A DNA stretch of 43,290 nt. It comes from Phycisphaerae bacterium. Lineage in GTDB: Bacteria > Planctomycetota > Phycisphaerae > UBA1845. Positions 1-43,290 of this stretch are shown piece after piece (position 1 is the stretch's first letter; every line of letters begins with the position of its first letter). Under the pieces are notes generated by a model. That model ran no database searches, had not been told where the DNA came from, and worked only from the letters and a program-made list of their open reading frames with translations. Where the stretch lies: contig JAJDDR010000111.1 in assembly GCA_029260255.1 (NCBI GenBank), forward strand, positions 1 through 43,290. The letters run 5' to 3'. The position numbers were made by a program, and so were the translations under genes.

Positions 1-64
1 CCGCGACTGTCGTCTGGCCTAGGAGAGGTTGCATAAGGAAATCTCGAACGTGGAAAGCGAGTGA
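1..64 (+). CDS. 3' fragment of a probable ECF sigma factor (TIGR02999-like), with an in-frame TAG at 20-22; partial at window edge
   Basis: Frame 2 reads RDCRLA*ERLHKEISNVESE*, resembling the RDWRLA(K/R)AWLHxEL C-terminus of kinase-associated ECF sigmas. Its TGA (62-64) overlaps the kinase GTG start (GTGA). Confidence 0.45.
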
Positions 65-2949
65 CGGACCGGCGCCACGAAGAGATCGGGGAGTTGTTCC
101 ATGCGGCATTGGAGCGTCCGCCGCGCGAGCGCTCAGGGTTCCTGAGCGAAGCGTGCTCGGATGACGGCATGCGTCGCGAAGTGGAGGCGTTGCTGGCGGC
201 GGACGAATCGGCGAGTTCGTTCATCGAGGATTCGGCGTCGAAGACGGCGGAAGATCTTCTCAAAGACTACAAGTCCGACCTCTTCAGCGGGCGCGTGATC
301 GGTCAGTATCGCATCAAGAGAAAGATCTCGCACGGCGGCATGGGTGCGGTCTACCTCGCGGGTCTCGCCAGCGGTGCGACCGAGGAGCGCGTGGCGATCA
401 AGCTGATCAAGCCGGGGATGGGCACGGAAGAGGTCGTTCGCCGTTTCCGGGCGGAACGTCAGACGCTCGCGGATCTCGATCACCCCAACATCGCCAAGCT
501 GGTGGACGGAGGCGCCACGGACGAGGGACTCCCCTATCTGGTTATGGAGTATGTCGAGGGTCGTCCGATCGACAGCTACTGCGACGAGATGGGCCTGGGC
601 GTCACAGAGCGGATGGAGCTATTCCGTAGCGTTTGCGCTGCCGTCAACTACGCGCACCAGAATCTGATCGTGCATCGCGATCTGAAACCTAGCAATATCC
701 TGGTGACCGGCGACGGCACGCCCAAGCTGCTGGACTTCGGCATCGCCAAACTGCTCAACCCCGGGAATCGGATGCTCACCACGGAACTGACACGGACCGC
801 GATGCGCCTGATGACGCCGGAGTACGCGAGTCCGGAGCAGGTTCGCGGCGAGCCCATCACGACGGCGTCGGACGTTTACTCTCTCGGCGTGGTGCTTTAC
901 GAATTGCTCACCGGGCAGCGTCCATACCGGTTCGCCAGTCGTCTCCAACGCGAGATCGAGCACGTCGTGTGTGAGACGATGCCGGAAAAGCCGAGCCTGG
1001 CCGTCGGGCGAACCACGGAATTGCGGGATACCACCGGCGAGTCGCAGAGACACATTACTCCGGACACCGTTCGGCGGACGCGCGGATTGTCGCCCGAGAA
1101 GCTCTCCCGCTATCTCGCCGGCGACGTCGACACCATCGTCCTGATGGCCCTTCGCAAGGAGCCTCAACGTCGATACACGTCGGTCGAGCAGTTCTCGGAT
1201 GATCTGCGGCGTTACCTCACCGGCATGCCCGTGATTGCCCAGAAGGACACGTTCGGCTATCGCGCCGGGAAGTTCGCACGGCGGCACAAGCGGGGGATGG
1301 CGGTCACCTGCCTCGTCGTCGCCTGCCTCATCGGTACCGCGGCGGTCACCACCTGGCAGGCCGTGCTGCTTCGCAAGTCCGAGGCACAGGCCCAGAATCT
1401 CGCTTCCTCGGAAGCGGCCGCGCGCGAATTGGCCGAACACAACGGAGCGCGCGCCGAGCAAATCAACCAGTTCCTTCAAGAGATGCTCGCTTCGGTCGAA
1501 CCGGGGCAGCAGGGGTCGGATGTTACCGTTCGGGAGGTCTTGGACGCCGCTGCGCAGAAGCTGAACGTCGGCGACGATCAGGATGCCGAAGTGGCCGCCG
1601 CCTTGCGCGGCACCATCGGCGAGGCCTACCAAACGCTGGGTTTGTTTGCCGAGGCGATCGAACACTTGACGACCGCGCTGCAACTCCGCATCGACACGAC
1701 GGGCGCTCGATCCGCTGAGACCGCACGCAGTCACGACGCGCTCGCGTTTGCGTTCAACAACATGGGAAGCTACGAGGACGCGGAGGAGCACTATCTCGAT
1801 GCGCTATCGATTCTGCGCGAACTCCATGGTGAGGAGCACGAGGAAGTCGCCCTCGTGCTGTGTAGCCTTGGGACGGTCATCGCGAACGCCGGTGACTACG
1901 CCGAGGGGGAGCGGCTGACTCGCGATGGCGTGAACATGCTGCAGGCTGCGCTGGACGCCAGCCACCCGTCCGTCGCCAAGGGGCTCCACATGCTCGCGAC
2001 CCAGCTGGCCACCAACGGCGATTACCGCGAAGCCGAGCCGCTGTTTCGTGAGGCGCTGAAGATCCGTCGCGGGCACTTCGGTGACCAGCACATCCTCGTC
2101 GCGGCTACGCTAAGCCGCCTCGGCTGGCTGTTGGTTGAGCGGCGCGATTTCGAGGCGGCAGAGCCGATTCTGATTGAGGCCGTCGCCCTGAGAAAGAAGC
2201 TCTACGGCAACGATCACTACAAGGTCGCGCAGGTCCTCAACTACCTGGGACTCCTCTGTCATCACACTGGACGCCTCACCGAGGCCGAAGCGCACTACCG
2301 GGAGGCGCTGGCCATCAACCGTGAGGTTCGGGGTGACGAGGACTACGAGGTCGCCAAGCTCCTCAACAACATCGCCGGGATCGCGTTCGATCGGGAGGAC
2401 TACGCGGCGGCCGAACCGTACTACCGCGAGGCGACGGACGTGTTCGAGAAGGTCTCGGGTCGGGAGCACCCCGTGATGGTGCATATCCGCTACAACCTCG
2501 CGCGGTGTCTCCACGAGATGGGCGATTACCAGGCAGCCGAGCCGATCTGCCGGGAGGCGCTCGAATTGGCAAGCGAGAAGCTACCCGCGACCCACCCTGC
2601 GCGGGCCAAGGTGCTCACCAGGCTGGGAATGATCCTGATCGACACCGGTCGGTCGGCGGAGGCCGAGGGTCTGTTGCGCGAAGGGCTTCGGATTCGGATC
2701 GACAGCTTCGCGGAAAACGACGCGCTGATCGGGCTGTCTCGCAGCGTGCTGGGGGAATGCCTGACCGCGCTTGGCAATTACGACGAGGCTGAGGGTCTCC
2801 TGCTGTCCGGGTACGAGATCATCGCTGAGCAACACGGAGCCGACCACAAACACACGCGCGACGCGATCCATCGCATCGTCAACCACTACGAGGCTCGGGA
2901 CAAGTCCGACGCCGCCGCGTCCTGGCGAGCGTCGCTCTCCGGCGACTAA
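61..2949 (+). CDS. Hanks-type Ser/Thr protein kinase with one TM helix and C-terminal TPR repeats
   Basis: HGGMGAVY, VAIK, HRDLKPSN, DFG and TPEYASPEQ motifs; hydrophobic GMAVTCLVVACLIGTAAVTTW; ~42-aa TPR-like repeats (EAEPLFREALKIRR, EAEAHYREALAINR). Confidence 0.95.
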   Translation: MTDRRHEEIGELFHAALERPPRERSGFLSEACSDDGMRREVEALLAADESASSFIEDSASKTAEDLLKDYKSDLFSGRVIGQYRIKRKISHGGMGAVYLAGLASGATEERVAIKLIKPGMGTEEVVRRFRAERQTLADLDHPNIAKLVDGGATDEGLPYLVMEYVEGRPIDSYCDEMGLGVTERMELFRSVCAAVNYAHQNLIVHRDLKPSNILVTGDGTPKLLDFGIAKLLNPGNRMLTTELTRTAMRLMTPEYASPEQVRGEPITTASDVYSLGVVLYELLTGQRPYRFASRLQREIEHVVCETMPEKPSLAVGRTTELRDTTGESQRHITPDTVRRTRGLSPEKLSRYLAGDVDTIVLMALRKEPQRRYTSVEQFSDDLRRYLTGMPVIAQKDTFGYRAGKFARRHKRGMAVTCLVVACLIGTAAVTTWQAVLLRKSEAQAQNLASSEAAARELAEHNGARAEQINQFLQEMLASVEPGQQGSDVTVREVLDAAAQKLNVGDDQDAEVAAALRGTIGEAYQTLGLFAEAIEHLTTALQLRIDTTGARSAETARSHDALAFAFNNMGSYEDAEEHYLDALSILRELHGEEHEEVALVLCSLGTVIANAGDYAEGERLTRDGVNMLQAALDASHPSVAKGLHMLATQLATNGDYREAEPLFREALKIRRGHFGDQHILVAATLSRLGWLLVERRDFEAAEPILIEAVALRKKLYGNDHYKVAQVLNYLGLLCHHTGRLTEAEAHYREALAINREVRGDEDYEVAKLLNNIAGIAFDREDYAAAEPYYREATDVFEKVSGREHPVMVHIRYNLARCLHEMGDYQAAEPICREALELASEKLPATHPARAKVLTRLGMILIDTGRSAEAEGLLREGLRIRIDSFAENDALIGLSRSVLGECLTALGNYDEAEGLLLSGYEIIAEQHGADHKHTRDAIHRIVNHYEARDKSDAAASWRASLSGD

Positions 2950-3015
2950 ACTCACAACCCACCATGAACAACGCTCGGCCTTTCCCACGTGACCGCGGTG
3001 GCGGACCGCACATGT

Positions 3016-3024
3016 TGTGGATAA
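3016..3024 (-). promoter_or_regulatory. Perfect DnaA-box 9-mer (TTATCCACA) upstream of purL
   Basis: + strand TGTGGATAA in the kinase-purL intergenic region; a single site, function unproven. Confidence 0.3.
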
Positions 3025-3099
3025 GCTCTGCGCGTCACCTACATCGGGCGCGGTGTCGTGGTTGGACTTGAATCGGTTGGCAAGAGCCGAGGTGTGCCG

Positions 3100-6054
3100 G
3101 TGTCGGAGAAATCGGGCGTGAGCATCTGGGGAGTCGCACTTCGCGCGAAATCGGCGGAGTTGGACGTTCGTGGGCTGGGTGCCCTGGCGGACATCCGGCG
3201 GCGGGGTCTGTCGCATGTCGAGTCCGTGCGCTCTGCCAAGCTCTACTTGTTTCGTGGTCGTTTGGATGAAGCACTGGTGGCGCGATTGGCGGCGGAACTG
3301 CTCGTCGACCCCGTGGTCGAGGATCTTCGCGTGTTTGCCGGGATGGGTGGGAGCGGCGCGTTTGATGTGCCGGCGACGGACGGCGGCACGGGGGGAGAAT
3401 CGTGGGTCGAGGTGCACTACCAGCCGGGTGTGATGGACCCGGTCGCCGACACGACCCTTCGGACGGCCACGCGGATCATGCAACGATGGGGCGTCGCGGA
3501 CGAAGGCTGCGTGGAGGCGGTGCGGACGGCGTGGCGGTTTGCGATTCGCGGGGTGCGCGATCGTGGCGAGTTGGAGTGGATCGCGTCGCACGTGCTGGGT
3601 AACGATTGCATCCAGACGGCGTACGTTGAGGGGTACGATCGGTTCGATGCGCGACCGGCCGATTTCGCGCAAGCACCGCGGTCTCCATTCGTGAAGCGAA
3701 CGATTGATCTGCTGGGGCTCGACGATAGTGGGCTCGCGAAACTCTCGCGCGAAGGGCACTTGTTCCTTTCTTCTGCGGAGATGAAGGCGATTCAGACCTA
3801 CTACGCGGCGTTGAATCGCGAGCCGACGGACATCGAACTCGAGACGCTCGCGCAGACCTGGTCCGAGCATTGCGTACACAAGACGCTCAAGAGTGAGGTC
3901 ATTTACCGCGGAGCGGACTTCGGGCGCGACGGCGAGGTCGAGGTTCATTTCGACAACCTCCTGAAGTCAACGATCGTGGCCGCGACGGTGGAGCTCAACC
4001 GAGACTGGTGCCTCTCGGTGTTTGAGGACAACGCCGGGGTCATCGCGTTCGATGACGAATTCGGCGTGGCCTTCAAGGTCGAGACCCACAATCACCCGTC
4101 GGCCATCGAGCCGTACGGCGGCGCGGCGACGGGCGCCGGCGGCTGCATCCGCGACATCCTCGGGTGCGGGCTGGGCGCCAAGCCGATCGCGTCTACGGAC
4201 GTGTTCTGTCTCGCTCCGCCCGATTGGCCCGAGGAACAACTTCCGCGGGGCGTGCTGCACCCGCGGCGCGTGCTGACCGGTGTGGTCAGCGGCGTGCGTG
4301 ACTACGGAAACCGAATGGGGATTCCCACGGTCAACGGCGCGATCTACTTCGAGCCGCGCTACCTGACCAACCCGCTGGTCTTCTGCGGATGTGTCGGGCT
4401 TCTGCCCCGCGATCGGATCGCGAAGGCCGCGCGGGCCGGGGACCGAATCGTCGTGGCAGGCGGGCGGACCGGCCGCGACGGCATTCACGGGGCAACGTTT
4501 TCGTCGAGCGAACTGACGGACACGCACGTCGACGAGTTTTCGCACGCGGTGCAGATCGGCAACCCCATCGAAGAGAAGAAGGTCATGGATGCGATCCTGG
4601 TGGCGCGGGATCACGAAGACGGGTGTCTGTACAGTTCGATCACCGACTGCGGCGCGGGCGGTTTGAGCAGCGCCGTCGGAGAGATGGGCGAGACGCTCGG
4701 TGCCGTTGTCGATTTGGAGAAAGTACCGCTCAAGTATGCCGGGCTCCGGTATGACGAGATTTGGATTTCCGAAGCGCAGGAACGGATGGTCATGTCCGTC
4801 GGTGAGGATCGACTGGACGCGCTGCTGGAAGTGTTCGCAGCCGAAGAGGTCGAGGCGACGGTGATCGGAACGTTCACCGGCGACGGTCAACTCCGCCTGC
4901 GCTATGAAGGCGAGACCGTGGGCGAACTGGACATGGTGTTTCTGCACAACGGCTTGCCGAACGAGACGCGCGTCGCGGAGTGGACGGGGGAATCGCGGAT
5001 TGCCGATCGCGGATTGCGCATTGGAGAGTGCGACGATGCGTCCCTTGCGGACCGGGTGCTGGCTGCGTTGGGCGACTTGAACGTAGCCTCCAAGGAGTGG
5101 GTGATCCGGCAGTATGACCACGAGGTGCAAGCGGGCAGTGTGGTCAAGCCGCTGGTCGGGCTCGGGGCCGGACCGTCGGACGCGGCCGTCCTGCGACCTC
5201 GATTGGACAGCGACCGCGGGATCTCGTTGGCTTGCGGGCTCTGCCCGGAGCTGGCCGATCGGGATCCGTACGAGATGGCGATAGCGGCGGTCGATGAGGC
5301 GCTGCGCAACACGATTTGCGTCGGAGGCGATCCGCTGCGAACGGCGATTCTCGACAACTTTTGCTGGGGCGGTGTTGATTCACCGCGTGCGTTGGGCGCA
5401 CTTGTGAGGGCCTGCCGCGGGGCACAGGACGCCGCGGTAGCGTTCGGCTTGCCGTTCATTTCCGGGAAGGACTCACTCAACAACCAGTTCTCCCAGAGCG
5501 CGCAGGAAGCGGCTCGTCTGGGCATGCCCGAGCGCGTATCCATACCGGACACACTGTTAATCAGTGCCATCAGCGTGATTCCGGACGTGATGCGGTGCGT
5601 GACCATGGACTTGAAGCGGCCGGCGAGCCGTCTGGTGTGTGTCGGCGGGTTTGCCGAGCGGAGTCTCGGCGCGGCACGCGATATTCATCAACGTGTCGCC
5701 GGTTGGATTCACGACGGTTCGGTGCTGGCGGCGCACGACGTGAGCGACGGCGGATTGGCCGTCGCCGTTGCGGAGATGTGCATCGCGGGCAGAGTGGGGG
5801 CGACGATCGATGTGGCGCCTCTCGGCGCGTCGGTGGATACGGAAACGCTGTTGTTCGGCGAGTGGCGATGTTGCTACGTTCTGGAATGTGCCTCGGGCGG
5901 TGCGATCGGCGGTGACGCTGTCGCGGATATCGGACGCGTCGATGAGTCGCCGAGGCTCATCATTCGCCGTGGCGAAGCGATGCTTGCCGAGCTGACCGTC
6001 GAGGCGATGAGCGAGGCGTGGCGGCGGCCGCTGTCGGCCGTGGGTGGAGTGTGA
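3100..6054 (+). CDS. purL: Phosphoribosylformylglycinamidine synthase subunit PurL with N-terminal PurS-like domains
   Basis: QTWSEHCVHK, KVETHNHPSAIEPYGGAATG, TDCGAGGLS, ISEAQERM, QYDHEV, ISGKDSLNN and HDVSDGG motifs. Start placed at GTG 3100 after GAGGT (ORF track opens at 3058). Confidence 0.95.
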   Translation: MSEKSGVSIWGVALRAKSAELDVRGLGALADIRRRGLSHVESVRSAKLYLFRGRLDEALVARLAAELLVDPVVEDLRVFAGMGGSGAFDVPATDGGTGGESWVEVHYQPGVMDPVADTTLRTATRIMQRWGVADEGCVEAVRTAWRFAIRGVRDRGELEWIASHVLGNDCIQTAYVEGYDRFDARPADFAQAPRSPFVKRTIDLLGLDDSGLAKLSREGHLFLSSAEMKAIQTYYAALNREPTDIELETLAQTWSEHCVHKTLKSEVIYRGADFGRDGEVEVHFDNLLKSTIVAATVELNRDWCLSVFEDNAGVIAFDDEFGVAFKVETHNHPSAIEPYGGAATGAGGCIRDILGCGLGAKPIASTDVFCLAPPDWPEEQLPRGVLHPRRVLTGVVSGVRDYGNRMGIPTVNGAIYFEPRYLTNPLVFCGCVGLLPRDRIAKAARAGDRIVVAGGRTGRDGIHGATFSSSELTDTHVDEFSHAVQIGNPIEEKKVMDAILVARDHEDGCLYSSITDCGAGGLSSAVGEMGETLGAVVDLEKVPLKYAGLRYDEIWISEAQERMVMSVGEDRLDALLEVFAAEEVEATVIGTFTGDGQLRLRYEGETVGELDMVFLHNGLPNETRVAEWTGESRIADRGLRIGECDDASLADRVLAALGDLNVASKEWVIRQYDHEVQAGSVVKPLVGLGAGPSDAAVLRPRLDSDRGISLACGLCPELADRDPYEMAIAAVDEALRNTICVGGDPLRTAILDNFCWGGVDSPRALGALVRACRGAQDAAVAFGLPFISGKDSLNNQFSQSAQEAARLGMPERVSIPDTLLISAISVIPDVMRCVTMDLKRPASRLVCVGGFAERSLGAARDIHQRVAGWIHDGSVLAAHDVSDGGLAVAVAEMCIAGRVGATIDVAPLGASVDTETLLFGEWRCCYVLECASGGAIGGDAVADIGRVDESPRLIIRRGEAMLAELTVEAMSEAWRRPLSAVGGV

Positions 6055-6058
6055 CCGG

Positions 6059-6829
6059 ATGGCGCGTGTTCGCGTGTTGATCGTGAGGGGGCCGGGGACC
6101 AACTGCGAGTTGGAAACGGCGTACGTTTGGGAGCAGGTGGGGGCCCAGGTGCGCACGATGCACATCAACGCCGTGCGCGGCGATCCGGCGGTGCTCGCCG
6201 ATGCACAGGTCTTGACGCTCGCGGGCGGTTTCTGTTACGGAGACGATGTCTCCGCCGGCAAGATCATGGCGATGGAGATGAAACTCTATCTGTCCGACGC
6301 GCTTCGGGAATTCGTCGCCGCAGGGAAGCTGATTCTGGGGATATGCAACGGGTTTCAGGTTCTGGTGAAGACGGGCTTGCTGCCGGGCGACGCATTCGGC
6401 GACGGGCTCGCAACGCTCGCGTTCAATTCCTCGGGACGCTACGAGGACCGGTGGGTGCATCTCGCGCCGGAGAACGGGCGGTGTCGCTTTCTTGACGGCG
6501 ACGGGTTGCTGTATATGCCGGTAGCGCACGCGGAAGGGCGGGTCGTTGCAAAGGACGATGCGACGGTATCTCGGTTGCGGGAGGGTGGTTACGTCGCGTT
6601 CCGATACGTGGACGAGCGGGGCGAATCAGGCCTGTACCCGATCAATCCGAACGGGAGCGTGGGAGGCATCGCCGGTCTGACGGACGACACCGGACAGGTG
6701 CTCGGGCTCATGCCCCACCCGGAGCGGAACTCGCGTCTGACGCACCACCCGCATTGGACGCGGCTGCCGAGAGATCGCGAACCCGATGGTCTACGCCTGT
6801 TCAGGGCTGCCATGGCAAGTTTACGTTAG
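6059..6829 (+). CDS. purQ: Phosphoribosylformylglycinamidine synthase glutaminase subunit PurQ
   Basis: PGTNCE, GGFCYGD, GICNGFQ (catalytic Cys), AHAEG, NPNGS and MPHPER motifs; follows purL; GGAG before ATG 6059. Confidence 0.96.
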   Translation: MARVRVLIVRGPGTNCELETAYVWEQVGAQVRTMHINAVRGDPAVLADAQVLTLAGGFCYGDDVSAGKIMAMEMKLYLSDALREFVAAGKLILGICNGFQVLVKTGLLPGDAFGDGLATLAFNSSGRYEDRWVHLAPENGRCRFLDGDGLLYMPVAHAEGRVVAKDDATVSRLREGGYVAFRYVDERGESGLYPINPNGSVGGIAGLTDDTGQVLGLMPHPERNSRLTHHPHWTRLPRDREPDGLRLFRAAMASLR

Positions 6830-7677
6830 CGCGACGTGTACGCGGTCGGGTCGGATAGCCACTCGATGAGATCATTGAAGTACGCCTCCCGATCCGGGTC
6901 GAACTCCAGCGTGTGGCGTGAGTTGTTGTAGGTCGTGATGACGGTCTGTTCCCAATGAAGATCGCGCACGAAGGCGCGCGTCTTCTCGTTGTCGATGATG
7001 CGTTCGTCGGTGGCGAGCATGACGTGCAGTGGAACGGCGGCCGCCTCACCGAGCTTGAGGCTGACCTTGTCCATGCGCCGGGACGCCAGGAAGAACCCGG
7101 CGGTGGCCTGGTGAATCTGATGTTGGTCCTCGGCCAGGTAGCGAATCCACTCGGGAACGCTGGTGAACAACTCCGGGTCATTCAGCGGGATGTCGTACAG
7201 TCGGTGGGGAGCCGCCACCATCGACATGCCGATGCGAAACATCTCAGCCTTCGAGACACCGACGACCGGGAAAAGCCCCGGCGTGATGAGCGTCAGCGAT
7301 GCGGTCTGAGTCGGGTCGGTGTGGTGAATGGCGGGGACGAGTTTCCCTCCCCAACTGACCCCCAGCAGGTGGATTCTCTCGCTTTGCGCGCGCTTCGCCA
7401 GAAAATCGCGACAAACCAACCCGTCCTGGATGAGTTGCGTTGCGGATTCGGCGTGCCCGCGCTGCTCGGTGTTTCTTCCGCAACCGCGTCGATCGGGCTG
7501 CAGGACGGTGAAACCCGCCTGTGCCAGGCGTCGCGCAGAATCTTCATACCAGCCGCAATGCGATTGGATACCGTGGAAGAAGAGCACGGCGCCGCGCTGT
7601 GGGGAGGCCTCCCACAGGCGAGCGTAGGCGGCGTAGCCATCGGGAAGGCGGATCGTAAGCTCCTCAAACTCGCGCAT
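6826..7677 (-). CDS. Alpha/beta-fold hydrolase (lysophospholipase / serine aminopeptidase S33-like)
   Basis: HGIQSH, DRRGCG, nucleophile elbow GVSWGG and C-terminal His (HTLEFD). Start taken at MREFEEL. Confidence 0.85.
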   Translation of the reverse strand: MREFEELTIRLPDGYAAYARLWEASPQRGAVLFFHGIQSHCGWYEDSARRLAQAGFTVLQPDRRGCGRNTEQRGHAESATQLIQDGLVCRDFLAKRAQSERIHLLGVSWGGKLVPAIHHTDPTQTASLTLITPGLFPVVGVSKAEMFRIGMSMVAAPHRLYDIPLNDPELFTSVPEWIRYLAEDQHQIHQATAGFFLASRRMDKVSLKLGEAAAVPLHVMLATDERIIDNEKTRAFVRDLHWEQTVITTYNNSRHTLEFDPDREAYFNDLIEWLSDPTAYTSR

Positions 7678-7765
7678 GGGGCGGATGATACCGCCATCTT
7701 CGGTGGACGCCCATGCAAAAACGGGGTATCCGTATGAGGTGACGGCTTGAGGAGAAACGACCGGC

Positions 7766-8530
7766 ATGAATGACGGCGGCGGCGAGTTCGAAAGTCGAAA
7801 GAGGTCTGCCGTGTTGGGTGCGCTGGCTCAGCAGCTTGCGTCGGATCGCCTGCTTGGCGTACGGGAAGTGCCGTTCGTTTTGTCGGAAGCCGCCTTCCGC
7901 CCGGTTGGAGCCTTGTGCGTGGCAGACGTCGCGGACAAGTCCGGCGCGCTCGTGCGGCTGGACCGAGAACGCGTCCAAGGTTGTCGGGCGTGCTCGCTGT
8001 GTGAGACGCGGACGAATACGGTGTTCGGATCCGGCAGCTCGGCCGCGCGGCTGGTATTCGTGGGCGAAGCGCCGGGTTTTCATGAGGACAAGCAGGGCAA
8101 ACCATTCGTCGGTCGAGCCGGTGATCTGTTGACCAAGATGACCGATGCCATGGGGCTGCGTCGGGACGATGTCTACATCTGCAACGTTCTCAAGTGCCGC
8201 CCACCGAACAACCGCGACCCCGCCCCCGACGAGATCGTTGCGTGTAGCGCCTACCTGCTCGAACAGCTCTCGATCATTCAGCCGGAAGTGATCGTGGCGC
8301 TGGGCGCGCCGGCGGCCCGCACGCTGTTGAACACCAGTGATTCGATCGGTCGACTCCGTGGGCGCTTTCATGATTTTCATGTGTCGGGGAAGCCGACGAG
8401 CGGTTCGCCGACCCCGCTCATGCCGACCTATCACCCGGCGTATCTACTTCGCAACCCGGCAGAGAAACGCAAGGCCTGGGCCGACCTGCAGATCGTGATG
8501 AAGCTCCTCGGTTTGCCTACCGTCCGCTAG
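7766..8530 (+). CDS. Family-4 uracil-DNA glycosylase (4Fe-4S)
   Basis: CRACSLC, GEAPG, PFVGRAG, KCRPPNNRDP and TYHPAYLLR motifs. Confidence 0.93.
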   Translation: MNDGGGEFESRKRSAVLGALAQQLASDRLLGVREVPFVLSEAAFRPVGALCVADVADKSGALVRLDRERVQGCRACSLCETRTNTVFGSGSSAARLVFVGEAPGFHEDKQGKPFVGRAGDLLTKMTDAMGLRRDDVYICNVLKCRPPNNRDPAPDEIVACSAYLLEQLSIIQPEVIVALGAPAARTLLNTSDSIGRLRGRFHDFHVSGKPTSGSPTPLMPTYHPAYLLRNPAEKRKAWADLQIVMKLLGLPTVR

Positions 8531-8543
8531 AGAACAAGGCACG

Positions 8544-10211
8544 CTACTCGACCGGGCCGTGCGTTTCATCGGACTCAGCAAGGTCAGGATGGGAAGTGTT
8601 GAGCCGAACGGTGAACGTGGTTCCGGAGATTGAACTCCCTACTTCGATCGTGCCGTTCAACTCGTCGACGATCTTCTTGGCCGCGGCCAGTCCGAGCCCG
8701 GTGCCCCCGTGCCCTTTTGTCGAATGAAACGGGTCGAAGATCCGATGGCGAAGCTCTTCGGGGATTCCGTCTCCGTTATCAGAGATCGACAACACCACGT
8801 GGTCCGCGTTCTGTTCGTACTCCGTGCGGACACACACACGACCGCCGTCTTTGGGGCACGCGTCGATGGCGTTGATGAGGATGTTGCTGAGCACTTGGTG
8901 CATGCCGTCGAGATCGAGGGGCATTGGAGGCAGATCGGTGAGTTCGGTCTGAATGACCACCCCGCTCTCCCTGGTCTGCCACTCGAGCAGGCCCACGGCC
9001 TCCGCGACCAGCTCGTTGAGTCGGGCCATTTCGATCAGCGGCTGCCGGTCTTTGCTGAAGGTCAGCATGTCGGTGGCCATGCGGTAGGTTCTGTCGACGT
9101 TCCCCTGCACGATGCGCCAACCGTCGCGGACGTTGTCGAGCGAATTCCGCGCGAGTGCCATGTCGATGACGTCGGCACCGCTGCGCATGCCCTGGAGGAT
9201 GTTGCGGATGTTGTGCGATAGATGAGCGACGGTCTCGCCGACCGCGGCGAGGCGCTCGTTCCGGACGCGCGACTCGATCAACCGTGCGTTCTCGATGGCC
9301 ATGCCCGCCATCTTGCCGATCGCGGTCGTCAGCAGGAGTTGCTGCTGGGTGTACGTGTGGTTGGCCACGCCGCAGTCCAGGTGGATGACACCGACGACCG
9401 AATCGTGCGAGAGAATCGGCACGCAGATCACGCTCCTCAGTCCCATGCGGTGGACGCTGGCATCCCTCTGATCGGCGCCGAATCGAGAATCGGCCTGCGC
9501 GTTCGCGCACAGGACTCCCTCCCTGGTGTCGACAACGTGGTTGATGATCCGGCGGCTCGTCACGATCTTGTCCTGCAGACCCACGAGGTGGTGATTCCGG
9601 TGGCGGACCACGAATGGTACGAGTTCGGTCGTATCGGGCTCCCGCATGAGCACGAAGAGCCGATCGACCTGCAGGTGCCGGAAGATGATCTCGACCATGC
9701 GATCGATGAACTCGTGCACCGATGCGAACGTGCCGATCGTCTCCACCAGCTGGTACATCACGTTCCACGCGTGGACGGCGTCGTATGTGTCGGGGGACGC
9801 CAGGATGACGCTCTCGTCGCTGGCGCTGGCACTCGCGAGGATCGATGAATCGATGTTCGTGTCTTCGGGTTCCAGCTTGATCAAGTCGCGCGTGCACGGC
9901 GGACGCCCCAGCGGATTGGAGGAATCATCGTCCTTGAACATCATCACGCTGCTGCCCAGCCTGACACGGTCGCCGAACTTCAGCCGTGTCGGACCATGGA
10001 TTCGCGTGCCGTTGATGTACGTCCCGTTCGAGCTTTGGCTGTCCTCGATGATCCAGAACCCACCCTCGTGTCGAAGCTCGGCGTGTTGTCGGGAAATCGA
10101 ATGGTCGGAGAGCGGCACGTCCGCTGACCGGCGGCCGAGCACCGTGGGCTTACGCGTCGTGTAAAACGTCGCCCCCTTGTCGGGACCTTGAAGAATGTAT
10201 ATCGACGGCAC
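8544..10211 (-). CDS. Cytoplasmic sensor histidine kinase with FHA and GAF domains
   Basis: FHA (LGRR, ISRQHA, SSNGTYING); GAF (RSVICVPI, GVIHLD); H-box SHNIRNIL, N-box NILINAIDA, DNGDGI, IFDPFHSTK, GTGLGL. Confidence 0.93.
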   Translation of the reverse strand: MPSIYILQGPDKGATFYTTRKPTVLGRRSADVPLSDHSISRQHAELRHEGGFWIIEDSQSSNGTYINGTRIHGPTRLKFGDRVRLGSSVMMFKDDDSSNPLGRPPCTRDLIKLEPEDTNIDSSILASASASDESVILASPDTYDAVHAWNVMYQLVETIGTFASVHEFIDRMVEIIFRHLQVDRLFVLMREPDTTELVPFVVRHRNHHLVGLQDKIVTSRRIINHVVDTREGVLCANAQADSRFGADQRDASVHRMGLRSVICVPILSHDSVVGVIHLDCGVANHTYTQQQLLLTTAIGKMAGMAIENARLIESRVRNERLAAVGETVAHLSHNIRNILQGMRSGADVIDMALARNSLDNVRDGWRIVQGNVDRTYRMATDMLTFSKDRQPLIEMARLNELVAEAVGLLEWQTRESGVVIQTELTDLPPMPLDLDGMHQVLSNILINAIDACPKDGGRVCVRTEYEQNADHVVLSISDNGDGIPEELRHRIFDPFHSTKGHGGTGLGLAAAKKIVDELNGTIEVGSSISGTTFTVRLNTSHPDLAESDETHGPVE

Positions 10212-10356
10212 GGGCTTATCCTTCTCCCCGCCGGGCCTCGGCGGATCGTTGTCGGACTATGCCGGACGTGCGAAGCGCGAACAACGAGACGATGCGGCTA
10301 TCCCACCTGCGTTGATTGTACGCGTCCTCGGTTTTTCCCACCTACCTGTCCGTAGG

Positions 10357-10385
10357 ATTGTAGAATGGGGTGGTGAGGGTGTCAA
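10357..10385 (-). promoter_or_regulatory. Sigma70-type promoter for the FHA-GAF kinase gene
   Basis: Minus strand TTGACA-17 bp-TACAAT, near consensus, ~145 bp upstream of the GTG start. Confidence 0.7.
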
Positions 10386-10411
10386 TCGACGACGTTGCTG
10401 GCCCGCTGCGG

Positions 10412-10525
10412 GGGTGTGGCCAGGGATTTTGGCATGCCAATGGCGGGTTCCACCCGCCTTCTTGCTCGGTTGCGGCGGGTAAAACCCGCCCTACCCGGAC
10501 GGTGCCAAGAAGAACAGCCACACCC
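10412..10525. mobile_element. Divergent MITE copy (same family as 28298 and 42600)
   Basis: TIR GGGTGTGGC...GCCACACCC; shared core GGCGGGTTCCACCCGCCTTCTTGCTCGGTTGCGGCGGGT..ACCCGCCCTAC; flanking direct repeat (C)CGCTGCGG of 8-9 bp. Confidence 0.7.
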
Positions 10526-10753
10526 CGCTGCGGCCCCGAAACGCCGGTCCGATAGTCTCGAGCCACGCGTCGTTGGCGGGGCGTCCTAAAGGAATCGCTC
10601 GCCGAAACCGACGATGTAGGCGTGCGCACGGCGAACGGTGGGCAGCCGCGATTCGTTTGCTTCGCCCTCGGTGTGCGCTTTGGCGAGTTGCCGAAACCGA
10701 AACGCAGGAGTGATGGCGTGAGCGGACCCCGCAGCCTCGATTCTCTCCACAAG

Positions 10754-11233
10754 ATGCCCCACCGCGACGGCAGTGCCTCCGAGTCGTCCGACGAATTCGA
10801 GGCGGCGCTCGATTCACTGTTGTCGGTTCAGAAGGATGCCGCGGAGGCTGGCGACGCGACGCGGGACGCCGAACTCCAGCAATCGCCCCTCGATCGCCTG
10901 CGGGCGATATTCAGCGAAGATCTCGTTCCGCTGGTCTGCTCCATGGGGCAACGGTACGCAAGCAAGGGCGTCTGCGTTCACATGGACGCCTCGGATTTCC
11001 TCGCCGGCGGCCGCGGATTGCAGATCGAGATCCGGTTTCGTGACAATCGTCTGTGTCTGGACGGGACGGTCATGCCCGACTCCATCGCGTTTCACGAGAC
11101 GCGATTCACGAGCGACCTCGGCGGGACCGTGGTCGGTGGTCCGATGCTGCGTGCACGACACCTCACCAAGAAGGCGTTCGCCGATTTCCTTTACGATCGC
11201 ATTATCAAGCTCGTAAAATCGGTCAGCCGCTGA
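10754..11233 (+). CDS. Hypothetical cytoplasmic protein
   Basis: ORF with natural-looking composition (acidic N-terminus, alpha/beta C-terminus) filling the gap between neighbours; start taken at ATG 10754. Confidence 0.7.
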   Translation: MPHRDGSASESSDEFEAALDSLLSVQKDAAEAGDATRDAELQQSPLDRLRAIFSEDLVPLVCSMGQRYASKGVCVHMDASDFLAGGRGLQIEIRFRDNRLCLDGTVMPDSIAFHETRFTSDLGGTVVGGPMLRARHLTKKAFADFLYDRIIKLVKSVSR

Positions 11234-11260
11234 GCCGGTTCACAACGTCCGCCGCGCAAC

Positions 11261-12139
11261 TCAGCCGCGCTCGCCGTAGTCGATTTGCGTCTTGGGCACA
11301 TCGTCCACCGCATTGTTCTTGCGGTGCTCTTCCATGCCGGGCGGCTCGGAAAACGCCTTCTCGGAATCCAGGGGCGGCTCATTGGAGTCGCACAACTGCC
11401 TGAAATACGGAGCGAGTTGGTCGTACGTCGCCAGGCGCGACGGTTTGTCCAGCCGCGACCACAGGCGCGCCTTGTGCATGATGTTGATGTCCGGTTTCTG
11501 CAGGAACTGAACGATCGAATTGTCGCGCATGTTCTTGAGCGGCGCGAGGTGGCGGCGGGCGGTTTGCCCCGGTTCGATCTGCTTGTCCTGCATGTAGTAG
11601 GTCCAGCCCTGTCTGGCCCGCGCCATCGCCGCGATGCTCTGGTCCACTTCGCCGAGGCTGAGGTGTTTTAGCGATCGGTGGATCCACGAGCCGATGATCG
11701 CGTTGGCCCGCTTGTAGCTGTCGAACTCGCCTTTGAACTCGCTGAACACGAACGCATCGAGAGGTTGCCGGTACCGTTCCTGTACTTCGCCGGTGTCCTT
11801 GTCGGGATTGTACTTCCTCAGGTACGCGTAGTATTCGCGGGCCAGCGCGAGATTCTTCGGTCCGCCTTCGGTGTAGAGCTGGCGAACGCCGTCCTCCAGA
11901 TTCGTGACATGACCGGTGTGGTAGTTGGGTCCCGCGGTGCCCTCCACGAAGCTCGGATCGTCGCCGAACTGTTCCTTTCCCAGTCGCAGATACGTTTCGT
12001 GCATGTGCTCGATGAAACGCGAATCCGGCAGCAACTCGATATGAGATCGCTTGGGATCGTCAAAATCGGGCTCGAGGATCAGTTTGCCCCGCTTTATGGT
12101 AAACGCCAGCCCGAAGAATATGTATCGGACGGTGTTCAT
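11261..12139 (-). CDS. C-terminal part of an interrupted hypothetical helical protein (in frame with 12149-13240)
   Basis: Same frame as the upstream ORF, separated by one TAA plus three codons (HDS). Confidence 0.7.
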   Translation of the reverse strand: MNTVRYIFFGLAFTIKRGKLILEPDFDDPKRSHIELLPDSRFIEHMHETYLRLGKEQFGDDPSFVEGTAGPNYHTGHVTNLEDGVRQLYTEGGPKNLALAREYYAYLRKYNPDKDTGEVQERYRQPLDAFVFSEFKGEFDSYKRANAIIGSWIHRSLKHLSLGEVDQSIAAMARARQGWTYYMQDKQIEPGQTARRHLAPLKNMRDNSIVQFLQKPDINIMHKARLWSRLDKPSRLATYDQLAPYFRQLCDSNEPPLDSEKAFSEPPGMEEHRKNNAVDDVPKTQIDYGERG

Positions 12140-12148
12140 CGAGTCGTG

Positions 12149-13240
12149 TTAGTCGAGATCGTGCCGGCCGTTTGTGTCCATGTCACCGCGCGTGGACCAG
12201 TACAGCGAGTGCGAGTACGGAACGCGCCAGTCGAGGGGCCCGAACTGGTTCATGAGCTGGAGCATCCAGTCGGGATCCATGTTGTAGCGATCACGCAGGA
12301 CGCGCTTGCGCAGGCACGCGAGCACCCGATCGCGCGGTTCGACGTTCGCCTTGTCGGTCAAGTACTCGATCCGCGACTCATGAAGCGTACGGACGGTGTC
12401 TTCCTCGACGTTCTTGAGGAAGTCCGTCACCTGCAGATCCGAACGGAGGTTTCGGGCGGCGAATTCGAGGAGCGTTTCGTCGGCACTCAGTGCGACATCA
12501 CCCAGGCCTGCGGCAAACTGCGCAACCTCTCCGTCCGCGGCCAGCAAGTCGTCGAGGCGTTCCGGCGCGTCAGCCACTTGCGCGAAATGTTCTATGATCT
12601 CCGCGTCGTTGAGCACCACCGGAGGCGCGCCCAACACGCGCTCCATCTCGACCGCCAGCTCCTTCTTGTACGTCCAGTGGTAGTCGTCGAGAAAATCGCC
12701 GACCTTGTGCCAGAACATCCAGGCCAGCTCCAGGTACAGCCCGATGGACTTGTCATTGTAGCGCAGCCCCTCGTTTCGGATGAGGTCGATCCCCTTGCGA
12801 ACCCAGTACCATCGTCCCTGCGGCGTGTACTGCATCACGCTGATGTTGTACGCTTGGTTCCACGCGGCGTACTTCCAGACCGAGGGAAAACGCGGCGAGA
12901 GCTTGCAAATGATGCTCGATAGTTTGTTCAGTTCGTAGTACTTGTTATCTTCCTTCAATCGCTCCAGCCGGATGAAAAGAAAATCGATCGCCAACGCCCG
13001 AAAGGTTCCCATTTTGGTCAACAGCGCGATGTCGGCCGGTAGGCCCTGCGTTGACTCGGCGTCCAGCGTCAACTGGTGTTCGAGGCGCTGGCTGTCGATC
13101 GGGGACACCAGCACGCTCCCGAATCCAACACAGACCACCGCCACGATGACCGCGCCGATCTGCACCGTACGTTCGCTCCGTTTCGCCTGCTGGCGGCGGA
13201 GGAGGTATTCCGGGATGTCGTGTTGTGTGACCTGTGACAT
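12149..13240 (-). CDS. N-terminal part of a membrane-anchored TPR-like protein (PilG/Xap-like, ABC-associated); truncated by TAA
   Basis: N-terminal TM (IGAVIVAVVCVGFGSVLV); aromatic helical motifs GTFRALAIDFLFIR, PRFPSVWKYAAWNQAYNIS, LYLELAWMFWHK; directly downstream of the ABC permease. Confidence 0.75.
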   Translation of the reverse strand: MSQVTQHDIPEYLLRRQQAKRSERTVQIGAVIVAVVCVGFGSVLVSPIDSQRLEHQLTLDAESTQGLPADIALLTKMGTFRALAIDFLFIRLERLKEDNKYYELNKLSSIICKLSPRFPSVWKYAAWNQAYNISVMQYTPQGRWYWVRKGIDLIRNEGLRYNDKSIGLYLELAWMFWHKVGDFLDDYHWTYKKELAVEMERVLGAPPVVLNDAEIIEHFAQVADAPERLDDLLAADGEVAQFAAGLGDVALSADETLLEFAARNLRSDLQVTDFLKNVEEDTVRTLHESRIEYLTDKANVEPRDRVLACLRKRVLRDRYNMDPDWMLQLMNQFGPLDWRVPYSHSLYWSTRGDMDTNGRHDLD

Positions 13241-13278
13241 TGAACCCAAAGCGTATTACCCTCGCCCACCGTGAGCGA

Positions 13279-14661
13279 CTAGAAAGATGTCTCCGCGACC
13301 TCGCGACGCTGGAATAGAAAGCACGCCGCCAACCCCGTGCCGAGTGTGCCCAAGCCGAGCTTCCCGACCGCAGTCAGGACCCACATCAAGGTTACGTTTC
13401 GCCCGTTCACCAGCAGGCTCGTGCCGTCGTATTGCGAGAAGTTCGGGATGATGAAGAACGCAACTTTGTAAAGCAAACTTGCGGCCATCTTGAATGCCCA
13501 GTAGACGCCTTCGTCCTCGAAGTGGATCAGCGAGTCAGTCAGGAAGCCCGACATCGTCGCGAGTGCCAGGAAGGCGAAGGTGACCAGGCAGGCCACCGGA
13601 AACGAAAACACGCAGACCATCGCCAGGGCGAACGCCGCGAGCAGCATCAGCTTGCACATGATCATCGTCATCTGCCGCGCGAGGTTCCCGCCAAACGTAC
13701 CCACCGTAAACAGCACCTCGATGTCGCTCGGAGACGTGAAGCTGATCGTATTGCCGTACTGCGGCTCGCCCTCGAAAGGGTTGCGATTGTGCAGTTCCGC
13801 CCGGAGCGTTCGGTAGGGTGTGACCGCGTCGGCCGGAACGAACAGCGAATGGTATCGGTTGATCACGTCACGCCGCTGAAACTGATAGACCGGCGTTCCC
13901 AAGTCGGGATCGCCCACGTACCACTCGGCCCGCAGGATCTCGTCCATGGCGTAGGCCCACACCTCGGCCTTGTACCGGATCTGAATCGTGCGGTCGGCGG
14001 TGCGGTCACAGCGGATGTTCTCGAATTCGAAGACGCGTGCCTCCAGTGGAAACAGCGTGCGGTAACGTTGTGCCATCTCCGTCTTGAGGCGCGCCTTTTC
14101 CGTCTTGGGGTCGATCTTCTGGACGACGGCATCATACGCCCCGGTTTCGAGTTTCTCGTTGAATTGAGCCCCGGCTTGCTCGCTGAAATCGATCTCGATC
14201 ATCGAAACTGCGTGCCGCGCCGTGAGCACTTCGTCGCGGAGTCGAAGTTCATCGTACTCGTCGGCGGGTGTCCGGGTAGCCATCCACTTCGCAGTGCCGT
14301 AAATGGCGACGCCGGACCCGGCAAGCATGACGCCCGTCAGCGTGATGATGCCGACCCACTTTCCGACGACGAACTGCCAGCGGGGGATGGGCTTGGCCAT
14401 CAACGTCATGATCTGCCCGCCGACAATCTCCTGCGAGAGGGTGCGTGCCAGAAAAATCGTCAGCACGCTGAGGAAGAACTCGACTCCGCCGATCGAGAAC
14501 GACAGAAAAGCCTGAACGGCCGAACTGACCGAGTCCTCCCGCCGCAGCGTGAGAGGGAGCCCCACGACCAGAATGAGGATCAAGGCGATGAACACCAGGG
14601 CGATCTTCATACGCAGACTCTCGGCGATGGTGTGCCGCGCGATGGCACCAATTCTACGCAT
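13279..14661 (-). CDS. ABC-2 type transporter permease with large extracytoplasmic domain
   Basis: IARHTIAESLR N-terminus, LMAKPIPRWQFVVGKWVG motif, several TM helices, C-terminal FQRREV; overlaps the ATPase stop. Confidence 0.88.
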   Translation of the reverse strand: MRRIGAIARHTIAESLRMKIALVFIALILILVVGLPLTLRREDSVSSAVQAFLSFSIGGVEFFLSVLTIFLARTLSQEIVGGQIMTLMAKPIPRWQFVVGKWVGIITLTGVMLAGSGVAIYGTAKWMATRTPADEYDELRLRDEVLTARHAVSMIEIDFSEQAGAQFNEKLETGAYDAVVQKIDPKTEKARLKTEMAQRYRTLFPLEARVFEFENIRCDRTADRTIQIRYKAEVWAYAMDEILRAEWYVGDPDLGTPVYQFQRRDVINRYHSLFVPADAVTPYRTLRAELHNRNPFEGEPQYGNTISFTSPSDIEVLFTVGTFGGNLARQMTMIMCKLMLLAAFALAMVCVFSFPVACLVTFAFLALATMSGFLTDSLIHFEDEGVYWAFKMAASLLYKVAFFIIPNFSQYDGTSLLVNGRNVTLMWVLTAVGKLGLGTLGTGLAACFLFQRREVAETSF

Positions 14662-15856
14662 CGTCGCCGTCCTTCTTGTCCTTGATCAGTGCGTCGATGA
14701 CGCTGCGATCGGCCTCCGGCGCGGGCGGCGCTGCGGGTGGCACATCCGACGCCGCGGGAAGTTCCTCTTCCGCGTGCCGCGTCGAAGCGGCATCCACCCG
14801 TGTCAATTGCTCGATGATCTGCTTGGCGGGTTCGTCCGACGCCTTCCGGCGGATTTCAACCGGCGTGACGGGCATGACCGGAACCTCCCGGTCAGCGGCG
14901 GACACGAGCTGGTCGACGACGTTGACGGGCTTCGTCTCACCCAGGAAATCGGCAATCGCGCCGGCGCGGCGGGCGCCCGAACTCCTGGCGTTGGTCTGCT
15001 CGGCACGCTCGATCGTCTCCATGAAAAACTTCTCGAGGCGGTCCGAGGGGGCGCCAACGCTGAGTATCTTCTTCTGCCCCGATCGCTGCAGGAGGTTCCG
15101 CACCTCCTCGATTGTCTCCGAAGAGAGTTTCTCGGAGGTGATCTGCGTTCGGTCCTCGCGGCACAGCAAGTCCGTGATCGATCCGGTCGATCGTTCCCGC
15201 CCGCCATAGAGAATCGTGATGCGGTCGCAAACATCCTCGACATCCGCGAGCAGGTGGCTCGACAGCAGGATGGTCTTGCCCTTGCTCGCCAGTTCCCGAA
15301 TGACATCCTTGATCTGTCGAATCCCGATCGGATCCAGCCCCGCCGTGGGCTCATCGAGGATGAGAAACTCCGGATCGTTGATCAACGCCTGAGCGAGACC
15401 GATGCGCCGAGCCATGCCCTTGGAGTACTCGCCGATTCGACGCTTGGATTCGGCGGCGAGCCCCACCATATCGAGGAGCTTGTCGATGCGTTCGCGGCGT
15501 TGTTTCGAATGCTGTTGGAAGATGCGACCGTATAAGTCCAGCGTCTCCCGCGCATTGAGGAACCGATAGAGAAAGGACTCCTCCGGAAGGAAGCCGATCC
15601 GCGCTTTGACCGCGACGTCCGTCGGGGGGCGGCCGAACAAGGAAATGCGGCCGCGCGTCGGGTACAGGAGCCCGAGGAGCATCTTGATGGTCGTGCTCTT
15701 GCCCGACCCGTTGGGACCCAGCAGACCGAACACCTCGCCGCGGCGGACCTCCAGATTGAGGTCGTCGACGGCAACAACGCGGTCTCGCCGCCAGAAGTCC
15801 TTGAAAATCTTGGTCAAACCGGCGGTCTGGGCTACCGGGAATTCAGTCGGGTTCAT
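14654..15856 (-). CDS. ABC transporter ATP-binding protein (PilH-like) with long C-terminal extension
   Basis: Walker A GPNGSGKST, signature YSKGM, Walker B LILDEP, H-loop SSH. Confidence 0.95.
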   Translation of the reverse strand: MNPTEFPVAQTAGLTKIFKDFWRRDRVVAVDDLNLEVRRGEVFGLLGPNGSGKSTTIKMLLGLLYPTRGRISLFGRPPTDVAVKARIGFLPEESFLYRFLNARETLDLYGRIFQQHSKQRRERIDKLLDMVGLAAESKRRIGEYSKGMARRIGLAQALINDPEFLILDEPTAGLDPIGIRQIKDVIRELASKGKTILLSSHLLADVEDVCDRITILYGGRERSTGSITDLLCREDRTQITSEKLSSETIEEVRNLLQRSGQKKILSVGAPSDRLEKFFMETIERAEQTNARSSGARRAGAIADFLGETKPVNVVDQLVSAADREVPVMPVTPVEIRRKASDEPAKQIIEQLTRVDAASTRHAEEELPAASDVPPAAPPAPEADRSVIDALIKDKKDGDDA

Positions 15857-15926
15857 GATACGCCATTGGCCCTTGAGTGTACCTGTCGCGGCGCGCGCCC
15901 TATCGGCGTTCGTTTCGATCTCAGGG

Positions 15927-17219
15927 TTACCAGGGAACCGTCAACGGTCCACCCGGGTTTATTTGTTGCCACTGACGCGGCGATCCGTCTTCTATCTCTT
16001 TGAGGTACGCGTCACGCTCTTTCTTGTCGCGTTGCTTCGGATCGAGCCCCACCTTCAGGCGGAATTGCGAACCGGGTGGGCGATAGATCTTCGTAAGTCC
16101 GGGGCGGCTGAGAAAGACGCCTTTCGTGTCCTGCCACAGTCGTGTCATCAGAAGTTCGGGGTCGGTTCGATACTCGGCGAGAAGCCCGTTGTACTGCTCG
16201 GCGTCCGCGCGCATGCTCTGCACGACAGCGCTGTAGTGGCCCTTGGCGTTGCGCACCATCGTCCCGGCGGTGCCCGACGCCTCGAACTCGATGATGCGGC
16301 CGATCTCGGCGGTCAGGTTCCCGATCTCGGCGTCATCGCCATCGGCCTGCGCCGCCTCCAGAGCATCCAGTTTCGAGATCAACAACACGTGCGACGTGCC
16401 GGCAACCGCGTTGAGCATCTCGGTCGCCTGCTGCTCGGCGCTGCGAATCTTGGTTCGCTTGTTGTTCTCTTCGCGCGTCACGTTGGCGAATGTGAGCAAC
16501 GTTTGAATCGGCGGCGTCGATTTTTGGATCTCCACGGATTCCACGACGATCCCGGTGTCCAGCCCCGCGAGCCTCTTGTCCACCTCACGCTTCACCGCGG
16601 CGCGCAACTCCGACAGTCGCTTGACCGTGGCGTCTTCCGTGGTGTAGCCGCCCACCACGTCGATGGCCGCGTTTTCGAGCACCTTGGTGATGAGCTTCTC
16701 GGCGTGCTTCACGTCGGTGTCGGATACCAGCGAGACGTACTTGGTGAGGTCGTCGATCGCGTAGGTCACTTCCCAGAGTGCGTGAACGAATCCGTTGTCT
16801 CCAGTGAGCAACGCCCCGTCGCGCATGGGGTGCAGCCCCTTCCCTCCGCGGCGCAACTCGGCCAGCGGGATGCCCTGTTCGTTCTCCTTGAGGTCCATCC
16901 AGTGGCTGCGAATCGTGACCGTGCTGCTCTGCTTGACGGGGATCTTGACGACCTCGTCGATCGGAGCGGGAAACGCCCAGTTGAACCCGGCATCGCGTAT
17001 GCCACCAACCGGCTTGCCCAGCCGAAGCACGATGGCTTGCTCGTTCTGGTCGACGACGAAGGTGCCGGACGCCAGAAAAAGCATGACCAGCACCACCATG
17101 GCGAGCTTCAGAATCCTGAAGCTGGTGCTCAACGCTTCGGTAAGCGACTGGCCGGCGGAGTCCATCGGAACGCCGCCGGGGGCGGGCGTCGACGTTGGGT
17201 TTTGGGGGTCACTGCTCAT
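15927..17219 (-). CDS. SPFH-domain (HflK-like) membrane protein
   Basis: One N-terminal TM, then VDQNEQAIVLRLGK, GFNWAFPAPIDEVVKIP, LLTGDNG and a coiled-coil C-terminus. Start at MSSDPQ. Confidence 0.88.
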   Translation of the reverse strand: MSSDPQNPTSTPAPGGVPMDSAGQSLTEALSTSFRILKLAMVVLVMLFLASGTFVVDQNEQAIVLRLGKPVGGIRDAGFNWAFPAPIDEVVKIPVKQSSTVTIRSHWMDLKENEQGIPLAELRRGGKGLHPMRDGALLTGDNGFVHALWEVTYAIDDLTKYVSLVSDTDVKHAEKLITKVLENAAIDVVGGYTTEDATVKRLSELRAAVKREVDKRLAGLDTGIVVESVEIQKSTPPIQTLLTFANVTREENNKRTKIRSAEQQATEMLNAVAGTSHVLLISKLDALEAAQADGDDAEIGNLTAEIGRIIEFEASGTAGTMVRNAKGHYSAVVQSMRADAEQYNGLLAEYRTDPELLMTRLWQDTKGVFLSRPGLTKIYRPPGSQFRLKVGLDPKQRDKKERDAYLKEIEDGSPRQWQQINPGGPLTVPW

Positions 17220-17226
17220 GTACTTG

Positions 17227-18165
17227 TCACTTCCGCGATACCGCATCGATAACCGTCAGTTCATCATGGTTGGATGCACCGACCGCCGCGCCGTCAAGCT
17301 TGAACAGGTCGATGGGGGGATCGTTCTTGTCCAGAATCAGCGTCGTGTCATCCTGGAGGGACTCCCGAAATGCGCCGAGCTTGTCGAGGAAGATGCGCAG
17401 TTCGGGGTATTCCTCGAACTGCGCGTAAATCTCGCTGATCTTCTTCTGCCCTTCGTTGCGGATCTCGTCGGCCTTGCGTTGGGCGACGGACATGATGCGC
17501 ATCTCCGCGGCCCGGGCGGCCGCGACGATCTGAGCCGCTTGCGCGTTGCCCTCCGCCTCGTAGTTCTTGGCTTTGTTCTCTTCGTTTTTCTTCATGCTGT
17601 CGAAGATGGCCTTGGTGACCGATTCGGGCAGCGTGAGCTTGGTGATGCCGAAGTACTTCACGTCGACGCCGTATTGTTCGCGCCAAACGTCGCGCACCGG
17701 CTCGAGCATCTCGTGCTCCACTTCGCGCAGCTTGCGATTTTCCGGGTTCGTGGAGACGAAGTTCGAGAAATCGTATTGCCCGATGACGGCTTTCTTCTGG
17801 GATCGGATCGCGTTGCGCAGTTGCTTCTCGCCATCCTCTTCGCGCTCGAATCGCTTGTGGAACAGATACGGATCCTCGATCGTCCAGAACGTCGCCGTGG
17901 TGACGATCACGTTCTTGCTGTCGGCGGTGATCGTCTCCTCGGTTCGATCCTCCAGAACGCGGATGCGCGTATCGAACTTGACGACGCTCTGGATCGGCCA
18001 CGGCCATTTGAAGTACAGCCCGGCATCCTGAATGGTGTCGTCGGACTTCTCCCCGAAGGTCTTCTTGATGGCCACCTCGGTGAACCGGACCTGGAACGTG
18101 CACATGTAGAATCCGAGGATCAGGACAACGACGGCCGCTGCCGCCAGCGTGGGTAGATTTCGCAT
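17227..18165 (-). CDS. hflC: SPFH-domain HflC-like protein
   Basis: GLYFKWPWPIQSVVKFDTRIR, ITADSKNVIV, WTIEDP, EAEGNAQAAQI and YAQFEEYPEL motifs, HflC-type. Start at MRNLPT. Confidence 0.8.
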   Translation of the reverse strand: MRNLPTLAAAAVVVLILGFYMCTFQVRFTEVAIKKTFGEKSDDTIQDAGLYFKWPWPIQSVVKFDTRIRVLEDRTEETITADSKNVIVTTATFWTIEDPYLFHKRFEREEDGEKQLRNAIRSQKKAVIGQYDFSNFVSTNPENRKLREVEHEMLEPVRDVWREQYGVDVKYFGITKLTLPESVTKAIFDSMKKNEENKAKNYEAEGNAQAAQIVAAARAAEMRIMSVAQRKADEIRNEGQKKISEIYAQFEEYPELRIFLDKLGAFRESLQDDTTLILDKNDPPIDLFKLDGAAVGASNHDELTVIDAVSRK

Positions 18166-18191
18166 GGGTTCTTCCTCTGAGGCGTCACCGC

Positions 18192-20375
18192 TCAAGGCTG
18201 GTGGTCAGGCGCCGCCGGGTTGGACGTTTCGAGATCCAGCGTGGCGCGTTGTTTCGTTTCGTATTCAACGATCAGTTCACTGGGGTCGCCGGTGTAAATA
18301 AACTTGCGCACGCCGGGCAGCGCGTCACGCAACGTGGCGAGGTAGCGGCGCATCTTGAAGAGCTCCGGCGCGGCTACGTACGCGGCGACGTCGTTCTCAA
18401 ACGACCGCAGTTTGCTTTCGGCCGTCGTGACGGCCCGAGCGCGTTCGGCACGAGCCGTCAAGACCGTCACGGCCGCCAGCCCGCTGGTCGGTGCGATGCC
18501 CTTCGCCGGGTTTCCCAGCAACAGGTCATCGACGCGTTGGGCGGCTTCGGCTGCGCGATCGGCGGGTCCTTCGCCGTCGACCGCGTTCGCCGCGCGGTTC
18601 ATCTCACGGATGGCGGCGTCGAGTTCGTTCGCCCGCTCCAGGCTGCCGGTGGCAAACGTCAGGATGCGACTGTGCGCGCCCATGGCGTGTTCGATCGTCG
18701 CCTGCTTGCGGATTTCCGCGGCGATGACCGCTTGATAATTCGCGGCGACCTCGTCGCGTGACGGCGGGTGGGCGTGCAAACCCACCAGGGTGATGGCGAC
18801 GCCCAGGTGCATGTCGTCGCACCGCTGCTGCAAGCTGATCTTCATCTCCCGGCTGAACGCCGCGCGACCCTTGCCCATCAGATATGCCGCGTCGTGACCG
18901 GCGGCGTAATCGGACAGCTCCTGATAGGCGACCGTCTCGAGCACGCGCTCCGGTTCCCGATAGCCGTACAGATGATCGTGGAGATCGCTGATGTGATACT
19001 CGATTGTCGCTGAGACCATCAAGAGGCTCACGCCCACGTCCTCGGCTGACGGTCGCTCCTGCCCCGGCGACGGTACTACGGCAGGATGGCTTTCGATTTC
19101 CTGATTGGCTACGACCATGAGCATCCCGGATACCAGGTGGGTGTGCTCTTCCGTCCACAGCACGGCGTGCCCCATCTCGTGCTCTTCGACTTCGTCGGCC
19201 GAATGATCGTCGACGTGTTCGCGCCGCTTCCACAACTCCTCGTGCTTCGTTCCGACCGTCGTCATGTGCATGCGCTGAACACGGGCACGCACCACGCGGT
19301 CGATCGGCCACGGGTACTTGAGACCGAATCCCGGTCCCAGCGGCGTCGCGCTTGCCTGCTGGATCTTGCCGAATCGTTCGATGTAGGCCTGTTCGTCGAC
19401 GTCGACGATGACGATGCTGGACAGCAGAATCAACGCCACGACGGTCAGCGTGACCAGTGGAAACACCGAACGCTGCAAGAGCTTGTAAAACCACGTGCTG
19501 CTGACTTCAAACCCGAACTGGTAGTTGATCGTGTCCGCGATCGAACGAACGATGCCGCCCGGCTCGCCGAAAAGGGCCAACAAACGGCTGTCGAACGCCG
19601 GACGGATCTCGTCGTCGGTGCGACGCGGCCTATAGAACTCCAGAATGAAGTTCACCGTGAACTCGACGCCGAGCAGCAGCAACATGAACCGAACGACGTA
19701 CGCCGCCAGGGATTCGGCCCAAACCTGAGTCGTCTGGCTGCCCGCCATCGCCATCGACACCGCCAGCACAGTTGCGGTCAGGGCGCTGCCGATCAGGTAG
19801 CTGCCGCCTGCGCGCAGCAGGCGCCAGTTCGGCTGGCGAGACATCCCGATGACATAACGTGCGTACACGAAGCAAACGAACGCCGCCGCCGCCGCGAATA
19901 TCATCGCGATCAGAGGCTGCGGCGAACGGTGCCACCCCACGTCATCCAGTGGCCGACCAACAGGCCACGTCCACGCCAGGAACGTTCCACCCACGTGGTA
20001 GACGATGGTGAGGACCGTGAAAAACGGCAGGAGAAACCGGACCGTCCACGTCAACCTGCGGCGCTCGAGCAGGAGCGATTCATCGGAAGCGTCAAACAGA
20101 TTCGTCGACAAACCGGCGGTTTCCGCGCGCTTTAGTTGTTCGGTCTCCATGTCCTCAAGACGGCTTCGCCGGCGCTGCCTGAACACCAGGAAGAGGATGA
20201 GCCAGATGAGCACGCCACCGAGCAGGTGCCGCGCGACGGCAACCACCGCGTCGGACCGCGTCTCAGACCACAGCCCGACCGTCAGGACGACTCCAAAGAG
20301 AACAAGTTGGATCAACAGCCCGGTGAGACACGCCAGTTGGGCACGCCGGTCACGGGGAGGGGCGGCATCGCTCAT
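18192..20375 (-). CDS. Large SPFH-domain (HflK-like) protein with multi-TM N-terminal domain
   Basis: ~300-aa polytopic N-terminus, then EQAYIERFGK, LGPGFGLKYPWPIDRV, HAHPP and APELFKMRRYL SPFH/HflK features. Confidence 0.85.
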   Translation of the reverse strand: MSDAAPPRDRRAQLACLTGLLIQLVLFGVVLTVGLWSETRSDAVVAVARHLLGGVLIWLILFLVFRQRRRSRLEDMETEQLKRAETAGLSTNLFDASDESLLLERRRLTWTVRFLLPFFTVLTIVYHVGGTFLAWTWPVGRPLDDVGWHRSPQPLIAMIFAAAAAFVCFVYARYVIGMSRQPNWRLLRAGGSYLIGSALTATVLAVSMAMAGSQTTQVWAESLAAYVVRFMLLLLGVEFTVNFILEFYRPRRTDDEIRPAFDSRLLALFGEPGGIVRSIADTINYQFGFEVSSTWFYKLLQRSVFPLVTLTVVALILLSSIVIVDVDEQAYIERFGKIQQASATPLGPGFGLKYPWPIDRVVRARVQRMHMTTVGTKHEELWKRREHVDDHSADEVEEHEMGHAVLWTEEHTHLVSGMLMVVANQEIESHPAVVPSPGQERPSAEDVGVSLLMVSATIEYHISDLHDHLYGYREPERVLETVAYQELSDYAAGHDAAYLMGKGRAAFSREMKISLQQRCDDMHLGVAITLVGLHAHPPSRDEVAANYQAVIAAEIRKQATIEHAMGAHSRILTFATGSLERANELDAAIREMNRAANAVDGEGPADRAAEAAQRVDDLLLGNPAKGIAPTSGLAAVTVLTARAERARAVTTAESKLRSFENDVAAYVAAPELFKMRRYLATLRDALPGVRKFIYTGDPSELIVEYETKQRATLDLETSNPAAPDHQP

Positions 20376-20483
20376 GGATTAGGTATCCGTTTCATCCGGC
20401 CCGCCGGCCGTCCGAACACTTTTTTTGCTCGCTGGTCCGCGAACCTCGCCGCGGGCCTGGACGTCTTACTCCTGGTGGGAAGC

Positions 20484-20511
20484 TTGCCCGAGGCGGCGCG
20501 AAGCCTACAAT
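20484..20511 (+). promoter_or_regulatory. Putative sigma70-type promoter for the divergent permease
   Basis: TTGCCC-16 bp-TACAAT in the AT-richer divergent intergenic region. Confidence 0.45.
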
Positions 20512-20591
20512 AAAAGAATACGCTTGCCAAGGGAGCCGGGTTCGCGGCAGGCGTTCTTAATCGATTCCTGGCAAGAGTTTGCGTTTCTTTC

Positions 20592-21560
20592 ATGTTCAGA
20601 CCGCTGCTCGGCATCGCCGGAAACACCTTCGTCGAAACGATTCGCCAGCCCATCTACGGCGTCTTGCTGGCAGTTACGGTGCTGCTGCTGATCCTCAATA
20701 TCTTCCTCGCCGGCTTCACGCTCGAGGACGACAACAAACTTCTCATGGACCTGGGCCTCTCTACGATGCTGCTGAGCGGTTTGTTCTTGGCCGCCTTCTC
20801 CGCGACCGGCGTTCTGACCCGAGAGATCGAGAACAAGACGGTACTCACCATCATCAGCAAGCCGATCAGCCGCCCTGTCTTCATCATCGGGAAGTACCTG
20901 GGGCTCATGGGTGCGCAAGGCGTGGCCTTCTACATCACGTTCCTCATCTTCATCCTGTGCATGCACCACCGCGTGTTGATGTACTCCACCGACCCGTTCG
21001 ACTGGCCGGCGATCATCTTCGGGGGCGGAACACTGACACTCGGGATATTCCTCGCCGCGGGCGCTAACTACTTCTATGGCAAGGAGTTCTCGTCGACGGC
21101 GATCGCGCTTGTGGTCCCGCTCCTCACCGTCGGGACGCTGATCACCGCGTTTTTCGACCGCGAATGGGAACCCGTCGATTTCACCCGCGCCTTTGCCGGG
21201 GGGCAACTCGTGATCGCGGCGCTGCTGCTTCTGATGGCCATCATGATCATCACGGCCGTCGCGCTGGCGGCTTCCACCCGCCTCGGACAGCTCATGACCC
21301 TGATGATCTGCATGGCGGTTCTGGTGGCGGGGTTCCTCTCCGACTCCGTGCTGGCGGACGTCAAGGACGATACCTTCGTGGGCGCCGTTGCCTATCGTGT
21401 CATTCCGAACATCAACTTCTTCTGGGTGGTCGACGCCATCACCGCCAGCATCGACGTCCCGGCCGGCTATCTGCTGTACACGTGTGGATACGCGATGCTC
21501 TTCGTCATCGCTTTCCTCGCCATCGGTGTCGCGCTCTTCCAGAGACGCGAGGTCGGCTAG
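20592..21560 (+). CDS. ABC-2 type transporter permease (PilI-like)
   Basis: IAGNTFVETIRQP, REIENKTVLTIISKPISRPVFIIGKYLG, several TM helices, C-terminal FQRREVG. Confidence 0.9.
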   Translation: MFRPLLGIAGNTFVETIRQPIYGVLLAVTVLLLILNIFLAGFTLEDDNKLLMDLGLSTMLLSGLFLAAFSATGVLTREIENKTVLTIISKPISRPVFIIGKYLGLMGAQGVAFYITFLIFILCMHHRVLMYSTDPFDWPAIIFGGGTLTLGIFLAAGANYFYGKEFSSTAIALVVPLLTVGTLITAFFDREWEPVDFTRAFAGGQLVIAALLLLMAIMIITAVALAASTRLGQLMTLMICMAVLVAGFLSDSVLADVKDDTFVGAVAYRVIPNINFFWVVDAITASIDVPAGYLLYTCGYAMLFVIAFLAIGVALFQRREVG

Positions 21561-21561
21561 A

Positions 21562-22449
21562 TCAGCCGTTGAGGCGACGCGGGTCGAATTGGCTGCGGGC
21601 CGCGTCGACCGCGCTGCGCAGCAGAATCGCGACCGTCACCGGACCGACGCCGCCCGGCACCGGAGTGATGGCCGAACATACCTCCGCCACCTCGTCGTAG
21701 CGGACGTCACCGACGGTCTTGAAACCACCGTCACGCGAGTCATCCGGCACGCGGTTGATACCCACGTCGATGACAATCGCGCCTTCCTTGACGTGCTCGG
21801 CGCCGATGAGATGCGGCTTGCCCACGGCGACGATCAGCAGATCGGCGTTACGTGTGTGAGCGACAAGGTCGCGCGTCTCGGCGTGGCAGGCCGTGACTGT
21901 TGCCAATTCGTGCTGCAGGAACAGCGTGATCGGTCGACCCGCGATCGAACCCTGCCCGACCACCACGGCGTCCAGCCCCCGAGGCTCGCACCCGGCGTGC
22001 CGCAGGAGTTCCATCACCGCGAGCGCCGTGCACGGCGCGATGATCGGAGCGTCGTAGAACAAGAGACCGATGTTGGCCGGGTTGACGCCTTCCACGTCTT
22101 TGTACGGATCGATCGCGTATTGCATCGCCGGGGTGTCGATGTGGTCGGGCAGCGGAAGGTTCAGCAGGATGCCGGTAACGTTGTCATCCGTGTTGAGTTG
22201 ATCGATCTTGGAACGGATTTCTCCCTCGGTCGCGTCGACGCCGAGCGCGTGCAACGCGTAGTCGATCTGCACGGAATCGCAATGTCGCGCCTGTGATTTC
22301 GCGTAGAGCGCGCCGGCCGCGGGGTCTCCCACCATCACCGCGTCGAGGCGCACCTTGTGCCCCTCGTCCGCCATCTGTTCCGTCATGACGCTCGTCTGCC
22401 GCTTGATCGCCGCGGCGATCGCCTTCCCGTCAATCACTTTCGCGGCCAA
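21562..22449 (-). CDS. folD: Bifunctional methylene-THF dehydrogenase/methenyl-THF cyclohydrolase
   Basis: IDGKAIA, KDVEG, PCTALAV, VIDVGINR and ITPVPGGVGPVT motifs. Start at TTG 22449. Confidence 0.95.
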   Translation of the reverse strand: MAAKVIDGKAIAAAIKRQTSVMTEQMADEGHKVRLDAVMVGDPAAGALYAKSQARHCDSVQIDYALHALGVDATEGEIRSKIDQLNTDDNVTGILLNLPLPDHIDTPAMQYAIDPYKDVEGVNPANIGLLFYDAPIIAPCTALAVMELLRHAGCEPRGLDAVVVGQGSIAGRPITLFLQHELATVTACHAETRDLVAHTRNADLLIVAVGKPHLIGAEHVKEGAIVIDVGINRVPDDSRDGGFKTVGDVRYDEVAEVCSAITPVPGGVGPVTVAILLRSAVDAARSQFDPRRLNG

Positions 22450-22514
22450 CACCAACACTCCGATTTGTGGGATCCCGAACCGACTGACTTCGCGGGCTCG
22501 ACAACGCGTGTTCG

Positions 22515-24047
22515 TCACCCGCCCGACGCGGACGACGTCATTCTTGCCAACTCAGTCCACACGTAAGGTTGAACATAGTAGGCCGATATCCCGAGGCCGA
22601 CAACGCAAACGGCTATCAGCGTTTTTTTGATCCTGCGTATCGACCGCTCAAACCGCTCGACGCCGCCGGGGTCCGCCGCCAGGCTGTGAAGGAACGCAAT
22701 CCTGCTGGCAATCGACGAATGTCGCCAACTCGGCTCTTCCACCGGAATGCCATTGAGTAGCGCCACCCGATCCAGCGCGGCGGCGAAGATGCTCGCGCCG
22801 GTGGAACACAGCGCGTATGACGGGGCGGCTCTCTCGCCGGCGCCGGCATGCACGCCGCAAGGCACGGAACATCCGGCGTCACCTACAGCGGACACGCACC
22901 GCGCGCCGAACAGGTCCGCCTGACGCTCGAATCGTCTGGAAATAAACCCGAAACCGACCCCCCAAAGTGCGACGATGGCTACGAATCCGGCGCTTTGGAT
23001 GACCGCTTCGTTTAGAAACCGCGGTCCCGCAGCAGCCAGAGACCACCGGTAAAGAAGCTCCATCACGCCCGCCGCGATGAGCATGCTGGCCAACGCGAAC
23101 AACAGGAAAAACTGAATGTGCCGGTGCCGGATGTGCCCGGCTTCATGCCCAAAAACGGCCTCGATCTGCTTGTCATCCATAGACTCCAGGAGTCCGTCCG
23201 ACAGCATCACGAAACGGACCCGCGGAAAAAGCCCCATGACCGCCGCGTTCACCATCATCTGACCACTGCGCCACACGAGGATGTCCCGGCAACGGAGCCC
23301 GATCTTTCCGCACATGCGATCAAGCTCGTCACGCAGAATCCCGCCGGGAAGCGAATGGGTCGTCCAGATGCGCTTCAGAAACAGCGGGGCGACCACGAAC
23401 ACAGCCGCCGCCGAGATGCCCAGCCCGAAATCCGGCAGCCATGGAACCTGCATCGACGCAGGCATTCGGTCCTCGAGGTCACGGGCGATATCGTAGGCAA
23501 TCAAGATCATGGTCATGGGAACGACCACGACCAGCAGTTGGTGCCGAACGTTGAAATCCAGATACGACCTTAGTCCACCCGTCGCGGCTGTCTCCGTCGC
23601 ACACGGCGTGGCCGCGATGCCGGTGTGCAGCCTGAGCAGCCGATCAACAGGGTACGCCGCCACGAGCACCAGGACGCTGCCCACCAGGAACGGTAGGACG
23701 ATGATGATCTCCGCCATCGCCGGTACGATCGAAACCGGACGAAACGAGGCCACCATGTCCGGCCACCCGGTCAACGTGAGGTCGACCGCGAAGGTCGCCA
23801 GAACAATCCACCGGAGCATCAGGGTCGTGCGGTGATAGCGATGCTGCGCGTCCTCCAGACCCCGTGGCTGATCGCGAAGCACGCGAAGCGCGCGCGACGT
23901 TGCCACAGTGCTCAGGAGCCAAACCGCGGCCAGCTGCCCCAGCACGACCAGCCACACTCCCGCGGCAGACGTGACGATCGGGTCGATCGGGCGCTCGCGA
24001 GGCCACCATATCAGAATCGCGAATGCCATGACCACGTGTAAGTGCAT
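22515..24047 (-). CDS. M48-family (Ste24/HtpX-like) membrane zinc metalloprotease
   Basis: Multiple TMs; NAAVMG, HEAGH (HExxH), SRRFERQAD and HSSIASRI motifs. Confidence 0.9.
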   Translation of the reverse strand: MHLHVVMAFAILIWWPRERPIDPIVTSAAGVWLVVLGQLAAVWLLSTVATSRALRVLRDQPRGLEDAQHRYHRTTLMLRWIVLATFAVDLTLTGWPDMVASFRPVSIVPAMAEIIIVLPFLVGSVLVLVAAYPVDRLLRLHTGIAATPCATETAATGGLRSYLDFNVRHQLLVVVVPMTMILIAYDIARDLEDRMPASMQVPWLPDFGLGISAAAVFVVAPLFLKRIWTTHSLPGGILRDELDRMCGKIGLRCRDILVWRSGQMMVNAAVMGLFPRVRFVMLSDGLLESMDDKQIEAVFGHEAGHIRHRHIQFFLLFALASMLIAAGVMELLYRWSLAAAGPRFLNEAVIQSAGFVAIVALWGVGFGFISRRFERQADLFGARCVSAVGDAGCSVPCGVHAGAGERAAPSYALCSTGASIFAAALDRVALLNGIPVEEPSWRHSSIASRIAFLHSLAADPGGVERFERSIRRIKKTLIAVCVVGLGISAYYVQPYVWTELARMTSSASGG

Positions 24048-24235
24048 GAATCACATCGAGTTACGTGTCTCGCGCCGACAGCTCCCCGGCACCCGGCCGC
24101 AAGCGCTGAGCTGGGTCCGCGCCCGTCGCCGCAACGTCGACCGGGCCTTCGGATTGCGGTAGATTATCTGCGTCGGTCTTCGCCAGGCGGCGACCATCGA
24201 ACTACCGTGACCGGTTGTACCTGGAGTTTGGTCAG

Positions 24236-25057
24236 ATGAAAAGGTGTGCATGGGGCAGACGTATTCTGCGGACGGCTGTGGGCTCAGCCGCGCTGGCAGT
24301 TGCTTCGGCGGTCGCGGCCGAGCCGGCCGATCGGGATGCCCAAGTCGCGGACGCCGCCCGTAATCCCGAAGCGCACGAACGCGCGGAGTTGCGGGCGATC
24401 CGCACGCTGCAAAAAACCACACTCAAGGAACTTGCACTGGCCCCTGACGTCGCGCGGCGCATCAACGATCTCTTTGACGACCACCATGAACGGGTCAAGG
24501 AGATCCTGCGCACACAAGACGAGAGTCGAGCGGGCAACGAGCGCCGAATGAACGAGTTGCGCGAGGAACTCGAGCGCGTCAAAGGCGAGAGGGACATCGA
24601 AGGTGTCCGGAGGATCCGATCCGAGATGCGCAACCTCGACTCGGGGCGCGTCGCAATACGCCGCGCAGGCATTAAGTTTGACAAGGAGGTCGCCAAGGTG
24701 CTGCCCGAGACGCTGGTCGAGCGGTATCGCCAGCTCTCCAGCCGCTACCGTCACCGCTCGGGACCGGCGCAACGAACCGGACAGGGCATCGGGTCCGTCC
24801 ACCGTATTCTCAGAAAAATCGATCTCACTGACGCGCAGCGAGAGATGATCGCCAAGATCACATCAGAAACGGCGGCAGCGTACGCCGAGGCACGCAACGA
24901 CCCCGACCGCCGGAATCGAGCCGCAACCGAGTTCCGTTCCAAGGTCATGGCGGAGTTGACCGGCGAACAGCGCGACCGATTCATCGAACTCGAGCAGGCG
25001 GAACCGGCGACCCGGCTACCACCGCCCGCGCGCCAACCATCCGACCCGAAAGACTGA
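24236..25057 (+). CDS. Secreted alpha-helical protein, Spy/CpxP-like
   Basis: Signal peptide ending AVA-AE; charged helices; LTxxQ motifs (LTDAQREMI, LTGEQRDRF). Confidence 0.65.
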   Translation: MKRCAWGRRILRTAVGSAALAVASAVAAEPADRDAQVADAARNPEAHERAELRAIRTLQKTTLKELALAPDVARRINDLFDDHHERVKEILRTQDESRAGNERRMNELREELERVKGERDIEGVRRIRSEMRNLDSGRVAIRRAGIKFDKEVAKVLPETLVERYRQLSSRYRHRSGPAQRTGQGIGSVHRILRKIDLTDAQREMIAKITSETAAAYAEARNDPDRRNRAATEFRSKVMAELTGEQRDRFIELEQAEPATRLPPPARQPSDPKD

Positions 25058-25261
25058 TCGGTCTGCCGCGGATGCGCTTCGCTTCCGGAAGCTGCGGTCT
25101 GGATGAGACAAAGTGAACGCCCTCCGGAAGATTCTCCGTCGCGGCAGGTGCTTGGACGGTGTGGTCCGGCACCCAAAGCTCCAGCGGCCCCGCGAAACCG
25201 CTCCTCGGCACTCACGGGCGTCGAGTCAATCCGCCAGCCGGGAAGCTCGCCCTCACAGGGG

Positions 25262-25558
25262 CTACGACCCCATATCAAATGCGTTGTCTACGAGTGCCAC
25301 GAGCGCGTCAATGGCTTCGGTCGCGTCCTTGCCTTGGACTTCGATCCGGAGGGTTGTTCCGCAAGTGGCGCCGAGGAGCATGAGTTCCATGGCGCTCTTG
25401 CCGTTGACGATCTCCGACTCGTTCCTGAGAGATGAGACGCGGACGTTGGAATCGAACCGCTGGGCGAGGTCGACGAACTTCATGACCGGCCGGGTGTGCA
25501 TGCCCTCCTTGTGGGCGATGGTCACCTCCCGCACGATCGGCTCGAACGAATCTGCCAC
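25262..25558 (-). CDS. ptsH: HPr-family phosphocarrier protein
   Basis: GMHTRP (His15 site) and NGKSAMELMLL (Ser46 site). Confidence 0.9.
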   Translation of the reverse strand: MADSFEPIVREVTIAHKEGMHTRPVMKFVDLAQRFDSNVRVSSLRNESEIVNGKSAMELMLLGATCGTTLRIEVQGKDATEAIDALVALVDNAFDMGS

Positions 25559-25621
25559 GGTTCGCCTCAGCGTACTGGTTGAAAAATGGTCCGCGTCCAC
25601 CACGCGCGCGAAACCGCAGCG

Positions 25622-26095
25622 CTAACTGCCCGCCAAATCGTCGGCTTCTTGGATGAGGTCGATAATCGCCTCCTTGGTGTCGGCCTGTCTGAGAAAGCGA
25701 CGGAAGTTTTCGCGCTGGAGATGGCGGAAGATCTGTTCCATCGCGGCCAGGTGCGCGTCGGGATCGTCCTTGGGGCTGACCAGCAGGACAACGGTAAACA
25801 CCGGCGCCCGATCGAGGGCGGCGAAGTCGACACCCGTGCTCGACCGCCCGATCGTAGCAATCAACTTCTCGATCCCCTCGAACTTGACGTGCGGAATAGC
25901 CACGCCGTTGCCGAACCCCGTGGTGCCCTCATTCTCACGCTCGATGGCGATCTCCGAGATCCTCTCGACTTGAGATGCGTCGATCGCGCCGTGCTCGGCG
26001 AGGGACGTGACCAGCTCCCGGATGACCTGGTCGCGCGCCGTCGCCTGCAGTTCCGGGATCAGTGAATCACATACAAAGAAATCTGTCAGCTTCAT
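25622..26095 (-). CDS. ptsN: PTS enzyme IIA (Ntr/Fru-type)
   Basis: RENEGTTGFGNGVAIPH and GVDFAALD motifs. Start at MKLTDF. Confidence 0.85.
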   Translation of the reverse strand: MKLTDFFVCDSLIPELQATARDQVIRELVTSLAEHGAIDASQVERISEIAIERENEGTTGFGNGVAIPHVKFEGIEKLIATIGRSSTGVDFAALDRAPVFTVVLLVSPKDDPDAHLAAMEQIFRHLQRENFRRFLRQADTKEAIIDLIQEADDLAGS

Positions 26096-26162
26096 GGGCA
26101 CAGCCGATCTCGTGTTCGAAGGTCGATCCGAAGGGTCCACCTCGGATCTCGTAGTGCAACTG

Positions 26163-26468
26163 TCACTTGCCCGGATGTTTCCGGTTGCGCAACATCTCCT
26201 TGTGCTTCGTAATCTGCCGCTCGAGCTTCGCGACGGTAAGATCAACCAGCGCGAACGTGTCGGGGCCGACCTCGTGACCGACGAACTCGTTACGCGATCC
26301 CGCGTTCACGATCATCTCCACGGCGAATTCGTCGCCCTCGCAGTCCACGACGACCTTAATGGACTGAATGCGATCGTAAAACCGCAGTAGTTTCTCCGCC
26401 TTCTCCTCGGCGTACGCCTTGACATCGTCGGGGACATCGACGTGCCGTCCGGTCACCGTAATCTGCAC
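26163..26468 (-). CDS. hpf: Ribosome hibernation factor HPF/RaiA (short form)
   Basis: QITVTGRHVDV, YAEEKAEKL and KLERQITKHKE motifs; GGAGG before GTG. Confidence 0.92.
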   Translation of the reverse strand: MQITVTGRHVDVPDDVKAYAEEKAEKLLRFYDRIQSIKVVVDCEGDEFAVEMIVNAGSRNEFVGHEVGPDTFALVDLTVAKLERQITKHKEMLRNRKHPGK

Positions 26469-26490
26469 ACCCAACCTCCTTTGCGATCGT

Positions 26491-27417
26491 TTATCCCCGC
26501 AGACCCCCAACCGGGTCGCGGCGCGCCTCCTGCGCGGTTTCAAGATCGAAAAACGCTGCCGGCGCATCGCCATCGCCGTTCGGCTTGATCATGCCCGCGC
26601 TGATCGTGTACCGCAGAGCTTCATCGATCGTCATCGGCAGTTCCAGCGCATCCGCGCGCGCGACCGTGATGGTATACCCGGTGATCGGAGTCGGCGAACT
26701 CGGAATAAAAACCGTTATCAGGTCTCGCGGGTCACTGCGTCCGATCTGCCGTATCGCAGACCCCGTCACCAGCCCGAGCGACCATATCCCCTTTCGCGGA
26801 TACTGAACCGCCACCACGCTGGAGAACTCGACCTTTCTATCCGAGATGAAGAAATCGGTCACCTGCTTGATGTTCGGGTAGATCGTTCCAATCAAGGGTA
26901 TTCGCTTGATGATCCGCTCGACCACCAGCCACGTGGTTCGCCCGATGAAGCTGGCCACAAAATGCCCAACGAAGTAGATGAGGAGGATCGCAAGCAGGAA
27001 CCCGATGCCGTTGAAGAACCGCCATTTCCGAGTCGCCAACTCCCACATCGCGGCTTCGCGGGCCTCCTGCAGCGGCTCGAGCGCGGCGTCCGCAGCGGCG
27101 ATCTCCTCTGGCGTCGCCTTCCCGCCGAGAACGGGATGCGCCGTCATGGCCTTGTATTGCGCGGTCAGGCGGCGACCGGTCTTCGGATTCCACTCGTCGA
27201 TTGGGTCACCCAGAGTCAGGGCAACCTCCTCGTCGATCCCCAGCAGCGGGCGGGGTTCGCCGCCCCAGGCGTAGACCGAGACCAGTCCGCGAGTGATATA
27301 CTGGGCGAAATTCTCGTCAACGAAGCGGTAAGCCCACACGAGGATCGCGATCGTCGCGATCGTCGGCACCAGAGCGCCTAACCCCCGCATGAAGAATGGC
27401 TTAAAGTCGCCGATCAT
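26491..27417 (-). CDS. DUF502-family membrane protein
   Basis: RIPLIGTIYPNIKQV, VQYPRKGIWSLGLVT, VFIPSSPTPITGY and MTIDEALRYTISAG motifs. Confidence 0.88.
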   Translation of the reverse strand: MIGDFKPFFMRGLGALVPTIATIAILVWAYRFVDENFAQYITRGLVSVYAWGGEPRPLLGIDEEVALTLGDPIDEWNPKTGRRLTAQYKAMTAHPVLGGKATPEEIAAADAALEPLQEAREAAMWELATRKWRFFNGIGFLLAILLIYFVGHFVASFIGRTTWLVVERIIKRIPLIGTIYPNIKQVTDFFISDRKVEFSSVVAVQYPRKGIWSLGLVTGSAIRQIGRSDPRDLITVFIPSSPTPITGYTITVARADALELPMTIDEALRYTISAGMIKPNGDGDAPAAFFDLETAQEARRDPVGGLRG

Positions 27418-27612
27418 CGGTTAAATCCGCGAAACGAGCCTGGCGTTCCAACGGCCGACCCACGCCCGATTCGAGCAAACTGCTCACCTCATCCGTTACT
27501 CGGCAGGCGCCTTCCGGAACCGCAGCCGACGGCGGACCGCACTGTAAGGACCCCAAGGCAGATGGTCAACCGTTGTCGTGGCGATGGCGACCGGCTAGCA
27601 TCCGGGCATCCC

Positions 27613-28185
27613 ATGAACCCTGAATCCAGATCCCGAACACGCAATCCCCTCAGCTCGGCCGCGACGTGCGCCCTGCTGATGTTGTTGCTGGTGACGGCGA
27701 TGGCCGCAATCCTGTCCGCCGGGCGGCACTCCATCCCGCTGGGAGAACGCATCGCGCCGCGCGGCTGGTCGGTGAGTTTTCAGCCGCCGTCGGGGTGGGT
27801 ACCTCTCGTCCCCGATCCGGGCTACCCACTGTTGGAATTCGTTGCGCCCGATTACCGTCGCGGCGACCGAGGACTGCGCGTCCTCAACATCAAAAACCCA
27901 GATCGCATGTCGGCCGACGAGATCGCGGCGGACAAGGGCAGGGAGTGGGGATTCACTCTCCGCGACAATGCTCGCCGACGCCCGACTAAACCGCAGATCG
28001 AGCGGGCTCCGTTTGGCCCGCTCACGGGGGCTCGGCTCGAGGATGACGAGCGCGGTTTGATCGTTGCGGTCGGATTGCACGACGGCCGGGCGATCTGCGT
28101 CGGGCTGGTGCATGCCCAGACGCCGCTCAGTACACGTGACGTCGAACTCGTTCAGTCAGTCGTCGATTCGTTCGAAGTTCGCTGA
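27613..28185 (+). CDS. Hypothetical membrane-anchored protein
   Basis: N-terminal hydrophobic helix and a small alpha/beta domain (FQPPSGW ... VVDSFEV); no firm family. Confidence 0.65.
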   Translation: MNPESRSRTRNPLSSAATCALLMLLLVTAMAAILSAGRHSIPLGERIAPRGWSVSFQPPSGWVPLVPDPGYPLLEFVAPDYRRGDRGLRVLNIKNPDRMSADEIAADKGREWGFTLRDNARRRPTKPQIERAPFGPLTGARLEDDERGLIVAVGLHDGRAICVGLVHAQTPLSTRDVELVQSVVDSFEVR

Positions 28186-28297
28186 ACGCGCCCCTGTTCG
28201 ACAGCAGGTTTCCCCGACACACACACAACCGTGCTGCCGGGCGACATTTTCCGACACATTTGATCGCCCAAGATCCCTAACTTTCCCATACTGACAC

Positions 28298-28426
28298 GGG
28301 TGTGACCATTGATTGTGGCATGCCAGGGGTAGGGCGGGTTCCACCCGCCTTCTTCCTCGGTTGCGGCGGGTGAAACCCCCTACGGCATGTCCCTGACCAA
28401 CGATGCCACAGAGAATGGTCACACCC
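28298..28426. mobile_element. MITE (129 bp) with 24-bp TIRs and 9-bp TSD
   Basis: TIRs GGGTGTGACCATTGATTGTGGCAT / ATGCCACAGAGAATGGTCACACCC; TACTGACAC duplicated at 28289-28297 and 28427-28435. Confidence 0.92.
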
Positions 28427-28561
28427 TACTGACACCACGTTTCCATTCCACGCTCGACATGCCGGTGGTCGCGACGCTACGATGCGCTTGCCTTCAGATC
28501 GTCGTGAATCCGTTGTGCCCCGCGCGATCCATTCTGCGTAGGGAAGCGAGGATGTCGACCG

Positions 28562-29668
28562 ATGCAAACCGGAAACCAACACCAGGGCACGCCCGCACGC
28601 AGACGCGTTGAGGCTGCCGAGCGGGTGGTTTCGCGCGCGTTCACGCTCGTGGAACTGCTGGTCGTAATCAGCGTCATCGCAACACTGATGGGCATGTTGG
28701 CTCAGTCGTTGCGCAATGCGCGGGAGCAGGCGCGCGTGGTGGTCTGCTGCGCGCATACCGCCGCCATCGGTCGCGCGGCGGCTTCATACAGCTCCGAGAT
28801 GCGGCAGTGGTTGTGCGGTTCCCCCGGCACGAGCGGCAGTGTCATGTTCTCCGATGAACAGATCGAGAGCACCGACGAGGACATCGCCACCGACCCCTCA
28901 CAGATTTGGGACTACGCCGGGGCGCTGGGTCCAACCTACATGAACAGATCGTTACCGGCCAACCGCGCGGAACGAATGCGGACGCTGGTGGAAGACGGAT
29001 TCGCCTGCCCCTCCAACAGCTACTTCGCCGATCCGATTCAAGGCTCCACCGAAGAGGTGGGACCGATCGGTTCGTTCGACCGGCAGCCGATGGCCAGCTT
29101 CAATACGATTCGCAACTTTCTGATGTGGCCTCGGACGATGGTCGATCGGGATCCGTCACAGCCGTGGGGGCCGATCGCACCGTTTCCGCAGGCCAGCTTC
29201 GACACGATCGGCGGGCGGACGCTTCGACCGAAGAACTACAAACCTCACATCGACCGCATCACCAACCCGGCCGGCAAGGTCTATCTGGCCGACGGCAACC
29301 GCTACACGGACGGCGAAGGAAACATTACCTACGACGTCGAGTGGGACGCAGAGGCCGGCGGAGCGTTTTGCAACGGCGGGCCGACGCTACCGCTTACGCA
29401 CGGCACGAACCCCCACGTGCTATCGAGTTACCAAATCGACATGAGCATCGGCAAGATCGGCTACCGTCATATCAGCGCCGGCGATCGCGGCATCGTGGCG
29501 AACTTCTTCGACGGTCACAGCACGTTCGTCTCCGAGCCGGAATCGCGCGAGCCGGACTATTGGTGGCCTCGGGGTACGGTCATTCCCTTTTCCGAATTGA
29601 ACGAATCCAGCCTCAAGTGCGTCACCGGGCGCCTTCGACCGGACTACAGCTACCGCGTCGGGCGGTAG
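28562..29668 (+). CDS. Prepilin-type N-terminal cleavage/methylation protein (planctomycete DUF1559-like, H-Xn-DG tail)
   Basis: RA-FTLVELLVVISVIA, AREQAR, CPS and C-terminal RH...FFDGH motifs. Confidence 0.88.
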   Translation: MQTGNQHQGTPARRRVEAAERVVSRAFTLVELLVVISVIATLMGMLAQSLRNAREQARVVVCCAHTAAIGRAAASYSSEMRQWLCGSPGTSGSVMFSDEQIESTDEDIATDPSQIWDYAGALGPTYMNRSLPANRAERMRTLVEDGFACPSNSYFADPIQGSTEEVGPIGSFDRQPMASFNTIRNFLMWPRTMVDRDPSQPWGPIAPFPQASFDTIGGRTLRPKNYKPHIDRITNPAGKVYLADGNRYTDGEGNITYDVEWDAEAGGAFCNGGPTLPLTHGTNPHVLSSYQIDMSIGKIGYRHISAGDRGIVANFFDGHSTFVSEPESREPDYWWPRGTVIPFSELNESSLKCVTGRLRPDYSYRVGR

Positions 29669-29669
29669 G

Positions 29670-30833
29670 TCACGCGACCTTGGCGCAGACTTTGGTCGCC
29701 GCGTCGGTCAGGTCGTCGGCGCCGATGAGTTCGGCGATGGCGGCCCCCTTGAGCAACGCGCGGGCGCGTTCGACGTTCGTGCCTTCGAGCCGGACCACGA
29801 CCGGGATACTAAAGCCGATCTCCTTGGCCGCGGCGATGAGCGCTTCGGCGATGGTGTCGCACTTGGCGATTCCGCCGAAGATGTTCACCAGCACGCCCTT
29901 GACCTTCTGATCCGACAGGATGATCCGGAACGCCTCGACAGCGCCTTCCTTGGTCACCGAGCCGCCCACGTCGAGAAAGTTGGCTGGCTCGCCGCCGTGA
30001 AGCTTGATGATGTCCATGGTGGCCATCGCCAGACCGGCGCCGTTGACCAGGCACCCGATGTTGCCCTCGAGCGCGATATACGACAGTTCATGTTCTTTGG
30101 CACGCACCTCGTTCGGGTCTTCCTCGGTCGGGTCGAACATCTGCTGGAGCACCTTGTGACGGAAGACGGCGTTGTCGTCGAAGTTCATCTTGGCGTCGAT
30201 CGCGAGGATCTGCCCGTCGGGCGTGCGCACCAGCGGGTTGATCTCGGCCAGTGAGCAGTCGTAGTCGTACGCCACCTTGACCAGCCCGCGCAGGACCTTG
30301 CCGGCGGCGCGGACCTGGTCCTTGTCCGTCAGGCCGAGAGCCCGAATCAGGTTGCTCGTCTGATATCCGAGCAGACCCAAGTGCGGGTGCAACCACTCCT
30401 TGACGATCGCCTCGGGGTGCTTGGCCGCGACCTCCTCGATCTCGACGCCGCCCTCGCGCGAGACCATGACCACGGGGCATCGCTTGGCGCGATCGACGAC
30501 GACCGCCATGTAGTATTCGGACTCGATGTCGACGGCACCGGCGACGAGTAGTTTCTTGACGGTGATGCCGTCCGCGCCGGTCTGCTTCGAGACCATCTTG
30601 TTGCCGAACATGAAATCGGCCGCGGTCTTGACGTCGTCGGCGTTGTCACAGAGCTTGACGAACCCGGCCTTGCCGCGACCGCCGGCGAACACTTGAGCTT
30701 TGACAACGACCTTGCCGCCGATCTTCTCGTAGGCTTCGACGGCTTGGGCGCTGTTCTCGACTACTTCGGACGCGGGAACGGGAACGCCGGCTTCGGCGAG
30801 CAGTTGCCGGGCTTGATATTCGTGTACTTTCAT
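29670..30833 (-). CDS. sucC: Succinyl-CoA synthetase beta subunit
   Basis: [52 protein letters not shown] and RLEGTN motifs. Confidence 0.97.
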
Positions 30834-31022
30834 GGTGCAGAGATTCCTCGTTGGGTGTTGCAGCGTCGAGATCGATTTCTCCGCCGGTTCGTCAGGTATC
30901 GAGACGCCGCGATGACGGCGCGTTCCGGTGACGCAGGCGTAGTCGAATGCTAGCATGCGTCCCGCCGCACACAAGGGACGACGCTACATTTTCAGCAAGA
31001 CCGACTTACCGCGATCGTTCCA

Positions 31023-31051
31023 TCGACCCGGGCGGCACGGGGCGGTAGAAT
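31023..31051 (+). promoter_or_regulatory. Putative sigma70-type promoter
   Basis: TCGACC-17 bp-TAGAAT upstream of the 31114 CDS. Confidence 0.35.
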
Positions 31052-31113
31052 GAGCAGCCCAGCGGCGGCGGAACAAGTAGCACGGAATACGCTTTCGGGC
31101 GGGGCATGATGGT

Positions 31114-31548
31114 ATGCGTGGGAACGGCCTGGCACCTGACATTCTATCTCTTGCGGTGTGCGATCAGATCATCACGGATCGTGTGACCGGCAAGCAGTCC
31201 CTGATCGGGCTGTTCAGCACGATTCACGCGGTTCGGTTTCCGGTGACGCACCCGCAGTTGTGCGTTCACGTCTCGATGACCGATGGGCGCGGCAAGACGC
31301 CGGTGACGATCAACATCGTGGACGGGGAGGACTCGCGTCCGCCGGTCGTGCGCGGCGAGGGCGTCGTGGACTTCAAGGACCCTCGTGCCATCGCGAACCT
31401 GTCGCTCCAGTTCCACGGGCTGGTGTTCAGCGAGCCCGGTGAGTACCGCGTCCAGATTCTCTGCGACGGCGAACTGCTGCGCGAGGCCCGCCTGCACCTG
31501 ATCCAGGCCAAACGCCGCCGCCGGCCCGATGATCCCCACGCGAACTGA
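31114..31548 (+). CDS. Small beta-sandwich hypothetical protein (DUF6941-like)
   Basis: CD..GKxSLIGLF and FxxPGEYRV pattern typical of this family. Confidence 0.7.
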   Translation: MRGNGLAPDILSLAVCDQIITDRVTGKQSLIGLFSTIHAVRFPVTHPQLCVHVSMTDGRGKTPVTINIVDGEDSRPPVVRGEGVVDFKDPRAIANLSLQFHGLVFSEPGEYRVQILCDGELLREARLHLIQAKRRRRPDDPHAN

Positions 31549-31853
31549 CCGCGCACCGCGACATGCACCCCCAAGACGTTTGCGTCGCGCCTGGTGGGCG
31601 ACGGGCGTGGAACGCCGTGTGAGGACCCGCCGGAAACAAGCTGGACTGCGGACATGGTCCGGCACAGTCCCACGTTGCGAAGTACTGGCACCCCTCCCCG
31701 AACGCGCCGGCTTGCCAAGCATCTGACGCTCATCCGCGCTCAGATGGATGGATGTACTTCTTGCACCCTGCAGCCGTGCCACCCGCCGCGAGCGCGTCTC
31801 CGCATGCCCCTAACGGTCGGGGCTTGGAAAAACGCCATCACCGAGACGCTGCA

Positions 31854-33566
31854 TTACGCCGTAGTCGCCGCGACCGCAAGCTGATTCGTTTCGCGGAACG
31901 TCGGAGGTTCGTAGGTCACGCCCTCGCGGAGGAGGCGGTCTTCGCGGGCCATGGTGAAACGCAGGTAACGGCCGATGAGCGACGCCGCCAGCCGCGATTT
32001 CAGTCCGAACTCGCGGTAGATGTCCTTCAGGATCCGCGAAATCTTCGCCGACATCGCGGCGTCGTCGCGGTACCAGCGCCGGGCCGCCCAGAGGGCGCCG
32101 GCGTACATGGTCGACAGACCACGCGTGTCCCAGGCGTACCGCTCGCGAATCCGCCGGTCGGGATGATCCTTGTAGCGTTGCCAGCCGCGGAGCATCGTCC
32201 GCGTCATCCGAACGACGCTGGGACCGTTGACCTCGAAGTCACGCCGAAAGGCGCGCAGCAGAAGCTCGGTCTCCTCGCCGTTCTTGATGTGCGGGTGCCG
32301 GTAGTTGAAACGGTACTGCCCGTGGGTGTCCGCGTCACAGAATTCACTACGATCCAGCAAGGTGCCTTTGGCCTTGTGCTCGGCATGCAGCGGCGTGCCG
32401 GGGATGGGCGTGTAGAGCATGAACTGGTGGAAGTCCGTATCGTGGCTCACGGCGTGGTCGATGGCCACATCGATGTTGTCGGGCGTGTGATCTTCCAGTC
32501 CGATGATGGTCGAGCCGAGCACGCGAATCCCGTGCGACTGGAGCGTGCGAACCAACTCGTGCGTATCGACGTTGCCGACCTTGGTGTATTGCGAGTCCTT
32601 GCCTTCGAGCCCCATCCAGATCCAAGAAACCCCCATGCCGACGAGTTGGTCCATGGAGTACGAGCGCAGCACGCCGGCCGAGCTGAAGACGTACAGCACC
32701 CAGGACTTGTCGTTCTCGATCATCAGGTCGAGCAGGCGCAGCGCCCGCTTGCGGTGCATGAGAAAGTTCTCGTCCATGACGAAGAACGACCGCACCTGCA
32801 GGTCTCTCTCCAGGTCGCACATGACGTCGAACAACTCGTCGCCGGTCTCGTAGAAGTGAAAGCAACTGCCTTTGCCGCCGAACATCGCGGAGGTCGAGCA
32901 GAAGTTGCAGCTCATCGGGCAGCCCACCGAGGGAATCAACGCCGCGGCGACTTCGCCCGGCTTTTCCGACTGGTTCACACCCATGATGCGCGAGCCGATG
33001 CCGGATCGGATTCGCGGATGCTCGATCGGGCGGTCTACGTCTTCGCCCAGGAACCGGCGCATCCAGCGCACGCCCTCGCCTTTGACAATGTGGTCGGCGT
33101 CGATCCGTTCGTCCAGGTCGGGCATGTTCGCCACGTGCCCGCCGATGACGATCGTGGCGCTGGGTTGGTGCTCGCGGATGAGCTCGCACATCTTCCGCAC
33201 CTTTTCGACGTTCGGGATGATCGCGCCGATCCCGACAATGTCGTACTCATTCGCCGTGATCTCGGCGACGAAACGTTCCATGTCGGGAAAATCCAGAACC
33301 GCGCACGGGGCGGCGATGTTCGCCTGGATCAGCATCAGCCCCCAGGAGCGGTGGAACATCCGCAACGAGAATACCCCCTGTACCCGCGTCACCTGGTTGT
33401 GGTACAGCTCCATGGGGTTGAGCTTCCGGCTGCCGTATTCGTCGTCCTGGGCATACGGTCCGAACACGCTGGTCAGCAGAACCCGGGCGCGCGATCCCAG
33501 CGGATGCGTGGGTTGCGTCGGGGCACTGAGGAAGCTCGTCGGGGTGATTGTCGCAGTCGCCGTCAT
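31854..33566 (-). CDS. B12-binding-domain radical SAM protein
   Basis: CPMSCNFC (CxxxCxxC), N-terminal cobalamin-binding-like fold (DIVGIG, IVIGGH), DENF and TPIPGTPL. Confidence 0.9.
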   Translation of the reverse strand: MTATATITPTSFLSAPTQPTHPLGSRARVLLTSVFGPYAQDDEYGSRKLNPMELYHNQVTRVQGVFSLRMFHRSWGLMLIQANIAAPCAVLDFPDMERFVAEITANEYDIVGIGAIIPNVEKVRKMCELIREHQPSATIVIGGHVANMPDLDERIDADHIVKGEGVRWMRRFLGEDVDRPIEHPRIRSGIGSRIMGVNQSEKPGEVAAALIPSVGCPMSCNFCSTSAMFGGKGSCFHFYETGDELFDVMCDLERDLQVRSFFVMDENFLMHRKRALRLLDLMIENDKSWVLYVFSSAGVLRSYSMDQLVGMGVSWIWMGLEGKDSQYTKVGNVDTHELVRTLQSHGIRVLGSTIIGLEDHTPDNIDVAIDHAVSHDTDFHQFMLYTPIPGTPLHAEHKAKGTLLDRSEFCDADTHGQYRFNYRHPHIKNGEETELLLRAFRRDFEVNGPSVVRMTRTMLRGWQRYKDHPDRRIRERYAWDTRGLSTMYAGALWAARRWYRDDAAMSAKISRILKDIYREFGLKSRLAASLIGRYLRFTMAREDRLLREGVTYEPPTFRETNQLAVAATTA

Positions 33567-33582
33567 GCGGTTGGTACCTTTC

Positions 33583-35478
33583 TCAAATCGTCGCGGGCGA
33601 GGCGCCCACGGCGGATTCTGCGGAGTGCTTGCGTGGCGCTCCCGGGGATCGAACGTTCATTTGAACGAACTCCGCCCGCGGCGTCCCCGGCAGCGCGTGG
33701 CTGGACCGCGCTCCATCCACGCCGCGCATCGGGATGCGGCTGCTGGGCGCCGCCGTCTTGTGGCGGATGTTCCCGCGCATCAGGCGGATCGTCCACCCCC
33801 ATGTTCGTCGGATCGTCTGCCCCAGTCCCCACATCCCAATCATCTGCATGCCGAGTTCTTTGAAATACAGGCGGTTTTTGGGACGGGCCAATACGACCAA
33901 GAAGCGGAGCGGATTGTAGAAATAGATGTACGCAGCCATGATGTTGAGCTGTTTCTTCCAGGGCTGCTTGTGCCCGGAGGCGATGACGTAGTTCGCGTCG
34001 AGCATGTGCGGCTCGACGCGCCGGCCGGCAACGCTCTCGTACACCAGCCCCGACGCAAACGTCTCAGCGTACAGCTTCGACCCGGTTGCGGGTGTCATCA
34101 TCAGGACCTGCAGGCTGATTGCCCCAGCCTTCCGCAGCAGCCGAACCTGGTTGAGGAGCCCGTAGGGCTTCGGACCCCGCGAAACCAACGGCTGCGCGTC
34201 GTGGTGCATCATCATCGGCATCGGACTGATGCCGTGCTGCCGAAGCATACCGAAGGCTTCCGTCGTCTTGTCCACGCTCTGGCCCTTCTTGACGAGCGTC
34301 GCGGTTACGTCTTCAACGCCCAACCAGAGGCCGCGGACGCCCGCACGGTGAATCACACGCAAATGGTCTTTCATGACCAGAGTATCGTGTACAGTGGCCT
34401 CGGTGCCCCAGCGGATTCGCTTGCGCAACGGGACGCCGTCGATCTCGGTACGGGCCAGTGTTTCCACGATATCGAGTGTACGCCGCCGGTTGTTGAAGAA
34501 GTTGTCGTCCGCCCCGAAGAAGTAACGCAGACCGTACGCGCGCCCGAGCTCGCCCATCTCCGTGGCGATGCGTTCCCCGCTTTTGGCGCGGTATTGCCGC
34601 TGGTTGTAGGCGGGGATCGGACAGTAGGGGCAGGCGAACTTGCAGCCCAGCGTCAGGACAAGCGACGCGATCGGGCTGTGTCGGCGGATCTGGCTCGCGG
34701 GCAGCGCCTTCGGACCCAACGTGGCAGTCCGGCTCGGCGGTTCGAGCGTTTGATAGCCGAGCGTCGGGTGGGGTAGCTCGTCGAGATCACCCAGAAGACG
34801 TTGGATACCGGTGTCGACCAACTCCTCCACCACTCCCTCGCGATCGGTTCGTGCGTAGACCAAACCCGGGATGTCGTCGAGCAGGCCGCTGTCGCGGACC
34901 CGAACGAACGCCGATCGTAGCGACTCGTCGCGCGCCCGATTCGACAGCACGACCTCCAGCAGGCTCAGCAGGATGTATTCCTCGCCGGTGACGGCGACAT
35001 CCGCGCCCCACGGGTCGAGCGGGTCGACGCTGAAGACGTCCCACGGTTCGTAGATCGTCTTCGGCCCGCCGGCGATAATCAGCGGACGGCGGGCCGGATC
35101 GATCCGGCACGCGTCGCGGATCAGTGCCTCGCACTCAGCCGAGTGAATCTGCATGCTCGAAACCATGAACACGTCCGGGATGCGTCCCTCCAGACGCATC
35201 TGCGACGGGCGGAAGTTCCGATTCCACTGCTGGAGCACGATGCGGGTCTTGGCGAACCCGCAGTCGAGCATCGCCGACCCGATGGCCCGCACGCCGGCCG
35301 GTGCCATGCGGTTGTCCGCATAGATGAACGGCAGCATCCGCGTGCGATGGTCGAACGCGCACGCAATCACCGTGGTCAGGTCATGTTTCCGGGCAACGTT
35401 CCGCAAGCGCCGCCGCAGGCCGAGCAACTCGCCCGGTCTCAGCAACTCATCACCTCGGTCACGACGAGGAAGTTCCAT
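33583..35478 (-). CDS. Radical SAM protein with B12-binding-like N-terminal domain
   Basis: CKFACPYC (CxxxCxxC), LIIAGGP, GEEY, ADDNFF, WGTEA and TPATGS. Start at MELPRR. Confidence 0.88.
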   Translation of the reverse strand: MELPRRDRGDELLRPGELLGLRRRLRNVARKHDLTTVIACAFDHRTRMLPFIYADNRMAPAGVRAIGSAMLDCGFAKTRIVLQQWNRNFRPSQMRLEGRIPDVFMVSSMQIHSAECEALIRDACRIDPARRPLIIAGGPKTIYEPWDVFSVDPLDPWGADVAVTGEEYILLSLLEVVLSNRARDESLRSAFVRVRDSGLLDDIPGLVYARTDREGVVEELVDTGIQRLLGDLDELPHPTLGYQTLEPPSRTATLGPKALPASQIRRHSPIASLVLTLGCKFACPYCPIPAYNQRQYRAKSGERIATEMGELGRAYGLRYFFGADDNFFNNRRRTLDIVETLARTEIDGVPLRKRIRWGTEATVHDTLVMKDHLRVIHRAGVRGLWLGVEDVTATLVKKGQSVDKTTEAFGMLRQHGISPMPMMMHHDAQPLVSRGPKPYGLLNQVRLLRKAGAISLQVLMMTPATGSKLYAETFASGLVYESVAGRRVEPHMLDANYVIASGHKQPWKKQLNIMAAYIYFYNPLRFLVVLARPKNRLYFKELGMQMIGMWGLGQTIRRTWGWTIRLMRGNIRHKTAAPSSRIPMRGVDGARSSHALPGTPRAEFVQMNVRSPGAPRKHSAESAVGASPATI

Positions 35479-35686
35479 GGTCAAATCGCTCCAGCCGACA
35501 AACCCAGCCCGGGAGTCTATCGCATTTCCGCACGCGACGCACCTGCCGTCGTCCACCCCGGCGGGATGGCGGCAAAAAAAATGCGCCCGAAGCCTCCCAC
35601 CACCCGATTCCAGGCAACGGCACACCATACACGTGCATCGGCGACGATCCCCCGCAATGTTCCGTTGAAGTATCAGTCGCCAAGTG

Positions 35687-37372
35687 TCAGAGCTTTGTCA
35701 CGACGGTCGCGAGAATCTCCCGCTCCGAGGCGTTTGCCTGGTTCTCGATCTCCGCGCCCTTTGTGATGAGGTCGTTGACCCATGCCTTGTCTTTGATGTC
35801 TTTGGCGTTGATCTTGACGTTGAGGAAGGCGCCCATGACGGCGCTGCGGGCGGCGAGGGCGGCCACCCCGACGTCGGAGATGCTCGCGGGCAACCCGCTG
35901 TCGGCCATGGCGCGGATGATCTCGAAGCAATCGAGCGACCGCTGCATGATGCGGAACGGGATCTCGATGGCGCCCTTGGTCGCGCATTGAATCGCCGCGG
36001 TCCGAGCGACCTTCTCGGTATCGCTGCCTTTGGGAAGACCGAAGGCGTCCATGATCTTGTTGAACGCGTCGGTGTCGGCGTCGATCAGATGAAGCAGTTC
36101 ATCGTGCAGCGCCTTGCCCTTTTCGGCCCAGACGCTGAACTCTTCCCAGCGGTCATCCCAGCCGCGTTTGTGGCTGCTGAGGTTGGCCACCATGGTGGCG
36201 AGAGCGGCGGACATGGCGCCCAGGGTTGCGGAAATCGAACCGCCGCCGGGGGCCGGCGACTCGCTGGCGGTTTCGTGGACGAAGCTCTTGAGGGTCTGCT
36301 CGACGAGGCGTTCGCGTTTCTCCTTACCGGCGATCGCGTACTCGATGATCTTCTCTCGAGGATCGAAGGGCGTCAGCTCGTCGAGTCCCATGGACTTGAT
36401 GGCGATCTTGATCAACTCACTGTCGGAGACGCCGAGCGACCGATGTTGTTTTCGGAGGAAGTACTTGCCGGCGTCGAGCATCGCGGCGAGCGGGATGAGC
36501 CCCACGAGTTCCGAGCCGGTGACGCGGATGCCGCGCCCGTCGGCGCGCTTGCAGCATTCGTCGAAGGCGACGTGTACCGGCGTGACACTGATGTTGGTGA
36601 GGTTCATCGAGATCTGGGCGATGCCGTACTCTTCGATGAACCAGCCGATGCCCTTGACGCATTTGAGGGAGCCCGGTGTCCAGAGCTTCTTGCCGTTCTC
36701 GTCGAGGACGGGCTTGCCGGTGGCCGTGCCGTCGTCGGTCTTGACTCTGCCTTTCTCGCGGACGTCGTAGGCGATGGCGTTGGCCCGGCGGGTGCTGGTC
36801 GTGTTCAGATTGACGTTGTACGCGACGAGGAAGTCGCGGGCGCTGACGGCCGTCACGCCGTAACCGGGGTCGAACGTGCCGGGACCGAAGTCGGTCTTCC
36901 AGTTCGGGTCCTTGAGTCGGTTGGGGAGGGCTTCGTACTCGCCTGCGCGACAGACGGCGAGGTTTCGGCGGTCGGGTTTCTTGGCGGCGTTCTCGTAGAA
37001 GTAACCGCTGATGCCGGCGTCTTCCCCGAGTCGCTCGCCGAGTTTGTGGGCGTGGGGGACGACCTCGTCCATGGTGATGTTCGCGATGGGCACGAGCGGG
37101 CAAACGTCCATGGCGCCGAAGCGGGGGTGCTCGCCCTTGTGCTTGCTCATGTCGATGAGTTCTTTGGCTTTCCTGCCGGCACGCACAGCCGCTTCGATGA
37201 CCGGCTCGGGCGAGCCGACGAAGGTGACCACGGTGCGGTGGGTGCCTGCGCCGGGGTCGACGTCGAGGAGCGTGACGCCGTCGACGGATTCGATGGCGTC
37301 GGTGATTTGTTTGATGATGCTCATGTCCCGCCCTTCGGAGAAGTTGGGGACGCATTCGATGAGTTGGTTCAT
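35687..37372 (-). CDS. ftcd: Glutamate formimidoyltransferase / formimino-THF cyclodeaminase (bifunctional)
   Basis: ECVPNFSEGR, HPRFGAMDVCP, AQISMNL, GSELVGL and cyclodeaminase SPAPGGGS. Confidence 0.95.
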   Translation of the reverse strand: MNQLIECVPNFSEGRDMSIIKQITDAIESVDGVTLLDVDPGAGTHRTVVTFVGSPEPVIEAAVRAGRKAKELIDMSKHKGEHPRFGAMDVCPLVPIANITMDEVVPHAHKLGERLGEDAGISGYFYENAAKKPDRRNLAVCRAGEYEALPNRLKDPNWKTDFGPGTFDPGYGVTAVSARDFLVAYNVNLNTTSTRRANAIAYDVREKGRVKTDDGTATGKPVLDENGKKLWTPGSLKCVKGIGWFIEEYGIAQISMNLTNISVTPVHVAFDECCKRADGRGIRVTGSELVGLIPLAAMLDAGKYFLRKQHRSLGVSDSELIKIAIKSMGLDELTPFDPREKIIEYAIAGKEKRERLVEQTLKSFVHETASESPAPGGGSISATLGAMSAALATMVANLSSHKRGWDDRWEEFSVWAEKGKALHDELLHLIDADTDAFNKIMDAFGLPKGSDTEKVARTAAIQCATKGAIEIPFRIMQRSLDCFEIIRAMADSGLPASISDVGVAALAARSAVMGAFLNVKINAKDIKDKAWVNDLITKGAEIENQANASEREILATVVTKL

Positions 37373-37485
37373 GCTCGGCGCTCCTGCGTCTGTCGCTGTT
37401 GTTGACCCAATTCGTGCGTGGGGATTATGGGCGAAAAGGCGTGACAGTGGTAGACGCGTCGGTCGCTGATTTGACGCGATTTCTC

Positions 37486-37515
37486 AACGCCCACGGGTGG
37501 CAACCCGTGGGCGTT
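37486..37515. repeat. Perfect 13-bp-stem hairpin (REP-like or terminator) between hutI and ftcd
   Basis: AACGCCCACGGGT-GGCA-ACCCGTGGGCGTT, 7 bp past the hutI stop. Confidence 0.7.
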
Positions 37516-37521
37516 CGCGCT

Positions 37522-38772
37522 TCACGGTTTTGGATGGACGGGGAGTACTCGACCTTTCTTGATAACGCGACGTACGCAGTTTCTTCCTGCATTGTAGGGG
37601 AGTTGGTCGTAGTTCTCCACGTCGAGGATGACGAGGTCTGCTTGCATACCTCGGGCGATCGTGCCGATGCGATCCGCTCGGTTGAGGGCGGCGGCGGCGG
37701 TCGCGGTGACGCCGGCGAGGCACTCGGCGGGCGTCATTCTCATCTGCGTGCAGGCGATGGACATGACCAAGGCGAGCGATTCGACCATGGATGACCCGGG
37801 GTTGTAATCGGTCGCCAGCGCCACGGGCAACCCTGAGTCAATGATCTTGCGGGCGGGAGCCTGCTCGACGCCCAGGAACCACGAGCAGCCGGGAAGCAGG
37901 ACCGCAATGACGCCCGCCTCTTTCATGGCGGCGATGGCGCCGTCGTCAATGGCCTCCAGGTGATCTGCTGATATCGCTCCGACTTCCGCAGCCAAACGTG
38001 ACGCGCCGATCTGCGTGATCTGATCGGCGTGCAGCTTGGGCGTCAGCCCGTACTCCTTCGCCCTGAGCAGGATGCGGCGCGATTCGTCGACGGTGAAGGC
38101 GGTGCGTTCGGTGAAGACGTCGCAAAACTCCGCAAGCCCCTCGCGTGCAACGCGGCCCATCATCTCGTCGCTGCACACGAGGTCGATGTACGCGCCGCGG
38201 CGGTCCGCGTACTCAGCCGGGACGGTGTGCGCGCCCAGAAACGTCCCGACGAGTTCGATCGGTTGCATTGGGTTGAGCTTCTTGACGGTGCGGAGCATCT
38301 TGAGTTCGTCGTCGATGCTCAGACCGTAGCCGCTCTTGATTTCGACAGTGGTGACGCCGCCGGCCAGCATGCGTTCCAACCGCGGAAGCGCCAGGGCGAC
38401 GAGATCGTCTTCGCTTGCCTCGCGAACGGCTCTGACGGTCGTCTTGATCCCGCCGCCTTCTTCGGCAATCTGTGCGTAGCTCTTGCCTTCGATGCGCTTG
38501 ACGAACTCGTCCTCGCGCGAGCCGGCGAAGACGGTGTGCGTGTGGCAGTCGATCAGACCGGGCAGAACGCACTTGCCCCCCGCGTCGATGACTTCGTCGC
38601 CGGGCGGCTTGGCTGGCCCGTCCCCGTTCCCAAACGATTCAATCCGCTCACCCTCGATCCGCAACCAAGCGTTGTGAAGCACATCGACCCCGTAGGGCGG
38701 GCTCTGCCCGCCGTCTTCTGCGAGCCGAGCACGCGGCATGGCAAGTTGCCCGATGTTCTGAATAATGATCAT
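37522..38772 (-). CDS. hutI: Imidazolonepropionase
   Basis: PGLIDCHTH, GGGIKTTV, EIKSGYGL, KLHADQ, SADHLE and ATDYNPGS motifs. Start at MIIIQN. Confidence 0.95.
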   Translation of the reverse strand: MIIIQNIGQLAMPRARLAEDGGQSPPYGVDVLHNAWLRIEGERIESFGNGDGPAKPPGDEVIDAGGKCVLPGLIDCHTHTVFAGSREDEFVKRIEGKSYAQIAEEGGGIKTTVRAVREASEDDLVALALPRLERMLAGGVTTVEIKSGYGLSIDDELKMLRTVKKLNPMQPIELVGTFLGAHTVPAEYADRRGAYIDLVCSDEMMGRVAREGLAEFCDVFTERTAFTVDESRRILLRAKEYGLTPKLHADQITQIGASRLAAEVGAISADHLEAIDDGAIAAMKEAGVIAVLLPGCSWFLGVEQAPARKIIDSGLPVALATDYNPGSSMVESLALVMSIACTQMRMTPAECLAGVTATAAAALNRADRIGTIARGMQADLVILDVENYDQLPYNAGRNCVRRVIKKGRVLPVHPKP

Positions 38773-38861
38773 GTCCTCTGTATTCTCCCCGATTCGCGGT
38801 GCATTGCCAGACCCGCCGTCCGCGGCGGGTTTGGTCTTGGCCACTCGGCACGACAATCGAC

Positions 38862-40205
38862 CTACTTGATGCCGCTTTGATCGACAACTTGCTGTCGGTC
38901 TTCCTCACCGAATCGGCCGATGTCGGCGGCGAAGTCGAGAACGGTGTAACGGGCGCGGATGTGACGCGCCCAGCGGAGCGCGTCCGTAGCGGCGGAGTGG
39001 TCGAGCTTGAGCGCGCTCAGCGTGGTGGGGGCGCCGGCGCGGGTGAGGAGCGATCGGACCTGGTCGGCCGACTTGAGGACCGGAGAGACGGCGAACCAGA
39101 TGTCGGTCCAATGGTCCTTGATAAACGCCACGCGGCGGCGAGCATCCTGCACGGTTCGGCGTTTTTGGCGCGCCTGGGCGATGACCGCGGGGGCGGCGGA
39201 GCCGAAGTGGTCGGCGAGCTCGGCGTCGGAAGTGTCGCTGCATGGCACTTTCGGTTCGATGCCGGCGGGATTCACGGCTGAGAGGGTCTCGTACAGTTGC
39301 GCGCACAGCAGCGTGCCGAGCCCCACCTGAGCGCCGTGCAGGCGGTGCCCCTCGGGACCGCACATGTCCCAGTAATGCGAGACGAGATGCTCGCCGCCCG
39401 ACGCGGGGCTGGAACTTCCCGCGGCGGCCATCGCGATTCCGGACAGCAGGAGGGCGGCCGTCAGGGTGGCGACCCCGTGCTCGGTCCGGGCGGCGATGCC
39501 GTCGAGATCGTCGATCACGGCGTCGGCGGCCAGCGTGGCCAATCGGGCGGACGCGTCGCAGTAGTACCCGCCCTCGATGAGTCGGGCGAGGATCCAATCG
39601 GCGTTGCAAACGAATTTGCTGAGCAGGTCGGCCGCGCCGGCTGCCGTCATGTCGCGCGGGGATCGGCGGATAACGTCGAGGTCGACGACGACGGCCACGG
39701 GCGCGACGACGGGGTCGGTCACCTTCAAGCCGTCGCGCTTGAGCGATGCGACGGTGGATGTGTAACCGTTCATCGATGCGGCTGTCGGGTAGCTGATGTA
39801 GGGAATCTCGCGCTGCGTGGCGGCGGTTTTACAAATGTCGTTGATGGTCCCCGAGCCGACGCCGATGAGGCATCGCGGATTGACCGTTCCGATTGCGCGC
39901 GAAAGCGCGTCGACGGATGATTCATCCGCGACGAGGGCGGCGGATTCGAATACGTGTTCCTCTATCCCGATCGAAGTGCCACGCAGAGTCCCGGTGATTT
40001 CCGCTGCGATCTCGTGCGTGTTGATGTCGCTGACGACCAGCGGTTGACCCGCTAGGCCAAGCTCACGCAGCGTTTCGATCAAGGCGGTACCGCGGCAATC
40101 GTCGAGGCGAACCGTCTTTGTGGTAACGCAATGCGCTGTGCCGCATGGGCAGTCGCGCTCGCAAGCGAGCCACTCCGAGATCGCATGCATGAGTTTTTCG
40201 AGCAT
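38862..40205 (-). CDS. sn-glycerol-1-phosphate dehydrogenase (EgsA/AraM family)
   Basis: GSGTINDICK, PTAASMNGYTS, PASGGEHLVSHYWD and LHGAQVG; N-terminal CPCGTAH as in AraM-type enzymes. Confidence 0.85.
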   Translation of the reverse strand: MLEKLMHAISEWLACERDCPCGTAHCVTTKTVRLDDCRGTALIETLRELGLAGQPLVVSDINTHEIAAEITGTLRGTSIGIEEHVFESAALVADESSVDALSRAIGTVNPRCLIGVGSGTINDICKTAATQREIPYISYPTAASMNGYTSTVASLKRDGLKVTDPVVAPVAVVVDLDVIRRSPRDMTAAGAADLLSKFVCNADWILARLIEGGYYCDASARLATLAADAVIDDLDGIAARTEHGVATLTAALLLSGIAMAAAGSSSPASGGEHLVSHYWDMCGPEGHRLHGAQVGLGTLLCAQLYETLSAVNPAGIEPKVPCSDTSDAELADHFGSAAPAVIAQARQKRRTVQDARRRVAFIKDHWTDIWFAVSPVLKSADQVRSLLTRAGAPTTLSALKLDHSAATDALRWARHIRARYTVLDFAADIGRFGEEDRQQVVDQSGIK

Positions 40206-40248
40206 GTTGCCGTCCTGGAGGTGCCGAGTAGAGCACCACGTATCGAAC

Positions 40249-40315
40249 GTCATGCTGAGCGAAGCGAAGCATCTTACCCGGCACCTGCGAGATTCCTCGC
40301 TACGCTCGGAAAGAC
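40249..40315. repeat. (C)GTC-type REP-like inverted doublet between murA and the G1PDH gene
   Basis: Arms GTCATGCTGAGCGAAGCGAAGCATCT (40249-40274) and AGATTCCTCGCTACGCTCGGAAAGAC (40290-40315) match at 20/26 as inverted repeats. Confidence 0.7.
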
Positions 40316-40335
40316 CGGGTCGTTCGGGGTTCCAC

Positions 40336-41601
40336 CTACTCGCCAACGCGCCGGATGTCCGCGCCGACGGCGGCCAGCTTCTCCTCGATGTTGAGGTAGC
40401 CGCGATCGATGTGGTATGCGCGACTCACGCGGGTCTGCCCCTTGGCGATCAGCCCCGCGAGGATCAGTGCGGCGGACGCACGCAGGTCCGACGCCATCAC
40501 CGGCGCGCCGATCAGCTTCTTCACGCCGTGGATGATCGCGGTGCCGCCTTCGCGGCGGATGTTGGCGCCCATGCGCTTGAGTTCCGCAACGTGGTGGAAA
40601 CGGTCGGTGTAGATTTTCTCGGTCACCACGCTGTTGCCGTCCGCCAGACAAAGCAGTGCCATGGTCTGCGCCTGCAGGTCCGTTGGGAAACCGGGGTATG
40701 GTTGCGTGGTGATTTCCACCGGCTCCAGGCGGCGGGCGGACGACACGGAGATTCCCTTTTCGGACCGCTCGACGATGACGCCGATGCGACGCAGCGAATC
40801 GACCGCCGCGATCAGATGCTCCAGCCGCCCGCCGACGAGTTCGAGTTCCCCGTTCGTAATGGCCGACGCGATCATGTACGTGCCGGTTTCGACGCGATCG
40901 GGGATGATTTCGTGGGTGCAGCCCTTCAACGAGGCGACGCCGTCGATGGTGATACGCGGCGTGCCCTGACCGTTGATGCGCGCGCCGCAGGCGTTGAGGA
41001 AATCAGCCAGGTCGGTCACCTCCGGCTCGCAGGCGGCGGATTCGATCACCGTCCTTCCTTCGGCGAGGACAGCCGCCGTAATGACGTTGGCCGTCCCCGT
41101 CACAGACGGACCGAACGCGCCGCCGAGGAACATCTCCGCGCCCTTGAGCTTCTTCGCTCGGATCATCATGTCGCCGCCGGACAACTCGTACTCGGCGCCG
41201 AGTGCTTCGAATCCTCGCAGGTGGAGATTGACCGGCCGGTATCCAATGGCGCAACCGCCCGGCATGGCAACCTGGGCACGTTTGCGCTTTGCGAGCAACG
41301 GTCCCATGACGCAGACGCTGGCACGCATCTTACTGACCAGCTCGTATTCCGCGTGACAGTTCATCTCGTCGACCACGCGGATGTGCAGCGTTCCGTCGTC
41401 GTCGCGCTCCGACTGGACACCCAGTCGGTTCAGCAGCGTCAGCATCGAACGCACGTCGGTCAGGTCCGGGACGTTTTTCAAGAGGACCTCGTCCTCGCAG
41501 AGGATGCAGGCCGCGAGGATCGGCAGCGCGGCGTTCTTCGCGCCGCCGATATCGATCTTGCCCTTCAGGCGATTTCCACCGCTGATCTCGAAATGTTCCA
41601 C
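40336..41601 (-). CDS. murA: UDP-N-acetylglucosamine 1-carboxyvinyltransferase
   Basis: GAKNAALP, MRASV, PGGCAIGYRP (active-site Cys), PYPGFPTDLQ, DLRA and HIDRGY motifs. Confidence 0.97.
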   Translation of the reverse strand: MEHFEISGGNRLKGKIDIGGAKNAALPILAACILCEDEVLLKNVPDLTDVRSMLTLLNRLGVQSERDDDGTLHIRVVDEMNCHAEYELVSKMRASVCVMGPLLAKRKRAQVAMPGGCAIGYRPVNLHLRGFEALGAEYELSGGDMMIRAKKLKGAEMFLGGAFGPSVTGTANVITAAVLAEGRTVIESAACEPEVTDLADFLNACGARINGQGTPRITIDGVASLKGCTHEIIPDRVETGTYMIASAITNGELELVGGRLEHLIAAVDSLRRIGVIVERSEKGISVSSARRLEPVEITTQPYPGFPTDLQAQTMALLCLADGNSVVTEKIYTDRFHHVAELKRMGANIRREGGTAIIHGVKKLIGAPVMASDLRASAALILAGLIAKGQTRVSRAYHIDRGYLNIEEKLAAVGADIRRVGE

Positions 41602-41673
41602 CGCGCCGTGTCCTTTCGATCTGTCGACGTTCGTCTCGCGATTGCACAAACCGACAACCGCGCGCACAGTGTA

Positions 41674-42564
41674 TCAGACTTTCGTGAATTGCATCACCCG
41701 GTCGTGCGGGTCGCTCGGAGCGCGAAACGTCCCGGAATGCACCAGCGCCCCGCCGCCCGCGAACACCGCCGCGACATCGTCACGTTGGCCGGCTCCGATT
41801 TCGACGAGGACGGCGCCGTCGGCTTTCAGCAGGCTCGTGGCGCCGGACGCGATGACGCGGAACAACGCGAGCCCGTCGCCGCCGGGGGTTAGGGCGATGG
41901 TCGGTTCGTGGTCGCGGACGTTGGGTGGCAGAGTAGCCATGTCCGCCTCGGACACGTACGGCGGGTTCGACACGATCAGGTCGAACCCGCCCTGAGGCAC
42001 GACGTCGGGAGACAGCGAGAGGTCGGCCGCCTCGACGAACCGGATGCGGTCCGCGACCTCGTGCCGGCCGGCGTTTCTGCGGGCGACGTCAAGGGCGCCG
42101 GCCGAGATGTCCGTGGCCACGCCCGTTGCTCGAGTGCAGTTCGCCAGGATGGTGACGATGATGCATCCGCTGCCCGTCCCCAGGTCGAGGATGCTGGGTG
42201 TTCCTTGGCTGCCCCGGCAACGCCCGATGGCGCGATCGACCAGCGTCTCGGTCTCGGGCCGGGGGATGAGGACGTCGGCGGTGACCTCGAACTCCAGTGA
42301 GAAAAACTCGCGAAAGCCGACCAGATAGGCGATGGGCACGTGCTGAGCCGCGCGTCGCACTGTATCCCGGAACTGCGCGAGGACGGTCTCATCGGGCACA
42401 TTGTCGAATCGGGTGTACAGTTGGATGCGCGGGCATCGCAGTGCGTGGGCGAGAAGGATCTCGGCGGACAGCCGTGGCTCGTCGAGACCGTGGTTGTCGA
42501 AATGGCCGGTGGTCCAAGTCAGCAGGCGACCTATGGTCCACGGCGTCTGTGGTTCGTCGCCCAT
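41674..42564 (-). CDS. prmC: Release factor glutamine N5-methyltransferase
   Basis: VLIPRPETE, DLGTGSG, SNPPY and GGDGL motifs. Start at MGDEPQ; the longer ORF start runs through the MITE. Confidence 0.95.
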   Translation of the reverse strand: MGDEPQTPWTIGRLLTWTTGHFDNHGLDEPRLSAEILLAHALRCPRIQLYTRFDNVPDETVLAQFRDTVRRAAQHVPIAYLVGFREFFSLEFEVTADVLIPRPETETLVDRAIGRCRGSQGTPSILDLGTGSGCIIVTILANCTRATGVATDISAGALDVARRNAGRHEVADRIRFVEAADLSLSPDVVPQGGFDLIVSNPPYVSEADMATLPPNVRDHEPTIALTPGGDGLALFRVIASGATSLLKADGAVLVEIGAGQRDDVAAVFAGGGALVHSGTFRAPSDPHDRVMQFTKV

Positions 42565-42599
42565 CCCGCGTTTATACCGCCGGCCGAGGTCTGGGCAAA

Positions 42600-42730
42600 G
42601 GGTGTGACCATTGATTGTGGCATGCCAGGGGTAGGGCGGGTTCCACCCGCCTTCTTCCTCGGTTGCGGCGGGTAGAACCCGCCCTACGGCATGTCCCTGA
42701 CCAACGATGCCACAGAGAATGGTCACACCC
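42600..42730. mobile_element. MITE (131 bp) with 24-bp TIRs and 9-bp TSD
   Basis: Near-identical to 28298-28426; CTGGGCAAA duplicated at 42591-42599 and 42731-42739. Confidence 0.92.
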
Positions 42731-42757
42731 CTGGGCAAAGTCGGGTCGCTTTTGGAA

Positions 42758-42786
42758 TTGAATTCGGGTGGGTTCGCGCGTACACT
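42758..42786 (+). promoter_or_regulatory. Sigma70-type promoter for tRNA-His
   Basis: TTGAAT-17 bp-TACACT ~70 bp upstream of the tRNA; leader hairpin GTCGACGG-N9-CCGTCGAC at 42796-42820. Confidence 0.55.
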
Positions 42787-42854
42787 CCCGAAGCTGTCGA
42801 CGGCGTTTGTTTCCGTCGACGCGGTGATCGGGCCTGCGGGCGTGATTGCATGAT

Positions 42855-42928
42855 GGTGGGCGTAGCTCAGTTGGTGGAGCACCAGGTTGTGGTCCTGGGG
42901 GTCGCGGGTTCAAGTCCCGTCGCTCACC
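42855..42928 (+). tRNA. tRNA-His (GTG)
   Basis: G-1, acceptor stem GTGGGCG/CGCTCAC, C discriminator, D-arm GCTCAGTTGGTGGAGC, anticodon arm CCAGG-TTGTGGT-CCTGG, T-arm GCGGGTTCAAGTCCCGT; CCA not encoded. Confidence 0.96.
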
Positions 42929-43105
42929 CGTTGGTTGGATCGACATAACATAAGGTGAATCCGCGCGTTGCGAATACCCGCCTGATCGCGGCGCTTCTCG
43001 GACGGCGCGCCGGGTGGTGCTTCGGCCGCACCTGGACCGCCTTCACTACTCCACAGGGAATCGCCCGTCGGCGACCCTTCCCCCAGTCCTTTCCGCCCAA
43101 AAAAT

Positions 43106-43130
43106 TGCGCGAGAGAGGACTCGAACCTCT
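43106..43130 (-). other. Isolated tRNA 3'-end fragment (att-site-like)
   Basis: Minus strand AGAGG-TTCGAGT-CCTCT-CTCGCGC-A = T-arm + 3' acceptor strand + discriminator, with no 5' half visible; differs from tRNA-His. Confidence 0.55.
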
Positions 43131-43139
43131 TCGGGAACC

Positions 43140-43290
43140 ACGGGGAAAACCGCCCACTCCGGACAAGGCGGTGCAGAATCCGGTGCAGTCGGCGCACGAA
43201 ACCGCACCCATGATCCCGAATTGGCCGCCGTCGTGGCCGCGTGGGCAGACCTGCCGGAAGCCGTCCGCGCGGGCATCGTGGCGATGGTCC
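43140..43290 (+). CDS. Partial small hypothetical ORF of a type I associate with planctomycete integrative-element ends
   Basis: Frame reads ..GQGGAESGAVGARNRTHDPELAAVVAAWADLPEAVRAGIVAMV, open at the window end; start undefined. Confidence 0.45.

Follow-up and report, generated by a model that had tools for sequence, protein, structure and literature searches.

Which protein does a bacterial SPFH cage enclose when its genes are found next to those of transporters? HflK and HflC form a membrane cage surrounding the protease FtsH. A contig of a Phycisphaerae bacterium (43,290 nucleotides, in the following the window) contains a gene cluster that bears on this question and names a candidate client, a P1B-type metal pump. 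An earlier note, made from the letters of the window, had described six closely packed minus-strand genes with a divergent permease and proposed that three SPFH proteins house or regulate a PilGHI/Xap-like ABC system, possibly in the service of pilin-like proteins. The layout is as described and consists of the following features.

18192..20375, minus strand: P, polytopic SPFH protein of 727 aa (Band_7 E 2.1e-10; seven hydrophobic segments)
19626..20354, minus strand: domain of P with a predicted CDF fold, approximately residues 8-250 (AF2, VIA, Foldseek, hhalign)
17227..18165, minus strand: C, HflC-like SPFH protein (Band_7 E 3.3e-25; TIGR01932 110 bits, cut-off 134)
15927..17219, minus strand: K, HflK-like SPFH protein (Band_7 E 8.4e-21; TIGR01933 111 bits, cut-off 159)
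14654..15856, minus strand: A, DrrA/GldA/NodI-type (ABC-2) ATPase whose C-terminal tail is long (ABC_tran E 6.3e-33)
13279..14661, minus strand: m1, ABC-2-like permease (ABC2_membrane_2 E 4e-5; hydropathy; homologous to m2)
11261..13249, minus strand: N, membrane-anchored all-helical (alpha-solenoid-like) protein of about 660 aa, interrupted by an in-frame TAA
12149..12151, minus strand: the in-frame TAA within N
20376..20591, no strand: intergenic region separating the divergent genes P and m2
20592..21560, plus strand: m2, second ABC-2-like permease, NosY/COG1277-like by source names (ABC2_membrane_5 E 4.5e-5)

Gene order and its conservation

The six co-oriented genes are separated by 26, 7, 70, -8 and 29 bp, with the ATG at 18165 taken as the start of C (the ORF call reaches a TTG at 18195) and the ATG at 17219 as the start of K (the ORF call reaches an ATG at 17246). 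The arrangement is not a product of chance, since an identical gene order recurs in all 29 loci of the source's taxonomic order that have at least 9 kb of downstream sequence (35 fetched), and in 46 of 48 such GTDB loci (80 in all). In 27 of the 29 loci m2 adjoins P. Beyond the order, the gene-neighbourhood survey that had been suggested for this locus finds synteny of SPFH and ABC genes across Phycisphaerae as well as in several further classes. There, eight genes, namely the SPFH trio, a P1B pump and the ABC quartet A-m1-m2-N, are kept together despite rearrangements: the pump is located either between K and A or next to m2, and m2 either diverges, follows in line or comes last. Synteny is disrupted in some genomes (loci L121, L141, L166, L171, L173, L177 and L179).

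The intergenic regions between P and m2 have -10-like words in common, as seen in a motif search upstream of P; the search, covering 32 upstream regions, returned no common palindrome or Zur-type operator beyond GC-rich words. Full-text searches of the openly accessible literature found no published account of the cluster.

The SPFH trio and the CDF-like domain of P

All three genes of the trio match Pfam Band_7. Their best NCBIfam matches, in the order P, C, K, are hflK, hflC and hflK, with 69, 110 and 111 bits against curated cut-offs of 159, 134 and 159, hence all below threshold; the succession HflK-HflC-HflK given in the earlier note agrees with these assignments. The best PDB sequence matches of the SPFH part are E. 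coli HflK/HflC structures. Like the subunits of the E. coli HflK/HflC-FtsH cage (PDB 7vhp, 7wi3, 9cz1/9cz2, 9paw), the trio consists of K- and C-type proteins with one anchor helix, an SPFH domain and a coiled coil. It differs in several respects: canonical hflK-hflC are two genes for two single-pass subunits, whereas the trio provides three, one of which (P) has seven hydrophobic segments and is fused to a six-helix CDF fold; the trio is linked to transporter genes, does not keep an FtsH-contact arginine in the alignment and falls into clades of its own. Support for the separation of P, K and C from canonical HflK/HflC amounts to SH-aLRT values of 98, 95-97 and 93, respectively, in quick trees of HMM-trimmed SPFH domains with SH-aLRT as the sole support measure and at most five canonical-type pairs; the value for C stems from a mixture tree, its position being unresolved in the first tree, which omitted 27 of 96 rows. 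The residues by which E. coli HflK contacts FtsH are R141, E142 and R185 (PMC13220708). In a region with inserts, they align to S/T/T in K and to H/M/E in P. R185 is kept in all five canonical-type HflK sequences, while R141 and E142 vary even among those.

Could the trio nevertheless be the FtsH regulator of its lineage? It would then cage FtsH, the CDF-like domain and the neighbouring genes would mark substrates or a stress regulon, and FtsH would degrade pump and ABC subunits in response to metal status. Besides the best NCBIfam and PDB matches, the gene inventory speaks for this: the trio is the sole HflK/C-type set found in the source genome and therefore may also serve FtsH. PA2437-2439 of P. 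aeruginosa have been interpreted as FtsH-related regulators (PMC11761036). The earlier note had pointed to the missing FtsH. The locus indeed has no ftsH gene, and none was detected in the 92.9%-complete source assembly, but this is uninformative because 37 of 40 relatives encode FtsH elsewhere and hflKC of E. coli has no neighbouring ftsH either; both facts are in keeping with a role as FtsH regulator. FtsH and P are found on different contigs in all 35 relatives carrying both; this was likewise rejected as evidence, as E. coli has the same separation. What does argue against it are the separate clades, the exchanged contact residues (with R185 as the only constant one in canonical-type HflK) and the coexistence of both types of genes. 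One planctomycete genome (G062) carries a trio together with a canonical-type pair, and P. aeruginosa has canonical hflKC besides paFlo5-7, with differing mutant phenotypes (PMC13086221). We regard this explanation as rather unlikely. A substitute protease partner, the M48 peptidase at 22515-24047, was discarded, with no homologue in the loci of 35 relatives.

The most distinctive component of the trio is P. Its chain comprises a six-helix CDF-like domain, a cytoplasmic helical linker, an HflK-type anchor helix, the SPFH domain and a coiled coil. The AF2 model of the N-terminal domain (pLDDT 90.8) matches SLC30A10 with a VIA Z of 15.1 (rmsd 3.3, 180 aligned; best unrelated 10.6) and ZnT3 with a Z of 14.3, although Z values of about 13-15 may also arise between helical bundles. 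The top 10 Foldseek rows are all CDFs, at E 0.03-0.11 and thus above 0.001. Alignment of the domain to CDF by hhalign gave a probability of 74 (E 2.7e-5), and the profile of the domain matched CDFs and none of three control membrane proteins. The six-helix membrane fold is common to P and the CDF transporters (YiiP, ZnT1/3/4/8, SLC30A10). In contrast to these, P has H50/G54 in TM2 and Y193/S197 in TM5 at transport site A, where H/D-x3-D and H-x3-D are canonical. Both aspartates are lost (G54, S197), the TM5 histidine is replaced by Y193, and neither H nor D is among the six commonest residues at positions 193 and 197 of 48 sequences. The model of P also lacks the alpha/beta cytoplasmic domain of CDFs, and P is fused to an SPFH protein. 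We predict that the domain is a CDF fold devoid of the transport-site aspartates and does not transport.

A second, separate trio lineage offers a parallel. Its first SPFH gene is fused with a CDF that is intact (L200, Pfam E 3.8e-33; L202) or, in other loci, with a P1B ATPase (L186-189, L194, L266). These fused trios form a sister lineage and are not orthologues of P.

A dedicated P1B-type metal pump

The housed partner proposed in the earlier note was the ABC system. The ABC genes are not, however, an obligatory partner of the trio: the latter pairs with a P1B ATPase, in many loci in the absence of any ABC genes, and the quartet occurs without the trio. Of 27 informative loci in other classes, 23 have the P1B ATPase next to the trio and 16 have the ABC genes. 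The pump of the source genome is located on another contig (C590), away from the trio. It is a member of the single clade formed by trio-linked pumps (22 rows, SH-aLRT 99), and its match scores 910 bits, the next paralogue 478. An orthologue is found in 35 of 40 genomes of the source's order, in 4 of them as a partial match; the 5 genomes without one are all less than 90% complete. Among 19 genomes chosen for having a relative of m2 and no match to P, P and the pump orthologue are missing together in 18 and present together in one, a count made on related, non-independent genomes of six families with incomplete assemblies. Genomic position tells differently. The pump is at the locus in only 5 of the 29 loci of the order and in none of the 48 GTDB loci, as compared to 29/29 and 46/48 for the ABC genes; the family of the source genome has retained the ABC genes at the locus and lost the pump from it, which counts against an association of pump and cage.

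Three consecutive genes, of which the first is long and HflK-type, the second HflC-type and the third HflK-type, accompanied by a dedicated P1B ATPase, correspond to the hmtA layout of P. aeruginosa. PA2439-PA2434 (hmtA) and PA14 paFlo5-7 are described as three SPFH genes (HflK-family, HflC, HflC-family) followed by a P1B ATPase (PMC4542158, PMC13086221); we infer that the PA14 paFlo5-7 operon is the PAO1 hmtA locus. The proteobacterial copies examined differ in having no ABC quartet, and in the source genome it is the pump that is on another contig. The match to hmtA/paFlo5-7 is one of gene order and of published descriptions, and sequence orthology is shown for the copies of Klebsiella, Rhizobium and Burkholderia. 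The latter are trios with pump, without ABC genes, on plasmids; their P, C, K and pump proteins cluster in the same clades as those of the source genome.

Transcripts of PA2439-PA2435 (HflK, HflC, HflC-family, HmtA) are reported to rise 5.6-14-fold under zinc depletion (PMC4542158), the rise is also seen at the protein level (PMC11761036), and Zur binds the promoter of the hmtA locus (PMC8531726). In one study, added zinc did not repress hmtA mRNA (PMC8531726), again a point against a pump-associated cage. Mutants of the P. aeruginosa trio had subtle phenotypes only, in rich media (PMC13086221), and the passages on the locus in that paper and in PMC4542158 do not tie the SPFH genes mechanistically to HmtA.

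The P1B pump as client is supported by the co-loss, the shared clades, the CDF-derived adaptor and the parallel fusions of SPFH proteins with CDF and pump. We consider it an evenly balanced proposition that the locus encodes an SPFH cage associated with a P1B metal pump, to which an ABC assembly factor rather than a pilin exporter was recruited. It builds on what the analysis yields directly, namely the genes present, their synteny and co-occurrence, their clades and a CDF-like fold in P. P, C and K would oligomerise in the manner of HflK/C into a cage at the inner membrane, on its periplasmic side; as client of this cage we predict the specific P1B-type ATPase, here that on C590. The dead CDF-fold domain of P may dock the pump inside the cage or sense metal, aided by conserved periplasmic histidines. 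The pump, in turn, might import zinc or copper when these are scarce, as reported for HmtA of P. aeruginosa. Against this, its TM6 motif is variable (CPC, CPL, CPG or CPS, with CPL in the source genome), and no operator palindrome common to the upstream regions was found.

The ABC quartet

The ATPase A has Walker A at 47, YSKGM at 144 and Walker B at 165, together with signature and H-switch; its best NCBIfam matches, drrA and GldA, are below cut-off. YSKGM, as well as IAGNTFVE at the beginning of m2 and FRALAIDF at residue 83 of N, are the motifs on which the likeness to PilGHI and Xap had been based, and all three are present. The permeases m1 and m2 are homologous to each other. Their profile matches are weak and below cut-off, with weak GldF and NosY-like labels, and m2 homologues carry PF12679 and JGI names. 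A soluble insert of about 200 aa in m1 is predicted to be periplasmic. The best 120 of 1082 homologues of m2 include close PVC-type relatives only, and a plasmid search gave no match to m2.

In its plan of ATPase, permease and anchored helical protein the quartet resembles PilGHI of M. xanthus, XapA-D of G. sulfurreducens, NosDFY and GldAFG, all combining an ABC-2 ATPase with one or more permeases and an accessory protein. Here, by contrast, the permeases are two paralogues, of which m1 has the large insert, the accessory protein measures 660 aa, and the linkage is to SPFH and pump genes instead of pilin genes.

The quartet is an ABC-2 set separable from the trio. At least 12 loci have the trio without ABC genes, 6 have the quartet without the trio, and of 20 paralogous loci 19 keep A-m1-N together without SPFH genes; in 8 of the 20 the module immediately precedes a membrane pyrophosphatase, and one is a filament locus. 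Since ABC-only lineages nest inside the trio-linked ATPase clade, the link between trio and ABC genes nevertheless looks old.

Does the cage then house an exporter or remodeller for pilin-like proteins, akin to PilGHI/Xap? The constant company of ABC genes and trio in the 29 loci and the nested ABC-only lineages are in line with this. The family also includes a full homologous quartet inside a pilin-secretin-PilM locus of Ca. Manganitrophus (ATPase 368 bits, as compared to 267 for the source's next paralogue; N 127, m1 90 and m2 148 bits) and a further one in L272, and PilGHI of M. xanthus is described as required for pilin translocation (PMC3724824). To this extent the findings fit the likeness seen earlier. 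Linkage to pilin or pilus genes, however, is confined to such distant quartets, whose ATPases are nested in the same family (SH-aLRT 96) and are not sister to A. Near the loci themselves pilin motifs are at background (8 of 165 loci; 1.6-8.6 per Mb, as compared to 4.7 in the source genome), so that the proposed service to pilin-like proteins finds no enrichment to support it. A pilin-like gene does lie at 28562 (N_methyl E 6.4e-5) and was rejected as a partner. With pyrophosphatase neighbours outnumbering filament loci by 8 to 1 among the paralogues, and with trio and quartet each found alone, we consider a caged pilin exporter improbable. Equally improbable are two merely co-regulated machines without contact, namely an SPFH unit with its pump and a separate ABC exporter for a small molecule or lipid: each module does occur alone, synteny is broken in some genomes and a sugar ABC transporter is how XapD has been described (PMC5585712), but the eight genes stay together across classes through rearrangements and with tight junctions.

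For the preferred association of cage, pump and ABC assembly factor, the occurrence of the same module in other lineages next to membrane pyrophosphatases or among type IV filament genes, together with the example of NosDFY, suggests that the ABC set is an ATP-driven factor for assembly or remodelling, and not the cargo that defines the cage. Two copies of A would combine with m1 and m2 into an ABC-2 complex with two permeases; by moving N, this complex would serve to load, assemble or release complexes in the membrane. More ambitious, and to be regarded as tentative, is a single eight-protein inner-membrane machine, in which an SPFH cage of three subunits with a dead CDF adaptor keeps a metal-importing pump in a periplasmic compartment and is served by a widespread ABC-2 assembler (A-m1-m2-N) that in other bacteria accompanies membrane pyrophosphatases and type IV filament machines. 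If true, the client of an SPFH cage would be a transporter instead of a protease, and the ABC genes would constitute a new class of assembly factors. The quartet is in any case a phylum-wide orphan family, whose shifting neighbours may point to assembly as its general role, which might account for PilGHI as well.

The accessory protein N is a single ORF of about 660 aa in relatives, and the TAA in the window falls on one variable codon. In the sole run containing the region, the TAA lies in a gap between contigs (11794-12147; 12258 onwards; depth about 4-7), and no RNA run was listed for the region; the TAA may be an assembly error or a recent nonsense change. Pfam gave nothing beyond single weak matches on 23 members, and a fold search with the AF2 model of a relative (pLDDT 83.7) yielded generic helical solenoids but nothing in the PDB at E<=0.001. 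The top Atlas clusters are hypothetical proteins of Planctomycetota and Verrucomicrobiota, with TPR-like clusters as leads only. Relatives of N are present in 203 of 301 sampled Planctomycetota genomes.

The SPFH-ABC gene cluster and its conservation

The observation on the cluster holds. ORF calling recovers the six packed minus-strand genes and the one divergent gene described in the earlier note, and the sequence motifs quoted there are found in the cluster proteins. The minus-strand genes encode P (727 aa), C and K, three proteins matching Band_7 whose top NCBIfam models are hflK, hflC and hflK (each below cut-off), followed by A, a DrrA/GldA-type ABC ATPase according to family model search, the permease m1, and the anchored protein N, for which the Pfam/NCBIfam family search gives no match. 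The divergent gene encodes the permease m2; both permeases have weak matches to ABC-2 permease families. The gaps between the minus-strand genes are 26, 7, 70, -8 and 29 bp, from which we infer that they would be co-transcribed. Features of the window are as follows.

20375..15927, minus strand: the SPFH genes P, C and K
19386-18900, minus strand, in P: His/acid-rich periplasmic insert, then an invariant W-x3-H and later H-P-P, candidate metal-binding residues
12149-12151, minus strand: single in-frame TAA interrupting N
10622-11233, plus strand: unannotated 203-aa gene convergent with N, kept there in 12 of 35 fetched loci, same family only
22515-24047, minus strand: M48/HtpX-like membrane peptidase close to the cluster, with none in relatives' loci
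31854-35628, minus strand: adjacent pair of radical SAM genes, one B12-binding, then upstream a formiminotransferase-cyclodeaminase and an amidohydrolase

The TAA falls on a variable codon, and relatives carry N as one ORF of ~660 aa. In the only run containing most of the window DNA the contigs stop at 12147 and restart at 12258, hence do not span the codon, and the stop is a candidate only.

A full-length P homologue is present in 38 of 40 relatives of the order (one further relative has a weak SPFH match alone) and in all 18 genomes of other orders in the class; across the phylum, 65 of 301 genomes have P matches at E<=1e-25. Restricted to loci that reach 9 kb or more downstream of P, the neighbourhood survey bears out the proposed synteny: C, K, A, m1 and N accompany P in 29/29 loci of the order (35 fetched). 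A and m1 are found in 46/48 GTDB loci (80 fetched; the set overlaps the order loci), in 10/10 loci of other orders (12 fetched) and in 16/27 loci of other classes (37 fetched). No description of the planctomycete cluster was found in the open literature, with subscription papers and bioRxiv supplements outside the scope of the search.

A P1B-type pump and the CDF-like domain of P

We read the cluster as encoding an SPFH cage whose partner is a metal pump and to which the ABC-2 module was recruited, a reading that stands at about even confidence and for which we infer all protein contacts. In distant loci, the ~2-kb space between K and A is occupied by a P1B-type ATPase; in other loci the ATPase lies beside m2. 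It adjoins the SPFH trio in 23/27 other-class and 5/10 other-order loci, in 5/29 loci of this order, and in 0/48 of the GTDB set of close relatives. The orthologue of this genome (910 bits; next paralogue 478), a heavy-metal P-type ATPase with CPL in TM6, is encoded on a separate 3-kb contig, C590 (L190:341-2446). Of the 40 genomes in the order, 35 carry an orthologue (partial in four), and the five without one are all less than 90% complete. Trio-linked pumps form a single clade (22 rows, SH-aLRT 99) with intact catalytic motifs; since TM6 reads CPC, CPL, CPG or CPS and TM8 mostly contains histidine, metal specificity is not deducible from the motifs. Where the pump of this family lies away from the cluster, it adjoins an FG-GAP-repeat gene of 1100-1300 aa in 8 of 20 fetched loci (L235-L237, L240-L244; two Pfam-tested).

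The closest described locus is Pseudomonas aeruginosa PA2434-PA2439, which according to excerpts of PMC4542158 and PMC11761036 comprises HflK-, HflC- and HflC-family genes with the pump HmtA and is upregulated under Zn depletion. Zur binds the PA2439 promoter, although Zn did not repress hmtA mRNA (PMC8531726, in part); HmtA is a Cu/Zn importer per the review PMC8456098 (in part). The three-SPFH operon paFlo5-7 is patchy, distinct from hflKC, and yields mild mutant phenotypes (PMC13086221, in part). The word 'ATPase' is absent from the main text of that paper, and PMC2636767 likewise lacks it.

The first 250 residues of P show weak Cation_efflux matches in 6/48 members (best E 7.5e-5), and hhalign of this N-terminal domain against a CDF profile gives a probability of 74 (E 2.7e-5). 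Its model (pLDDT 90.8) has a CDF-like fold: the ten top Foldseek rows are all CDFs, albeit at E 0.03-0.11, and in VIA the model scores Z 15.1 against SLC30A10 (rmsd 3.3, 180 aligned) and 14.3 against ZnT3, the best unrelated chain reaching 10.6. The domain profile matches the proteobacterial P proteins and 4/10 CDF domains at E<0.01; three control membrane proteins give no match. Because the transport-site positions read H50/G54 and Y193/S197, the domain is predicted to be non-transporting. Periplasmic histidines are conserved at three positions in P (41, 46 and 48 of 52) and at one in K (49/50). In a second trio lineage, the first SPFH gene carries a fusion, either to an intact CDF with complete site A (L200:3974-5731, L202:5826-7580) or to a P1B ATPase (L186-L189, L194, L266). 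This lineage is a separate branch in trees and therefore constitutes parallel evidence, not the same gene as P.

FtsH and type IV pili

That the trio instead regulates FtsH appears unlikely. It is the only HflK/C-type set found in this genome, which leaves room for a role with FtsH, but in quick trees P, K and C each fall in a separate clade (98, 95-97 and 93) that takes in the proteobacterial copies and leaves out canonical HflK and HflC. The residues through which E. coli HflK contacts FtsH (PMC13220708, in part) are not retained in the alignment, a weak test. The absence of FtsH stressed in the earlier note is true of the locus and of the assembly (92.9% complete; no Peptidase_M41 match) but uninformative: 37 of 40 relatives encode FtsH, on a contig other than that of P in 35/35, so that the missing match here is probably an assembly gap, and E. 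coli hflKC is not adjacent to ftsH either.

A cage around an ABC system serving pilins, as suggested from a likeness to PilGHI (PMC3724824, PMC6060248) and XapD (PMC5585712; all in part), we regard as improbable. The ABC family does include pilus-linked members, as all four homologues lie within a pilin, PilZ, secretin and PilM locus on a Ca. Manganitrophus plasmid (L269:6242-20384); a homologous quartet also occurs in a type IV filament locus of one planctomycete genome (L272:1-14629). However, the pilus-linked ATPases are a small clade distant from the window ATPase, and pilin motifs around the surveyed loci are at background level. N is anchored and all-helical in the model of a relative (pLDDT 83.7), which has no solved-structure match in a fold search; its relatives occur in 203/301 phylum genomes. 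Among 20 loci of the short paralogue chosen for spread across families, A-m1-N is intact in 19 and SPFH genes are present in none. A membrane H+/Na+ pyrophosphatase directly follows N in eight, from different families (L271, L276, L277, L278, L284, L286, L287, L290), ribF follows in two and a secretin-PilM cluster is found in one. The ribF genes lie 3' of the paralogous ABC module (L273:10533-11462, L274:7626-8498); ribF also borders myxobacterial pilus clusters (PMC6060248, in part), a link that may be chance.

Separable trio-pump and ABC modules

The trio and pump occur without ABC genes at L166, L181, L182, L184, L185, L195 and L197-L199, as they do on Klebsiella aerogenes, Rhizobium tumorigenes and Burkholderia ubonensis plasmids; the complete ABC quartet occurs without SPFH genes at L211-L216. 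That the SPFH-pump and ABC genes are merely co-located is, in our judgement, a poor prospect. Nineteen genomes were picked because they have a long match to m2 but none to P; 18 of these are missing P as well as the pump orthologue, and the remaining one carries both. The 18 belong to six families; in three, the fetched locus had a lone m2-like gene only. ABC-only lineages nest among trio-linked ATPases (support 92; subclades 96-97), which suggests that they lost trio and pump jointly. The trio-pump unit lies downstream of a DUF4198 gene on the K. aerogenes plasmid (L206:5828-13172) and downstream of an ArsP-type permease at L181.
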